Source: Paraspadella gotoi | Lineage: Eukaryota > Animalia > Chaetognatha | DNA length: 64,000 nucleotides | Direction of reading: 5' to 3' | Assembly (NCBI GenBank): GCA_051294375.1 | Contig: CM119264.1 | Span: 1,741,930-1,805,929 of the forward strand | Shown here: positions 1-64,000 of the stretch, one piece after another | Layout of the letters: every line of letters begins with the position of its first letter | Numbering within the stretch: the first letter of the stretch is position 1 | Notes under the pieces: model-generated | Databases searched by the model: none | What the model saw: the letters and a program-made list of their open reading frames with translations, nothing else | What the model was told of the DNA's origin: nothing | Position numbers and translations under genes: made by a program

Positions 1-1230
1 AAAGTCATAAAGGGTGCCTCCAGTACGAGGAAAGGCTTTAAACCTAAATAGTTTTATTAAAATTTTCACCAATGATCTCTACCACTTTTATCACTTCCTC
101 TCTTTTCTCTCCTCCCCTTCTCACCCTCCTCTCCTCCCTTCCCTTTTTTTCCCTCCCCTCTCCTCCAACCCCTCTCCTCCCTCTCCTCCTCTCTCTCTCC
201 TCCCCTCCTTCCTCCCCCTCCAACCACCTTCCTCACTCCCTCCTCTCTCTCTCCCCTCCAACCCCCTTCCTCCCTTCTTCCTCCTCCCCTTCCAACCCCT
301 TCCTCCCTCCCTCCTCCTCTCTCTCCCCTCCCCTCTCCTCCTCCCCTCCCCCTCCAACCCCTTCCTCCCTCCCTCCTCCCTCTCTCCCTCCCCTCTGCCC
401 TCCTCCCCCTCCAACCCCTTCCTCCCCCCTTCCTTCTCTCTCCCCTCTCCTCCCCCTCCTCCTCCCCCTCCACCCAACCCCTTTCCTCCCTCCCACTCCT
501 CTCTCCCCCTCTCCTCACAGGATCTCCTCCCCAACTCTCCTCCTCTTCCTTCTTTTCCCGATTCTGCGAATTTGTTTCGGTCAAACGATCGTCGTTTTCT
601 GTGAGACGATCGTTGTTCTCTCGATGTGGAGCTGGTCGAGACCGCGTCCCGGTGTAGTTACAGGCTAACGGCAAGTATCGCTAGTTTGGGTAATCTACGT
701 GGCGACTCAGTGACCGAATTATGTACTCTGCGAGAAGTTGATTGAAATCTTGCAAAATCTTCTTTGAAATTGGTACAACCAATAAAAATCACCATTTATT
801 TAATAAATCTAGCCCTGACTTTGGACAGGCTTTGGTGTTTTAAGGCCTCCACCCCTCTTACAAGATAAGACATAGCAGGTCCAATCAATTGTTACAGTCT
901 CGTAAAAGGGATGTAGACCTTAACCAACTATAAAATGTCCGAATCAGGGTTAAGTTAGTTTGGTTATTGAATGAGGGATAATTCTTTTATTGTTTGTATT
1001 TAATTCTAATCTGTGATCAGTTTTAATTTGTGAATGTCTAATGATATCCGTTTTTATTGCATCTTGATAAAGATGGATAACAAATAAAATCTTATAAGGG
1101 AGTGGTCTTATGGGAGTGGTCTTTTCATGCAATTGAAACATTCTTTGAAATATTATGTCACTTGATTGTAGTAAAGTCAGGTACTCTGGTATTGAATAAA
1201 CAAGACTGGGAGAGAGTCGAAAGTTTGCAG
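1..1230 (+). repeat. Near-duplicate of 10490-11470 (segment around the M3 exon of LGIC gene 1); false or recent duplication
   Basis: Colinear match including intron sequence, e.g. 'caccaatgatctctacc', 'caaacgatcgtcgttttct', 'gtaaaagggatgtag', 'gagagtcgaaag'. Differences are mostly single-base indels. Confidence 0.85.
521..663 (+). CDS. Cys-loop LGIC exon encoding M3 (duplicate copy)
   Basis: Polypyrimidine tract plus CAG acceptor at 518-520. Translation ..LLLFLLFPILRICFGQTIVVFCETIVVLSMWSWSRPRP resembles an M3 helix. Same exon at 10850-11002. Confidence 0.6.
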
Positions 1231-3679
1231 GGACCTGCTATGTCATTATCTTGTAAGATCGCCTATTCCTTCTTCAAGAAACGCTCAATTTTATCGTTAA
1301 TATTTTGAAATTAATGTTAATTTTTAAGTCTAAAAAAATTATATTAAAATTTAAGATTTAATAAGTAAGGGTAAGAATTATATTAGGATTAGGGTTTAGG
1401 GATAGAGTTCGTAAAATTAGGAAATTAGGATTAATTGATTATGTATGTTGCAAAGTTAATAATAAAGATTAAAGTAAAAGTTAGGGTTTACAGATTAAAT
1501 TAACAATTATGGTAGAATTAGTGGTGGGGAATAGAAGATTACCAGTTATTCGTTATAAGATTAATTATGAATTTTAAGATCTTAAATTAAGTTGAAACGA
1601 AGTCACATTATTTAGGCCACATGAAATTGAGGTCTTTTTGAAAATGAGTAGCGCGGGACAATCCCTCAAATTTCTGGATTGCAATCATTTCTTTTTGTTT
1701 CTCTCACTAATATTTCTCCTGCAGTCTGACTATATCCGCTCTTGAATTCCATCTACTAAAACTTTTCATTCTAATAATGAATTAAAAAATTTATAAAAAC
1801 AAATTAATAAAAAGTTAATAATTTAAGTCATAAATGATTCCGACCTAAGATCCGATCTCTTACTAAACCTTTGTATTCCCCCTTATTTCGCTAAATGTTT
1901 TACCTACGTGCATAACTTGAATAATTTCATTAACTTACGCTTTTCACAACTTTACTTCACGTACCCGTAACGTGCGATCACCCTCGCTTTGCGTTACTTG
2001 TGTCTGTTCACGGGTCTGAGAGTTCATGAACTCACCCGCAGATCGAGGTTTGCGCCGTGAGCCGATTTTTTTTTTTTAGTTGGCCGCCGAGTACTCGCGA
2101 GCAACACTATAATATTTCACTTCTTCACTGGTCTGTCGGGTCTATGTCTGCCCGCCTCGGGTCAATCCCACTGACTGTAGATTTAAACACAAGTATATAG
2201 ATTTCCCTACCAATAAGTATGCTCATTGTGTTATAAAGCAGGAAAAACTCAATCTACAGTGGACGGGCTAGCGCCGGGCCTACTTAGAAATCCTAAGACG
2301 TGATAAAAATAAAAGATGAATTCGATTGCACGGTGTGTCTTAGAATGTATACAGGCTTAAAGTATAATAAGTTATAGGTAGTAACTTGATAATCATGTCG
2401 CGCATGGTCATGAACATATCATGTCAGTCTGTTATGTAGCTCTAACAAAAAAGCACTGCAGCGCAACATATTGGATGAACCGATTCTCGTTTTTGTGTAT
2501 TAAATTTTGCTGGAACGGGACCAGAATAAGTTGTGGTGATCAATAGGGGTTAAAGAGGAAGAGGAAAGAGGAGGAGAAGGAGGAAGAGTGAAGAGGGAAG
2601 TGTTGAAGAAGAAGACAGCAAAATGAGAATCGAATCCCATGGTATTGAGATTGTTGGCTTTGTGGGTAGAAACCCGTCGGCCTGAGATGCGGCTTATTTT
2701 TAAGTAGGACAGAATCGGTTCATTGCAGGCGATGGGAGTGTTAGCCCCTGGCCGAGCTGAAAACGGAGGCTATCCGGCCTGGCTAAAGGCCCTTGGGAGT
2801 TCGGCTAGTGCGCGTTGAAGCCGGGCGACGAGGCCCCGCATAACATTATCCCGGTGGTCTTTAGACTCCCAGGTGCAAAAGTGTCCAGGGTGTAGTTCCA
2901 ATATGGTAAGGTCACTCGTTATCAGAATGCATAAGTGTTTTATTCGAATTCCAGTCAGTGTTTACGAACATATCAGCCAGTACTTTTTCTTCACTTTAAT
3001 TTTCGACAGAAACGAATTTAAGTGAAAAAAGAAATATAAAAGAGGATATTTTTTGTCTTTTCTCAATTAATCATCACAGATGAATGAACCCGGGAATACA
3101 CGAGCGAGAAGGGATTAAGGATAGAGGATTGCGGTAAGAGGAAGTAAGATTTCTGTGAATGGGTTTCGAACCACGAGGATTTTGGAAGCCAAATCACGAG
3201 AAAGGAACAATAGTTTTCCGGAAGAGGTAAAGAGAAGGTTCCAGAAGCAGCGGAAGAGGAGGATTCCGGTTATAGATGAATCTGGCTCGTGCGTCACTTG
3301 CCATTGATAAAATCAGTCTGCTTTCTGCTTTGATTCATTCTGTCCAAATATTTGACACCGTCTTCTATCTTTACTTTCTGTTAATAGAATTTCCACTTTT
3401 GGTTTCATGCTGAAATCCCTGATTTCTTACTATCAAATGTCTCAGTGTGGCAGTTCGTTGCCGTATTCGAACACGTCCTCCGACTAATTTGAAAAAAGGG
3501 CGCGAATGGGATATTCTAACCTAAAAAGATATGAACCAAAATGATTTAAATAATCGTGATGAAACGGTTCCACTTTTCAGGATTTCCTGTTGAACAATTG
3601 CTGATATAATATAATGAAGTACCGTTAATGCAATTTTGCCTCAAACAAAATTGTTTTGATCTCGAAGGCTGTTCGGTTG

Positions 3680-3850
3680 GCTCGGCCAAGCTCAAGACCC
3701 AAGCCCTAAACGCCTCAAGCCCAATTGCCTCCAAGCCAAACCCAGCCAAACCCAAAGCCAAGCCCACAACCCAAGCCCTAAGCCCTCCAAAACATAACTT
3801 AGCCAAGCCAAGCCAAGCTCAATATTCCAAGCCCAAGCATAGCCCTAATA
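3680..3850. repeat. Degenerate (CCAAG/CCAAGC)n simple repeat
   Basis: Repeated ccaagc/gccaa units are visible directly. Confidence 0.7.
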
Positions 3851-4450
3851 TCAATCTATCCTTCTAATCTAATCATATTAAATAAATATTCCTATTTACC
3901 AAGCTATTTCTAAATTCATTTCCCAACTTGATGAAATCCTTTATCAAGCTCCAGTTAAAAGATCTTCAGCCGTTACCGGCAGAATCGGACTCCAAGACGC
4001 GTGCCTTCACGAATTTGAGAGATTGAAAGTGTGATTTGGGTGGGGAAATCTTCCTGGTAATGCTGCGAGGGATCTTTAATGAGAATATGCTTAAGCTATA
4101 ACTTAAGTGGCGAATTGCGTCATGCACCATCCATAGATTTGGAATTCCCCACGAAATCGCTATTGTTGAAAATTGTATAGATTGTGTATAAATAAAAATG
4201 ACTAAAACTAACCTCATTTCTCTCTCTCTCCTCTCTTCTACTCTCTCTCTCCTCTCTCTCTCTCTCCCTTTCCCCCGGCTCTTGACAACTCGATTACTCT
4301 TTCAGTTTGAAGCAGACAAAAAAAATCCAATCATCTCTGGATGCTTTTCGGTTTTCTGTACATGAGGACCTGACTTCGCAAGTCAATAATGCTAGGAAAC
4401 TTTTGTTATAAATACATAGTTTATCCGTTTTCTAAATATGTTTCTTCTCG

Positions 4451-4487
<37 letters not shown>

Positions 4488-6244
4488 CTTCTCTCTCTCT
4501 CTTGCTCTCATGGGCTAGCTTGGGCCTTTGGTGTCCTTCTCGGGTATTCCCCCCGGCTCTTTCGTTTTCCTGCCTCTCTCTCCTCTCCTATCATAACCCC
4601 TTCCTCCTGTCTCTTTTGCGCAGACCAACGCCGTTCTCCCTTCCTGCTCTCGCCTTCCTTCTCCGTCTCTTAGCCTCCCTCTGCCTTTACCTCCACTGAC
4701 CTCCATTCCTCCCTTCCCTTATGTCGTGTCCTTCCCTCTCTCTCGCTTGCGTGCCCCATCCTGTATCTACACTCCCTCTTCGCTCAACCAATTTAACCGA
4801 TCCCTTCTAGCGTATCATGCCCGAAATTCCTTCCTTCCTTGCGCTACTCCCTCTACGCCTTTGCTTCCGTTTCTCCTCATTCTTCCCTTCCTCTCCCTCT
4901 CCCTTTCTTCCCTCTCCTCCCTCTTTCCCTCTCCCACCTCCCCCTCACCGATTTGCCCACTTTATGATTATAAATTTAATCTCATTCAAATTTTTCATTT
5001 AGACAATCGTGACGTACCTTTCAACAGCGCGGACTAGTTTTCCATTTGAAAAATGGAATCAAAAAATCGATGCTCTTTTTTTTTGCAAATTAAATTAAAA
5101 AAAAATTCGTTGGTTAACTTTAAATGAGAGTTTATGGCGCAAAGATGCATTAGTACGCTATTTGGAGGTTACCGCTCGAGATTACGTGAAACGAGTCTGT
5201 CCACATTTCAGTAACAGGCGCAGATTTATACCTTTTCTGAAATATTTTTTGATTAGTGATGAGAGCTATCATTTTTCAAGATGCCTTGAATATAGGAGAT
5301 ACTTTATTAAATCATTACGAATGGCGAGATGTCAAAATAGTGAAAAAAAGGTATAGCCGTAACATAAATCTTGCGTTGAAAAATAGTATATAATAAAATA
5401 AACGGTTTATAATAATTTTAATAATTTTATGAAAAACATTATAACAAAATAAGATGGGGAGTTTTTAAAACAGAAATAATAAAAACAATTGGATATGCAT
5501 CTGCGCAAATGGTAATTCTGTTTTTTTAGAGCTAAGTTTATTAACATTACACACGTTTCAATAAATATTTACTTCAATTTCCTCAATGGACTGAATATCT
5601 GTACTTATAGTAGAAACACGCCAATCTTATCAGCCAACTTACTACAATAAAAACGGCATTTCACATTTAACTTTATTCATTTACGTGAGAGTCTATCTAA
5701 TATTCCATATTTTTCCTACATTAATACTTCGATTCAGTTAACAACTCCATCGTCAAAAATGTTTAATACGCGTGCATGAACACTCTGACGAAGGTAAATT
5801 TTTTTCAACTTTCATGCTATCTGAAATACGAATGTTGTCGTATGCGATGCAAGAGTCAAGAGGAATAAACGAGTGCTGACAGCGACTACTTAAGGTCGTC
5901 AAGGATATGAGGTGGACTACTGGGTCTCATTCCCTTCTTAATAGGAAAACCGGAGTAATATCATTTGTAATAATATATAAATAGCAGTATAAAAAATCAA
6001 TAATCAGATAATATAAACTAATGTCTTGACTTATTTATTATTTTTTTCATGAGTTTTGATACTATTATTTAGAGACCTGAAATACTATAAATAGAATGGA
6101 TTAATATATTATATTCCTAAGTCATGTAGAGAATGAAAAACGAAAAAAAGATCCTCACCCTGTAAGAGATAGATGTAGATGAGTCATTGACAGATATAGC
6201 ATGCTGAGAAGGAATAGAGAGGAGAGAGAGAAGAGAGAGAGAGA

Positions 6245-6299
<55 letters not shown>

Positions 6300-6689
6300 G
6301 AGAGAGAGCATGATTTAGCTGTTTCTCGAATTGTACTCTTTTTTATTGATGTAGGACAGCGGAAGATCGAAAAGAGCTTAAAACCAATTAAAGGACAAAA
6401 TCTTCTTTCGGTTTTTAAATCTCAAACTTTGAGAAAATGAAGGACGGAGTTGGATCTGTTGACCGATGGATTGTCTGCCCGTTGTCAAATGCTGTCTTCC
6501 TCTTGCATGGCGCAAGTATGCAACGAGTATAGTTGTTTGGGGCAGGAGAGAGATTGTACTTTAATTCCGATTAGTTCTACTATTTAACCTCAATTAATTA
6601 TAAATTTTAGACTTAAACTTTCTGTATTTTAAACTCTTATTACCGAGTCTTTTAAATCAAACTCGTATTTCTCACATTTCAACGCCTTA

Positions 6690-7000
6690 ACTTTTTACCT
6701 CTCAACTCTTCACTCTTTACTCTCAACTCTTCACTCTTTACTCTCAACTCTTCGCTCTTTACTTTCTCAACTCTTTATTTCAACTTCTTCACTCTCACCT
6801 CTTCACTCTTTACTCTCAACGTGCTATGCCTCTTTACTCCACCTCTTCGACTCGTCAACTCTTTCACTCTTTACTCTCACTCTTCACTCTCAACTCTTCA
6901 CTCTCAACTGCTTCACTCTCAACTCATGTCATCTCTTTACTCTCAAACTCTTCACTCTTCACTTCTCAACTCTTCACTCTCAATCTCAACTCTCCAACTC
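6690..7000. repeat. ~21-bp minisatellite (ctctcaactcttcactcttta)
   Basis: Tandem imperfect units are visible. Confidence 0.75.
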
Positions 7001-7028
7001 TATGATCTTCCTCAAACATGCGCCACAG

Positions 7029-8333
7029 CCTCGGTCGGCAGTGTTCCCGTGTCTCATGCAGAAGGCATCGAATAGGCTCGAATCATCTGAAAGGATGTAA
7101 TCTCTTTCAAAACAAGGAGACTTCAGATGGAACTATTGACATTCAACTTCACGCTTCTCACTGTGAACGACTCACGAGGACGGGGTGAGATTTTTTTCAG
7201 TTCCACGACAGCGTCAATCGCTGACGTTTCATCTTCTATATCAACGACGATTTTCGCTTGACCGTGACGGAGGGGCGTGGGCGGCATGATTCTCACTTTT
7301 CGAGATTAAACTGACTGAATTTAATGAAGACGGAAATAAAATAACTTCATCTATATAATGTCAAAACCAAACGAGAGTCTTTATTAAGAGTTACACTATT
7401 CATCATCCTGAGAGCCGAATGCGGAGATCTGAACCCTAAAAACGTACTAACGCTTATCTAAGTATTAATATTACTAGTATTTTATTTTACTAGATAATAC
7501 TAATATTATTTCCGGATGCATTATGAATTGGTTATTTTTTATTAACCAGTTTATTATAAAAAGAAACAAATTGTTATCATGATCTCCCGATTATCATATA
7601 ACTTACTGCTTTCCTTCTCAGACTTATGTCCGCTCTGAATCCGCCATCGTCGACTCGGTGGCAACGATCCAATTCTGCTAAAAGGAAACTGCAGATAATA
7701 TTCTGGCATGGACCACAATTTCTGAGTGCCATCAAGCTAGGCAAGAGTTGGAGAACTTGAGATTATGGATGACATGGACAATTGGCACACTAGGACACTA
7801 GGTACATAGTCAATATTATAATTGGGGAAATACGTTCTGATGCTGATGAGACGATTGCAAAGTGAGGAGATTGCGAATCGTTAATAATTGAGCCAATGCT
7901 AATATTAATTAAAATAAAGCTATTTATTGGCTATTGATGATAATAAAAACAAATTTAAAGAGGTTAAATAATACATTGCGAATATTAAAAAATGAAAAAA
8001 AAAGACCAAAAAAATATTAATTAATAATAATATAATAATGTAATTGACAGAGATGAAAAAAAGCAAACTACCTCAACCTTCTTCCTCCTTTCCTTACCCT
8101 CTTTCTGACCCATTTCTTTCTCCCCTTCAACACCCCCCTCTTTTCAGATGCCCAACTTCGTTCTCCTCGAAGACCAAGAATTCAACAAACACACGCTTCA
8201 TCGACAAAGATGCAAGTCAATTCCCTTGAATGCCTGTCATGTTGAACTTCACTAACGGGCGACAGTTCCTATGCTGACGAAGTCGGCACCAAAACGTCTT
8301 TGGCAGGGGATGTAAATGGAATCGTCTTCTCTC

Positions 8334-8423
<90 letters not shown>

Positions 8424-11400
8424 CTACTCATTGCATTTATCTCCATTTTCAGCATGGACCGGACTCACTTCCCGCTCGTCTCAAACCTGGCAGAATTCAA
8501 AGATTGCGTTTGCTTCCTCTGCAAATCAGCGTCAGTTCATTCTTGCAAAAATAAGTTCATTATACTTTTTTTTTATTATTTTATTTTTCTCTATCATTCC
8601 CCTTTCCTCCCTTTCCCTCCCTTTATCCCTTCTAACTCTCTTCTATCTTGCTTGTTTTTCGATTATTTCCTTTCTCTTTCCTCTTTTTATCTTTCCTAAT
8701 TCCTCCCTCCTTCCTTTTCATTTCCTTTCCTTTCCTTCCTCTCCTCCTTTCTTTCTCCTTTCCTTTCCTCTTCCTCCATTTTCTTTCTTTTCTTCCTTTT
8801 TCTTTTCTTTCCTCCCTTTATTTCCTTTTCGTCCCTTTTCTTTCTCCTTTCCTCTTTTTCTTTCGTACTTCCTCCCTTTTTCTTTCTTTCCTCTTTTTAC
8901 TTTTCCTCTTTTCTCCTTTTCTTCCTCTTTCCTCCTTAATCCTTCTTTACCCTTCCCTCTTTTCCTCCCTTCTCCTCTTCAAGACAGTGTCGCATAGCCG
9001 AACTAGACAGTGGGCTACACTCACGACGAGACTCTTTTCTCCGACTCCACCGATTGGCCTCTTCTTTCCGGTTCTTTACGTGGAGGATTCCAGACTTCGG
9101 CCAGTGTCGACGGAATCGCTTACGACGAGGATTTTGAGAAACAGGTTTGGTTGTTGTTTTTGTCGTTGTTGTTGTCGTTGTTGTGATTTGTTGTTGTTTT
9201 TGTTATTGTTGTTGTTATTGCTGTTGTTTTTGTTTCTGTTTGTTGTGTTTATTGTGTTTTGTTGGTTTGGCGCGAACGCCAATGTCGTCGTCAAACTAAT
9301 TTAGGGGCCTTATTTCCCAGAACGCCCCATTTTATCTTACATTCAAAATTAGATTTTTAGGATTAAAATTAAGGATATAGGCTTAGGATATGATTAAGCG
9401 GTTAGGATTAGGTTACAAAATTTAAAAAAGCTTAGGTAAATATTGAGGACTAGATTAAAATTCCGGGATAAATTAAGATCGCTTCACATCGTCGACTTTG
9501 GTCACAGTTTGGTGAATTTTGTTGGATTATGTGGACAAATTAAGTTTCCTTCAATGCTTGAATGTGTGATAAGAATAAATGATTGGTAGTATTTGATCAA
9601 TGAAGTTGTTCATTTCAGCATTTAACTGGGCGACGACTGTTATTCTGTAGTCATATTCCTCAACCCCAGGACTATTTCAAAAACTCAACCTTTAAATCTT
9701 GTCTATCTTCTGATCCATCCACCAGTTCCATAATTCCCACCCTAAATCCATTCATCCTATTTCTTCTCCCTTCCACCAAAGAGAAGTTACGCCTTTCCTG
9801 GAGATCCGAGTTGAGACGAACGGGTCTCACTCCGGTCGATGTCGCTTTGGTTGATCCAATGTGCTCCTTCCTTTTCGGGATTCACTCACTTCCTTATTTT
9901 CCCTTCTTCCTCCTAGATGTGGTAGTACTTGTGAAAACAATTAGAATTTAGTAATTACATATTTAAAAACTATATTGTACCTTTATTATGTTATTGGAAT
10001 TTATATTTGAAATGATATATTTGTTCTTCACTACTTCCCTGCAGTATTCTTTCCTTTGGTTTTACTGTAAGATTTTCGTTTCCTTTCCCATTTTTCTCCA
10101 CATTTTTTTAACCAATTTTTTAGAGTAATTTTTTTTTCTTTGTCTTATTTTTTCTCTATTTAACATAATTTTTTTATTTCAAACTCTTTCTGAGCCTCTT
10201 GCGTCATTTTTCTTCAATTTCACTAATGTGCCACTTTAATTTCCTTTCTCTTCTTTGTTTGTTTCCTCTTTTTCTTTCTTTCATCTTTTTTTTTTTATTC
10301 CCCCACCATACGTTTCCATCTTCATCATCACTAAAAGTCCAACTTATTCACAACGAGACGTGTGTAGAAACGACATTGGTGACCGCCAATCACGATGCTG
10401 CTCACCATCGGCAGTCGACGCGTCATTTTGCGGTCAAGGACTGCGGTAGCAAAGAAATCTTTGTACTGAGACGCAATTCGGACCTTCTTAAAAAGTAATA
10501 AAGGGTGATTCCTCAGTACTGAGGAATAGAGCTAAAACTAAATAGTTTATGTTAAATTCACCAATGATCTCTACCCCACTTTCTCACTTCCTCTCTTTTC
10601 TCTACTCCCTTCTCACCCCTCCCCTCTTCACTCTCCTCCCCTTTTCCTCCCTCCCCTCTCCTTCCAACCCCCTTACCTCGCCTCCCACTCCTCTCTCTCT
10701 CCCCTCCTCCTCTCTCTTTCCCCTCCCCTCTCCTTCCCGCCCTCCTAACCCCCTTCCTCCCTCCTCTCTCTCTCCCCCTCTCCCGTCTCCTCCCTCCCTC
10801 CAACCCCCTACCTCCCTCCCACTCCTTCTCCCCCCCTCCTTCCTCACAGGCATCTCCTCCCCAACTCCTCCTCCTCCTCCTTCTTTTTCCCGATTCTGGA
10901 AAATTTGTGGTCGCGTCAAACGATCGTCGTTTTCTTGAGACGATCGTTTGTTCTTCTCGATGTGGAGTCTGGTCAGAGTACCGCGATCCCGGCGGTGCTT
11001 AGGTAAGGCATTACAAGTATTGTGAGTAAGTTTTCTGGCGAACTCGTGACCCAATTATTAACTCTGCGAGAAAGTCTTGATTTAAAATCTTGCAAAATCT
11101 TTCTTGCAAATTGGTATAACCAAAAAAATCAATGTCATTTTATTTAATAAATCTGGGCCCCTGACTTTTGGACAGGCTTGGTGGTTTAAGGCCTCCATCA
11201 CGCTTACAAGATAATGACATAGCAGGTCCCTGAAAGCTTTCAATCATGTTACAGTCTTCGTAAAAGGGATGTAGTCCTTAACAAACTATAAACTTTCCGA
11301 ATCGGAAGAGTCTTGGTTATTGAATGAATGTATAATTCTTTTATTTGGTTGTATCTAATTCCAACTGGGTAATCAGATATTTAACTGTCTAAGATGTCCG

Positions 11401-11921
11401 TTATGCATCTTTGATAAAGATGGATAACCAAAATACAATCTGTGAGTGTGAGAGTCGAAAGCTTGCAGAAACTCTATTTTCAACTGTAGGGAGTGAATGG
11501 AGGCCTTAAACCACCAATGCCCATATCCTTCAAGTCTAGGGGCAAATGATAATAGTATTAAATAACATGGATATTTGTAGTCGGTCAAACAATTAATACA
11601 TATAGACAAGATCGAAAAAAACAACTTTTAACTTAAATTTTCCTTCAGGAGTTCCAAGGCCGCGCGCCAACGAAATTTTAAAATTACATCGAAGAGGAGA
11701 AAAAAGATGATAATGAATTTTTGGCAGGTAAGCAAGGACGATCGATTTAAAAAATTTGTATTGAAGTATGCCGCGTCACACTGCCTCCACTTCATTTCCC
11801 ATTATCTAGAATGTACCCGCTATGGATGGCGTCTGCTTTGTCATCAACCTCATCGTCAGGCATCGTCGCTGTTCCATGGACTTATTTCAAAATCGCCAAC
11901 GTTCCTCAAGAATTCGCTTAA
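7029..11921 (+). CDS. Cys-loop ligand-gated ion channel subunit, gene 1 (multi-exon; many indels, read errors or pseudogene)
   Basis: Approximate exons, allowing for indels: 7029-7184 (..NFTLLTVND..DG|gt), 7622-7745 (TMSARIR..RWNDPIL), 8148-8311 (PNFVLLEDQE..), 8453-8530 (MDRTHFPL..QTCRIKIALLPLQ, Cys-loop), 8984-9144 (HDETLFSDSTDWPL), 9782-9921 (ELRR..M1), 10350-10494 (ERIGTAITMLLTIAV, M2), 10850-11002 (M3), 11649-11727 (YIEEEKKMIMNFWQ|gt), 11810-11921 (MDGVCFVINLIVGIVAVPWTYF..*, M4). Clear paralogy to gene 2. Confidence 0.75.
11157..11543. mobile_element. MITE-like element with ~55-bp terminal inverted repeats, in an LGIC intron
   Basis: Left 'gcccctgacttttggacaggcttggtggtttaaggcctcc' is the approximate reverse complement of right 'ggaggccttaaaccaccaatgccc..caagtctaggggc'. 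Confidence 0.65.
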
Positions 11922-14149
11922 GGGGACCCAGTGATAAAAATATATATAAGCTTAAGGCGTCTATCATCAAAGGAATTTGAATGCGTGATAGTCATTACAG
12001 TTTTCTTTGCACGGGAACATTGGCAAAAAAATTCCTATCTCTTATTGTAGCGGAAACAAAATTAATAATTAAGAAAAAAATTTAGTTGGACCTAACTTAT
12101 AATATTTATATAATCCATTATTTTATTTTTGCTTAGGAAAGTATTTTTTTTACTAAAATTCCAAGTTTTTTATTATTAATTTACTGGTTTACAAAGCTTA
12201 CAATAGTGAACCGCGAGTGAACAAAGGCTTTACAAGACTTAAATATTTTTTTTTAAAGTTACTTTACAAATAGCAGAACAAATCAAACACTAAATTAATA
12301 TGTCTGAGCACGAAACAGAAACTGAATAATTATTAATTAATATTCAGTTATTCATCTCCTTAAATTTATATGTATACTATATTGATTCTTAATTATAACA
12401 TTAAAATTAGCAAAAAGCTACAGAATCTTTTCTCTTCTTATTTTATATTTATATTTACTTCAAAGAGCTTTTATTTTCATGCAATTTAACAGAACTTTTT
12501 GAAAAGAAAGTTTAAATTAAAATCAAGGTCGATGACCTAAATTTTGATTCAAATTCCTATTATTGTTTTTTTTTTTCATAATTTTGTGATAAAAGCTAAA
12601 AATCTTTTAAAATAGACATGACCCTTTTTTGGCAAAAAAAAAATTTTAACTTGAAAAAGATTTTCGTCTTACCGATTTTTAAGAAAATTAGCTCGCTGGA
12701 TTTTATCGAATTTTTAACTACTTCCAAATGATTATAGAAGAAAAAATTATTATGGTCAAATACCCGCTAAGTTAAGGGTCAAACGTTATGTTTTCAGCTG
12801 TACCCCCCCCTGTTTCACTTGGTCCCGACTTAACGAAAACGAGAGTAAAAGAACATATATTACAAAAGTAAAAAAAATAAAAAAATTTTAATGAAATTAA
12901 TTTATAATTCGCGTAATTTCAACTTCTAATTTTTGCAGCTTTTTCCAGAAAGCATCCATTTCTGTTTAGAATCATGAAACTTTTCTTTCACTCTCATACC
13001 AAAAATCACTGCTAAGNNNNNNNNNNNNNNNNNNNNNNNNNCTGAACTAACCATATTCCTAATCTTTAACTTAACCTCTAATCATAATATTTGAACTTAA
13101 AAACCTAATTAATTCTGAATATAAGTTGAAATAGGACACGAATCTTTATACAAGATTTATACAGAAAAAAAACTGCTACTTTATCAAGAGTTAAATTTAA
13201 TTAAATGGACGGCGGCCTTGAAACAATAAAATTATTATCAATTTTAAACTCTCTCTCTCTCTTTCTCTCTCTCTCTTTCTCTCATCAATTATAAACACAA
13301 ACAAGCTCGCGACGCGCATTGTCTGTAGATTGTGAATTAAAAAGATCCAGAGAAGAAAAAGTAAAACAGTGGAACAAATTTAGTCAATTTTTTTTTATGA
13401 AAATTAAAAAAATACTTGTTTCACTATCTTTATTTTTTTAGATTTAAAAATAACTATTATTTATGATTTTATTTATTTGTTAAAATATTTTTTGTTAAAT
13501 ATTTAAATATAATTGAGAAAAAGGTTGTCGAGTTTCGAGTCTGTAAGTAACTAAGTATCTGGGTTGATAATATCTTTATGGTCAATATTTTTACCTTCGC
13601 TGATTAGTCCCGTTTCAGGATAAGACTACGTTGTAAAATCGTATGTTCTGATAGGGATACATACTGACGAAAGTTTTATGGGGGCATCTTTATATTTCGA
13701 ATATAATTTTAAAGTCTCTTATTTAGTAATCAAACTTTTGACAAGCAGCTTAAAAAATTAATTAACTTCTCAACATCAGCGGAAGCAATAGATTTGAGAC
13801 GAACAAAGGGAACAGGTCCATCTCACAGATAACAGGTCCATCTCTGGATCATTTTTTAATTGGTTGTACCAATTTCATTTAAAAAACCCGGTTATACTTA
13901 GTAATATTTTTATGTGGTAAATTTCACCGAGTTAATTTTCGCTCTTGATTCGAGCGAGTGGCGACTGAAAAAAAAACAAAGCGATTTATTCATTCAAAAA
14001 TTAAAACTGCTTAATTAATATGGGATCGTCGTAATTGTTTTCCGTCGTCATGGAAACCAAACGCCATCTCGTGTCGAGGTTTAGAATCACTTTTTTTTTG
14101 TTCGTAAATTATCGAGTCATGCGAGGTGACGTTCGCTCTCAGCAGGTTG

Positions 14150-14185
<36 letters not shown>

Positions 14186-14454
14186 CCAGCGTACAACCGG
14201 TTTTACTTTCAGTTCGGTTACAGTTCATTTGGATTATACGTTTTTTATTGAATTTCGTGGCAATAAAAAGATTCACTCTTGAAAACGATTCAGAAAAAAA
14301 ATAACAAACTTTTGTCTCGTGAGATCAGAAAGTTAAAGATTTGTGAATTTTTCTGTCACAGATTTTTAATCGTCCGTCACTGGGCTATCACAGCCACCAA
14401 CGACATCTCACATCTTTAACCTTTAACCTCGACTTTCAACAACTTATCACCCCG

Positions 14455-14790
14455 TCCATCACTTGTCACAACTATCATAATTGCCATCACCTATCACAAC
14501 TATCATCATTAAAATTTCCTGTTACAAATATCGCCATTTCCATCAACTGTCACATTTAAACCGCTGGCATAACCTGTCACAACTATCATCGCTGCCATCA
14601 CCTGTCAAAACTATCATCGCTGCGATCACCTGTCACAACTATCATCGCTGTCATCACCTGTCACAACTTTCGTCGCCTGTCACGTCTTTCCCTAAACGTC
14701 TCAGCCGTTTCCTCTCACGGTCCATCGCTCTCTCTCTCTCTCTCTCTCTCAACCTGTCACAACTATCATCGGCTGTCATTCACTAGTCAA
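14455..14790. repeat. ~28-bp minisatellite (atcacctgtcacaactatcatcgctgcc)
   Basis: Several tandem imperfect copies. Confidence 0.75.
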
Positions 14791-14867
14791 CTTTCGTCGC
14801 CTTCACAGTCTTTCCCTAAACCGCTCAGCCGTTTCCTCTCACGGTCCATCGCTGCTCTCTCTCTCTA

Positions 14868-14917
<50 letters not shown>

Positions 14918-15002
14918 CTCTCTTCTCTCTCTCTTCGTTTGTCCGTTCTGTCTGTTCGTTCTATATTCATCACTCTTCACCTCGCAAGAAAATGAACGGA
15001 TC

Positions 15003-15036
<34 letters not shown>

Positions 15037-15791
15037 NNNNNNNNNNNNNNNNNNNNNNNNNTTTGGCGGGAAAAATTAAGGCGACAGATCAATGTCATCG
15101 TAAGTCAATCGTTAGATATGATATAAAACGTTGAGTTTATATTAAAAAAGACGTCATCTTAACAAGTTCCATTTTGATAAGAAGGATGAAACCATTTTTA
15201 TAAATACTGATTCAATTTTTTTTTTTTAATTTTCTTCGATCCATTTTATAAGATTGATTCATTCATAATTAATTATAATAATTAATTATATTAATTATTA
15301 ATTTTAATTATTTATTATATATTTCATATCTTAATAAATTCGCACAATATTTTTTTCTTATTTTCCTTCTTTCTCTCTGACCCGATTTCTAACCTCCTCC
15401 CTTCTACCTCCCTTTCTAACCTCCTCCTTTTCTAACCTCCTCCATTATCTAACCTCCTCGTTTGCTCCCTCTCTCTTTCATCCATCTATTCATTCCCTCT
15501 TTTCCCCCTTCCTTCCCCCTTCCCCTATCCCTCCCTCTCCCTTCCTACCTCTCTTCCTCCCCTCCCCTCCCCTCTTCCCTCCTCTCTTTCCTCCCATCCC
15601 CACATACTACCCTCTCCCTTTCCCTCTCCTCCTCTCTTTCCCACCTCCCCCACCTCTCCTCTCCCTCCTCTCCTCCCCACCCCTCCCCCACCTCCCCTCT
15701 CCCCTCTCCCTCTCCCTTTCCCCTCTCCCTCCTCTCTTTCCCCTCCCTCCCCCACCTCCCTCTCCCTCCCTCCCTCCCTCCCTCTTCTCAG

Positions 15792-15953
15792 AGGGCCGCC
15801 TCAACGGAACCCTGACCAAGAAGTGCATCATGGATTCGGTGGAGGATCGAAGCGACAAAACGCGGAAAGATGCATGTTTGCGGCAAAGACTGGACTTGGA
15901 ACATCCACATCACCTTCACGCTTCTCTCTGTTGACGATCTCAGAGACGATGGG
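15792..15953 (+). CDS. Cys-loop LGIC gene 2, N-terminal ECD exon (one apparent +1 indel near 15857-15870)
   Basis: CAG acceptor after a long pyrimidine tract. Reads EGRLNGTLTKKCIMDSVEDRSDK / KMHVCGKDWTWNIHITFTLLSVDDLRDDG|gt and joins the next exon in phase 0. Confidence 0.7.
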
Positions 15954-16171
15954 GTCGCTCATGTTGTTCATGTTGTTGTTGACGATGTTGATGATGATGT
16001 TGATGTTGTTGTTTTTGATGTTGCATTGTAGTGACGTTGCTAATGTGGTTGATGTTGTTGATGCTTTTACAATTGTATGTTGTTCTTAAAAAGCATTATT
16101 TATTTAATTTTGAATTTATTAACGCAATTAATTGATGATAAAAGATTAATATTGAACAATCTTCTTCACAG

Positions 16172-16287
16172 ACGATGCAAAGTCGCATTCGCTTGAAGAC
16201 CGAATGGCCCGACGAGAATCTTGGTTGGCCGGCCAAAGAGTTGGCCAACAAAGAAGACACCATTCTCATGCCGTCCAGTCTTGCCAG
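16172..16287 (+). CDS. Cys-loop LGIC gene 2 exon (WxDxxLxW motif)
   Basis: cag|TMQSRIRLKTEWPDENLGWPAKELANKEDTILMPSSLA(R)|gt. The phase-2 end matches the next exon. Confidence 0.85.
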
Positions 16288-16945
16288 GTCTGATGTGGTT
16301 CATTCTTGTCAGGTCTGATGTGGTTCATTCTTGCCAGGTCTGATTCGCTTTAGACTGGCTAGATCCGATGTGGTTCATTATTGCCAGGTCTTCGAAAATG
16401 TTGGGATATTGATACGATGGACTGCAACATAAATTTCATTTAGTTCATTTGTGATTGAACAATGAAAAAAATTTAACATTTAGAATAGAAAAAGTTTTAT
16501 TGTGTGCCTTTGCTTTTCGTCCATCGTTTAACTTAAAAAGAAATCATTTCCTTTTTCTGAAATTAAATAAAACCAAGAATTATAAAATTAATTTTATGTC
16601 AAGTGACGTAGTGATGTGATCACACCGAAAAAATAAAAAAAAACCTTTTAAGGAATTTCGAGATATAATTATACAAGTGAGAAGTTTGCAAAAGAATTCC
16701 TACTCGATTCGAGACAGAGCAGAGCGCCAAAGGATCAAGCGCGGATTAAATTTAAAACTAAACAAGAAAAAACAATAAATAAACAAAAGGCGTTCGTAGT
16801 GAATTTTTTTTAATGAAAAAGAAAAGAAAACAGTTTTCTTTAGTCGGACTTGATCCTCTTTCGGTTTCTTTGCTTTTTTAAAATCATTTTTCTTTTTCTT
16901 TTTTTAACTTACATTTCGTACAATATAAGTGTCAATTCGTCCTTT

Positions 16946-17278
16946 CGGCTCTCTTTTCCTAGAGTGCCTCATTTCTGATTGTTTATCCCAGAAATTAATT
17001 TTAGCTTAAATATTTAACCTAAATATGTTCTTAAACTTATAAACAAATCCTAAAATCCTAATCTCTAACCTTAATCCTAACTTAATTTTGACCCTTATCT
17101 TTAATCCCTTATTCTGAATTTGTAATCCTAACCTCTAACCCTAAATGCTGATTATTAACTTTAATCACTAACCTTCTTGCAAACCTAATCCTTAACCTCT
17201 AACCTAAATTTTAATTAAAAAAGATTAACCTAATTCGGAATTGAAGATAAAACGGGGCATTCGGGGAAAATAAGGCCG
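16946..17278. mobile_element. MITE with ~35-bp GGC-terminated TIRs and telomere-like (taaccctaa/taatcctaa) interior; related ends at ~9306, 17517, 30462, 33948, 63550
   Basis: Left 'cggctctcttttcctagagtgcctcatt' versus right 'aacggggcattcggggaaaataaggccg'. The same terminal motif recurs several times in the window. Confidence 0.6.
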
Positions 17279-17928
17279 TCTATTTTCTCTTTTCTCTCAT
17301 TGATCATCATTTATTCATTCCACTTTATTCTTAATTTCTTTTCTTCTCGACTTCTATTTTTTTTACTCGCTTTCTTTTTTATTCCTCCACCTACTTAATC
17401 TATTTTTAACACCGCCTTTCGAACCACCTCGTCCACCCACTAATCCCACTCTTGTCCCCCCCTTATCCTCCCACTCTATCCTCCACTATATTTTCCGTTG
17501 ATCCTTCCTCTTTTTGTCTTTATTTTCCTAAAGCACCTCGTTTCATCTTAAATTCGGAATTAAAGCAGTTTTGAGGATTAATTATTAAGTCAAAGGTGAA
17601 GGATTAGGATTAAAGATTAAGTTACTGATTTGGGTTAAAAATGAGGATTAAGGATTAAGTTACTGATTTGGGTTCAGGATTAGCATTAAAAATTAATTTT
17701 TAGTATTGGGCGTTAGGCTCAGAGATTAAGTTCAAGGTTTTGGGTTAGGGTTGAGTATTTGGTTAGGGATTAGAGTTGGGAATTAAAGTTAAAGATTAAT
17801 TTTTAGGTTTGGCAATAGATTAAAGTTAAAGACCTATCTTAAAACAAATTGAGGGGAGATTAAGTCTGCTCGAAATGGGCCACTTTTGGAATTGTTTTGT
17901 TGTTTCAACCCCAAAATCTCGCCACCAG

Positions 17929-18141
17929 GTGGCCAAAATTCGTGCTTCTCGACGATCAAGATTCACAAAATTCACTCATGAAGAAAATGAGCGAATTTCC
18001 GGTGAAAATCAACAACAAAGGAGACAACACGATGATGGCCGAGGTCACCACGGTTACCGCCTGCAATATGGACACCACTTACTTTCCAAACGACATCCAA
18101 ACTTGCAGAATCAAGATCGCTCTCATTCCGTTGAGCATTCG
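17929..18141 (+). CDS. Cys-loop LGIC gene 2 exon containing the Cys-loop signature
   Basis: cag|..WPKFVLLDDQDSQNSLMKKMSEFPVKINNKGDNTMMAEVTTVTA-CNMDTTYFPNDIQTC-RIKIALIPLSIR|gtgag. The C-x13-C loop with FPxDxQxC is the family signature. Confidence 0.92.
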
Positions 18142-18486
18142 GTGAGGAAGAGGGGAAGGAGGAGGAGGAGGAGGAGGAGGAGAAGGAGGATGATGATTGG
18201 TGATGATTGGTGCGTGATTGATGATAATGATGATCATAATTGGTGATGATGATATTAATTATGATAAATCAATTATTGATCGAGTAAACTGATTGATTGA
18301 TTGATTAATAATCGTTTTAATGATTATTTGATTGCCGGTTATTAAAAATTATTGATTGTTTGATTGTATGAATAATCGATTGACTAGATAAGATTGATTT
18401 CATTCCATTGATCGATTATTCGATTTTGATTGATTGCTTAATTGTATCGATTGATTGATCTAACTCCCCCGCCCCCTCTATTTCAG

Positions 18487-18649
18487 AGACATCGCCAATC
18501 TGACCGTCAGCTACGAACACGACGACGATCTCTTCGACGAATCCGTTGATTGGCCGCTGGAGCCGACTTACTCCAGCACCACCACTGGAGCTTTGATCGT
18601 AGGAGTCGTCACCGACAGCGACGACGGAACCAGGACCAAAGACACGAAG
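18487..18649 (+). CDS. Cys-loop LGIC gene 2 exon (beta8-beta9/loop C region)
   Basis: tttcag|DIANLTVSYEHDDDLFDESVDWPLEPTYSSTTTGALIVGVVTDSDDGTRTKDTK|gt, in phase with the previous exon. Confidence 0.85.
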
Positions 18650-21600
18650 GTTTTTGTTGTTTTTTTTTGGGAGGGAGGTTTGTTTTGGTTTTGTTTCGTT
18701 ATTTACTTTTTCTTTCTGTTTTGTTATTTTGTTTGAATTTTCTTTTCTTTTCTTTATTTATTTGTTTTTGTTCTGTTGTTTATTTTTTTTTTTAAATTGT
18801 TTGGTTTTTATATTTTGTCTTTTTGTTTTATTTTTGTCTTGTTTTGTTTAGTTTTGCTTTTCTTTTCTTCTGATTTTCTTTTCTTTTCTTTAGTTTAATA
18901 GCGAGATAGATTTCGTAATTGCCGCCTGTTTTAGTTATCGATTATATTTATTTATTTCATGGAATTAGNNNNNNNNNNNNNNNNNNNNNNNNNAATTTCC
19001 TGCGAAGGGAATCTCTTTTATTTTTATGTCTCAAAAATTACACTTCTCGTCACGTTCATTCTAAAATTTATTTCTTACTGTTTTTTGTCTAAATATCAAT
19101 CAGGCTCTGTTGATTTAAATTATTTGAAACAAGATAGATGCTGATTCTTGTTTCGTCTTCTTCACTATTTTCAATAATAATCTTTTATTTGTACTTATCC
19201 ATCCCTTTCTGTACCAAAATAGCAATAATTTCTTTTAACATATCTAATAATAGATAATCATAACGTATATACACCAAAAAACATTACTGAAATCTTTTTT
19301 CTCTGTAAAAAGATGATGAACTTTAAAAATAGCTGAATAGATTTATCAACCAGTATAGATATTAATTAAATTTTGGATTCAAATTACTATTATTCAATGT
19401 AAAAGAGGGTTTAAAATAAAATCACAGCGTTAAAAATGAATATAAATAAAAACACACATGCAACGTTTTTCCAATGATAAAAATGTATATAATAAAATAA
19501 CACTGATAAAACGACTTTCTAGAAGTACCAAAAAGTGAATAACACACACGTTTAACCATACAGCGCAGAACGAATATTTCCAAAGAGATCAACTAACTTA
19601 AAACCGAGCGAAGAAAACACGCTTTTTTGTTCCAATGTAAAAGAGATAAAAAGAAGTTCTCTCTAAGGGTTACTTAGAGAACAACTAATATCAATCCAAA
19701 CCACTTAAAAAAACTGACTTATTACCTAACTAAAATTCGGCTATTAATCTGAAATGGGGCGCTTGGGATAAATATGGCCGTTAAGACACCCTATTAAAAT
19801 TATGTCTATTTTTTTTAAGCATGATTTAACGGAGTTAAGAACTCGTAAAGTATCAAAAAAACGTCGATAAGAGGGAATCAAATATTTCTAGAGGCATAGT
19901 CATGTCCTCCATGTTGTAAGATAAATCCGTAATCTGCTTCGCGAGTTTTATTTTAGCAAACAACAACAACATTGGAAATTATCGTTACCTATTTGCTTAC
20001 TCTAAAATAAGAAAAAAAGCAAAAATACATGATTAGCACGTAATAATACTTACTGTAATTGATAGTTAAACTTTTTTTTTTCCCGATTGCTCCCATTAAA
20101 ATAGCACCTTCCGTAAATAACTTGAATATGAGGGCCGCGATACTGCTGATGATTTATACCTCGACCTCTATCTCTCATCATCGTCTTTTCCCTAACGACC
20201 ACATGATCCTCAGACCTCCGGTCATTGAATCAGTCGTCCCGGCCTTCAATGTATTTGTTAATTATTACTATTTTTAATCAAAAAAATTGATGTCTTTTCT
20301 TTTAAAAAACCCCATTTTTTCTAGGGTCCTTGTGATACTTCACACTTTGAATCGATCACGGCAGACCATAAACCCGATCGGAAACTAAAAAGTAATACCA
20401 AAAACTACTCGTAGCAATTATCGACTAACTGTCAATATCAAGAAACACGTTTTCGCTAGACGCAAAGACGAAAATGTCTATGCACGTTCATACGTGTATG
20501 AAAATCATATGAAAAAATTTCAAAGAATCGAAAACAAGGCATCATTGCGGAGGCGCAGCGCAATGTGAGTTCAAAACGTTCTGCACTGGTTGCATACTTC
20601 CTCATCCTTTCTTGCGTGATGGATTATTTTTATTCTCCGGCGACGACGCCGTGGCAAAGCGCCGCCAAGGACACGCCCGCGAAACTCGCGCGAGGATATC
20701 ATTCTCCTTTAACCCTCGGCTCATGGATTTGGACTTGAAACAAGTTTTTGTAACGTCAACAGTCGACTCTTTTGGATCAAAATAAGCTTTTTAGCCAAAC
20801 CATGGATACGCGGCCAGTGTGGTAAGATGCACCGCGCTCGCGGCTTACGCACGTGCTTTCAGAGACCGCGACTTAGGGGGGGATGAGGCCTGAGTTACCG
20901 CGAGACATCGACTACTCTCTCTCCATTTCCCCTCACGGCCACATGAGCCGGTCAGACTCCGGTCCATTGGTCTCGTCGTCTCCCGGGCTGTTCAAACGGA
21001 GCTTTCTAGAATTCGCCGTGTGGCCGGAGCCACGAGGAGACCATCTGAATACCGTCTGTCAACCCTCTGAAGACTGTTTTCACGGACAAGGTTAATTATT
21101 GTCTCTTTTCTCGCTAGTATGAACATAGGTTTGAATAGTGAATTTATATTTCTCTCGCTTATAATATATTGTTCTCTCTCGCCTAATCCTTCCTTATGTC
21201 GTGGCTACTTCACCACCACAATTGAAGAATCATCTAGTTCTGTAAAGACAAAATTTGATAAGTCCATTTTTTTTACTTTTTAAATCTTTTTTAATGATGC
21301 AAATAGGGTAAAACCGCCTGAAAATCAATTAGCAAAGAGTAAAAGATACGAGCTTTCAAATCAGGTTCATTAGAGAAAATTGACGCCTTAAAAATGCATA
21401 AAGTGAAGTAATTGAATCTAGGCAAAAATGTACTATATCCTTGCCCCATTTGAGGATATTTATTCTGTACGAGAGGTTTTTGAGTGGATGGAAAGTAAGA
21501 GGATGAAGTACAGTTTATAGTTCATCAGTACTCGGTGTCAAGATTTTGAAATGATCACAAAAAAGATAATTTTATAGATCGAGGGTTTTTTTAGTAATGA

Positions 21601-24600
21601 GGGATTTATCTAAGTTGAAGGTAAACATATGTCGGTACTATAAGCAATAGCTTAATTTTAAATGTTATCATGTTCATTTGGAGTTTTAAGTTGTCGCTAA
21701 CGATATGCGAGACTCTATAAGTTACTCTTGTTATTGGATCGGTTCGTAGTACTGCATAATTATACTTGTCCGTTATCTACTTCAATTCAGTTTCTTTAAT
21801 TGCTATAAATCTAATTTTAATAAAAATGTAATACTGAGATCATTCTACGATTTGCAAACAGACGTGGGATATAAGGTATTATTACATGCTTTTGTTTACA
21901 GTTGTTAAGTACAAGTGATCCATATATATAGAGTCTGATAGAGACTTTTTTTCATATATACTCTGTGTGAGTTGTTCTCATAAAATTGCTTGTAAGGACA
22001 ACTGAAATCTAGTTGTAGATGCTTGTTAGTATGTATCGTCGCTTTGCCTTAAGCAGAAGTCGGTGATAAATATTATATTAATGTGTTTGATTAAAACATT
22101 ATAAAAATAAAAAAATTAAGATTTTAGATGAAAATTTGCAAAATTACTTGTTTCAACCATATTTTTTAGTTTTCTATTTTGAATATATTTTAATAATTTT
22201 ATGAACGGTTTATAGTTTCTAATACTATATCAATTTTTTCAAACATATATTGGGCTTTCTTGTTTTTAAAAATGTTTTATGTTTTCTAATAAATTCAATT
22301 TCTTTTGACTGATAGAGCTTACTAGCAAAGTTAGATTAGAAGGTTTATTAATTAGCAACTTGATGTTGTTGCATTGTTGTTAGCAATTTTTTTTTTTATT
22401 TTTAGAGATTTCATATATTTTGTAATTAACAAATTATTAATTAATAATGATGATGAGTAATTATAAAATTTTTATCAATAAAAGTTGTTTATTTGGAATT
22501 TGTAGTAACTAACCTTTATCATAAACTTTTTAAATCTTTATCAAGAATCCATTTTTAATAATTGTAAATTTCTTTAAAAAAATTTTAAGCTATTTCTTTT
22601 TATATTATGTGAATATTTAAATGCTTCATGCATGAGGAAAATTTGAAGTTTTCATCAAATTTAAATGCATGAGAGTCAATTTGGTTGTAAAAATGACAAA
22701 AGACTTTTACTTGCCGACTTTTTGTCATATTGTAAATGTAAAAATTCTGGCCGACTTATTGGCTTAAGAAGTCACAATAAGAAGTCATGGCGAATAACAT
22801 TTTGAAGACTTGCGGCGGATCTTGTTTTTCCATTTTACTTTAAATCTACTAGGTTTCCATAAGTTTATGGTTTACAGGACCTAGTCACCCGACATCTCAT
22901 TTAACGCACCTCTTTCGCCGGATCAACATGCCGCGTGTCGAAAAAGTCGCGCTGCAGCGGGGTGGAGTTGGGATGTGTAACGCGGAGACGCCGGCAGACA
23001 AGCGTGAGATCGAGAACATGACGATGGAGATTGACGGCAAAAGCCAGGACGAGGTGTCGGCGAGACGCTCCCGTGCGCGCGAATCTGCTGGATTAGAGGG
23101 AGAAATGGCGGGGAAAGAAAATTTGCGATTGGAAAATGTCCGAGATGAGGGCGCGAGATTGTGGCGAGGTGATTTTGGTTTGTTGCAGGATTTTTTTAGA
23201 AGATTGTCCAGTTTGAGCCAATTATACATGTAAGGGCAATTTAGTACCGACACGCTTGCAATTCTGCTAGTTTGCAGAACTTCGGATTGTGACTGTAGTT
23301 CGGCCGCTACAGGTCGGGTAGACAGTCACGTCCGCTGTAGTAGGCATTTGACACGTATGGGTCGCGGGAAATCCAAGCACCGGGTAGGTGGGAAGAAAGA
23401 ATTGTCTCGCTCATTACGCGCAACCAGGGGCTTGCCCTATGGATTTCAGTCAGAGTGCGTGAATGTGTCGGCGATCAGAGGTATAGGTTTAAAGGGTTAC
23501 GGCTTAGGATGAGAAGTTCATGGGTAAGAGGATTTATCGTTAGGGATTAGGATTAAGTATCAGGTGGAGGGATTTTATCGTTAGGGAATTAGGATTGAAG
23601 TTGCAGGTTAGGGATTATCATTAGGAGTAGATTAAGTTCGATAAGGGGGATTTATGGTTTTGGGAGTTAGGTGTAAGTTCGCTGGCTGTTAGGGGATTTT
23701 ATCATTAGGGATTAGGTTAGTTGCGGCGTAAGGGAATCGTTGCAATGCAATTAAAGTCGGAGGGATTTTTCAGGGATTGGTCAAGTTCTGGTGTATGAAG
23801 CATCTTATTTTGGAAGTGGATAGTTTGTTCTAGTTGTTTGTAAATATTAAAAAAGAGTTAAAATTAAGTTAGAGATAAAACAAACACAGAAATGGGGACG
23901 CTCCATCGGAGGAAAAAGAGAGCCCAACGTGCGGCAACCTCACCCGCCCAAAAGAGGCGTCGTGCCCAACTGAGATTCTTGGATCAGTAAAAATCTCCAT
24001 CCTGCTTCCTTTCTCCTCAGTCCATGTCGATACGTGTCGTCCTGCGGCTGTCTGGCTTCCTAGCTGGTCGTCCCGGCGGAGCCCTGAAGGCAGCGAGCGG
24101 CGCGTGGGATGCTCGTTTGCTCCAGCCGAGCGGCGGAACGAAGCATGGTGCCAACGGAAAGAGAAGGGACCTATGCGTTTGTTCCGAAAGGCAAATGGCG
24201 GACAAGAGGTGCGAAAAAAGGAGGGTTCGCCGTAGGTCCACGCATGTGGGTTCTTTGTAGGGGAGCCAGATGTGTCGCTGAAATTTTGGGGTGGGTATGG
24301 GGTATGATGGGGTAAATCTTAAAGTGAGAATCTAGATGTTTGGAGTAAGGCTCTAGGAGTCGGCTGAAGAGCTTACCTATCTGTATGCTTTCTGTGCCGC
24401 GCCTGGCAGCAGGCAATTGAATGGGTCCTTTTCCTGGTGGGAACCGAGGCTTCCGGGGTAAGTTTTTACTTTTGCTTGATCGTTCTGTCCGCCCCCTTGG
24501 GTCCGTGGGCTTCGGAAAAGGTCAACGTGAGCCAGCGCGGTGTGACTATTGTATGGGTCCTATGAGCGCGACAGGTGAAGCTTAGCCGTAATGCCGAAGA

Positions 24601-27088
24601 ACGATAAAACAATAGAAAGTTAGCCCCTTTAATTATTTAATAAGACCGTGCTAGTCGATCCTTGCCTCCTTGGGTCAGTTCAGGTTAAGATATTAACATA
24701 CTAATAAGGAAAATGTTAGCTTAAGCTGTTTAATGCGAGACTTGAAGTTATCACGCAGGAAGTTTTATAAGCCACGGGATATTAAATGAATATTTTTGGA
24801 GTCTTATGATCACGGATGTTGTAATTTGGACGGTTGGTGGATGATAGAAATAGACTGAAAATGCTTGTCTCAAGTTGCTTTAGGCAACAAGCTTAACTAC
24901 TGGAGAAAGTATTAGCCTCGCGTGCGAGCTAAGATTTTTTTTTAAGGTTGGAGAAAAGTGAACGGCAATTTAGAATGGAGGGAAAACGGAGAGAGAGGAG
25001 AGAGAGAGAGGTAGATAAGAGAGAATGAAGGAAAATTCATATCGGAATCAATAAAGACGCAACGACACGATATGACGTTTTTTCCAATCCTGACTAGGCC
25101 TGTACGCACATGTCATCCACCATGCCGTGCCTTATCCCAGAAAGTCAGTGGTGTGACCCTTCCTCCCTGTTCAGCGCATTCTCCTTGCTCACTTAACGCT
25201 GTTCAACGGCCAACATAGTGGACTGCCTATGGTGAGAGGACCATAGTAAATGACTGAACCGATCCGTGTTCTGCGCGCTTTCTGTGGTGAGAAATAGAGT
25301 AAATTCCATATATAACTATACTTTGACACTATCTTTTGTCTCTTCTTCTGTCTCTCTGCTCTTACGTCTGCACTCTCTCATCTCTGCTCAGTCGTTCTTC
25401 TGCTCTCTGTCCTAGTCTCAATCTAGGCGTAGAGGCAAAAATAGCAGAATCTCTCGCACTCAGTGATCCATAATAGTCGTTTGCCTTTTACTGTTCCTTT
25501 AATTCCCAAGGAGTAACTTCAGTTCTTATTCTATTTTTTTTTTAAGGCCGGGAACAAATTTTCTGTTTCTTTTGGAAATATCATCGCGGCGCCCGGGCTT
25601 TAAAATGCTAACATGTAAAGAACATGAGACAAAAACAATAAAACCTGAAACAATGAAAAAGTGTTCATCTACAAGATCAACTCTTTTTAAAGTCGTTTTG
25701 GAAAAACAAAAAATAGAGAGCGTGTTAAAGTTTAGCAACCGCGAGTAGAATCAGCTGGTTTAGCTTTATTTTATATTCAAGTGATATGGACGGTAATTAC
25801 TGAGTTGAGTACGATAGTGATCAAAATTGTATCATATCGGCAACGCCTCTCTTCAGCGTCTGTTTCGTGTGGCAGAGAGGCAATCTTATTTCGACTATTC
25901 GGAAAAAAAGTTACGACCCGCTGAGTGTATGCTAGATTTCACACGAAGTTTGAAGGCAAAGTAGATATTGTCTCTGGATCTGGCCCACATTAGTATTCAT
26001 GGTGTAATCGTTAATGTAATATGTCTAATTAATAACTATAATTATTACAGTGATAATGTATAATTCAATTATATGATATTAAATTCATGTTATGAAATGA
26101 GTAAAATAGAATAAATAGTGGGTCCAGTAAATTGTTCTTATGTTAATCAGGTTAAGTGGAATATAGACAGGTTTATCTTTTGTCAATTTGTAATGACTTA
26201 TTTCCAACCTCTGGAAATGATTCAGCCATTCGGAGTAACTGATTTGTCCAGCTTAATAACACAACGTACGGGTCGCGGTGTACGGCAACACGGGCGGCTG
26301 GTGTACAGTAGGCGTGGCGAGTGGCAGATTGAGTCGGTGTTGGGAGTGTGCCAAGTGTGGGGATGCCGGAATACGTTATGGGCGTGAGGACTCGCAATTT
26401 AATGCAATGCAGTCCTGTCCAATCACGAGTAATTTGGTAGTTTTTTGCTAAGATGGGTACGGACGGACGGACGGACGGACGGACATTGGTTTTTATGCAT
26501 AATTTATCAATAATGTTCTGACATGAGTTTATTAAGTAATGCCGACAAGATTGAGGGGCGGACCCAGGACGGCCCGACAAAGGGAATATACGAGTCGGGA
26601 TATGCTAATAAGCAGATCCGATTAAAATAGGCTTGGAAAATAAATAAGGAATTAAATTCGCCAGAAGGGAAAAGAAGCGTAAAGAATTTATAGAGCAAAA
26701 AAAAAATTGAGAGACGAAATAATTCGGAAACGAAGAGGGTCAATAACATTAGAGGCTGAAACATGTACGGGCACTCCGATAGGACAGGGTGAACAATGCC
26801 AATGAACTAGACGAAGAAACACGAATAAGACGAAAGAACATAAGCTAACGACAAACATTAACGCACGAAAAACCACGAGTGAACAAACGAATGAACCAAA
26901 AGAACGAATGAACGATCTAACGAACAAATGAACAAACACGAACGAAACGAAAGGAAAAGAAAAAAAAATAAAGATCATAAGGTGGACTAAAATCGCACCA
27001 ACGTTTCATCAGCGGCCATTGGTGGCCGGAGGCAAGTCATTCGCCTCCCAACCCCAAAAGGTCGGGGTTTTAGCTCGGTGGGTCGCCT

Positions 27089-27167
27089 AGCAGTTTAGAG
27101 GGACGGGGCGCTTAACCCGCCTCGTAACTCGTTGTTACAGAGCCTGATCCGAAGCTCAGGGACTGCT
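27089..27167 (+). ncRNA. Putative permuted (P5-type) twister ribozyme, family A 5' LTR
   Basis: AGCAGU..GAGG GA CGGG GCGC U UAA CCC GC [P3] CUGA UCCGAAGC UCAG GG ACUGCU. P5, P4, T1 (CGGG/UCCG) and T2 (GC/GC) pairings are present. Confidence 0.7.
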
Positions 27168-27520
27168 TATATTGAACGGTTTCTGTCATTAACACACATC
27201 AATAATCACTGTCTCTTCATTGGTGAGCCCGACTTACGAACACAACGCAACAACAACACTTTCAAGGCAACATGACTCAACCCTGGCGAATGCACTTTCC
27301 GCCCACAACACATCAGGCGACAGTGCCTCAACTTGGTGACGAACTTTCCACCAACAACAACAATTCACTGAAGAGACGCAACAGACTTCTACCTATGGGA
27401 GGGGGATGTATGGTGACTAAAATCCACCAACCGTTCATTCAGCGGGCCATTGGTGCCGGAGGCAAGTCATATCGCCTCCGCAAGCCCAAAGATCCGGGGT
27501 TCTAGTCCCGCTGGCCGCCT

Positions 27521-27599
27521 AGCAGTTTAGAGGGACGGGGCGCTTAACCCGCCTGTAACTTAGGTGTTACCAGCCATGATCCCAAGCTCAGGGACTGCT
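27521..27599 (+). ncRNA. Putative permuted twister ribozyme, family A 3' LTR
   Basis: Same motif as 27089-27167 with minor differences (loop UCCCAAGC, as in canonical twister). Confidence 0.7.
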
Positions 27600-27771
27600 T
27601 ATATTGAACGGTTTCTGTCATTAACATCATATCAAGTAATCACTGTCTCTTCAGTCACTACATTAAACTAACTAAACCAACTCAACTAACTTAACTTAAC
27701 TTAACTTAACTTAATGAAAAGAATGAACGTACGAACACGAACGAGCGAACGACACATTGACTATTAAGTTA

Positions 27772-27897
27772 CCTGGAGTAGAATATAATTATAGTAGTGA
27801 TGAGAATGAAAAAGTGTACATGGGATGCACGAGCGCGATCATTAACGGCATGTCCGTTTCGTTTTATGCTGACTGTCAAAGGGTAGGCGTAGTTCGT
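27772..27897 (-). CDS. LGIC gene 2 pre-M1/M1 exon, inverted copy at the fold-back centre (its 3' end also appears on + at 27898-27918)
   Basis: The minus strand reads, with indels, NYAY.LTVSIKRNG.PLMIALV.PMY.F.ILITTI.YILPP|gtaac. The plus strand 'tttatattctacctccag|gtaac' gives YILPP-G, which joins the next exon as LPPESGER. Confidence 0.7.
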
Positions 27898-29150
27898 TAA
27901 TTTATATTCTACCTCCAGGTAACTTAATAGTCAATGTATCGTTCGTTCGTTCGTTCGTTCGTTCGTTCTTTTATTAAGTTAAGTTAAGTTAAATTAACTT
28001 AGTGAGTTCGTTTAGTTAGTTTAATGTAGTGACTTAATTTTTGTTTCTCTTTTCCTTTTCGTTCGTGTTTGTTCGTTTGTTTGTATTTGTTCGTTAGATC
28101 GTTCATTCGTTCGTGTTTGTTCATTAGTTTGTTCACTCGTGAGTTTGTTCGTTGATTTATGTTTGTTCGTTAGTTTGTTCGTTCTTGTTTGTTTGTTCGT
28201 TCTTAGTTCGTGTTTCTTCGTTAGTTCGTCCGTTTGAACCTCTTTTTATTATTTCCTCTCTCAATTTTTTTTCGCCTCTAATCATTTACCTTCTTTTTCC
28301 TTCTGGCGAATTTAATTCCTTATTTATTTTCAACCTATTTAATCGGATCTGCTTATTAGCAGATCCCGACTCTATAATTTACTTTGTCGGTCCGTTGGTC
28401 CGCCCCCTCAATCATGTCGGGCATTCACTTATATCATGTCAGAACATTGAATTATGATAAATTATGCAAAAAAAAACGATTTCCATCCGTCTGTCTGTCA
28501 AATTAATTAATTAATTAATTAATTACCGATAATGATCGTGGGTAGATCCGACATTGTTTGCTCAAACTACTTACGGGTCGTAATTTTTTCCGAATGAAAT
28601 AGAATTGCCTCTCGAAACGAAAAGACGCGAGGAGCGTTGCCCGATATAATTAATTGATTATCGACTAATTAGTAATTAGTATCATTAAATAAAATAAATG
28701 TATGTTAATGTATGAATATTTTCATATTGAATGGATTTAAATGTGCAAGAAACCAGCTGAATTTTTTTACTCGCGTGTAAATTTTAAAACTATTATTTTT
28801 TTTTTCAAAAACCGATTTTAAAAAGAGTTGACTTGTAGATAACATTTTCATTGTTCATTTTATTTTTGTCTCATGTTTTACATGTTACATTTTAAAGCCG
28901 GGGCCGGAGTTTCAAAAGAAAAATTTCCGCATAAAAAAAATAGAAAAACTGAATTTACTCCTTGGGAATTAAAGAAAGTAAAAGGCAAAGATTTATGGCT
29001 GAGGAGAGATTTGTATTTTTGCCTCACGCCTAGATTGAGACAGAGAGAGAGAGAGAAGAGAGAAGAGAGAGAGAGTGAGATAGAGAGAGAGAGAGAGAGA
29101 CAAAGATAGTGTCAAAGTATTGATATGGAATTTTACTTATTCTCACACAG

Positions 29151-29221
29151 AAAGCGGAGAACGGATCGGTTCAGCTATTACTATGGTTCTCACCATGGCA
29201 GTCACTATGTTGGCCGTGAAG
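29151..29221 (+). CDS. Cys-loop LGIC gene 2, M2 pore-helix exon
   Basis: cacag|(E)SGERIGSAITMVLTMAVTMLAVK|gtaag, with -1' Glu, 6' Thr and 9' Leu. Confidence 0.88.
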
Positions 29222-30369
29222 GTAAGGGAGAAAGAGAATGTGAAAGGGGAGGAAGGGTTCACCACTGACTTTCTGGGTAAGGCAGGTGGATGAATGGGTA
29301 AGGCAGTAGGATGAAAAACGTCATTTACTGTTTGAGTTTTATTGATTTTCCGATATGAATTTTCCTTCATTCTCTCTTATTCTCTCTCTCTCTCTCTCTC
29401 TCTNNNNNNNNNNNNNNNNNNNNNNNNNNNNNNNNNNNNNNNNNNNNNNNNNNNNNNNNNNNNNNNNNNNNNNNNNNNNNNNNNNNNNNNNNNNNNNNNN
29501 NNNNNNNNNNNNNNNNNNNNNNNNNNNNNNNNNNNNNNNNNNNNNNNNNNNNNNNNNNNNNNNNNNNNNNNNNNNNNNNNNNNNNNNNNNNNNNNNNNNN
29601 NNNNNNNNNNNNNNNNNNNNNNNNNNNNNNNNNNNNNNNNNNNNNNNNNNNNNNNNNNNNNNNNNNNNNNNNNNNNNNNNNNNNNNNNNNNNNNNNNNNN
29701 NNNNNNNNNNNNNNNNNNNNNNNNNNNNNNNNNNNNNNNNNNNNNNNNNNNNNNNNNNNNNNNNNNNNNNNNNNNNNNNNNNNNNNNNNNNNNNNNNNNN
29801 NNNNNNNNNNNNNNNNNNNNNNNNNNNNNNNNNNNNNNNNNNNNNNNNNNNNNNNNNNNNNNNNNNNNNNNNNNNNNNNNNNNNNNNNNNNNNNNNNNNN
29901 NNNNNNNNNNNNNNNNNNNNNNNNNNNNNNNNNNNNNNNNNNNNNNNNNNNNNNNNNNNNNNNNNNNNNNNNNNNNNNNNNNNNNNNNNNNNNNNNNNNN
30001 NNNNNNNNNNNNNNNNNNNNNNNNNNNNNNNNNNNNNNNNNNNNNNNNNNNNNNNNNNNNNNNNNNNNNNNNNNNNNNNNNNNNNNNNNNNNNNNNNNNN
30101 NNNNNNNNNNNNNNNNNNNNNNNNNNNNNNNNNNNNNNNNNNNNNNNNNNNNNNNNNNNNNNNNNNNNNNNNNNNNNNNNNNNNNNNNNNNNNNNNNNNN
30201 NNNNNNNNNNNNNNNNNNNNNNNNNNNNNNNNNNNNNNNNNNNNNNNNNNNNNNNNNNNNNNNNNNNNNNNNNNNNNNNNNNNNNNNNNNNNNNNNNNNN
30301 NNNNNNNNNNNNNNNNNNNNNNNNNNNNNNNNNNNNNNNNNNNNNNNNNNNNNNNNNNNNNNNNNNNNN

Positions 30370-30446
30370 TGGACTCGAGAGAAGGAAGAGGAGGAGATTT
30401 TTTTATGTCCCAAGAATCTCAGTTGGACGACGCGCTCTTTTGGCGG
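30370..30446 (+). CDS. LGIC gene 2, 3' part of intracellular-loop/MA exon (5' part in gap)
   Basis: DSREGRGGDFFMSQESQLDDALFWR|gtgag, equivalent to NFWQ|gt in gene 1. Confidence 0.7.
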
Positions 30447-30584
30447 GTGAGGTTGCCGCGTGGGCTCTCTTTTTCGAGAGCGCCCCATTTCTGTTTGTTT
30501 TATCTCTAATTTAATTTTAATCTTAATATTTAAACTAAATATATTCCTAAAATTATGAACAAATCTTTAACCCTAATCCCTAAA

Positions 30585-30850
30585 AATAAATCCCTAACCA
30601 GAACTTAATCCTGATCCCTAATGATAAATCCCTTACCTGAACTTAATCCTAATCCCTAATGATAAATCCCTAGCCAGAACTTAATCTAATCCCAAACGAT
30701 AAATCCCTTATCGAACTTAATCCTAATCCCTAATGATAAATCCCTAACCTGAACTTAATCCTAATCCCTAACGATAAATCCCTCACCTGAACTTAATCCT
30801 AATCCCTAACGATAAATCCCTTACCTGAACTTTATCCTAAGCCGTAACCC
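30585..30850. repeat. ~38-bp minisatellite (cctgaacttaatcctaatccctaatgataaatccctaa), about 7 copies
   Basis: Tandem units are visible; mirrored at ~23500-23780. Confidence 0.8.
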
Positions 30851-30862
30851 TTAAACCTATAT

Positions 30863-31086
30863 TGTGGCGACACATTCACCACCTGACTGAATCCATAAGC
30901 GAAGCCACGGTGGCGTAAGAGCGAGAATTCTTTCTTCCCACCTACCGGTCTTGGGTTCGCGACCCATTGGTGTCAATGCTACTAAGCGGGACGTGACGTC
31001 TACCCCACCTGTAGTGGCCGACTACAGTCAAATCCGAAGTTCTGAAACTAGCAAATTGCAAGCGTGTGGTACTAAATTGCCTTAAT
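30863..31086 (+). mobile_element. Probable solo LTR, family D, with a degenerate twister-like motif (30977-31053)
   Basis: Starts TG. A/B-box-like 'ggtggcgtaag' and 'gggttcgcgaccc', then UGCUA..GCGG GA CGUG ACGU C UAC CCC AC CUGUAG..CUACAG U CAAA UCCGAAGU UCUG..UAGCA. The 3' end is inferred from the inverted copy ('gcccttaca'). Confidence 0.5.
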
Positions 31087-31210
31087 TATTTGGCTAACTG
31101 ACATCTTCTAAAAAAATCCTGAACAAACCAAAACCCCTCGCCACAATCTCCCCCTCATTCCGAATTTCAATCGAAATTCTTTTTTCCCGCCATTCTCCCC
31201 TCTAATCCAG

Positions 31211-31339
31211 AGATTCGCGCGGGGTCTCGACATCGTCTGCTTTTGCCTCAATCTCATCGTCAGTTTCGTCTCCGTTGTCTGGGCCGTCGTTAACATCAAC
31301 TCCCCCGTGAGGCCGACTTTTCGACACGGAGCAAGTTGA
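31211..31339 (+). CDS. Cys-loop LGIC gene 2 terminal exon (M4)
   Basis: ccag|RFARGLDIVCFCLNLIVSFVSVVWAVVNINSPVRPTFRHGAS*; paralogous to gene 1 M4. Confidence 0.82.
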   Translation, partial: RFARGLDIVCFCLNLIVSFVSVVWAVVNINSPVRPTFRHGAS

Positions 31340-32979
31340 TCCGGGCCGAAGGAGTGGTTAATTGAGTGGTTGACTGGTTGTAACCATAACATGGAAACCT
31401 AGTAGATTTAAATAAATGGAAAAACAAGATCCGGCAAGTTCAAAATGTTTCGCCATGACTCTTATGTGACTTCTTAAGCAATAAGTCGGGCCAGAATTTT
31501 ACATTTTTTACAATATGAAAAAGTCGGCAGTAAAAGTCTTTTGTCTTTTACAACCAAATTGACTTATGATGTTAAATTTTGATGAAATTAATTTTCCTCA
31601 TGCATGGAAGCATTTTAATATTTAATAATATAAAAGAAATGCTTAAAATTTTTTTAAAGAAATTTAAATTATTAAAAATGGATTCTGATAAAGATTAAAA
31701 AGTTAGATAAAGGTTAGTACTACAAATTCCAAAAAACTTTTATGATAAAATTTGATAATTATCATCATCATTTATTAATTAATTAATTAATTTTGTTAAT
31801 TTTCATAAACAAATCAAGTTGTAATAATAACCTTAATCTAACTTTAGAAGCTCTATCAGTCAAAAAAAATTGAATTATTAGATAAATAAAATATTTTTAA
31901 AAAAGAAAGCAATATATGTTTGAATAAATGATATAGATTAAATACTAAAACCTTCATAAAATTATTAAAATATTAAAATAGAAAAATAAAAAATAGTGAA
32001 ACAAGTAATTGCAAATTTTCATAAATCTTAATTTTTTATTTTTATAATGTTTAATAAACACATTATTAATATTTATACCGAACTTTTGTTAAGCAAAGGA
32101 CATAATACTAACAAGCATCTAATAGATTTTCAGTTGTCTTTAAAGAATTTATGAAAACTAACAAGAGTTATATGAAAAAAGCCTTAATATTTTATGATCA
32201 CTTGTCTTAACAACTGTAAAACAAAGCATGTAATAATACCTTATCCCACGTCTGTTTACAAACTAGAATGACTCAGTATTACATTTTATAATTAGATTTA
32301 TAAGCATATAAAACTTGTGAAGTAGAACAGACAATAAATACAGACTGACGAACCGTCCAAAAAAGTAACTTATAGAGTTTCTCCGCGAGTAATCGTAGCA
32401 CAACTTAAAACCTCCAAATAGCATGATAACATGAAAGTAATCATGCTTAAGTACTGAATTATGTTATTTACCTTAGAAATCCTCATACTAAAAAACTGAT
32501 CTAAAAATTATTTTTGTCCATCAAAACTTGAACCATGTACTGTATAAACTGTACTTCAGCTCATCTCTTACTTTCCATCGCTCAAAACCCGTAAGAATAA
32601 CTAACCTAATGGGAAGGATAGTAAATTTTTTGTACAGAGTTTGTATGATCTTTTCATTTATGATTTTTTTTTAACAATTTTCTTAATGAACTTGATTATG
32701 AAGTGTCTTACTCTTTGCTAATTGATTTTCAGGCTTTTTACCCTATTTGTATAAAAAAAATTAAAAGTAAAAAAAATGACTATTTTTGTTTTACAGGAAT
32801 AATTTATTTGTGGAAGACCACGACATAAGGAGTAGGGAGAGAGACACATATATTATAAGCGAGAGAAAACATAGCAAATATGTTCAATACAGGAAAAGAG
32901 ACAATAATGTAACGTGAACAGTTCGAGGGTTGAAACGGTTGTGTCTCTCGTGGCTACGGCCACGACGGAAGAAACCCGT

Positions 32980-33678
32980 TGAAGCCCGGGACGACGAGAC
33001 CAATGACCTGAGGTCTGAGGTCATGTGGTCGTTGAGGGAAAAGAGAGAGAGAGTCGAGGTAACTCGGCCTCATCCCCCCCTTAAGTCGCGTCTCTGGAAA
33101 GAGGCGCGGCTGACCACACTGGCGTCGAATCCATGGTTTGCTAAAAGCTATTTTTGATCCAAAGAGTCGATGTTGACGTACAAAATTGTTCAAGTCCTAA
33201 TCCATGAGCCGAGGGATTAAAGGAGAATGATATCCTCGGCAGTTTCGGCGGCGTCTGCAGCGTCTGCGGCGTTTGCCACGGCGTCGTCGCCGTCCATCAC
33301 GCAGTGGAGTTGCAGCAGGAACTTGAACACATTGCGCTGGCCTTTCCGCAGATGCCTTGTTTTTCGATTCCTTGGAAATTTTTTTTCATATGATTTCATA
33401 CACGTAAGAACGTGCATAGACATTTCGTCTTTGCGTCTAGGAAAACGTCGATATTGACAGAGACGTTGCTCGTTGGTAATACTTTTTTGTTCCGTCGGTT
33501 TTGTCGTGAGATAAACGTGAAGAAGGATAGAAAAAGGGGGTAAAGAAAAGAAAATTTTGATAAAAGAATAATTAAAGTATTGAAGGCCGGGACGACGAGA
33601 CCAATGACCGGAGGTCTGAGGTCATGTGGTCGTTGAGGGAAAAGAGAGAGAGAGAGAGTCGAGGTAACTCGGGCCTCA
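32980..33678 (-). mobile_element. Second type of TRIM-like element: ~95-bp direct repeats (32980-33072, 33581-33678) with TG..CA ends and a PPT
   Basis: On -, each repeat reads tgaggcc..cttca. 'aaggggggga' precedes the 3' repeat. No clear PBS or TSD seen. Confidence 0.5.
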
Positions 33679-34262
33679 TATTCAAGTTTATTACGAGTGC
33701 TGCAGCAATGGAAAAAAAAAGTTTAAATATCAATATAGTTTATTAGCTAATCAGATTAAGATTAAGCGTAAAAAAATGTTTTGTTTGTAAAATAAAACTC
33801 GCAAGCAGATTACGATTATTTAAACATGAGGACAATGAATGCTCTAGAAAATATTTGATTCTCTTATCGACTTTTTTGATACTTTACGAGTCTTAACTCC
33901 TTAAATCATGCTTAAAAAATAGACATAATTTTAATAGGTGTCTTAACGGCCATATTTTCCCAAAGCGCCCCATTTCAGATTAAATACCGAATTTAGTTAG
34001 GTAATTAAGTCAGTTTTTAAGTGGTTTGGATAATAATTAGTCTCTAATTAACAAGACTCTCGGAATAACAAATTGAGTTTATAATTCAATACTGGATTTA
34101 AACCTTATTGTATTGAATCCAAATTTAAAATACTATTAAGTGATAAACTATTCAGCAATAATGTTATAGATATATTAGAAGTAAAATATTCTTTGACAAA
34201 GGGTGACAAATAAGTTTTGAATATAGAAGCAACATCAGCATCATTATTTGTTTCAAATTAAT

Positions 34263-36536
34263 TTAAATCAACAGAAAGCTGATTGATATTGACAAAAACA
34301 GTAGAAATAAATTAATGACGTTGTAATTTTTTTCACCTTCGCTATAAGCATTTGCAAGAAATTCGTCAAGAAGGGAAGTCATTTTTTTATGACAATCTTT
34401 TTTCTTTGCTATTTTTTTAATTTCTTTAAAATAAACAAAAATTGGCGAAAATGGAGGTGTTTTAGTGGAGTAGAACAAAATAATATTTTTGGTTTGGAAA
34501 CTTTGAAATGTATATTTTTTGATTGCATTGTAGTAAGTCGTATTTCCGCTTTTGTTGTTAATTGTTGGAATAAGAAAATAAATGCTTGTTACAGAACATA
34601 ATAGCACAAACAGCGATTTAATAAAAAGTATTTTTTTTGCTTTGTTGTTAACTTTTGCAATTATAAAAAATATCCATGTAATCAAAGGCAACACAGAAGT
34701 AAAGGAAATCAAAGAATGTAATTCACTGAAAATCAACATTAAAATCAGATCCTGAAAAATTTTGAAATGATATTGGTTTTGATTGTAACAGATCATCTTA
34801 TAAGTTGTTTTTTTGTTTGTGTAATTGGTATTTTGAATCAGAAAAGCTAAAACTAGAATTACAGTTGATATAGCTCCAATTATTTTAAACTGTCTTTTTT
34901 CTCCATTTGATAAATGTTTCCATGGTTTTTTGGCAAAAGCTTCAATAAATAGAAGAACAAAGGAAAGTGTCATAAAAGTAGAGGAAAAATGTGTTATGCT
35001 TGTGAAGCCTCTGTATAGAATTTCTTTGGAGTCAAAAAAGCGTTTGAAGGTTTCATGTTTTTTACTAATTGTATATCCATTTTTATCAAGTTCTTGACTT
35101 ATATAATAATGACAGATTGTTGCATAACAATGATGGCAAAGTATGACAAATGGCATCATTGATGCAAATACAAAGGATATCATTTTCCTCAATTCTTTCT
35201 TTAAAATTAAATATGTTGCTACATAGAATATTCCTGAACTCAAATCAATGAGCAAAATTATCAAAACGATTGAATGTGTTGGGCTTAAAAATTTGTAATT
35301 TCCTATTGCAAAGGCGCCAAATTCAGTAAGACTTTTAGTTGGATTCATTGATTTGTATTCCTTGCACAAGACTGGGAAATTTTTTGGTAATATTTTTTGC
35401 CATCTCTTCTTGTCAATAAGTCCTATGGCTTGGTAGCAGGCTGAGATAAAAACTGTTTTTCCATAGACTACTACGAATGAAACAAATTTCGGCGCTTGGA
35501 TAAGTGATTTATGACTTTTTCTACCTATGTTCAAAAAGTTTGCATCAATTGTTAATAGCTTGTCATAATAAAAAAAGAATGATACAACTAAAACTGACCA
35601 TGAAACCATGATAAAATATTGGGGAAAAAAAATAATTTTTTTACTATATAATGAATTTGGCTCAAATCCTAAAGCACAAGTTAACACTAAATGTTTCAAT
35701 TCTGTGAAAGTAAAAATTCTTAGCAGAAGAGTTGGTGAGAGCAAAGAAAAAAAGGGGGTAATTTTTATTGCCCAAATATGTATGAGATATAGGTTAATTG
35801 TAATGCCAATAGCCCCTTGAATTAGGCTAAAAATGCCTTCAGGGGTCGCCAGTGTTCCTCGATATTTAGCAGAAAATGAGGCCAAGCTTAAAGTAGAAAG
35901 GCTAAAAGATATAAGTATTGGATATTGATCAATTTCCCAAGAGCAAACTTTCAGCTTTTCTGAAATAGTGTAACATTTGCATTTCTTTGATGATTGTATC
36001 AAAGTTAAATTTCCATTCATTTCATACAACAATTCTCCTCTATATGTCCTCAAACATTGCTTTGTAGTACCACTGGTTAATTCCAAGTTCAGCGCAGTAG
36101 CCTGCAGCAGTAATTGAGGATAAGACTCAAAAAGATTTTGCACAATGTCAAGCAATCTGATCAGATAAAACTTCTCTGCCAATAAAGCTGAAGATTTTAC
36201 ACTATTGGATCCTTGTTCATCTAAATAATGATCAATTATAAAGAGGGCGTTTCCCAAACCTAAAGCGCAGATAACCGCAGTAGCTGACCTTTTCCAAAAA
36301 CTTTTCCAAACACGAGGATACAATGCCTTTTTGTCTTTTAACCAGCGCCAAACCTGCGAGATTGCAATGACATTGTGCATCAACAGCACAATAGCCATGC
36401 CAATTCCAATGTATTGCTCCAAATAAAATTCTTTTTGACAAAATAGAATCATTGTTCGAAAATCAGTGACAACATCAATTATGTTTAAAGCAATTGTAAA
36501 AATAACAAAAATTTGTTGCACTTTGTTGCCGTTCAT
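34263..36536 (-). CDS. XK-related (XKR/Ced-8 family) multi-pass membrane protein, 757 aa, single coding exon
   Basis: Intact long ORF. N-terminal IIDVVTD helix motif and FESYPQLLLQ match the XK-family D-x-x-T/S-D and E-S-x-P-Q motifs. Many hydrophobic segments. Splice-acceptor-like sequence just upstream of the ATG. Confidence 0.85.
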   Translation of the reverse strand: MNGNKVQQIFVIFTIALNIIDVVTDFRTMILFCQKEFYLEQYIGIGMAIVLLMHNVIAISQVWRWLKDKKALYPRVWKSFWKRSATAVICALGLGNALFIIDHYLDEQGSNSVKSSALLAEKFYLIRLLDIVQNLFESYPQLLLQATALNLELTSGTTKQCLRTYRGELLYEMNGNLTLIQSSKKCKCYTISEKLKVCSWEIDQYPILISFSLSTLSLASFSAKYRGTLATPEGIFSLIQGAIGITINLYLIHIWAIKITPFFSLLSPTLLLRIFTFTELKHLVLTCALGFEPNSLYSKKIIFFPQYFIMVSWSVLVVSFFFYYDKLLTIDANFLNIGRKSHKSLIQAPKFVSFVVVYGKTVFISACYQAIGLIDKKRWQKILPKNFPVLCKEYKSMNPTKSLTEFGAFAIGNYKFLSPTHSIVLIILLIDLSSGIFYVATYLILKKELRKMISFVFASMMPFVILCHHCYATICHYYISQELDKNGYTISKKHETFKRFFDSKEILYRGFTSITHFSSTFMTLSFVLLFIEAFAKKPWKHLSNGEKRQFKIIGAISTVILVLAFLIQNTNYTNKKTTYKMICYNQNQYHFKIFQDLILMLIFSELHSLISFTSVLPLITWIFFIIAKVNNKAKKILFIKSLFVLLCSVTSIYFLIPTINNKSGNTTYYNAIKKYTFQSFQTKNIILFYSTKTPPFSPIFVYFKEIKKIAKKKDCHKKMTSLLDEFLANAYSEGEKNYNVINLFLLFLSISISFLLI

Positions 36537-36642
36537 TTTGATTTGTGAGCAGGTCGCCTTTAGAGGAAGAAATTATTGCGAAAGAAAAAAAAGAAAATTA
36601 GTTAAGAAAAGTTTGCAGAGTCATCTCATGCACTGTTTAATT

Positions 36643-36736
36643 TATGATTAAGAAAACGTCGAATTTGGGATCAAGTGCAGTATTTTTTTTTCTTTTTTTT
36701 TCACTTGATCCCAAATTCAACGTTTTCTTAATCATA
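36643..36736. repeat. 35-bp inverted repeat (one mismatch) around a T-rich loop
   Basis: tatgattaagaaaacgtcgaatttgggatcaagtg / cacttgatcccaaattcaacgttttcttaatcata. Confidence 0.85.
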
Positions 36737-37129
36737 GTTAAGAAAAATTTTCACCAAGTTAGAAACAAGTTTGAGCAAACAATGCCGGATCTGCCCACGA
36801 TTATTAACGGTAAGCAGCTGATTGTCGAAACCGTTTTCCACTTTGTCTCACCTTTCAATCACAAAACAACAATCTTGATTACAAAATTAAGTAATTAATT
36901 AATTAATTATTTAATTAATTACAAATAATTAATAATTCTTAATTACTTTTTTATTATTAATTAATTAATGCAGCTTGAATTTACATTTAATATTAAAATA
37001 AAAAAAACATAATCAAATAGTAAATTTTTTTTTCATTTTAACTCATTTCCACTTAGACGATTCCATCTAAACTTGATTTCCTGCTCAATCACACACTTTC
37101 CTACCCATACACAAAATTTCATTCCAATC

Positions 37130-37340
37130 CATCCATCCAATCACGAGTAATTGGAGGTTTTTGCTAAGGGGGGACAGACTGACAGACAAACGGACATAAT
37201 TTTTTTTGCATAATTTATCATAATTCGATGTTCTTCCATGATATAAGTGAATGCCCGACAAGGCTGGGGGGGCAGAACGACGGACCGACAAAGTGAGTAT
37301 AGAGCCGGAATCTGCTGTAAGCATATTCGGCTAAAAATAA
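37130..37340. repeat. Dispersed repeat, also at ~26415-26640 and (inverted) ~28330-28500
   Basis: Shared 'ccaatcacgagtaatt..tttgctaag..gcataatttatca..atgcc(c)gaca'. Confidence 0.6.
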
Positions 37341-38239
37341 TTTGCATTTAAATGTGTTATAGAAGTAAGAAAAATGGTTCAAAAATGCTTTTGCCTTGTT
37401 AGCGTTTCTTTCTTTAAATTAAACCAAAACTGTTTTATTGTTTAATTTCATTGTTTTTATTACAAATTTTAGATAGAAAGGAAAAATAAGTAGTAAAAAT
37501 AATTGGTATAACACTTGTAAGATCAATAAGCATCAAACAAGTTTCAATTGTCTCTAGTTTGAAATATTTTTTTTTTGGTGAGCGATTCATTTACAGCTTG
37601 TTCCTAATATGGATTTATTAAGAATGAATTTCCTAATATGGATTTATTAAGAATGAATTTCCTAATTTGCTTTCATATAATTTGTGTTTGCGAGCTTCAA
37701 AGGTCATATTTAATCGGTGACGTATTTCTTTTTGGATTATTTTTGCTTCTAAATATTATTTCCAAAAAGAAGCTAATACAATTTATGCAAGGCGAAAGAG
37801 GAGGAAGAGAGAGATCAAAACAATTTGATTGTAAAATATAACTAGCAAAACTGAACATTATACTCTGTAAAACTTAAGAAAATGACCAAATCTAAGGAAA
37901 ATGAGGCAGAAACGCCCTTAAATTAATTTATTTCACCGCCTTGTTTAACGTATTAAGATGATCCTAAATTTTTTTTCAGAGCTTTACTAATCATGGCTTT
38001 AAAGATATAATTCTAATATCTCTAAAAAGGAATGATTAAGAAGTAAGAAAAATATAATTTCTGTTAATGTATTCTAATTGATATTTATGATATATATTAA
38101 CCTTTTCCCAGTTTGTATCTCTATCAGAACTTTGTAGTCTTATACCTAAACGTAAAAAAATCATATATCGCCTTGGTCCCCCTCAAATATTATCCATTCC
38201 TTTACGTCTTTCTAAGAGGAATGATGTATGATAATTTAT

Positions 38240-38545
38240 ATCTATTAGAAAACTAGTACAGATTGTACTCTAACCTTGTGTTGTATAGATGCTCCCTCTA
38301 TTTCCAAAAGACAACACTGACCCCCCCCAAAAAAAAATTAAATATTACACATAAAGATATTAAAAAATTAAAAAAACAATATATTTATTTAATTAAATAA
38401 TATAGTGATAATATAGTGATAGTGATAATATAGTGATAATATAGTGATATCTATTAGAAAACTAGGACAGATAGTAATCTAACCTTGTGTTGTAATGATG
38501 CTCCCTCTATTTCCAGAAGACAACACTGACTTCCCCTTCCCAAAT
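38240..38545. repeat. ~95-bp direct duplication (38240-38325 and 38448-38535)
   Basis: 'atctattagaaaactag..taaccttgtgttgta..gatgctccctctatttcca..agacaacactgac' occurs twice. Confidence 0.75.
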
Positions 38546-38747
38546 TGAATTATTAGATAAATAAAACATTTTTAAAAAAGAAAGCAATATATATTTGTTT
38601 AGATAATATAGATTAAATACTAAATCCTTCATAAAATATAAAAATAGAAAATAGTGAAACAAGTAATTTGCAAATTTTCATAGATTAAATAGTAACATTA
38701 ATATTCTGGTGGTCCTATCACCACAGATCGATTAAAGCTGTTTTCTT

Positions 38748-38822
38748 TCGCAGCGACTCAGTGGCTCAGTGGACTAATGCACCATCCCAATGTGCGTCCC
38801 TGGTTCGAGCCCTGAGGTTGTC
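38748..38822 (+). promoter_or_regulatory. tRNA-like Pol III internal promoter (A box TGGCTCAGTGG, B box GGTTCGAGCC) in the LTR; repeated at ~39205-39275
   Basis: Near-consensus A and B boxes, bracketed by a ctcag/ctgag acceptor-like stem. Confidence 0.75.
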
Positions 38823-38900
38823 ATGTAGAAAGTGGGATGGACGGGTAACCCGCCTGTAGGCATGGGCCTACTGCCAGATCCTAAGCTCTGGACTACATGA
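38821..38900 (+). ncRNA. Putative permuted twister ribozyme, family B 5' LTR
   Basis: UCAUGUAG AAA GUGG GA UGGA CGG G UAA CCC GC CU GUAGGC-AUGG-GCCUAC UG C CAGA UCCUAAGC UCUG GA CUACAUGA. Confidence 0.7.
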
Positions 38901-39274
38901 ACATGCTGTCTCGCTGTCGCCACGAGGTGACACCGCTGCGGGTGTGGCGCCCTGTAAAACCAGCCTCTTTAATGGTGAGCCCGACGTGATCCGAACACGC
39001 AACCAACCGGGCATGATAATACTCCTCTGCCCTTGATGTGGTTTGAGCTACACAGCTGCCACTCAAAGCAAGGCCACCAGAATAAAGAGAGGTTCAGCGG
39101 AGAGACATGCGCTTCATCCCTGCTTCGTACTCTCATATGCGAGAGTCCTGGGGGCGGCTGTCTGGTGGTCCTATCACCACAGATCGATTAAAGCTGTTTC
39201 GTTCGCAGCGCCTCAGTGGCTCAGTGGACTAATGCACCATCCAATGTGCGTCCCTGGTTCGAGCCCTGAGGTTG

Positions 39275-39355
39275 TCATGTAGAAAGTGGGATGGACCGGG
39301 TAACCCGCCTGTAGGCATGGGCCTACTGCCAGATCCAAAGCTCTGGACTACATGA
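39275..39355 (+). ncRNA. Putative permuted twister ribozyme, family B 3' LTR
   Basis: Same fold with a perfect T1 (UGGA/UCCA), P4 CAGA/UCUG, 8-bp P5, 6-bp P3 and P1 = CCGG. Confidence 0.75.
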
Positions 39356-42245
39356 ACATGCTGTCTCGCTGTCGCCACGAGGTGACACCGCTGCGGGTGT
39401 GGCGCCCTGTAAAACCAGCCTCTTTAATATGATAAAATATAAAAAAAAGGAAATTGATAAAGATGTCACGCCTTGCCTCTCTTTTTAAGGTCGTTCGGCC
39501 AATTCTAAGGTCTGTTTTTTGGTCCCTCATATTTTTCATAGGCCACTCGTATTCCGAAAAAAATTTTTGATATGAAGATAGTTTCGTTTTAAAACTCATT
39601 GAATGTGTTTCGTCCGGAGGAAACTCTGTCTTTACGAGTTTCTGGGGAATTTTCCTTAAATAAATGTTTAAATATACAAAGTGACTTTTCTCTCATGAAC
39701 TCACGTTAAGCAATTCGTTATGGGGGAAAGTTCAAACTTTAAACGTTCGATCTCGCGCTGGAATAGAAAATATTAAAAGATTTTCTACAGAAATAGTGAA
39801 ACATCTCTAATATCTCATTGTCCAGAAGACAACATTATATTATTAAATGTGAAATAAATAATAGTTAAATCTAATGCTTATGTGAAATTTACATTATTTT
39901 CAAAGGTAGGTCACCTCAATAGGTATTTTATTAGCGTTCTGTCAGCGACTGAGATAAATGTAATATTCAAAACTGACAGGCATTGCAAAGTCACCATTAA
40001 ATTGCAGAGAAAGCAATTGTCTATTGTTAATAGTTTTTGTAAAAACTTTTATAAAAAAATCTGAAACTGCAATCGATGTTGCAGTCACTCAAGATTATAA
40101 TTAAGTTTCTTTGTGTTGTTAATAGAATTTTCCAAGATTTTTGTCTTTTCTCTGCATTTTAACGATTCAAAAAAGAAAAGGTTTCTATTGCTAATTACAT
40201 TCAGACGTCATAATATTTTTGATGAATAACAACGCAATTTACATTGTAAGCTGTTGTTACAATTTAAGAAACTATCAAAAAGAGTAGCCATTAGTATTGA
40301 TGATCACTTTTTTATAAGCAATATTTAAGTCTTAAAGAGTGGCTTGTCCTCACACTAGTGTAGCAAGTTGATCTAGAAAAAAAAATTTTTCAGTTTCCTT
40401 GCAATCTATTACTTCAGAACAGGTGATAGCTTTGCTACCATTGAGCTTTTCTAATGATTAATGGCGTTTAAAAAAACTTTGATCTCCAACTCTTCCAGGA
40501 ACTTGGAATCAGTTTATCCCACCTCTGTCCCGTCCTCACATTCACCACTCCAACATTAACTCCACTTTCCTCTCATTCAATCTTCCTTCTTCGCTCTTCC
40601 CTACCTAATACAACAAAGTCGACCAATGTACTTTTATCTCTTCCCTTTCCTATTTCCCTCCCACTCTCAAAAACACAATTCCACTCCCAACAATGGCTTT
40701 TCCTCACAACAGCGATGAAAATGACGATGGAAAAGACAAGAAATCCAGATGGTGACAATTATGACCATATCGATTATGAAAATGAAAAATGATGTTTTGA
40801 GGAATGATTAATAATATTAATACTACTGATTGATAGATTTATTTACTAGTTATCTATTAATTCTGGATTAATTAATCAATTGGTTTATTTACTTTATTAA
40901 TTGATTGAATGAATAATTGAGCCACTTTTTTCTTCTAGCAGCATTGCCGACCCGACCATGAGCTACAAAACAAGACGATGAGACGATATTTTGGCAACGT
41001 GAGCTTAGGCGGCCAACATTGTTACTGACATAGTGGCCGGGACAATGGTCAATGGAGTGAAGGCGGGGCGAGTGAAACAAGCTCAGATTTCATATTCTTT
41101 GTACTCATTTTACTATTTTGTCTCTTTATATGTGTTTTATTCGTTTACAACAATTAGTTGAAACAGTACATTCAAAAGGGCATACAGCATTACAGATATG
41201 GCCACTGATGATGATATTGAAATATATGTTCTTTAACTGAGGTCTATTAAGGCTGACTCGGTCTACGGTAAGTAAAAACGAGGTAGACGGCGGAAGAAAG
41301 GGAATATATATCGTTAGCGACTAGAAAAACCGGTGAATGAGGGAGTAAAAAAGGCTGAATGGGTGAGGACCGGTCAGAGGGAAAGAGCGTGAATGAAAAC
41401 CTCAACCCTGAACTCGATCCTGGATCTCCGGGAGGATGAAAAGAAATGAAGAGGAAACGGTGCAAGCTGACGAAGCCTATCGGCTCTTTCTGATGTCAAA
41501 ATATTCCAAAATATTCTGATACATTACCAGTCTACAAAGTATCAATTGAAATGAATCAAATATCAATTGAATTTCTGGTCATGTGAACGCTTTTATAGGA
41601 CTGCCTAAGTATAACACAACACTGAAGGTCTTGTTGTACCTAACTGAACTAAAAAAATTATAGACGCCTTTCTTGCTATTATTAGGGTGATATATTAGTT
41701 ATCTAAGTGATTTTAAGTGGCAGATTTAGCGAAAAAAAAAACTGACTGGTAAAATTAAAGTATAATAAATTTAAACAAATTGAATTTTAGGCAAACTTAT
41801 ACGCATTAAAAATAATTTAATAATTATTATTCAGGAAAAGGATACGAAAAGTTGTTAAATTAGTTCAACAAAAATATTCGCTTTTTTTTAAATCCAACTT
41901 TAAAAATATAAGTAAAAAGTGTCAATTAATATGAAAATTGCAAAATTACTTCTTTCACTATTTTAAGTCTTAGATTTATAGATTTTTTAATATTTATTAA
42001 AATTATTTATTACAAATTCTATTTTTTATTATTATTACTATTTTTTATTATTTAATATTATATAATTTTGGTCATTGCATTGGCTACCAATAAATAATAG
42101 AATTACGAGAATATTGAGAACGACATGGTGCTTGAGAGAGAGCTCACACATTCTCCATCGTGTTCATTATGTGAAAATTCTTCAAAGTTTTGAATTATGA
42201 ATAGATACAATTACAATATTATCAAAAGTTTTTATTCAAATCAAT

Positions 42246-44524
42246 TTATATAAACAAAAAGCTTATGGACACGGATAAAAAAAGTAAAAATATATTTATA
42301 ATGTTGTAATTTTTTTTTCCTTCAGTGTAGGCAATGACTTTAAATTCATCAAGAAGCAAAAACATTTTTTGATGACATTTTTTTACTTGGCTTGCTAAGT
42401 TTTCTATTTCTCTAAAATATACAAAAATAGGAGAAAATGATGGCGTTTTCACGGAGTAGTACAAAAAAATAGTTGGGGTATGGAATCTTTGAAATGTATA
42501 TTCTTTGATTACATAGTAGTAAGTCGTAATTTCGTTTTTGTTGTTATTTGTTATAATAAGAAAATAAATGCTTGTTACAAAACATAATAGCACAAACAGC
42601 GATTTAATAAAAAGTAGTTTTATTGTTTTATTGCTAACTTTTGCCAACATAAAAAATAGCCATGTAATAAAAGGCAGCATAGAAGTAAAAAAAATCAAAG
42701 AATGTAATTCACTAAAAATCAACATTAAAATCAGATCCTGAAAAATTTTATAACCATATGGGTTTTGATTGTAACAGATCATTTTATAGGTTGTCTTCTC
42801 GTTTGCATAATTTATATTTTGAATCAGAAAAGCTAAAACTAGAATTGTGCTTGCTATCGCTCCAATTATTTTAAACAATTTTTTTTCTCCATTTGATAAA
42901 CGTTTCCATGGTTTTTTGGCAAAAGCCTCCATAAAAATAAGAACAAAGGAAAGTGCCATAAAAGTTGCAGAAAAATGTGTTATGCTTGTGAAGCTTCTGT
43001 ATAGAATTTCTTTGGAGTCAAAAAAGCGTTTGAAGTTTCATGTTTTTTAACTAATTGTATATCCATTTTGAGCAAGTTCTTGACTTATATATTCATGACA
43101 GATTGTTGCATAACAATGATGGCAAAGTATGACAAATGGCATCATTGATGCAAATAAAAGGATATCATTTTCCTCAATTCTTTCTTTAAAATCAAATATG
43201 TTGCTACATAAAATATTCCTGAACTCAAATCAATAAGCAAAATTATCAAAATGATTGAGTGTGTTGGGCTTAAAAATTTATAATTTCCAATCGCATAGAT
43301 TACGAATTTATGAAGCTTTCTATTTGGATAAATTGATTTGTATTCCTCGCACGACACTGGGATGTCTTTTGGTAATATTTTTTGCCATCTTTTTTCGTCA
43401 ATTATTCCTATTGCTTGGTAGCAAGCTCTTACTAAAAACATTGGTCTATTTTTAATCGCAAACCAAACAAATTTAGGGGCTTGCACAGGTGACGTATCCA
43501 TTTTTGTAGTACGAATATTAAAAACGTTCGAATGAATTGTTGCCAGCTTGTCATAAAAAAAAAATAATGAGACAATTATAACTGGCCATGAAACCATGAT
43601 GAGATATGGTGAAAAATATTTTTTTCTTTTATTATATGAAGCAACAAGTCCTTTTCCTAAAGAACAATTTAACACTAACTGTTTCAATTCGGTGAAAGTA
43701 AAAATCCTTAGCAGGATAGTTGGGGTAAGCAAAGACAACCAAGGAGAATTTTTGATTGCCCAAACGTACATGATATAAAGATTAATTGTAATTCCAATGG
43801 TGCCCTGAATGAGGCTACAAATGCCGTCAGGGGTTGCCAATGTTCCTCGAGATTTAGCAGCAAATGAGGTCAAGCTAATGGTGGAAAGGCTGAAAGAAAT
43901 AAGCGTTTGATATTGATCAATGTCCCAGGAGCAAGCTTTTAGCTTTTCCGAAATTTTAAAACATTCGCACTCCTTCGATGATTGTGTCATAATTTCATCG
44001 CTCTTCATCTCATATAGAAGTTTTCCTTTAATTGTCTGCAAACACTGCTTTTTAGTACCACTGGTCAACTCTAGCATCAGCGCGGCAGCTTGAAGCAGTA
44101 TTTGTGGATAAGACTCAAACAAGTTGTGCACAATTTCGAGAGATCGAATAAAATAAAGCTTTTCTGTCATTAAAGCAGAAGATGTTACACTCTTGGATCC
44201 TTGTTCATCTAAATAATAATCAATTATGAAGAGAGCGTTTCCTAAACCCAAAGCGCAGATAAACACAGTGCCAGAGCTTTTCCAAAGACTCTGCCAAAAG
44301 CGCGGATATAATGAAGCCTTTTTTTTCAACCAGCGCCAAACATGCGCAACCAATATGACGTAGTGTATCAACAGTACAGTGCCTATACCAATTCCAATGT
44401 ATCGCTCTAAGTAAAATTCTTTTTGACATGAAAGAATCATTGTACGGAAATCGGTAACAACGTCGGTAATTGTTAAAAAAACTGTTAATATAACAAAAAT
44501 TGTTTGCACTTTGTTGGCTTTCAT
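42246..44524 (-). pseudogene. Second XK-related paralog, with one net -1 frameshift near 43157 (pseudogene or sequencing error)
   Basis: ORFs 43142-44584 and 42246-42959 are colinear with the 757-aa protein (TDVVTD, FESYPQILLQ). 'caaataaaagg' versus 'caaatacaaagg' in copy 1. A compensated indel pair lies near 43035-43050. Confidence 0.8.
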
Positions 44525-45161
44525 TTTCATTAGAGAGCAAGTCGCCTTCTGAGAGCAAAAATTTTTTTTGCGAAAGAAAAACAAAAAGTTATTGAGAAAA
44601 AGTTGTTAGCGAGAGTTCGCTAAAATAAGAGAAAATAATTAGCGTAATCTGTTATAAAATCGGAATAAAATGATTAAAAAATGTTTTTAATGCAATAGCT
44701 TTTCTTACTTTAAATTAAACTCTGTTTTTTGGGGGGGTTTTATTGTATAACTGTTCAACTGTTATTTGTTGTTCATTTTGAATTGATATGATGTAGCCTT
44801 TTGAGAAAGAATTTAAATTGAAAGTAAAAAGTAATTATCGATAGAAATCGAACAAGTTCTTCACTTGTCAAAAATTGTTCATTAATGTTCAGGATTTATT
44901 TAAAATAATTTTCGATCAAAAATTCCATTTACATCGTGTTTTTAATATGTATTTATTAAGAATGAATTTCCTAATTCAATTTCATATAATTTTTTTTTTT
45001 TTTTTTGCTAATTAGCTTCCGATAACTTTCGAAAATAGTCGGTGACCTTTTTCTGTTATTTTTCGTTGTTTTTTTTATTAAATGTTAATTGACAAACTGA
45101 AGCTCATTGAGAAATAAGAGAGAGTTTTGCCGGAAAAGTAAAAAAAAAATAGTTAGGGTCT

Positions 45162-45245
45162 GGGAACTTAGAAATGTATATTCTTTGATTACATTTTAGT
45201 CAGTCGTGTTTCCTTTTGTGTTTTTATTTGTTTTAATAATAAATT
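45162..45245 (-). pseudogene. Short relic of a third XKR copy (C-terminal coding part)
   Basis: 'gaaatgtatattctttgattaca..agtcgt..tatttg' matches 42481-42570. Confidence 0.55.
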
Positions 45246-45434
45246 AAATTAAATTAAATTATTTATTAAATGAATGGATAATTTATATATTGGCTTGTAC
45301 CAATTTCATAGATAAAATAGAGAAAAAAGTGAATAAGGGGGAGAAAGGAAGAGTGAGAGAGAGACAATGAGTGGCGGGGGTAGGGAGGAAGGAAGGGAGA
45401 GAGAGAGAGAGAGAGAGAAGAGAGAGGAGAGAGA

Positions 45435-45477
<43 letters not shown>

Positions 45478-46041
45478 AAGAGAAGAGAGAAAATGAAAGC
45501 AAAAGAATACAAGAGAATACAAAGTTCATTGATTCCAAACAAAAACTCGTCGATAGACTTCCACTAATCGCATCTAGAGGTCGCGCTGCCTCAAATTATT
45601 TTTAAACAAAAGACACGGCAAGTGTCCTCGGCAGCAGCGTTAGCATCAGCCTCACGGATAGCAACGCTTATGAACTGCAAACGTTTATATTTAGTTAATA
45701 TTAAAGCTGCTTTATTTAGATCATTGTTGAAGTTAACTTGTTATTCATCTCTTGAAAAAATTAAAGCAAACATCAAATCTCTAAAACGAATCCAATTTTC
45801 TATTTTCCATCCCATGTAGAACCTTGGATCAAATCCGTTGTACCAGTGGCTGGACCAAGTAGACCTACAGATATCTGTATAATTCAACGGTGAGCGTTTT
45901 TAATATCGCGCCTTGTGGGTAAAATCGTTAGAAATATAAATAAAAAAAAATTCTTATAACAATTCGTAGGCCAATTCAATTTTTCTAAATCAACAAAAAC
46001 AACAACAGCGATAACAACGTTGCTGTTGCAACTACAACAAT

Positions 46042-46211
46042 ATGGGCTCCTGCGTCACCGCCGGACCCAACGAAGTCGTCGTTGTCTCCGGCGCAGAGCC
46101 GTGCTGCTGCTGTCCCGGCGGAAGCAGCGGCGGCGGCGGCGGGACGAGGAGAGGCGTCAACTACATCACTGGAGGATGCGCTTGGGTTTGCTGTTGCTTC
46201 ATTTGCTGCAG
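46042..46211 (+). CDS. FLOT2: Flotillin (flotillin-2/reggie-1-like) first coding exon
   Basis: MGSCVTAGPNEVVVVSGAEPCCCCPGGSSGGGGGTRRGVNYITGGCAWVCCCFICC-AG|gtgaa matches the flotillin-2 N-terminal pattern MGxCxTxGPNExxVVSG..CC....Y..GGxAW. Downstream exons were not recognised. Confidence 0.85.
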
Positions 46212-46761
46212 GTGAACTCTAATGTGATGTTGCTTCAAGTTGCTGCTGGTTCAAGGCGGCTTTGAGCAAATTACTCAACTTATTTGTGCTTATTTGTGTC
46301 TTTTCTTTTTATTTCTTTGTCTTTTTCTTTTCATTTGTTTTCATTTTCGCGGAGCAACTCGATAAGTCACTTTTCGGTCCGTCGGTCTTTCAGTATGACT
46401 GTCCGTCGGTCCGTCAGTATGTCTGTCCATCGGTCTTTCCCACTGAGGTAAAAAATGCTCAAAACTTGCTCATTTTTGAAAACAGGAAAAAACCTTAAAT
46501 CTACGGGACTGCTAGCGCCGCCTTCAGGAAATAAAGACAAAATTTGTCATATCATGTCACAAGAAACACATGTGATAAGGTAGTGACTGCGACGCTACAC
46601 ATTTGAATTACCGTTCTTGTCTTTTCGTTTCTTTATATTTCTTTGTCTCTTTCCTTTTTTTTATTTCTTTGTCTTTTTCTTTTTTTTCTTTTTTTTTTAA
46701 TTTTTTTGTCAGATCTTTATCGAGTTTGTCTTGATTTACGAAGCGGCATAAATGAAAGATT

Positions 46762-47015
46762 TGTGTATATGGCGCTAAGTGGGGCTGAAGAGTGCTATCC
46801 GCAACTTCTTTAAGCGCCTCCAGCAGCCATGAAACGGGCCCTGGGCTTTGAACCAGGCTTGAGGGTTTGCCACGCCCCCAAGGCGGCTTACGGCCGTCCT
46901 CACGCTTCCCGCAGGGTAGGTACCGGGTTGGGATTGAACCCAGCTTTACTCAATGAGCCACTGGGTCACGACTGTAGGTGTCATGCGGGGTGAACCTAGG
47001 CAAAGCCCGACTACA
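46762..47015 (-). mobile_element. Solo LTR, family C, with TG..CA ends, GATT TSD, Pol III boxes and a twister-like motif (46834-46912)
   Basis: gatt|tgtgta..ctaca|gatt. On -: tggctcattg, ggttcaatccc, then GCGGG AA GCGU GA GGAC GGCC G UAA GCC GC CUUGGGG..CCUCAAG C CUGG UUCAAAGC CCAG GG CCCGU. Confidence 0.8.
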
Positions 47016-47478
47016 GATTCCTTGTTTTAATAAATGATATTACTGTATGTTTAATGTACGTATGAACTGTGTCTTTTGATAATTGTTATTCTTTAGATTA
47101 ATTTGTTTCCCTTTTCTCTTCAGATCGGATTAAAATAACCGAGGAAAAATAACCTGAAGAAGCAGAACGAATTTAAGTTTCCAGATCAAATGATAAAATA
47201 GTCAATTACCCCAACTTTTGACAATCGTCCTCTCCTTGCATGTTGCCCCTTTTGTGACAAATTATTTACGAACAAGATTAAATTGATACATATCATGAAT
47301 ACGTACAAGTTCTTTTTGGAACGAAGCTTTTCAAAGTGGGTAATTCATAATCATTAGCTCATGAAAAAATCCCAAATTAACCCAACCACTGCTTTATTTC
47401 TTTTGGGAACTTTTAAGTTCAATTCAATATAAATCATTTAAAAATGAAAGTTGCAGAGGGTGTCTGAGAGAGAAGAGA

Positions 47479-47534
<56 letters not shown>

Positions 47535-47535
47535 A

Positions 47536-48440
47536 TGTTACGAGGCTAGGGATCTTCTCTCTCAGCAACTTAAGGATAGAAGGAAGAGAAGAAGGTACCT
47601 GAGCTAGTCTTCTCGCCCTGCTCAGCACCTAAAGGATAGGAAGGAAGAGAGAGGGTTTCCTTCAGCTGTCTGCCTTCGCCCTTGCTCAGCAACCTAAGTT
47701 AGAAGTAAGAGAGAGGTACCTGAGCTAGTCTGCTCACGCCCTGCTCACCTACTGAGGTTAGGAAAGGAAAAGCGATAGGTACCTGAAGCAAAGTTTTCTC
47801 GTCACTCCTCTGCTATGATCAGCTATCTCAGTCATAGATCATTCTAATGAGAAGTTGGCGGGAAAACGAAGAAACCAAATGAACAAGCTTGCACACCTCA
47901 GCAAGGAGAGAGGAGGAAAGAGAGATCTCAGATAGCCACCCGAACCTCGCTGGCGTCGGGCCCTCGGCTAGCCAATAGGAGAGAGAGAGGAGAGCTGAGG
48001 GTCCTTCAAGGGGTACTCAGGTCTTCGCTATAGCCTTGCACCACATGAGATGCTCCTATTTTATGTAAGATGAGGGAGGAAGGTAGGCCTAGGATTTTCA
48101 TATAAAGAAGGAGTGTTACAAGGGCTTCTGGGGCATTCAGGGCGGCCTCCAGAAGAAAGAAGAACAATGCGCACGCGCCCAGCAAGAACCAGCGACCATT
48201 AAAAGGAGACTCAAGGATCAATGAGGGAACCTATGCCTCAAATCTCCCTATGAATAAGGAAATCACTGTTGGCCTGGCAAACGGCCCTCCACTGTTTGGA
48301 AAATAAAGGATGCCTAATAAACTAACAAATAAACTCTAATAAACGTTTTTCCTGATAGGAAAAAGTAGCTACTGGGTAGTTGCTAAGGATTAAATCTTGT
48401 TGCGGCCCGAAATCCGCAACGATATGGCGCCCAATGGTGG
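47536..48440 (+). mobile_element. LTR (~885 bp) of an LTR retrotransposon followed by a tRNA-Lys-type PBS
   Basis: Starts tgttac. Internal ~60-70-bp tandem repeats (47550-47800), TATAAA at ~48101 and AATAAA signals. Ends near gcaac 48420, then 'tggcgcccaa' at 48425. Confidence 0.6.
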
Positions 48441-49704
48441 CTCTGCCACAACGCCCACAAGTGGATAAAATCCTGGATGGGAAATTTCTTCAAAATTAAA
48501 ATTTTAAAATTCTAAAAATCAAAAATTCCTTGAATGGGAAATCCTTTGAGGTCAAAATACCTAAAAAAAAAAAAAAAAAAAAAAAAATGATGAAGTAAAG
48601 AATAAAAAATGGGGAAATTTAAAATTTTGTTTCACATAGTCTGATTCTCTCTGGATTTGGGCCCAGGATTAGCGCAGTCCAGATCACTGTTCTTCCCCAT
48701 CCTTCAAAATATGCTCGCTTTGGCTAAATGGCATCTACTGCTTGGCTGAGAGCGGCGCCCAGGTTGGATTGTGCATCTTGACAGTCGTCTTCCCCATCCA
48801 AATGTTGACTAGGTTTTCTAAACTTGTGGAACCAAAAATAACTTGTTATCACTGGTTTGTGTCTCCCTGATTCGGCTCCACGGTTGGTACAGTAACACTC
48901 ACTGTCGGTCCCATCCTTTCCAACANNNNNNNNNNNNNNNNNNNNNNNNNTCTCTCTCTCTCTCTCTCTCATTTCCTCTCCGTCTCCCTCCGTTTTTTTA
49001 CGCTTTCCTTCGTTTTTCTTTCGCCGGTTTTTTTCTTCCGCGATGGAAAATTCTCATCCTCGTTTGTTTTGGCTCAAAAAAAAAAATTTCAAGAAAATTT
49101 TAAAAACAAAACAAAAAAAACCAGAAAACAAGAAAGAAAGAAAAGGGGGCAAAAACAGCCGGCGTTTCCTCTCGTTTTTTTCTTCTTTTGTTTTCTTGTT
49201 TTTTCCCCTACCATTTTCGGCCCTCATACAAAAAACGGTTTCAAAACAAAATCTCTTTTTTTTTTCAAGAAATTCGATCTTGCGAATACAAAATTTAAGT
49301 CAGTGAATGCGATGAGTCATTTTTTCGTCGGAGTCACTTCTTGCGTGTCACGCCTGTCACGCCTGTCACGGCTGACCTTTTCACGATTTATGTATCCAGT
49401 CACTTCGCTTCGGTTTTTGTGTTTAACTTAAAAGATCGAATGACGGTTTAATATAATATAATAAACTAATATGTCTTGACTATGTCTTGTCAATCCTATC
49501 TTCTATAAGTGAAAATTGTTCTTCATGTTATTTCAACCCTGACTGCAATAGTCAATTAACTCTTGGCCTCTTGGCCTCTTGGCCGGTTGTCTTATCTCTT
49601 CTTATCTGATATTAACTCACAATAAAACAGATCGGCGATGTAATCCAAAGAGTTATTCATTAGCATCCGCTATGACAACGAAAACAACGACATCTGCTAA
49701 CGCC

Positions 49705-49895
49705 TGTCTTGTCGCTTGCAATTTGTTTATCCCGCCTGAAACCTTCAGTCTTGTCCCGTTGGCTCAATTGAGTAATACCGTCAGCTCAAGAACATTAGGT
49801 ACCGGGTTCGGTTCCATGTGATACATACCCTGCGGGAAGGGTGATGAGGGCCGTGAAATGCCTTGGGGCCGTCGAGAATCCTCAAGCCAGGTTCC
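49705..49895 (+). mobile_element. 3'-truncated, diverged family C LTR with a partial twister-like motif
   Basis: 'tggctcaattgagtaa', 'taccctgcgggaagggtga tgag ggcc g' and 'ccttgggg..cctcaagccagg' align to the 46762-47015 element. Confidence 0.65.
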
Positions 49896-50165
49896 GAACA
49901 CATTTAACGCTTTCTCCACACTTTTACCTCTTGAACTGGGAAGACTCTTTCCCTTTAATAGTTTTCCGGACCTTTTTTTAAAAAAACTAATAACAATCGA
50001 CAAATTTTTTGTTACTATCGCCTCATTTTCACTGAACCCGTCGACTCTTCTATATTTGGATACTTTATCCGGACAAGCAGGGTTCCGGTTTGCCAGTCTT
50101 AACTGTATTTATTGTATTCTACGAAGCATCTACTTACCTTTCAAACCAAACACATGCGGGAAATC

Positions 50166-50326
50166 TGTGGATAAGACGCTAAGTGGGCTGAAGACCACTA
50201 TCCATATTTTCTGTGTCCCTTCAGCAGCAATGGAACGGGTCCTGGGCATGGAATCTGGCTAGGGGTGTTTTCGAGGCTTCCTGCAGAGTAGATACCAATG
50301 GGGATCGTTCCCGGTACCTAATGGTC
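50166..50326 (-). mobile_element. Internally deleted family C LTR
   Basis: 'cgctaagtgggctgaaga..cagcagcaatggaacgggtcctgggc' aligns to 46772-46850. Confidence 0.6.
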
Positions 50327-51594
50327 NNNNNNNNNNNNNNNNNNNNNNNNNNNNNNNNNNNNNNNNNNNNNNNNNNNNNNNNNNNNNNNNNNNNNNNNNN
50401 NNNNNNNNNNNNNNNNNNNNNNNNNNNNNNNNNNNNNNNNNNNNNNNNNNNNNNNNNNNNNNNNNNNNNNNNNNNNNNNNNNNNNNNNNNNNNNNNNNNN
50501 NNNNNNNNNNNNNNNNNNNNNNNNNNNNNNNNNNNNNNNNNNNNNNNNNNNNNNNNNNNNNNNNNNNNNNNNNNNNNNNNNNNNNNNNNNNNNNNNNNNN
50601 NNNNNNNNNNNNNNNNNNNNNNNNNNNNNNNNNNNNNNNNNNNNNNNNNNNNNNNNNNNNNNNNNNNNNNNNNNNNNNNNNNNNNNNNNNNNNNNNNNNN
50701 NNNNNNNNNNNNNNNNNNNNNNNNNNNNNNNNNNNNNNNNNNNNNNNNNNNNNNNNNNNNNNNNNNNNNNNNNNNNNNNNNNNNNCCCGGTTATAGCCTT
50801 TCGTCTTATCCTAAATTACTTTAGTTTTTAGCTATTGAAACCCAAGCCTTTTTATCTCCCTCCATGGCCTATTAAGTGTTAATTGTCTTTTAATATACCC
50901 CAACCCTTTCCTTTGGCCTCCTTCCTCTTGTCCTTCATACCCTCTCCCTTTAACTTCTTCGTCCATTTTCACTTTGGCCTCTTCATCCCATTCCCTCTTG
51001 GCCTGTTTATCCCCCTTCAACCATAGGCCATCTTCCTTCCTGAACCTCACCTGCTTAACTTTAAGACTCATCATACACTTCGCCCTTTCTGCTTCTCATT
51101 ATCACTGAACGAACGATCGATTGTCGCATTTAAGTCGTCGTCGTCGTCGTCGTCGTCGTCGTCTTAATCTTACGTCTGCGTCATCGCGTTTGTAGGAGTG
51201 TTTGTCTTTTTTCTTTTTAAAGTCGGAGGAAATATTAATTAAAAAAAAAAGAAATGTTAAAGCCCAAGAAATATTTTTAAAAATTGTTAAAAATGATGAA
51301 AATCTTTGTTAAAAATTCCAAAAATTATAATAAGAAAAAAATGAAAAAATAAAGACCATAAAATATTTTTAAAAATTTAAATGATAAAAATTTTTTTATA
51401 AAAAAAAATCAATAAAAGAAAAGAAAAAATAAGGAATAAAATATAAAAAAAGAAATAATAAAGTAAAGACCGAGAAATATTTTTAAAAATTAGGGGAAAA
51501 TAATAGAAAAAAAAATTGTCAAAAATCATGAAAAGAAAAAAAAATTAAAAAGTCAAAAACTCGTTTTCCGTTTTTTTTTCTTTGTCTTCCTTTG

Positions 51595-51634
<40 letters not shown>

Positions 51635-52189
51635 TTTTTCAGTGTTTCGTCTTCTGGTTTCAGTTTCTTTCTCCTCACTTAAACACGTTTTTCCTATCAG
51701 CCAATTCGTTTTTTTTTAACAACGTTTTAAGTTTTTTTGATGTTTATTTCATTCTCTCCATTCGTTTCTTTACAAAATGTTTTTTTTTAATATTTTTTTA
51801 TCTTCATTGCCTTTTGATCTTCAAGCGATCATCTGTTTCTTGACAAAAAAATTGAAAATATAAATTTTAATTTTTGTTACACTCTTAAAAATCCCCTCTG
51901 CCTCTTATCACACTCGAGACAGTATTTAAAGTTTAAATATAAGTTGTTAAATTATCTTTTCGTCCCATATCACGTAGACAAGACAACTGCGCTGTTCATG
52001 GGTCAATTGCTCCCTATCTGTGGCTTCATACTTGAATACTGCATCGTTCATTTTTCTCCTTTGACTTTAAATTTCAGTCTGACTAAAAATTAAGGGAAAT
52101 CTATTTTTAATATGAAAGATTTCAAGGTTCCTCTGCCTTCTGTATATCTCAAGTGATCGACTTTTAAGAGAGAGATAAGGAAAAAAGAA

Positions 52190-53160
52190 CAATAATGTAT
52201 CACTAAACTTTATACAACTCTTACTTCAAACTAAATCTTATCACAATGCCTTAACCAAATCGCTTCGGTAAGCTTAAATCCAAATCGTTAACCCAAAACG
52301 TCGACCTGACGAAATTCACACTCCTTAACCCAACACCCCTTAACCCAAAACCTTAACAAATCCTTAACAACAATCTTAACAATCCTACCAAACTCCTTAA
52401 CAAAATCCTTACAAAATCCTTAACCTCACAACTCCTTAACCCAAATCCTTAACCAAAATTCGTAACATCAAACCTTAAGCGACAAGGTCTAAATTTAAAA
52501 CTAAATTAATTCTCACTTCTCGACCTTGAAATCTGGGGTCGCGTTCTGCAAACACTCCTCGAGCCCAACCTTTCTTCATTCTGACCCTACAGTAACAATG
52601 TTTATCTACATACATCCTATGCAGAACCCCCAACATTTTTACAGCGCCAGTCGCCCATTCTTCACACTTACACCTCAATAATCAGAGAACTCCCAACACT
52701 AATTATACTTTCGCAATTACTTTCTTTACCGAAACATTAATATTTTTACTTCGATTTGTACTACACTCCTCTATCGTCTCCTTCATCTCCTCTCTTCTCT
52801 CTCCCTTCTCTGTCTCTCCTCTCTCCTGATCTTCTGGGCTCTTCTCTTCGCGTCGTGGGAATCAGCCAGATCAAAAGACCGCAGCAGAGGAGAGAGAGAG
52901 AGAGAGANNNNNNNNNNNNNNNNNNNNNNNNNNNNNNNNNNNNNNNNNNNNNNNNNNNNNNNNNNNNNNNNNNNNNNNNNNNNNNNNNNNNNNNNNNNNN
53001 NNNNNNNNNNNNNNNNNNNNNNNNNNNNNNNNNNNNNNNNNNNNNAGAGAGAGAGAGAGAGAGAGAGACTTCAGGGTTTTTCCCAATTTTTTGGGAGATG
53101 AGAGGAGAAAGAAGAAAAAACTCAAGAGAAAAGTATATATTATTATTATTAAAAAACTAA
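52190..53160 (+). repeat. Direct duplicate of 63235-64000 (includes a 12-bp aatccttaacca array and CT/GA microsatellites)
   Basis: Colinear match, e.g. 'cttcaaactaaatcttatca', 'gtctaaatttaaaa', 'gacttcagggtttttccca'. Confidence 0.85.
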
Positions 53161-53362
53161 AGAGAAAAGTATATATTATTATTATTAAAAAACTAAAGAG
53201 AAAAGTATATATTATTATTATTAAAAAACTAAAGAGAAAAGTATATATTATTATTATTAAAAAACTAAAGAGAAAAGTATATATTATTATTATTAAAAAA
53301 CTAAAGAGAAAAGTACATATTATTATTATTAAAAAACTAAAGAGAAAAGTATAAATTATTAT
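53115..53362. repeat. 36-bp minisatellite (aaaaaactaaagagaaaagtatatattattattatt), about 7 copies
   Basis: Near-perfect tandem units. Confidence 0.9.
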
Positions 53363-53430
53363 TCCCCGTCATTTTTTTTCCTTTGGATGAGAAAGTGGAT
53401 CGATTTCATCGAGAGAGGAAACGCAGGATT

Positions 53431-53497
53431 TCCGTGGCGATCTCGGTTAAGTCGTCTCATTTGACAGTCGATAGTCTCAGGTTCGAGTCTTGACGGG
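53431..53497 (+). mobile_element. tRNA-derived SINE head or tRNA pseudogene
   Basis: A-box-like tggcgatctcgg, T-arm tcagg-ttcgagt-cttga, tccg/cggg ends. No clean anticodon arm. Confidence 0.5.
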
Positions 53498-53859
53498 TTT
53501 TTGCAAAGTTAGTCATACTATCGGGGTTTTCATTTTTACCTTGGCCGAGATGAAGGGACAATTTTATATTCGTTAAAGGATAATCAACTCTCCCAGACTT
53601 GATGAACATTTATGGAAATTATCAAAGTGAAAATGCCATCTCAGTTCTATCTTGCATCAGTGCCACGGTCCATCCCGGAGAATTTCCGATTTCTTACGGG
53701 ACAAACAGCGTCTTTTGGTTTTCGAACGACGACGAACCAAGACGGGTTACTGCTCTTTTGGCAGGATCGACCAGCAGAGTGGGATATAAGAATAGAGCTC
53801 AAAGACCGTATTTTTAAAAGCAGCGAATTTTTTCCTGGCATGATGATTGCAATATTTTG

Positions 53860-56800
53860 TTTTACAGCAGGATTAATTTTCGTGGCGGAAAAAAAAATGA
53901 TTTATATTTTTCGTGGCAGGAATGAGTTTTTGCGGGCAGGAACAGTCATTTTTTGAAGCAAAGCTGGAATCTTATTAGCAGATTTTTTTTCTCAAAGCAG
54001 GAATATTTCTCTGTCTATTAATAATTAAAGGGATTTTTTTTGTGGCAGGAATTTTTTTATGCTGGCAGGAACAGTCATTTTTTGAACAAAGCTTAGAAAT
54101 CTATTAACAGATTTTTTTCTCACAGCAGGATTAATTTCTGTTGGCAGGACTATTTTACTAAAATATTAAAAAGGGATTTTTTTCGCAGGAATTTTTTTTG
54201 CTGGCAGGAACAGTCTTTTTAACAAAATCTAGAAATCTTATTGCAGGATTTTCACACGCAGGATTAATTTCTGTGGCAGGATTATTTTAACTAAAGAATG
54301 AAAGGGGATTTTTCATGGCAGGAATGATGTTTTTGCTGGCAGGAACAGTCATTTTTCAAGAAAATCGTAGGAAATCCCTTTGGCAGGATTTTTTCTTCAG
54401 CAGGAATAATTTTGTTGGCAGGACTATTTACTAAAATATTAAATGGATTTTCCTGGCAGGATGATTTTTTGCTGGCAGGAACGTCATTTTCAACAAATCT
54501 TAGAATCTTTTTGGCAGGATTTTTTTCTCGTGCAGGAATAATTTCTGTTGGCAGGATATTTCTAAAAATATTAAAGGGGATTTTCATAGCAGGAATGGAC
54601 TTTTTGCTGGCAGGAACAGTCATTTTTCACAAAAATCAAGAAATCTTATAAGCAGGATTTTTTTTACTCTATATTTTGTTGGCAGGATATTTACTAAAAA
54701 TAATAAAGGGATTTTTCATGGCAGGATGACTTTTGCTGGCAGAGAACATGTAATTTTTTAACAAAAGCTTAGAATCTTTTTACGCAGGATTTTTTTCTCA
54801 CGCATGATTATTTCTGTTTGCAGGACTATTTTATTAAAAAATAATAAGATTCATCAAATGATTTTTGCTGGCAGGAACAAGTCATTTTTGCAACAAAATT
54901 TAGGAAATCTTTTTGGCAAGATTTTTTCTCACAGGCGGAATAATTTCTGTTGAGGACTATTTACTAAAAATATAAAGGGATTTTTCATGGCAGAGAATGA
55001 CTTTTTGCTGGCAGGAACAGTCATTTTTTCAACAAAATCTTAGGAAATTCTGATTAGGCAGGATTTTTTTTGACAGCAGGAATAATTTCGGTGGCAGGAC
55101 TATTTACTAAAAATATTAAAGGATTTTTCCATGGCAGGGAATGACTTTTTGCTGGAGAACAGTCATTTTTGAAACAAAATCTTAGGAAATCTTTTTGGCA
55201 GGATTTTCTCACAGCCTGATTATTTCTGTTGGCAGGACTCTTTTTCTAAAAATGTAAAGTGACTTCATGCAGATCTTTTTTCTGGGTTAGAACAGTCATT
55301 TTTCGAACAAAATCTTAGGTAATCTTTTGGCCAGGATTTTTTCTCACAGCAGGATTATTTCTGTGAGGATTATTTTACTAAAACTAAAGGGGATTTTTCA
55401 TGGCAGGAATGATTTTTGCTGGCAGGAACCAGTCATTTTCAAACAAAATCTTAGCAATCTTTTGGCAGGATTTTTTCTTACAGCAGGAATAATTTCTGTT
55501 GGCAGGACTATTTACTAAAATATTAAAGGGATTTTTCATGGCAGGAAGATTTTTTTGCTGGCAGGAACAGTCATTTTTCAAACAAATCTTGGAATCTTTT
55601 GGCAGGATTTTTTCTTACAGCAGGAATTAATTTATGTTGGCAGGACTATTTATATTTAATTTTTCATGGCAGGATGGATTTTTTGATGGCAGGAACAGTC
55701 ATTTTCAAACAAAATCGAAGGAAATCTTTTTGGCAGATTTTTTCTCACACAGGAATATTTCTGTTGGCAGACTATTTTACTAAAAACATTAAAGGGGATT
55801 TTCATGGCAGGAATGACTTTTTGCTGGCCAGGAACAGTAATTTTTTCAAACTAAATCGAAGGAAAATCTTTTTGGCAGGATTTTTTCTCACAGAGGAATA
55901 ATTCCTGTTGGCAGGACTATTTACTAAAATATTAAAGGGGGATTTTTCATGGCAGGAATGATTTCTTGCTGGCAGAACAGTGAATTTTTGAACAAAAGCT
56001 TAGATTATTATTTTTCTCACAGCAGGATTAATTTCTGTTGCAGGACTATTTTACTAAAATATAAAGGGGATTTTTTTGGCAGGAATTCTTTGCTCGGCCA
56101 GGAACAGCTCATTTTTGAAACAAATTCTAAGGAAATTTTATTAGCAGGATTTTTTCTCACAGCAGGATAATTCTGTTGGCAGATTATTTTACTAAAAGCA
56201 TGAAGGGGATTTTTCATGGTCAGGAAATGATTTTTGCTGCAGGAACAGTCCATTTTTCAAAGAAAATCGTAGGAAATTCTTTGGCAGGATTTTTTTTTAC
56301 AGCAGAATAATTTTCTGTTTGGCAGGACTATTTACTAAAAATACTTAATGGGATTTTTCATGCAGGAATGATTTTTTTGCTGCAGGACCGTATTTTTCCA
56401 ACAAAATCTTAGGAATCTTTTGGCATGGGATTTTTTTCATTAGCAGGAATAATCTCTGTTGGCAGGACTACTTCTAAAATATTAAAGGGGATTTTTCAAG
56501 CAGAATGATTTTTGCTGGCAGAACAGTCAATTTTCAAAAATCAGGAATCTTAATAATTTTTTTCTATACAGAGAATAATTCTTTCTGTGCAGGACTATTT
56601 TACTAAAAATAATAAAGGGGATTTTTCATGCAGGAATGACTTTTTGCTGGCAGAAAGTGATTTTAATAAGCTTAGAAAATCTTTTTAGCAGGATTTTTTT
56701 CTCACAGCATTTTCTATAAAAATAAATAAAAGGGGTTTTCATGGCAGGAATGATTTTTGCGCAGAACAGTCATTTTTTTCAAACAAATCTTAGGAAATCT

Positions 56801-59800
56801 TTTGCAGATTTTTTTCTACAGCAGGAATAATTCTGTTGCAGGACTATTTACTAAAAATAATAAAGGGGATTTTTCTGGCGGATTTGGTGTCAGAACAGTC
56901 ATTTTCAAACAAAATCTTAGGAAATCTCACTTAGCAGGATTTTTTTTCTGACAGCAGGAATAATTGGTTGGCGGACTATTTTACTAAAATAAATTAAAGG
57001 GATTTTTCATGGCAGGAAACTATTTTGCTGGCAGGAACAGTCATTTTGAAAAAAATCTAGGAATCTTTTTGGCAGATTTTTTTCTCACAGCATGATTAAT
57101 TTCTGTGGCAGGACTATTTTTTAAAATATTAAAGGGGTTTTCATGGCAGGAATGAGTTTTGCCTGGCAGGAACAGTCATTTTTTCAACAAAATCTTAGGA
57201 AATCTTTTTGGCAGGATTTTTTCTCACAGCAGGAATAATTTCTGTTCAGGATATTTTACTAAAATATTAAAGGAGATTTTTCCATGGCAGGAATGTCTTT
57301 TTGCTGAGGAACAGTCATTTTTCAAACAAAATCTTAGATCTTTTGCAGGTTTTTCTTCTATCAGCAGGATCAATTTATGTGGCAGGACTATTTACTAAAA
57401 ATATTAAAGGGGATTTTTCATGCAGGAATGATTTTTTTGATGGCAGGAACAGTCATTTTCAAACAAAATCGAAGCAATCTTTTTGGGCAGGATTTTTTTC
57501 TACAGCAGGAATAATTTCTGTGGCAGGAATATTTACTAAAATATTAAGGGGATTTTTCATGCAGGAATGACTTTTTGTGCATTTTTTTAAGTAAATCGAT
57601 TTTTGGCAGGATTTTTTCTCACAGCAGGATAATTCCTGTTGGCGACTATTTACTAAAATATTAAAGGGATTTTCATGGAGGATGATTTCTTGCTGGCAGG
57701 ACATGAATTTTTTGAAAAGTTAGGAATCTTATTAGCCAGATTTTTTTTCTCACAGCAGGATTAATTTCTGTTGGCAGGACTATTTTACTAAAATATTAAG
57801 GGGATTTTTTTTGCAGAATTTTTTGCTGGCAGGACAGTCATTTTTGAAACAAAATCTAAGAAATCTTAGTTACAGGATTTTTCTCACAGCAGGATTATTT
57901 CTGTTGCAGGTTATTTTACAAAAGAATGAAAGGGGATTTTTCATGCATGGCTACAGGAACATCATTTTCAAAATGAAATCGTAGGAAATATCTTGGCAGG
58001 ATTTTTTTTTAAAAATTTCTGTTGGCAGGAGTATTTTACTAAAAATATTAAATGGGATTTTTCATGGCCAGAATGATTTTTTGCTGCAGAACAGTCATTT
58101 TTCAAACAAAATCTTAGGAAATCTTTTTGGCAGGATTTTTTCTCGTGCAGGAATAATTTCTGTTGGCGGGACTATTTAACTAAAAAATAAAGGGGATTTT
58201 CAAAACAGGAATGACTTTTTGGCTGGTGAGTCATTTTCAAACAAAATCCAAGGAATCTATAAGCAGGATTTTTTACAGCAGGAATAATTTCTGTTGGCAG
58301 GACTATTTTACTAAAATAATAAAGGGGATTTTTCATGGCGGATGACTTTTGCTGGCAGGAAAGTAATTTTTTAACAAAAGCTTAGAAAATCTTTTTAGCA
58401 GGATTTTTTCTCACAGCATATTAAATTTTGTTGCGGGATATTTTATTAAAAATATAAAGGGGATTTTCATGGCAGGAAATGATTTTTTGCTGCAGGAAAA
58501 GTCATTTTTTCAAACAAAATCTTAGAAATCTTGGCAAGATTTTTTTCTCACAGCGAATAATTTCTGTGGCAGGACTATTTACTAAAATATAAGGGGATTT
58601 TTCATGGCAGGATGACTTTTGCTGGCAGGAACAGTCATTTTCAAACAAACATCTTAAAACAAAATCTCAATTAGGCAGCGCCACTTCCTTTTCTCGACAG
58701 CAGGAATACATTCGTTGGCAGGCCACTATTTTACTAAAAATTATTAAGGGTGATTTTCTCCACTCGGCAGGAATGACTCTTTTTGCTGCGCAGTAACAGT
58801 ACTTTTGAAACAAATTTTAGGAACTGTTTTTGGCGCAGGATTTCTCTTCTCACAGACTCGATTAACTTTCTGTTGGGCCAGCCACTATTTACTAAAATGT
58901 TAAGGGGACTTTTTTTCATGGCAGCAATGCTTTTTCTGCTGGCAGGAACAGTCATTTTTCGAACAAAATCTTAGTAATCCTTTTTGGCAGGCATCTTTTC
59001 TCTTCTACCAGCAGCGATTAACTTCTCTGTTGCCGCACCGCCGCATTACTTTACTAAAGAACTCAAGGGGATTTTTCATCGGCAGGATGATTTTTTGCCT
59101 GGCACGGCAACCAGTCATTTTCAAACAAAATCTTACGAATCCTTTTGGCAAGGACTTTTTTCTTCACCAGCAGGCAATAATTTTCTGTTGGCAGGACTAC
59201 TTTTACTAAAAACTATTAAAGGGGAATTTTCATGGCAGGAAATGATTTTTGCTGCAGGAACAGTCATTTTTTCAACACAACCACTCTTCACGCACTCTCT
59301 CTCTCGCGCGATTTTTTTCTTACAGCAGGAATATCTCTGTTTGGCAGGACTATTTTACCTAAAAAATTAAAGGCGGATTTTTCATGGCAGGAATGGATTT
59401 TTTTGATGGCAGCAAACAGTCATTTTTCAAAACAAAACTCGAAGGAAACTTTTTGGCAGGATTTTTTCTCACACCGCACCAGTAAGTCTTCTCGATTTGG
59501 CAGGCACTATTTTACTAAAAATATTAAAGGGGCATTCTTTTCAACTGCAGAATGCTTTCTGCCTCGGCAGGCACTAATTTTTCAACTAAATCGAAGGAAT
59601 CTTTTTGGCAGGATTTTTTTCTCAAGCAGGATAATTTTCTGTTGGCAGGATTACCTTTACTAAAAATATTAAAGGGATTTTTCATCGGCAGGAATGAATT
59701 TCTTGCTGGCAGGAAAAGTGAATTTTTCTTGACACAAAGCTTAGGTAAATCTTATTAGCCACCGATTTTTTCTCGACAGAGATTATTTTTCTGTTGGCAG

Positions 59801-62772
59801 GACTAACTTTTACTAAACCACATATTAAAGGGGCAATTTTTTGGGCAGGAATTTTTTGCTAGGCAGGCATCAGTCAATTTTTGAAACAAAATCCTACAGC
59901 GAAATCTATTCACGCAGCGATGTTTCTTCTCACGCCAGATTAATTCTGTTGGCATGAATTATTTTTAAATCAAAAGATATGAAGGGGTTTTTTCACATGG
60001 CAGGAATGATTTTTTGCTGGGCAGGAACGTCCTTTTTCAAAGATCGAGGAAATATCTTTCGGCCGCGATTCCTCCTTCTTCTTACAAGGGCAGGATAATT
60101 TCTGGTTGGCAGGACCTATTTCTCACTCAAATATCTCTCAAAGGGGATTTTTCAATGGCAGGAATGATTTTTTGCTGGCAGAAACAAGTCATTTCTTCAC
60201 AAATCTTCAGGAAATCTTTTTGGCAGATTTTTTCTCGTGGCCAGGAATCGAAATTTTCTGTTGGCAGGACCTACTCTTCTAAAAATATGTAAAGGGATTT
60301 TCTCCACTAGCACGGAAGACTTTTGCTGGCAGGCAACACTCAATCTTCAACAAAATCCAAGGAAATCTTATTACGCAGGATTTTCTTTCTTACAGGCAGG
60401 AATCATTTCTGTTTGCAGCGACCCTATCCCTTCCTAACAACATATACACGCGGGATTTTTCATGGCAGGAATGACTTTTGCTGGCAAACAGCTGAATTTT
60501 TTAACAACACGCTTAGGGAATCGTTTTTAGCAGGATCTTTTTCTCACAGAGATTAATCTCTTCTGTTGGCCAGGAATAATTTTATTTTAAACAAAATTAA
60601 GGATTTTTCATGGCAGGAATCGATTTTTTGCTGCAGGAAACAGTCATTTTCACACAAATCTTACAGGCCACAATCCTTTTTGGAAGATTCTCCTCCTCTC
60701 TCACAGCCAGGAATAATCCCTTCTTGGCAGGACTATTTACTAAAATTTAAGGGGCATTTTTCAAGCAGGAATGACTTTTTGCTGGCAGAAACAGTCAATT
60801 TTTAAACAAACTCAAAAATCTTCTTAGCGGATTTTCTTTCTTACAGCAGGAATAATTTCTGTGCAGGACTATTTATAAAATATTAAAGGGATTTTCATGG
60901 CAGGAATGTCTTTTGCTGGCAGGAACAGTGAATTTTTTAACAAAAGCTTAGAAATCTTTTGGCAGGACTTTTTTCTACAGCATCATATTTTGTTGAGGAC
61001 TATTTTATTAAAATATAAAGGGGATTTTTCATCGGCAGGAATGATTTTTTGCTGGCAGGAAAAGTCATTTCTTCAAACAACAATCTTAGGAAATTTTTTG
61101 CAGATTTTTTTCTCACAGCAGGAATACATTTCTGTTGGCAGGACTATTTTAACTAAAAATATTAAAGGAGATTTCATGGCAGGAATGTCTTTTTGCTGGC
61201 AGGAAACGTCCATTTTTCAACAAAATCTAAGAAATTCCATTGCAGGATTTTTTTCCTGACAGCCGAATAATTCGGTTGGCAGGACTATTATCTAAAAATG
61301 TTAAAAGGGGATTTTTCATGGCAGGAATGCTTTTTTGCTGGCGGGAAACAGTCATTTCGAAAAAATCTTAGGTAATCCTTTGGCAGGATTTTTTTCTCAC
61401 AGCGAGGAATTAATTCTGTTGGCCAGGATTCATTTTACTAAAGAATAAAGGGGGATTTTCACTGGGAAAGGACATGATTTTGCTGGCAGGAACAGTCCTT
61501 TTTCAAAACACACATTGGAAATCTTTTCTGGCCGGATTTTTCTCCTCACAGCAGCGAATAACTTCTGGCAGGACTATTTTATCCTAAAAATATTAAAGGG
61601 GATTTTCATGCAGGAATAATTTTTGAATGGCAGGAACCAGTCATTTTGCAAAAAAATCGAAGGAAACTCTTTTTGGCCAGATTTTTCTCACAGCACAGAA
61701 TATTTCTGTTGGCAGGCCTATTTACTAAAAATAATAGAGGGGATTTTTCATGGCAGGAAAGATTTTCTTGCTGGCAGGAACAGCTGAAATTTTGAACAAA
61801 AGCTTAGGAAATCTTATTAGCCGATTTTTTTTCTCAAGCAGGATTAATTTCTGTTGGCAGGCATTACCTAAAAAATATTAAAGGGGATTTTTTTTGGCAG
61901 GAATCTTTTTGCTGGCAGGAACAGTCATTTGAACAAAATCTAGAGGAAATCTTATCAGCGTTTTTTCTCACAGAAGCGATAATTTCTGTTGGCAGGATAT
62001 TTACTAAAAGATGAAAGGGGATTTTTCATGGCCAGGAACTGACTTTTTGCTGCGCAGGCCAGTCATCTTTTCAAGAAAATCGTAGGAAATCTCTTTGGCA
62101 GGATCTTTTTTGCTTACACGCAGGACATAATTTTCTGTTGGCAGGACTTAGTTTTACCTAAACAAATATTCAAGGGGATTTTCCATGGCAGCAATGTTTT
62201 TTGCTGGCAGGCAACAGTCATTTTTCAAAACAAATCTAGGAAATCTTTTTGCAGGATTTTTTTCTCGTAGCATGGAATAATTTCTGTTGGCCAGGCACTC
62301 TTCTCTACTAAAAATTAAAGCGGGATCTTTCTCATGGCAGGCAATGACTTTTTGCTGTCAGGACAGTCATCCTTTTCAAAACAAAATCTCAGGGAAAATC
62401 TATTAAGCAGGATTTTTTTCTTTACAGGCCAGGAAATTATTTCTGTTGGCACGCCTGATTTTACTACAAAAGTATTAAAGCGGGATTTTTTCATGGCACG
62501 AATGACTTTTTTCGCTGGCAGCAACACGTGAATTTTTTTCTAACAAAGAGCTTAGGAAAACTCTTTTTAGCAGGACTTTTTTTCACCAGCCATGATACAT
62601 TTCTGGTTGGAGGACTATTTATTAAAATATTAAAGGCGGATTTTTCATGGCGGAATGATTTTTTGCTGGCAGGAACAGCATGTTTCAAACAAAATCTTAG
62701 GAAAGTCTTTTTGGCAACGATTTTTTTCTCACCAGCAGGAATACATCTTCCTGCTTTGGCAGGACTATTTTG
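53860..62772. repeat. Satellite DNA, ~140-bp monomer with five GCAGGA sub-repeats, roughly 60+ units, ~14-mer higher-order repeat
   Basis: Consensus ggcaggaatgatttttgctggcaggaacagtcatttttcaaacaaaatcttaggaaatctttttggcaggatttttttctcacagcaggaataatttctgttggcaggactatttactaaaaatattaaaggggatttttcat. Confidence 0.95.
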
Positions 62773-63344
62773 TAGATGGCGCAAATCAATGGCCGTTTTT
62801 TATGAACCGAAGTGGCGCTGGACGTGGCGTGACGCTCGTCGGCACTAAATGTTATTGAGAATGTCTTATAAAAACAATGAACCAAATTATTTGGGTTCTT
62901 GATTAAAATCACCTAATACAATACCATCAGAGGCATAATACATATCTCCATTTACTAATGTGTAATTGCAATACTCTCTCTATGAGAACAATAGTAAAGT
63001 AAAATGACTTAACTTAACATGCAGAAGCATATTATTACACGNNNNNNNNNNNNNNNNNNNNNNNNNAAAAGACGATGAAAAAATTCTTGTTTTTCCCTCT
63101 TTTTTTTATTGTTAATCTTTTTTTTCCCTTTTTTACAGATCATCGGCGAACGCGTAATCTTTTCCCAGTCGACTCCCAGAAATCGGCTCAGCCAATCAGA
63201 AGGCCCATCNNNNNNNNNNAGAAAGGAAAAAACATAATGTTCTAAATTTATAAACTTTACTTCAAACTAAATCTTATCAAATGCTTAACCAAATCGTTAC
63301 GTAGCTAAATCCCAAATCGTTAACCCAAATCTCAGACCTGGACG

Positions 63345-63490
63345 AAATCCTTAACCAAATCCTTAACCAAACCCTTAACCAAATCCTTAACAAAATCCTT
63401 AACAAAATCCTTAACCAAATCCTTAACCAAATCCTTAACAAAATCCTTAACCAAATCCTTAACCAAATCCTTAACAAAATTCCTAACATT
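63345..63490. repeat. 12-bp minisatellite (aaatccttaacc)
   Basis: About 11 tandem units. Confidence 0.85.
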
Positions 63491-63755
63491 AAACCTTAAG
63501 CGAAAGTCTAAATTTAAAAACTAAATTAATTCTCACTTTCGACTTGAAATGGGGTGCGTTTGAAAAATATGGCCAACTTTGTTCATTTGACCCTAAGTAC
63601 AAATGTTTATTACAACATCTTGCAGAACCCCCTACCTTTTTACAGTCGCCATTTTTCACACTTAACCTCAAATAAATCAGGCTCCCAAACTTTATCTTTC
63701 GCAATTTCTTTCTTTACCTAAAAACATTAATATTTTTATTCGATTTGTACTACAC

Positions 63756-63793
<38 letters not shown>

Positions 63794-63853
63794 TCTCTTT
63801 TGATCTTCTGGGGCCTCTTTCTTTCGCGTGTGGGAATCAGCAGATCAAAGACT

Positions 63854-63903
<50 letters not shown>

Positions 63904-64000
63904 CTTCAGGGTTTTTCCCATTTTTTGGGGAGATGAGAGGAGAAAGAAGAAAAAAACTACAGAGAAAAGTATATATTATTATTATTAAAAAATTAAAGAG

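What the first reader, a model, noticed from the sequence alone, without database searches (positions are those of the whole stretch)
26978..27653. Second, sequence-divergent family with the same architecture, seen as a filled versus empty site
Seen: family A LTRs share little primary sequence with family B but keep the same order: tRNA-like head, twister fold, ..ctcttca end, tggtgagcccgac PBS, PPT. Pairings covary: P4 CUGA/UCAG vs CAGA/UCUG; T1 CGGG/UCCG vs UGGA/UCCA; P5 AGCAGU/ACUGCU vs CAUGUAG/CUACAUG; different P3 hairpins. The inverted copy of the same locus (~28030) lacks the element and has a single GTCA, whereas the filled site has g(a)tca..gtca. Inference: a recent, probably heterozygous integrase-type insertion into the M1-M2 intron of the channel gene. 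Predicted monomer ~432 nt (27113/4 to 27545/6).
Basis: partly seen in the sequence, partly recalled or inferred. Interest (0 to 1): 0.82.

Follow-up and report, generated by a model that had tools for sequence, protein, structure and literature searches.

The report
Animal mini-retrotransposon carrying twister ribozymes
A 676-base, gene-less jumping element in an animal genome carries in each end repeat a tRNA-like promoter piece followed by a predicted self-cutting twister RNA, so it would likely be copied through a small RNA circle, a design I found described only in plants and only with a different ribozyme.

Summary
26978-27653 is a non-coding miniature LTR retrotransposon: two ~243-bp LTRs, a tRNA-Trp primer site, a polypurine tract and a 4-bp target duplication. 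An inverted copy of the locus lacks it and has a single GTCA. Each LTR holds a tRNA-like head followed by a P5-permuted twister fold without P1. Rfam misses the fold, but all 6 shared P5 pairs change on both sides between families A and B, and both pseudoknots covary once further copies in the window are added. Public DNA contigs show family A is a high-copy repeat. The closest known kinds are Helenus (tRNA-headed TRIMs; no ribozyme reported) and plant hammerhead LTR retrozymes; I found the combination in no paper searched. Likely mechanism (inferred): Pol III transcription, cleavage in both LTRs, ligation to a ~430-nt circle, and copying by a tRNA-Trp-primed Gypsy element. Corrections: family B ends CTCTTTA; the element lies antisense to the channel gene; the inverted copy is probably an assembly fold-back of two haplotypes, so heterozygosity is plausible but not shown. 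Cleavage, expression and the autonomous partner are untested.

The parts
26973..26977 (+). left target-site duplication, GATCA (GTCA with one extra letter, probably long-read noise)
26978..27219 (+). family A 5' LTR (lacks the TG that follows the purine tract at the 3' LTR)
27012..27086 (+). tRNA-like head in the 5' LTR (acceptor-like arms at 27012-27018 and 27079-27086; noisy)
   Evidence: not called by ARAGORN
27089..27167 (+). P5-permuted twister fold, P1 replaced by a 6-nt linker; predicted cut 27113/27114
   Evidence: domain table
27221..27233 (+). primer-binding site, tRNA-Trp type (12 of 13 match)
27220..27408 (+). 189-bp non-coding internal region
   Evidence: overlapping ORF 27227-27502 has no Pfam hit
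27397..27406 (+). polypurine tract
27407..27653 (+). family A 3' LTR (TG at 27407-27408; ends CTCTTCA)
27442..27518 (+). tRNA-like head in the 3' LTR, box B-like GGTTC at 27498; box A poorly matched
   Evidence: Helenus box definition
27521..27599 (+). second twister fold; predicted cut 27545/27546
27654..27657 (+). right target-site duplication GTCA
27790..27897 (.). loop and junction of the fold-back between the two arms (probable assembly join)
   Evidence: X2 contig 13 fits 27702-27897 with 189 of its 588 letters
28030..28033 (-). empty site, single GTCA
   Evidence: X1 contig 4 matches 28006-28372 with no difference
29153..29221 (+). M2-like exon of a Cys-loop channel gene (right arm); noisy copy at about 25195-25287 on the minus strand
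   Evidence: translation, alignment; M2 label is from recalled motif, no Pfam hit for this 22-aa piece
17864..18142 (+). Cys-loop ligand-binding-domain exon
   Evidence: PF02931, E 8e-9
38705..39426 (+). family B element, 722 bp: LTRs 38705-38971 and 39159/61-39426 (262 identities, 3 substitutions), boxes A and B intact, twisters 38822-38899 and 39276-39354, PBS 38973-38990, ATAT on both sides; predicted monomer 455 nt
30864..31085 (+). family C single LTR-like copy: tRNA-like head plus decayed twister at 30978-31052 (end approximate)
46831..46915 (-). family D copy: nearly intact twister fold behind box A/B-like motifs; repeat boundaries not LTR-like

Best explanation
This is a non-coding miniature LTR retrotransposon whose LTRs each carry a tRNA-like head and a predicted twister ribozyme, and it likely spreads as a retrozyme through a small RNA circle. 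Shown in the sequence: LTRs, tRNA-Trp PBS, purine tract, 4-bp duplication, filled and empty site, covarying twister fold, and a high-copy family in DNA. Inferred steps: (1) RNA polymerase III starts at the tRNA-like head of the 5' LTR and reads through the element. [quoted passage not shown] (3) P5, P2 and the pseudoknots hold the two ends together and a host ligase such as RtcB closes the circle. (4) A Gypsy-type reverse transcriptase, most plausibly CsRn1-clade (tRNA-Trp primer, 4-bp duplication), copies the circle more than once round to rebuild two LTRs, and its integrase inserts the DNA. This copy sits antisense in an intron of a Cys-loop channel gene, so its ribozyme would not cut that pre-mRNA.
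For: Twister landmarks line up with published natural twisters (table): UAA, GC, the L4 AAGC, the catalytic GA, and a P3 that begins CUGUA. Covariation A vs B. A model with nested helices only found further copies C (39 bits) and D1 (31 bits). Over 8 copies, 17 of 24 pairs change on both sides and 90% of cells pair, including the unmodelled pseudoknots: T1 2 of 3 pairs, and T2 G-C to A-U in 2 copies. P1 is dispensable and P2/P4 imperfections are tolerated in tested twisters. No run of four T on the sense strand of B; the single one in A (27068) is contradicted by contigs and by the 3' LTR. In contrast, 22 of 25 published Helenus LTRs read by eye have T4+ after the tRNA part and end within about 75 nt of box B, against 156 and 171 nt here. 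In the predicted circle P5 pairs across the junction with probability 0.5-0.6 (A) and 0.9 (B). Summed contig depth on the element is 1e5-3e5 in X1 against about 21 on single-copy intron. CsRn1-clade elements use tRNA-Trp and make 4-bp duplications.
Against: No cleavage, transcript, circle or autonomous partner was observed. Rfam gives no twister hit even at E 10. The fold departs from the consensus: no P1; the P2 5' strand is one letter short, needing a bulge; A-U replaces the 'essentially invariant' G-C that closes P4 in A, B and C (D1 keeps G-C). Many family A contigs read A at the variable T1 position of L4 (95,090 of 103,534 depth at 27583 in X2, a share biased by mapping); no matching partner change is among the listed rows, and 84 rows were hidden. 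The monomers fold only modestly better than shuffles (z -1.5 and -2.3; 50% and 65% paired), below the >70% quoted for retrozymes. The T-run test is weak (P(0) 0.05 for A, 0.81 for B). Box A of family A is poor. Copies count sequences, not independent events, the 805-868 copy duplicates 11149-11214, and alignment A4 was fitted to the nested helices.
Confidence: 0.6

Rival explanations
1. The twister is active but only trims a linear RNA. A transcript cut at one LTR only keeps a terminal repeat and retrotransposes like an ordinary TRIM; the ribozyme stands in for the Pol III terminator and no circle is needed.
For: The ribozyme occupies the place where 22 of 25 Helenus LTRs have a T-run. Monomer folding is modest. 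[quoted passage not shown]
Against: Both LTRs carry the same motif, so selective cutting needs an unexplained context effect. Double cutting leaves no terminal repeat, and its ends are the kind RtcB ligates in the Tornado system.
Confidence: 0.22
2. The twister is a passenger: a tRNA-headed SINE that already held a twister inserted into a TRIM LTR, and the fold is no longer needed.
For: Kojima proposes that Helenus arose by SINE insertion into an LTR. Family D has the same head and twister but continues past CTCTTCA in two copies and shows no target duplication. C, D2 and E are decayed.
Against: P5 differs at all 6 shared pairs between A and B yet pairs fully; heads and tails do not align above chance (scores 20 and 17 against null maxima 38 and 22) while the catalytic core is invariant. 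That pattern indicates selection on the fold after the families split.
Confidence: 0.12
3. On the filled/empty pair only: the two arms are a real inverted duplication, or the filled arm is a single somatic molecule, rather than two germline alleles joined by the assembler.
For: The arms differ by several other large indels (about 500 bp at 25940-26460, about 40 bp at 26730-26775). The window holds true paralogues (34252-36610 vs 42235-44600, 82%). No listed contig bridges the LTR into this flank.
Against: Differences are mostly insertions in the left arm (19 substitutions vs 127 gap columns around the M2 exon; 123 vs 877 further out), the profile of an unpolished long read. X2 contig 13 leaves the window sequence at the fold point. 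Depth steps in X1 (21 to 31) and X2 (162 to 281) suggest two versions of the locus.
Confidence: 0.25

Closest known systems
Helenus (TRIMp3), Kojima 2024, PMC10886601
   Same: TRIM under 1 kb, tRNA-derived sequence in the LTRs, PBS and PPT, 4-bp duplication in animals, Gypsy-type PBS including tRNA-Trp in wasps.
   Different: No ribozyme reported ('twister' 0, 'self-cleav' 0). Published LTRs end soon after a T-run; here 156-171 nt with a twister follow box B. String searches of the supplement found UCCNAAGC once, in an internal region; line breaks can hide matches.
Plant LTR retrozymes (Cervera et al. 2016, PMC4918200; review PMC7761336)
   Same: Non-coding, a ribozyme in each LTR, PBS, PPT, 4-bp duplication, filled and empty sites, proposed Ty3-Gypsy mobilisation through circles.
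   Different: Type III hammerhead, tRNA-Met PBS, ~350-bp LTRs, plants. Here: twister, tRNA-Trp PBS, tRNA-like internal promoter, animal host, circles not shown.
Metazoan non-LTR retrozymes (PMC7761336; preprint 10.64898/2026.07.22.740005)
   Same: Animal, small, non-coding, ribozyme-defined monomers.
   Different: Tandem type I hammerheads with no LTR, PBS or PPT, tied to Penelope-like elements.
Twister ribozyme, type P5 permutation (review PMC5408937; Roth et al. 2014 not held)
   Same: Strand order, UAA cleavage motif, catalytic G, P2, P3, P4, P5, T1 and T2.
   Different: No P1 hairpin, bulged 3-bp P2, A-U closing P4 in A/B/C; not detected by Rfam.
Twister T-variants of Perere-3 in Schistosoma mansoni (PMC8501958)
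   Same: Twister in an animal retroelement; very similar P3/L4 letters.
   Different: P1 type, single copy at the 5' end of an autonomous non-LTR element.
Tornado expression system (as described in 10.1101/2023.07.11.548538)
   Same: RNA flanked by ribozymes, ends held by a stem, ligated by RtcB; works best from a Pol III promoter.
   Different: Engineered; shows only that the inferred chemistry works in mammalian cells.

Membership tests
TRIM (non-autonomous miniature LTR retrotransposon) | Under 1 kb, two LTRs, no coding capacity | tested here: met
   676 bp, internal 189 bp, longest Met-ORF 77 aa; no Pfam hit for the overlapping ORF
TRIM (non-autonomous miniature LTR retrotransposon) | PBS next to the 5' LTR and PPT next to the 3' LTR | tested here: met
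   A: both present. B: PBS 17 of 18, PPT weak
TRIM (non-autonomous miniature LTR retrotransposon) | Short target-site duplication | tested here: met
   G(A)TCA/GTCA with a single GTCA at the empty site; ATAT/ATAT in B if its 5' LTR lacks TG
Helenus (TRIMp3) | tRNA-derived LTR sequence with box A (TRGCY..YGG) and box B (GGTTC) | tested here: inconclusive
   B meets both boxes; A has box B in the 3' LTR and acceptor-like arms but a poor box A; ARAGORN and Rfam call no tRNA
Helenus (TRIMp3) | 4-bp duplication and Gypsy-type tRNA 3'-end PBS in animals | tested here: met
Helenus (TRIMp3) | Transcription by RNA polymerase III | not testable with these tools
   Only indirect: boxes and scarcity of T4 runs; unvalidated for Helenus itself
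Twister ribozyme | Conserved UAA, general-base G, L4 and pseudoknots T1/T2 | tested here: met
   All present in A 5' and B 3' copies; one T1 mismatch each in A 3' and B 5'; covariation
Twister ribozyme | Stems P2 and P4 as in the consensus | tested here: inconclusive
   P4 5 bp but closed by A-U rather than G-C; P2 3 bp with a bulge whose letter varies A/U/C
Twister ribozyme | Stem P1 | tested here: not met
   Replaced by a 5-6-nt linker; P1 reported dispensable
Twister ribozyme | Score above an Rfam twister model threshold | tested here: not met
   No twister hit at E up to 10
Twister ribozyme | Site-specific self-cleavage | not testable with these tools
   Needs an in vitro assay
LTR retrozyme | Type III hammerhead in each LTR | tested here: not met
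   No hammerhead hit; a twister fold instead
LTR retrozyme | Accumulation of monomeric circular RNA | not testable with these tools
   No holder on record as RNA; contigs only
CsRn1-clade Gypsy as helper | Autonomous element in the same genome with the same PBS and 4-bp duplication | not testable with these tools
   No whole genome held; no RT or integrase domain in 80 window ORFs scanned

The most novel reading that the evidence does not exclude
The first animal LTR retrozymes, and the first built on twister: an old radiation of Pol III-driven TRIMs (at least families A, B and C in one 64-kb window) that make viroid-sized circles by a natural Tornado route and borrow a tRNA-Trp Gypsy element. 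The short linker in place of P1 may make the ribozyme work by swapping halves between the two LTRs, so that only full-length transcripts are cut and closed.
Probability: 0.45. Interest if true: 0.87.

Novelty: new variant of a known kind. Interest (0 to 1): 0.75.

Why it matters
The reviews read state that animal retrozymes lack LTRs, PBS and PPT, and that LTR retrozymes are mainly a plant, hammerhead phenomenon. A twister version in an animal would show that the retrozyme design arose again with another ribozyme and another promoter. It would give twister a defined biological role, and it offers an answer to how a Pol III-driven LTR element makes a template that reverse transcriptase can copy. 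It also points to a P1-less, P5-permuted twister class that Rfam does not see, so such elements may be overlooked in other genomes. The key tests (cleavage, RNase R) are cheap, and two divergent families give built-in controls.

Tried and rejected
Rfam and ARAGORN: no twister, hammerhead or tRNA. Whole genome: none held, so no genome-wide copy survey or helper search. Pattern scans: 9 viral and 24 metagenome loci; none of 33 has P4 of 3 bp or more and the best model score is 14 bits, so I treat them as chance; these collections hold little animal DNA. Sequencing runs: no RNA holder listed; X9 is only guessed to be RNA and also covers the intron, so it says nothing on expression. A closer read layout of the filled and empty junctions, and one of family B, could not be obtained, so both questions stay open. 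Host taxon: two protein searches found nothing and the Atlas gave only an XK-related lead; phylum not determined. M1 exon not found by motif search. A same-molecule fold-back (missed adapter) was rejected because the arms differ by the element and other large indels. Internal self-repeat of A and internal A vs B similarity do not exceed shuffles. Earlier findings: nothing on this genome or sequence. Literature: ten searches listed no twister-bearing LTR element; most subscription papers and Repbase were not searchable.

Full report
1. What is in the sequence. 26978-27653 is a 676-bp element with two direct repeats of 242 and 245 bp (222 identities, 12 substitutions, 19 gap columns) around 189 bp of non-coding DNA. 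A primer site at 27221-27233 matches the tRNA-Trp line in Kojima's supplement at 12 of 13 letters, and a purine tract at 27397-27406 precedes the second repeat. A second element, family B (38705-39426), has the same plan, LTRs 98% alike and a PBS matching at 17 of 18. The heads and tails of A and B do not align better than shuffles; only the stretch from box B through the ribozyme core does (score 61, null maximum 48). A ends CTCTTCA, B ends CTCTTTA.

2. The twister fold. Rfam finds nothing here at E up to 10. Read against the domain table of natural Schistosoma twisters, each LTR holds, in P5-permuted order: P5, P2 3' strand, GA, T1 strand, a 5-6-nt linker, UAA, P2, GC, P3, P4, L4, P4, P5. 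A pattern for this core hits the 4 LTRs and 0 of 100 shuffles. Between A and B all 6 shared P5 pairs, one P4 pair, one T1 pair and two P3 pairs change on both sides; 92.9% of 98 cells pair, against 22-49% with slid partners. A model with nested helices only found copies C (39 bits) and D1 (31 bits) and two weak duplicates (14 bits). Over these 8 copies 17 of 24 pairs change on both sides, including two T1 pairs and one T2 pair that the model did not contain. The alignment is fitted and the copies are related, so these counts are not probabilities.

3. Departures from the twister consensus. P1 is absent, P2 needs a one-letter bulge (A, U or C in different families), and A-U closes P4 where a review calls G-C essentially invariant. 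P1 is dispensable and P2/P4 imperfections were tolerated in a test of natural type-P1 twisters, whereas pseudoknot mismatches and changes to the catalytic A or G were not. A and B keep the catalytic letters. One T1 pair is broken in the A 3' LTR and the B 5' LTR as assembled; at the A site contigs read A or G, not C. Whether the A variant has a matching partner is unknown.

4. Filled and empty site. 19065-27790 and 27895-34313 are inverted copies. The right arm has a single GTCA at 28033-28030; the left has G(A)TCA, the element, GTCA. The arms differ mostly by insertions in the left arm (19 substitutions vs 127 gap columns near the M2 exon) but also by other large indels, which fits two haplotypes, one unpolished, joined head to head. 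In 4 of 9 listed runs laid on 26400-29030, an X1 contig matches 28006-28372 without difference, crossing the empty site with 24 letters shown on the far side. An X2 contig fits 27702-27897 and then leaves the window sequence. Depth steps from 21 to 31 (X1) and 162 to 281 (X2) suggest two versions of the locus. No listed contig bridges the LTR into this flank, and 29,607 pieces were not shown. Heterozygosity is therefore likely, not shown. In the left arm the channel gene runs on the minus strand, so the element is antisense to it. The gene is a Cys-loop channel (PF02931); no M1 exon was found.

5. Family size and age. Summed contig depth at 27236 is 104,841 in X1 and 353,674 in X2, against 21 and 162 on single-copy intron. 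The tool warns that this is no copy number; it does show a highly repeated family. Both LTRs of this copy share a T (27096, 27528) where 93-100% of depth in all four runs reads A, as expected if both LTRs were copied from one template.

6. Mechanism. B has intact boxes A and B; A has box B and acceptor-like arms. Neither has a credible T4 run on the sense strand up to the LTR end, a weak test. In part 7 of 11 of the Helenus supplement, 22 of 25 LTRs have T4+ after the tRNA part and all end within about 75 nt of box B (my count by eye); here a twister fills 156-171 nt. Cutting in both LTRs would give 432-nt (A) and 455-nt (B) monomers with no terminal repeat, which cannot complete ordinary strand transfer unless closed into a circle. 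P5 is predicted to pair across that junction, and RtcB ligates such ends in the Tornado system. A tRNA-Trp PBS with a 4-bp duplication points to a CsRn1-clade Gypsy helper. All of these steps are inferred. I give the circle model 0.6, linear trimming 0.22 and a passenger ribozyme 0.12.

7. Comparison and novelty. By structure this is a TRIM and most likely a Helenus-type TRIMp3, with family A's box A inconclusive. It works like a plant LTR retrozyme but is not a member, since it has no hammerhead. The Helenus paper mentions no twister or self-cleavage, and string searches of its supplement found the L4 motif UCCNAAGC once, in an internal region. Ten literature searches listed no twister-bearing LTR element. 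One review alludes to unpublished type III hammerhead elements in insects. Earlier AI notes report similar P1-less P5 twisters in Naiad elements of other genomes; I did not check them. The host phylum is undetermined.

8. What I read. PMC10886601: main text parts 1-4 of 6, a term search, supplement part 7 of 11 and four supplement searches. PMC8501958: abstract, sections 17 and 19. PMC11662667: passages and section 32. Passages only: PMC7761336, PMC6154101, PMC10085705, PMC5408937, PMC2582038, PMC4918200, 10.64898/2026.07.22.740005, 10.1101/2023.07.11.548538. Roth et al. 2014 was not held, so its type-P5 alignment, which could already contain such variants, was not seen; nor were the preprints' supplements. 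The M2 label and the long-read error profile are from recall.

9. Verdict. A real feature and a new variant joining two known kinds: a tRNA-headed TRIM with twister ribozymes in its LTRs. Interest 0.75; 0.87 if circles are shown.

Noticed in passing
30864-31085 (+), noisy duplicate near 23264-23347 (-): Single LTR-like copy of a third family with tRNA-like head and twister; T2 pair changed G-C to A-U on both sides, UAA decayed to UAC; no clean target duplication.
   Followed up: partly
46770-47015 (-), 49760-49900 (+), 50160-50326 (-): Family D: three copies with box A/B-like motifs and a twister; D1 is nearly intact and keeps the canonical G-C closing P4. Two copies share sequence beyond CTCTTCA, so this may be a SINE-like source of the LTR module.
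   Followed up: partly
11149-11214 (-) and 805-868 (-): Decayed twister-like copy lacking P3, inside a duplicated block (228-1092 vs 10579-11441); 14 bits, E 0.03 only.
   Followed up: partly
26978 and 38705: In both A and B the 5' LTR lacks the TG that begins the 3' LTR after the purine tract; noise or a real non-canonical end.
   Followed up: no
27221-27233 and 38973-38985: Both PBSs share the same one-letter difference from the honeybee tRNA-Trp line; may reflect the host tRNA.
   Followed up: no
27220-27408 in runs X5 and X9: Internal-region depth is far lower relative to the LTR in X5 (about 220 vs 16,000) and X9 than in X1 and X2; solo LTRs, other internal regions or library bias.
   Followed up: no
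26400-26660, 28336-28599, 37136-37336: Another dispersed repeat with even higher summed depth (about 1e6 in X1).
   Followed up: no
34263-36572 (-) and 42246-44605 (-): Two tandem intronless ORFs (769 aa; second split), 82% alike in DNA, XK-related lead only, no homologue found.
   Followed up: partly
53890-62750: About 9 kb satellite array of ~135-140-bp units.
   Followed up: no
19065-27790 vs 27895-34313: The fold-back spans about 8.7 kb; the left arm is insertion-rich like an unpolished long read.
   Followed up: partly

What the first reader, a model, noticed from the sequence alone, without database searches (positions are those of the whole stretch)
39289..39310. P1 is reduced to a 4-nt palindrome in all four families, suggesting dimer-dependent cleavage
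Seen: between T1' and N-UAA the families have GCGC (A), CCGG (B 3' LTR; the 5' LTR reads CGG), GGCC (C) and ACGU (D). These are four different sequences, all self-complementary and too short to form a hairpin. Established: minimal hammerheads with palindromic stubs cleave as dimers. Inference: the two LTR ribozymes of one transcript pair through P1, so cleavage would be favoured in full-length two-LTR transcripts and disfavoured in solo LTRs or monomer circles.
Basis: inference. Interest (0 to 1): 0.78.

Follow-up and report, generated by a model that had tools for sequence, protein, structure and literature searches.

The report
Paired twister ribozymes in mini-retrotransposons
Four families of small, gene-less jumping elements in an animal genome carry a twister-type self-cutting RNA motif whose first helix is shrunk to a short self-complementary stretch; it likely completes that helix by pairing with a second copy, which would speed cutting as in dimeric hammerhead ribozymes, but cutting and pairing are untested.

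Summary
The motif is a circularly permuted (type-P5) twister, not a hammerhead. It sits in the tRNA-headed LTRs of Helenus-like mini LTR retrotransposons. P1 is a 6-nt linker with a central palindrome: GCGC, CCGG, GGCC or ACGU. Public contigs show CCGG nearly invariant in high-copy family B and ACGU as the usual state of multi-copy family D. Four different palindromes are unlikely by chance (about 1e-5 if independent, about 1e-3 allowing common descent). In phages, 100 of 101 permuted twisters keep a linker of 14 nt or more. So pairing of P1 between two copies is likely. Dimer-DEPENDENT cleavage is less secure. Published work shows twisters cut without P1. A 6-nt linker can close as a tetraloop. 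Whole-element folding does not favour the swapped form, and circles may be protected by other folds. A wasp Helenus carries a full-stem hammerhead at the same place. Best reading: a shared P1 boosts cleavage of two-LTR transcripts rather than being strictly required. No RNA data were available. New variant of known kinds (twister, TRIMp3, LTR retrozyme).

The parts
38705..38971 (+). Family B 5' LTR (tRNA-like box A 38762, box B 38802; twister 38822-38899 with 5-nt linker ACGGG 38841-38845; predicted cut after 38846)
   Evidence: 261 identities, 3 mismatches, 4 gaps against the 3' LTR
38973..38990 (+). Family B primer-binding site, tRNA-Trp type
   Evidence: 17 of 18 nt match the tRNA-Trp site in Fig. 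S2 of PMC10886601
39150..39157 (+). Family B polypurine tract
   Evidence: sequence
39161..39426 (+). Family B 3' LTR (box A 39217, box B 39256); target-site duplication ATAT at 38701-38704 and 39427-39430
39276..39354 (+). Type-P5 twister of the B 3' LTR: P5 7 bp, P2 with one bulge, P3, P4, L4 UCCAAAGC at 39334, T1' UGG at 39292-39294
39295..39300 (+). P1 remnant of B: A-CCGG-G; predicted cut between 39301 and 39302
   Evidence: register from the Rfam alignment
26978..27219 (+). Family A 5' LTR with tRNA-like head and twister 27089-27167; linker G-GCGC-U 27107-27112; predicted cut after 27113
27221..27233 (+). Family A primer-binding site, tRNA-Trp type (13 nt shared with B)
27397..27406 (+). 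Family A polypurine tract
   Evidence: sequence
27409..27653 (+). Family A 3' LTR with twister 27521-27599; linker G-GCGC-U 27539-27544; predicted cut after 27545; L4 has a T1 mismatch in this copy
46762..47015 (-). Family C solo LTR (TG...CA, target-site duplication AATC; box A 46960, box B 46941); twister with linker C-GGCC-G 46896-46891
49770..49900 (+). Degenerate second C copy; linker G-GGCC-G around 49849; its T1' UGA complements the C1 loop UCA
30863..31056 (+). Family D copy (box B 30953; twister about 30977-31053; linker G-ACGU-C 30995-31000; T2 is AC/GU); this copy departs from most D copies at 30994 and 31003
23262..23350 (-). Noisy duplicate of the D copy inside an inverted segmental duplicate; not an independent insertion

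Best explanation
These are non-coding, tRNA-headed mini LTR retrotransposons whose LTRs each hold a type-P5 twister motif with P1 cut to a self-complementary 6-nt linker; the linker likely forms P1 by pairing with a second copy, most often the other LTR of the same transcript, and this would speed cleavage rather than be strictly required for it. Steps. (1) Shown in sequence: two LTRs, a Trp primer site, a polypurine tract, a 4-bp target-site duplication, box A/B, and a twister core with covarying T1, T2, P3 and P5. (2) Inferred: RNA polymerase III starts at the tRNA-like head and reads through both LTRs; B has no sense-strand T4 from box A to beyond its end. (3) Inferred: the two cores exchange halves into a nested rod with a shared 4-6-bp P1, which stacks under T1 in both active sites. 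(4) Inferred: both sites are cut before the conserved AA, releasing a 432-nt (A) or 455-nt (B) unit that is likely circularised and reverse-transcribed by a Gypsy-type helper, as modelled for plant LTR retrozymes. (5) Inferred: lone copies (solo LTRs, circles) cut more slowly.
For: Four different palindromes at one fixed position, p about 1e-3 to 1e-5; read support for B and D. Phage control: 100 of 101 distinct permuted twisters have linkers of 14 nt or more and 94 of 101 have a helix of 4 bp or more, so nature keeps P1. The end pairs of our linkers (G.U, A.G, C.G or G.G, G.C) are all types found at the base of phage P1 helices; A.G (10) and G.G (2) are the only mismatches there that are followed by a helix. 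Isolated swapped dimers: -11.7 (A) and -10.3 (B) kcal/mol against two monomers, of which P1 gives -8.6 and -7.2. Precedent: metazoan hammerheads with a 1-2-bp helix III and palindromic loop work as dimers (PMC4209133, PMC7229834, PMC6765202, passages). P1-less twisters cleave inefficiently in one report (PMC8501958, passage).
Against: Twisters lacking P1 are reported to cut at almost wild-type rate (PMC5408937, passage, citing Kosutic 2015, not read), and P1 defects did not lower cleavage among natural type-P1 twisters (PMC11662667, passages). In the natural two-LTR RNAs the local cores beat the swapped form by 5.6 (A) and 5.0 (B) kcal/mol, and the unconstrained folds give stub-stub pairing of 0.0015 or less (no pseudoknots, noisy sequence, B's 5' copy lacks one C). 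The 5' LTR core can fold locally long before the 3' LTR is made. Only one change event tests the inner pair (p 0.2-0.33 alone). Two published wasp Helenus LTRs carry a full-stem hammerhead at the same place (read by eye), so this life cycle does not need a dimer switch. No transcript, cut end or circle was seen.
Confidence: 0.5

Rival explanations
1. Each twister is fully active alone. The palindrome is kept for another pairing between RNA copies: dimerising the element RNA for packaging into helper particles, or holding two cut monomers tail to tail so that they are joined head to tail.
For: P1 is dispensable for chemistry. LTR-element RNA is packaged as a dimer, and Ty1 needs short palindromes for this (PMC6844567, abstract). 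After cutting, the linker is a free 3' tail of the unit RNA (from the anatomy). Circles can be shielded by other folds (cost of the core 11.3 and 6.6 kcal/mol), as described for plant retrozymes.
Against: The palindrome lies exactly at P1 and its flanking pair follows P1 first-pair usage. 4-6 bp is short for a stand-alone dimer signal.
Confidence: 0.25
2. The linker is an intramolecular mini-hairpin (one closing pair plus a tetraloop, or two pairs plus a 2-nt loop). The palindromes reflect that pairing plus shared ancestry of a CG core, and no second copy is involved.
For: Positions 1 and 6 pair in A, D and C1. The inner CG is shared by A, B and D and changes only once. Six nucleotides easily span a base-pair distance (general RNA geometry, own knowledge).
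Against: The closing pair is A.G in B and G.G in C2. Two-nt loops closed by one or two pairs are rarely stable (own knowledge). No stand-alone phage twister with such a linker was found: the one 6-nt case is the junction of two tandem type-P1 cores, and 2 of 242 short-linker matches were structured.
Confidence: 0.15
3. The motif no longer cuts, or cuts only rarely. It serves as a structured 3' or packaging element, and the element replicates like an ordinary Helenus.
For: Rfam Twister-P5 does not match; no RNA evidence is available.
Against: All conserved active-site letters are present in the young families and in most D copies, with compensatory changes in T1 and T2. G, C or A before the cut are tolerated (PMC8501958 section 19).
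Confidence: 0.08

Closest known systems
Type-P5 twister ribozyme (Rfam RF02684; reviewed in PMC5408937, PMC6154101; Roth 2014 not held, not read)
   Same: Order of strands, GA before T1', N-AA, P2, GC, P4 and the L4 loop with both pseudoknots.
   Different: P1 is a 6-nt self-complementary linker instead of a 5-13-bp hairpin; T1 sequence varies by family; the Rfam model does not detect it.
Dimeric type-I hammerheads of Penelope-like elements and non-LTR retrozymes (PMC4209133, PMC7229834, PMC6765202, passages)
   Same: One helix is reduced to 1-2 bp with a palindromic loop, in elements that carry two or more copies.
   Different: Other ribozyme class; there the shortened helix abuts the core and monomers are shown to be poor, whereas twister P1 is reported dispensable. 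Ours are LTR elements with a primer site.
Helenus / TRIMp3 (Kojima 2024, PMC10886601; parts 1-4 of 6 read; supplement parts 1 and 6-9 of 11 read, whole file searched)
   Same: Short non-coding LTR element with tRNA box A/B in the LTR, primer site, polypurine tract, 4-bp duplication, many solo LTRs; tRNA-Trp priming occurs in wasp families.
   Different: Most animal LTRs that I read end soon after box B with a T-run; ours continue into a twister and lack that T-run. The paper describes no ribozyme, and no twister loop was found in its LTR consensus sequences.
Plant LTR retrozymes (Cervera 2016, PMC4918200; PMC7761336; passages)
   Same: Non-autonomous LTR element with a self-cleaving motif in each LTR, primer site, polypurine tract, 4-bp duplication.
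   Different: Those have monomer-active type-III hammerheads, tRNA-Met priming and 600-1000-nt units; ours have twisters, tRNA-Trp priming, a tRNA-like head and 432-455-nt units, in an animal. Circles are not shown here.
Twister T-variants of Schistosoma Perere-3 (PMC8501958; passages and section 19)
   Same: Twister with a weakened P1 in a retroelement.
   Different: Type P1, at the 5' end of a non-LTR element, with the 5' strand of P1 supplied by the insertion site.

Membership tests
Twister ribozyme, type P5 | N-A-A at the cut site and G-A ahead of T1' | tested here: met
   A5, A3, B5, B3, C1; in D most contigs read A at 31003 (4,169 of 4,459 depth)
Twister ribozyme, type P5 | Pseudoknot T1 (3 bp) between L4 and T1' | tested here: met
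   CCG/CGG (A5; D by contigs), CCA/UGG (B3), UCA/UGA (C1 loop with C2 strand); one mismatch each in window copies A3, B5, C1, D1
Twister ribozyme, type P5 | Pseudoknot T2 (2 bp) | tested here: met
   GC/GC in A, B, C; AC/GU in D, not contradicted by the rows shown
Twister ribozyme, type P5 | Helices P2, P4 and closing P5 | tested here: met
   bulged base in P2 varies A/U/C
Twister ribozyme, type P5 | P1 as an intramolecular helix | tested here: not met
   6-nt linker; 94 of 101 phage examples have 4 bp or more
Twister ribozyme, type P5 | Match to Rfam RF02684 | tested here: not met
   no hit in the window or in the B LTR alone; control L014 scores 42.4 bits
Twister ribozyme, type P5 | Self-cleavage | not testable with these tools
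   no raw RNA reads; bench test needed
Dimeric minimal hammerhead | CUGANGA ... GAAA core | tested here: not met
Helenus / TRIMp3 | Two LTRs, short, non-coding | tested here: met
   A about 676 bp, B 722 bp; no ORF of 120 aa or more over them
Helenus / TRIMp3 | tRNA-derived box A and box B in the LTR | tested here: met
   clear in B and C; box B-like in A and D; no intact tRNA
Helenus / TRIMp3 | Primer-binding site and polypurine tract | tested here: met
   A and B; not seen for C and D, which have no internal region in the window
Helenus / TRIMp3 | 4-bp target-site duplication (animal families) | tested here: met
   ATAT (B), AATC (C1); A matches at 3 of 4
Helenus / TRIMp3 | Descent from a named Helenus lineage | not tested
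   published consensus sequences were read by eye and searched for short motifs only
LTR retrozyme | Hammerhead in each LTR and tRNA-Met primer site | tested here: not met
   twister and tRNA-Trp site instead
LTR retrozyme | Accumulating linear and circular unit RNA | not testable with these tools
   only contigs were offered

The most novel reading that the evidence does not exclude
A natural obligate-dimer twister: in these animal, pol III-driven LTR retrozymes cleavage is switched on only when two LTR copies share P1, so full two-LTR transcripts are cut to a unit circle while solo-LTR transcripts and the circle itself are spared. Hammerheads and twisters would then have converged on the same palindromic-stub switch, and a class of twisters invisible to Rfam would be spread through retroelements with paired repeats.
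Probability: 0.3. Interest if true: 0.88.

Novelty: new variant of a known kind. Interest (0 to 1): 0.72.

Why it matters
It would be a twister that builds one helix from two copies, giving a simple, testable rule for how a retroelement cuts its precursor but not its circular template. Even without dimer dependence, the elements join three things described apart: pol III TRIMs, LTR retrozymes (described in plants) and twisters. With the unannotated hammerhead in two wasp Helenus families, this suggests that ribozyme-bearing TRIMs are an overlooked group in animals. The motif escapes Rfam, so relatives are probably missed in annotation. I found no description of a dimeric twister or of twisters in LTRs in searches (open-access library only; the four primary papers Roth 2014, Kosutic 2015, Lunse 2017 and Eiler 2014 were not held, and the CHiTA supplement could not be seen and may list similar sequences).

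Tried and rejected
Hammerhead reading: no core in the elements. Rfam: only low-complexity miRNA-type hits and no ribozyme in the elements. Own genome: none held, so no genome-wide tally. Expression: no RNA holder listed. X6 was guessed to be RNA, but its contig depths equal those of DNA run X7, so it was not used as RNA evidence. Relatives of A/B outside the host: metagenome scan, 9 loci, none with the element; viral scan for the stub form, 0; first viral scan, 1 structured twister of 120 loci, with a full P1. Prokaryote genome scan: the pattern lacked the L4 part and returned 120 chance rows, 0 twisters, so it is uninformative. Idea that the stub is selected to misfold the monomer: ranks 30, 256, 112 and 217 of 256 tetramers, no consistent signal, and the constraint was flawed for B; rejected. 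A candidate fifth family at about 24500-24600 shows no clear core (by eye); dropped. Summed contig depth was used only for rough multi-copy status, not as copy number. Host phylum was not determined; a Cys-loop receptor exon (PF02931, E 4.5e-8) points to an animal.

Full report
What is there. The flagged 22 nt (39289-39310) read GGATGGACCGGGTAACCCGCCT. They lie in the second of two 266-nt direct repeats. The repeats enclose a primer-binding site matching the tRNA-Trp site of Kojima's Fig. S2 at 17 of 18 nt and a polypurine tract, and are flanked by ATAT on both sides. A second element of the same build (family A, 26978-27653) shares 13 nt of the primer site. Family C is a solo LTR with TG...CA ends and an AATC duplication (46762-47015, minus), with a degenerate second copy at 49.8 kb. 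Family D lies at 30.9-31.1 kb and again in a noisy inverted duplicate. Each LTR has tRNA-like boxes just upstream of the motif; ARAGORN finds no tRNA. The window is indel-rich and has N gaps, and no genome is held. A Cys-loop receptor exon points to an animal host.

Which ribozyme. There is no hammerhead core in the elements. The motif has the twister layout in type-P5 order: P5, P2', GA, T1', linker, N-AA, P2, GC, P3, P4 with loop UNNNAAGC, P5' (residue roles and numbering are recalled from the O. sativa structure). T1 differs by family and stays paired: CCG/CGG in A, CCA/UGG in B, UCA/UGA in C (loop from C1, strand from C2). T2 is GC/GC in A, B and C and AC/GU in D. Four window copies carry one T1 mismatch each. 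Rfam misses all of them, while a phage control with a full P1 scores 42.4 bits. That alignment fixes the register: P1 begins right after a 3-nt T1' and ends right before N-AA. The remnant is therefore 6 nt: G-GCGC-U, A-CCGG-G, (C or G)-GGCC-G, G-ACGU-C.

Is the palindrome real. Nine DNA-like runs hold the region, all as contigs; I laid four on B and four on D (five different runs). In B the only listed change inside CCGG is C39296T, at 204.9 of 269,482 depth in X1; 33 weaker rows were hidden. Part of this comes from one contig whose equal depths across rows suggest the linker A-UCGG-U, still self-pairing with wobbles. B is young and uniform, so this shows the family state, not selection. D was the weakest case in the window. 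The contigs show it is multi-copy. Most copies have G at 30994 (3,769 of 4,383), which completes T1, and A at 31003 (4,169 of 4,459), which gives U-A-A. ACGT is kept except A30996T (394 of 4,383), with G30995A at 299; 118 weaker rows were hidden. A and C rest on two window copies each and were not checked against reads. Four independent palindromes have p 1.5e-5 to 1.8e-4; allowing descent from one palindrome and the observed numbers of changes gives p 1.4e-3. The inner pair, which cannot form within one strand, changes only once (p 0.2-0.33 alone).

Control. Two viral scans that left the linker free from 2 to 30 nt gave 140 loci read and 101 distinct matches with P2 of 2 bp or more and P4 of 3 bp or more; matches failing that filter were dropped. 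Of these, 100 have linkers of 14 nt or more and 94 have a helix of 4 bp or more. The one 6-nt case is the junction of two tandem type-P1 cores. The patterns cover only the GAGGG/UCCCAAGC subtype. The first P1 pair in the 101 is C.G 31, G.C 25, G.U 23, A.G 10, A.U 7, G.G 3, C.C 2, and our end pairs all fall in this set. So stand-alone permuted twisters keep P1, and the stub families look as if they obtain it elsewhere.

Does cleavage need the partner. For: isolated cores form a strand-swapped dimer at -11.7 (A) and -10.3 (B) kcal/mol relative to two monomers, against -3.1 without P1 pairs; the swap is fully nested in a two-LTR RNA. Hammerheads with a palindromic short helix work as dimers (passages). 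One paper calls P1-less cleavage inefficient. Against: reviews report near wild-type cleavage without P1, and a large screen of type-P1 twisters found no effect of P1 defects; the constructs described there had free ends, ours have a linker. In the natural two-LTR RNAs the local cores win by 5.6 and 5.0 kcal/mol, and the free folds are lower still. Forming the core in the predicted circles costs 11.3 and 6.6 kcal/mol, so circles may be shielded without any dimer rule, as in plant retrozymes. These models omit both pseudoknots and use noisy copies, so differences of this size are not decisive. The stub is not consistently auto-inhibitory. Palindromes also drive genome dimerisation in Ty1 (abstract), which is a real alternative use.

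Likely life cycle (inferred). Pol III starts at the tRNA-like head. B has no sense-strand T4 from box A to 39482; A has one at 27068, at a site where its other LTR has none. Most published animal Helenus LTRs that I read have a T-run just after box B (by eye). The transcript spans both LTRs and is cut at both twisters to a 432- or 455-nt unit. It then lacks terminal redundancy, so a circle is the likely template for a Gypsy-type helper, as proposed for plant retrozymes. None of this was observed.

Relation to known systems. The elements meet the Helenus/TRIMp3 description (PMC10886601) and work like LTR retrozymes, but with a twister. Kojima's text names no ribozyme, and motif searches of the supplement found no twister in its LTRs (line breaks can hide matches; parts 2-5 were seen only through searches). 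By eye, the two tRNA-Trp-primed wasp families Helenus-2_SyJa and Helenus-2_SyUm carry a complete type-III hammerhead after box B. This supports a real role for self-cleavage at this position and weakens the need for a dimer switch. Two unchecked notes of this scan describe type-P5 twister-like folds lacking P1 in Naiad-type Penelope elements of other genomes; they are leads, not support.

Verdict. Observation confirmed; interpretation partly supported. Pairing of P1 between copies about 0.75. That pairing raising cleavage (best explanation) 0.5, which includes the strict, obligate-dimer form at 0.3. New variant of a known kind; interest 0.72.

Noticed in passing
PMC10886601 Data S1, Helenus-2_SyJa-LTR and Helenus-2_SyUm-LTR: Both wasp LTRs carry a complete type-III hammerhead after box B, with complementary loops 1 and 2; these are the two tRNA-Trp-primed families found by search. 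The paper does not mention it. Read by eye only.
   Followed up: partly
L171, L183, L338 (phage contigs): Two type-P1 twister cores in direct tandem, joined by 6 nt; shows how a permuted core with a short linker could arise by duplication.
   Followed up: partly
window 26978 and 38705: In A and B the TG that follows the polypurine tract is absent from the inserted left end, while C starts with TG; the exact LTR start is uncertain.
   Followed up: partly
contig laid on 39265-39348: A diverged B relative, apparently single-copy, with linker A-UCGG-U, C before the cut site and P3 changes; about nine times deeper than another single-copy contig in run X6 only.
   Followed up: no
window 19669-24024 and 30370-34052: Inverted duplicate of about 4 kb at 75% identity with many indels; may be an assembly artefact. 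It holds the D copy and an unexamined element with 100-nt direct repeats about 600 nt apart (32979-33073, 33580-33679).
   Followed up: no
window 34263-36572 and 42246-44605 (minus): Two paralogous intronless membrane-protein ORFs (82% DNA identity, the second broken into two ORFs) with no Pfam match.
   Followed up: partly
window 53890-62850: Satellite array with a unit of about 135 nt.
   Followed up: no
window 30567-30848: Tandem repeat of about 37 nt containing telomere-like TTAGG(G) words on the minus strand, next to the D copy.
   Followed up: no
window 50120-50290 (minus): Third, decayed fragment of family C with most of the ribozyme lost.
   Followed up: no
window 39355-39410: G+C-rich hairpins downstream of the B twister; no known family matched.
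   Followed up: no
runs X6 and X7: Identical contig depths and lengths over family D; probably one data set filed twice, so X6 is no RNA evidence.
   Followed up: yes
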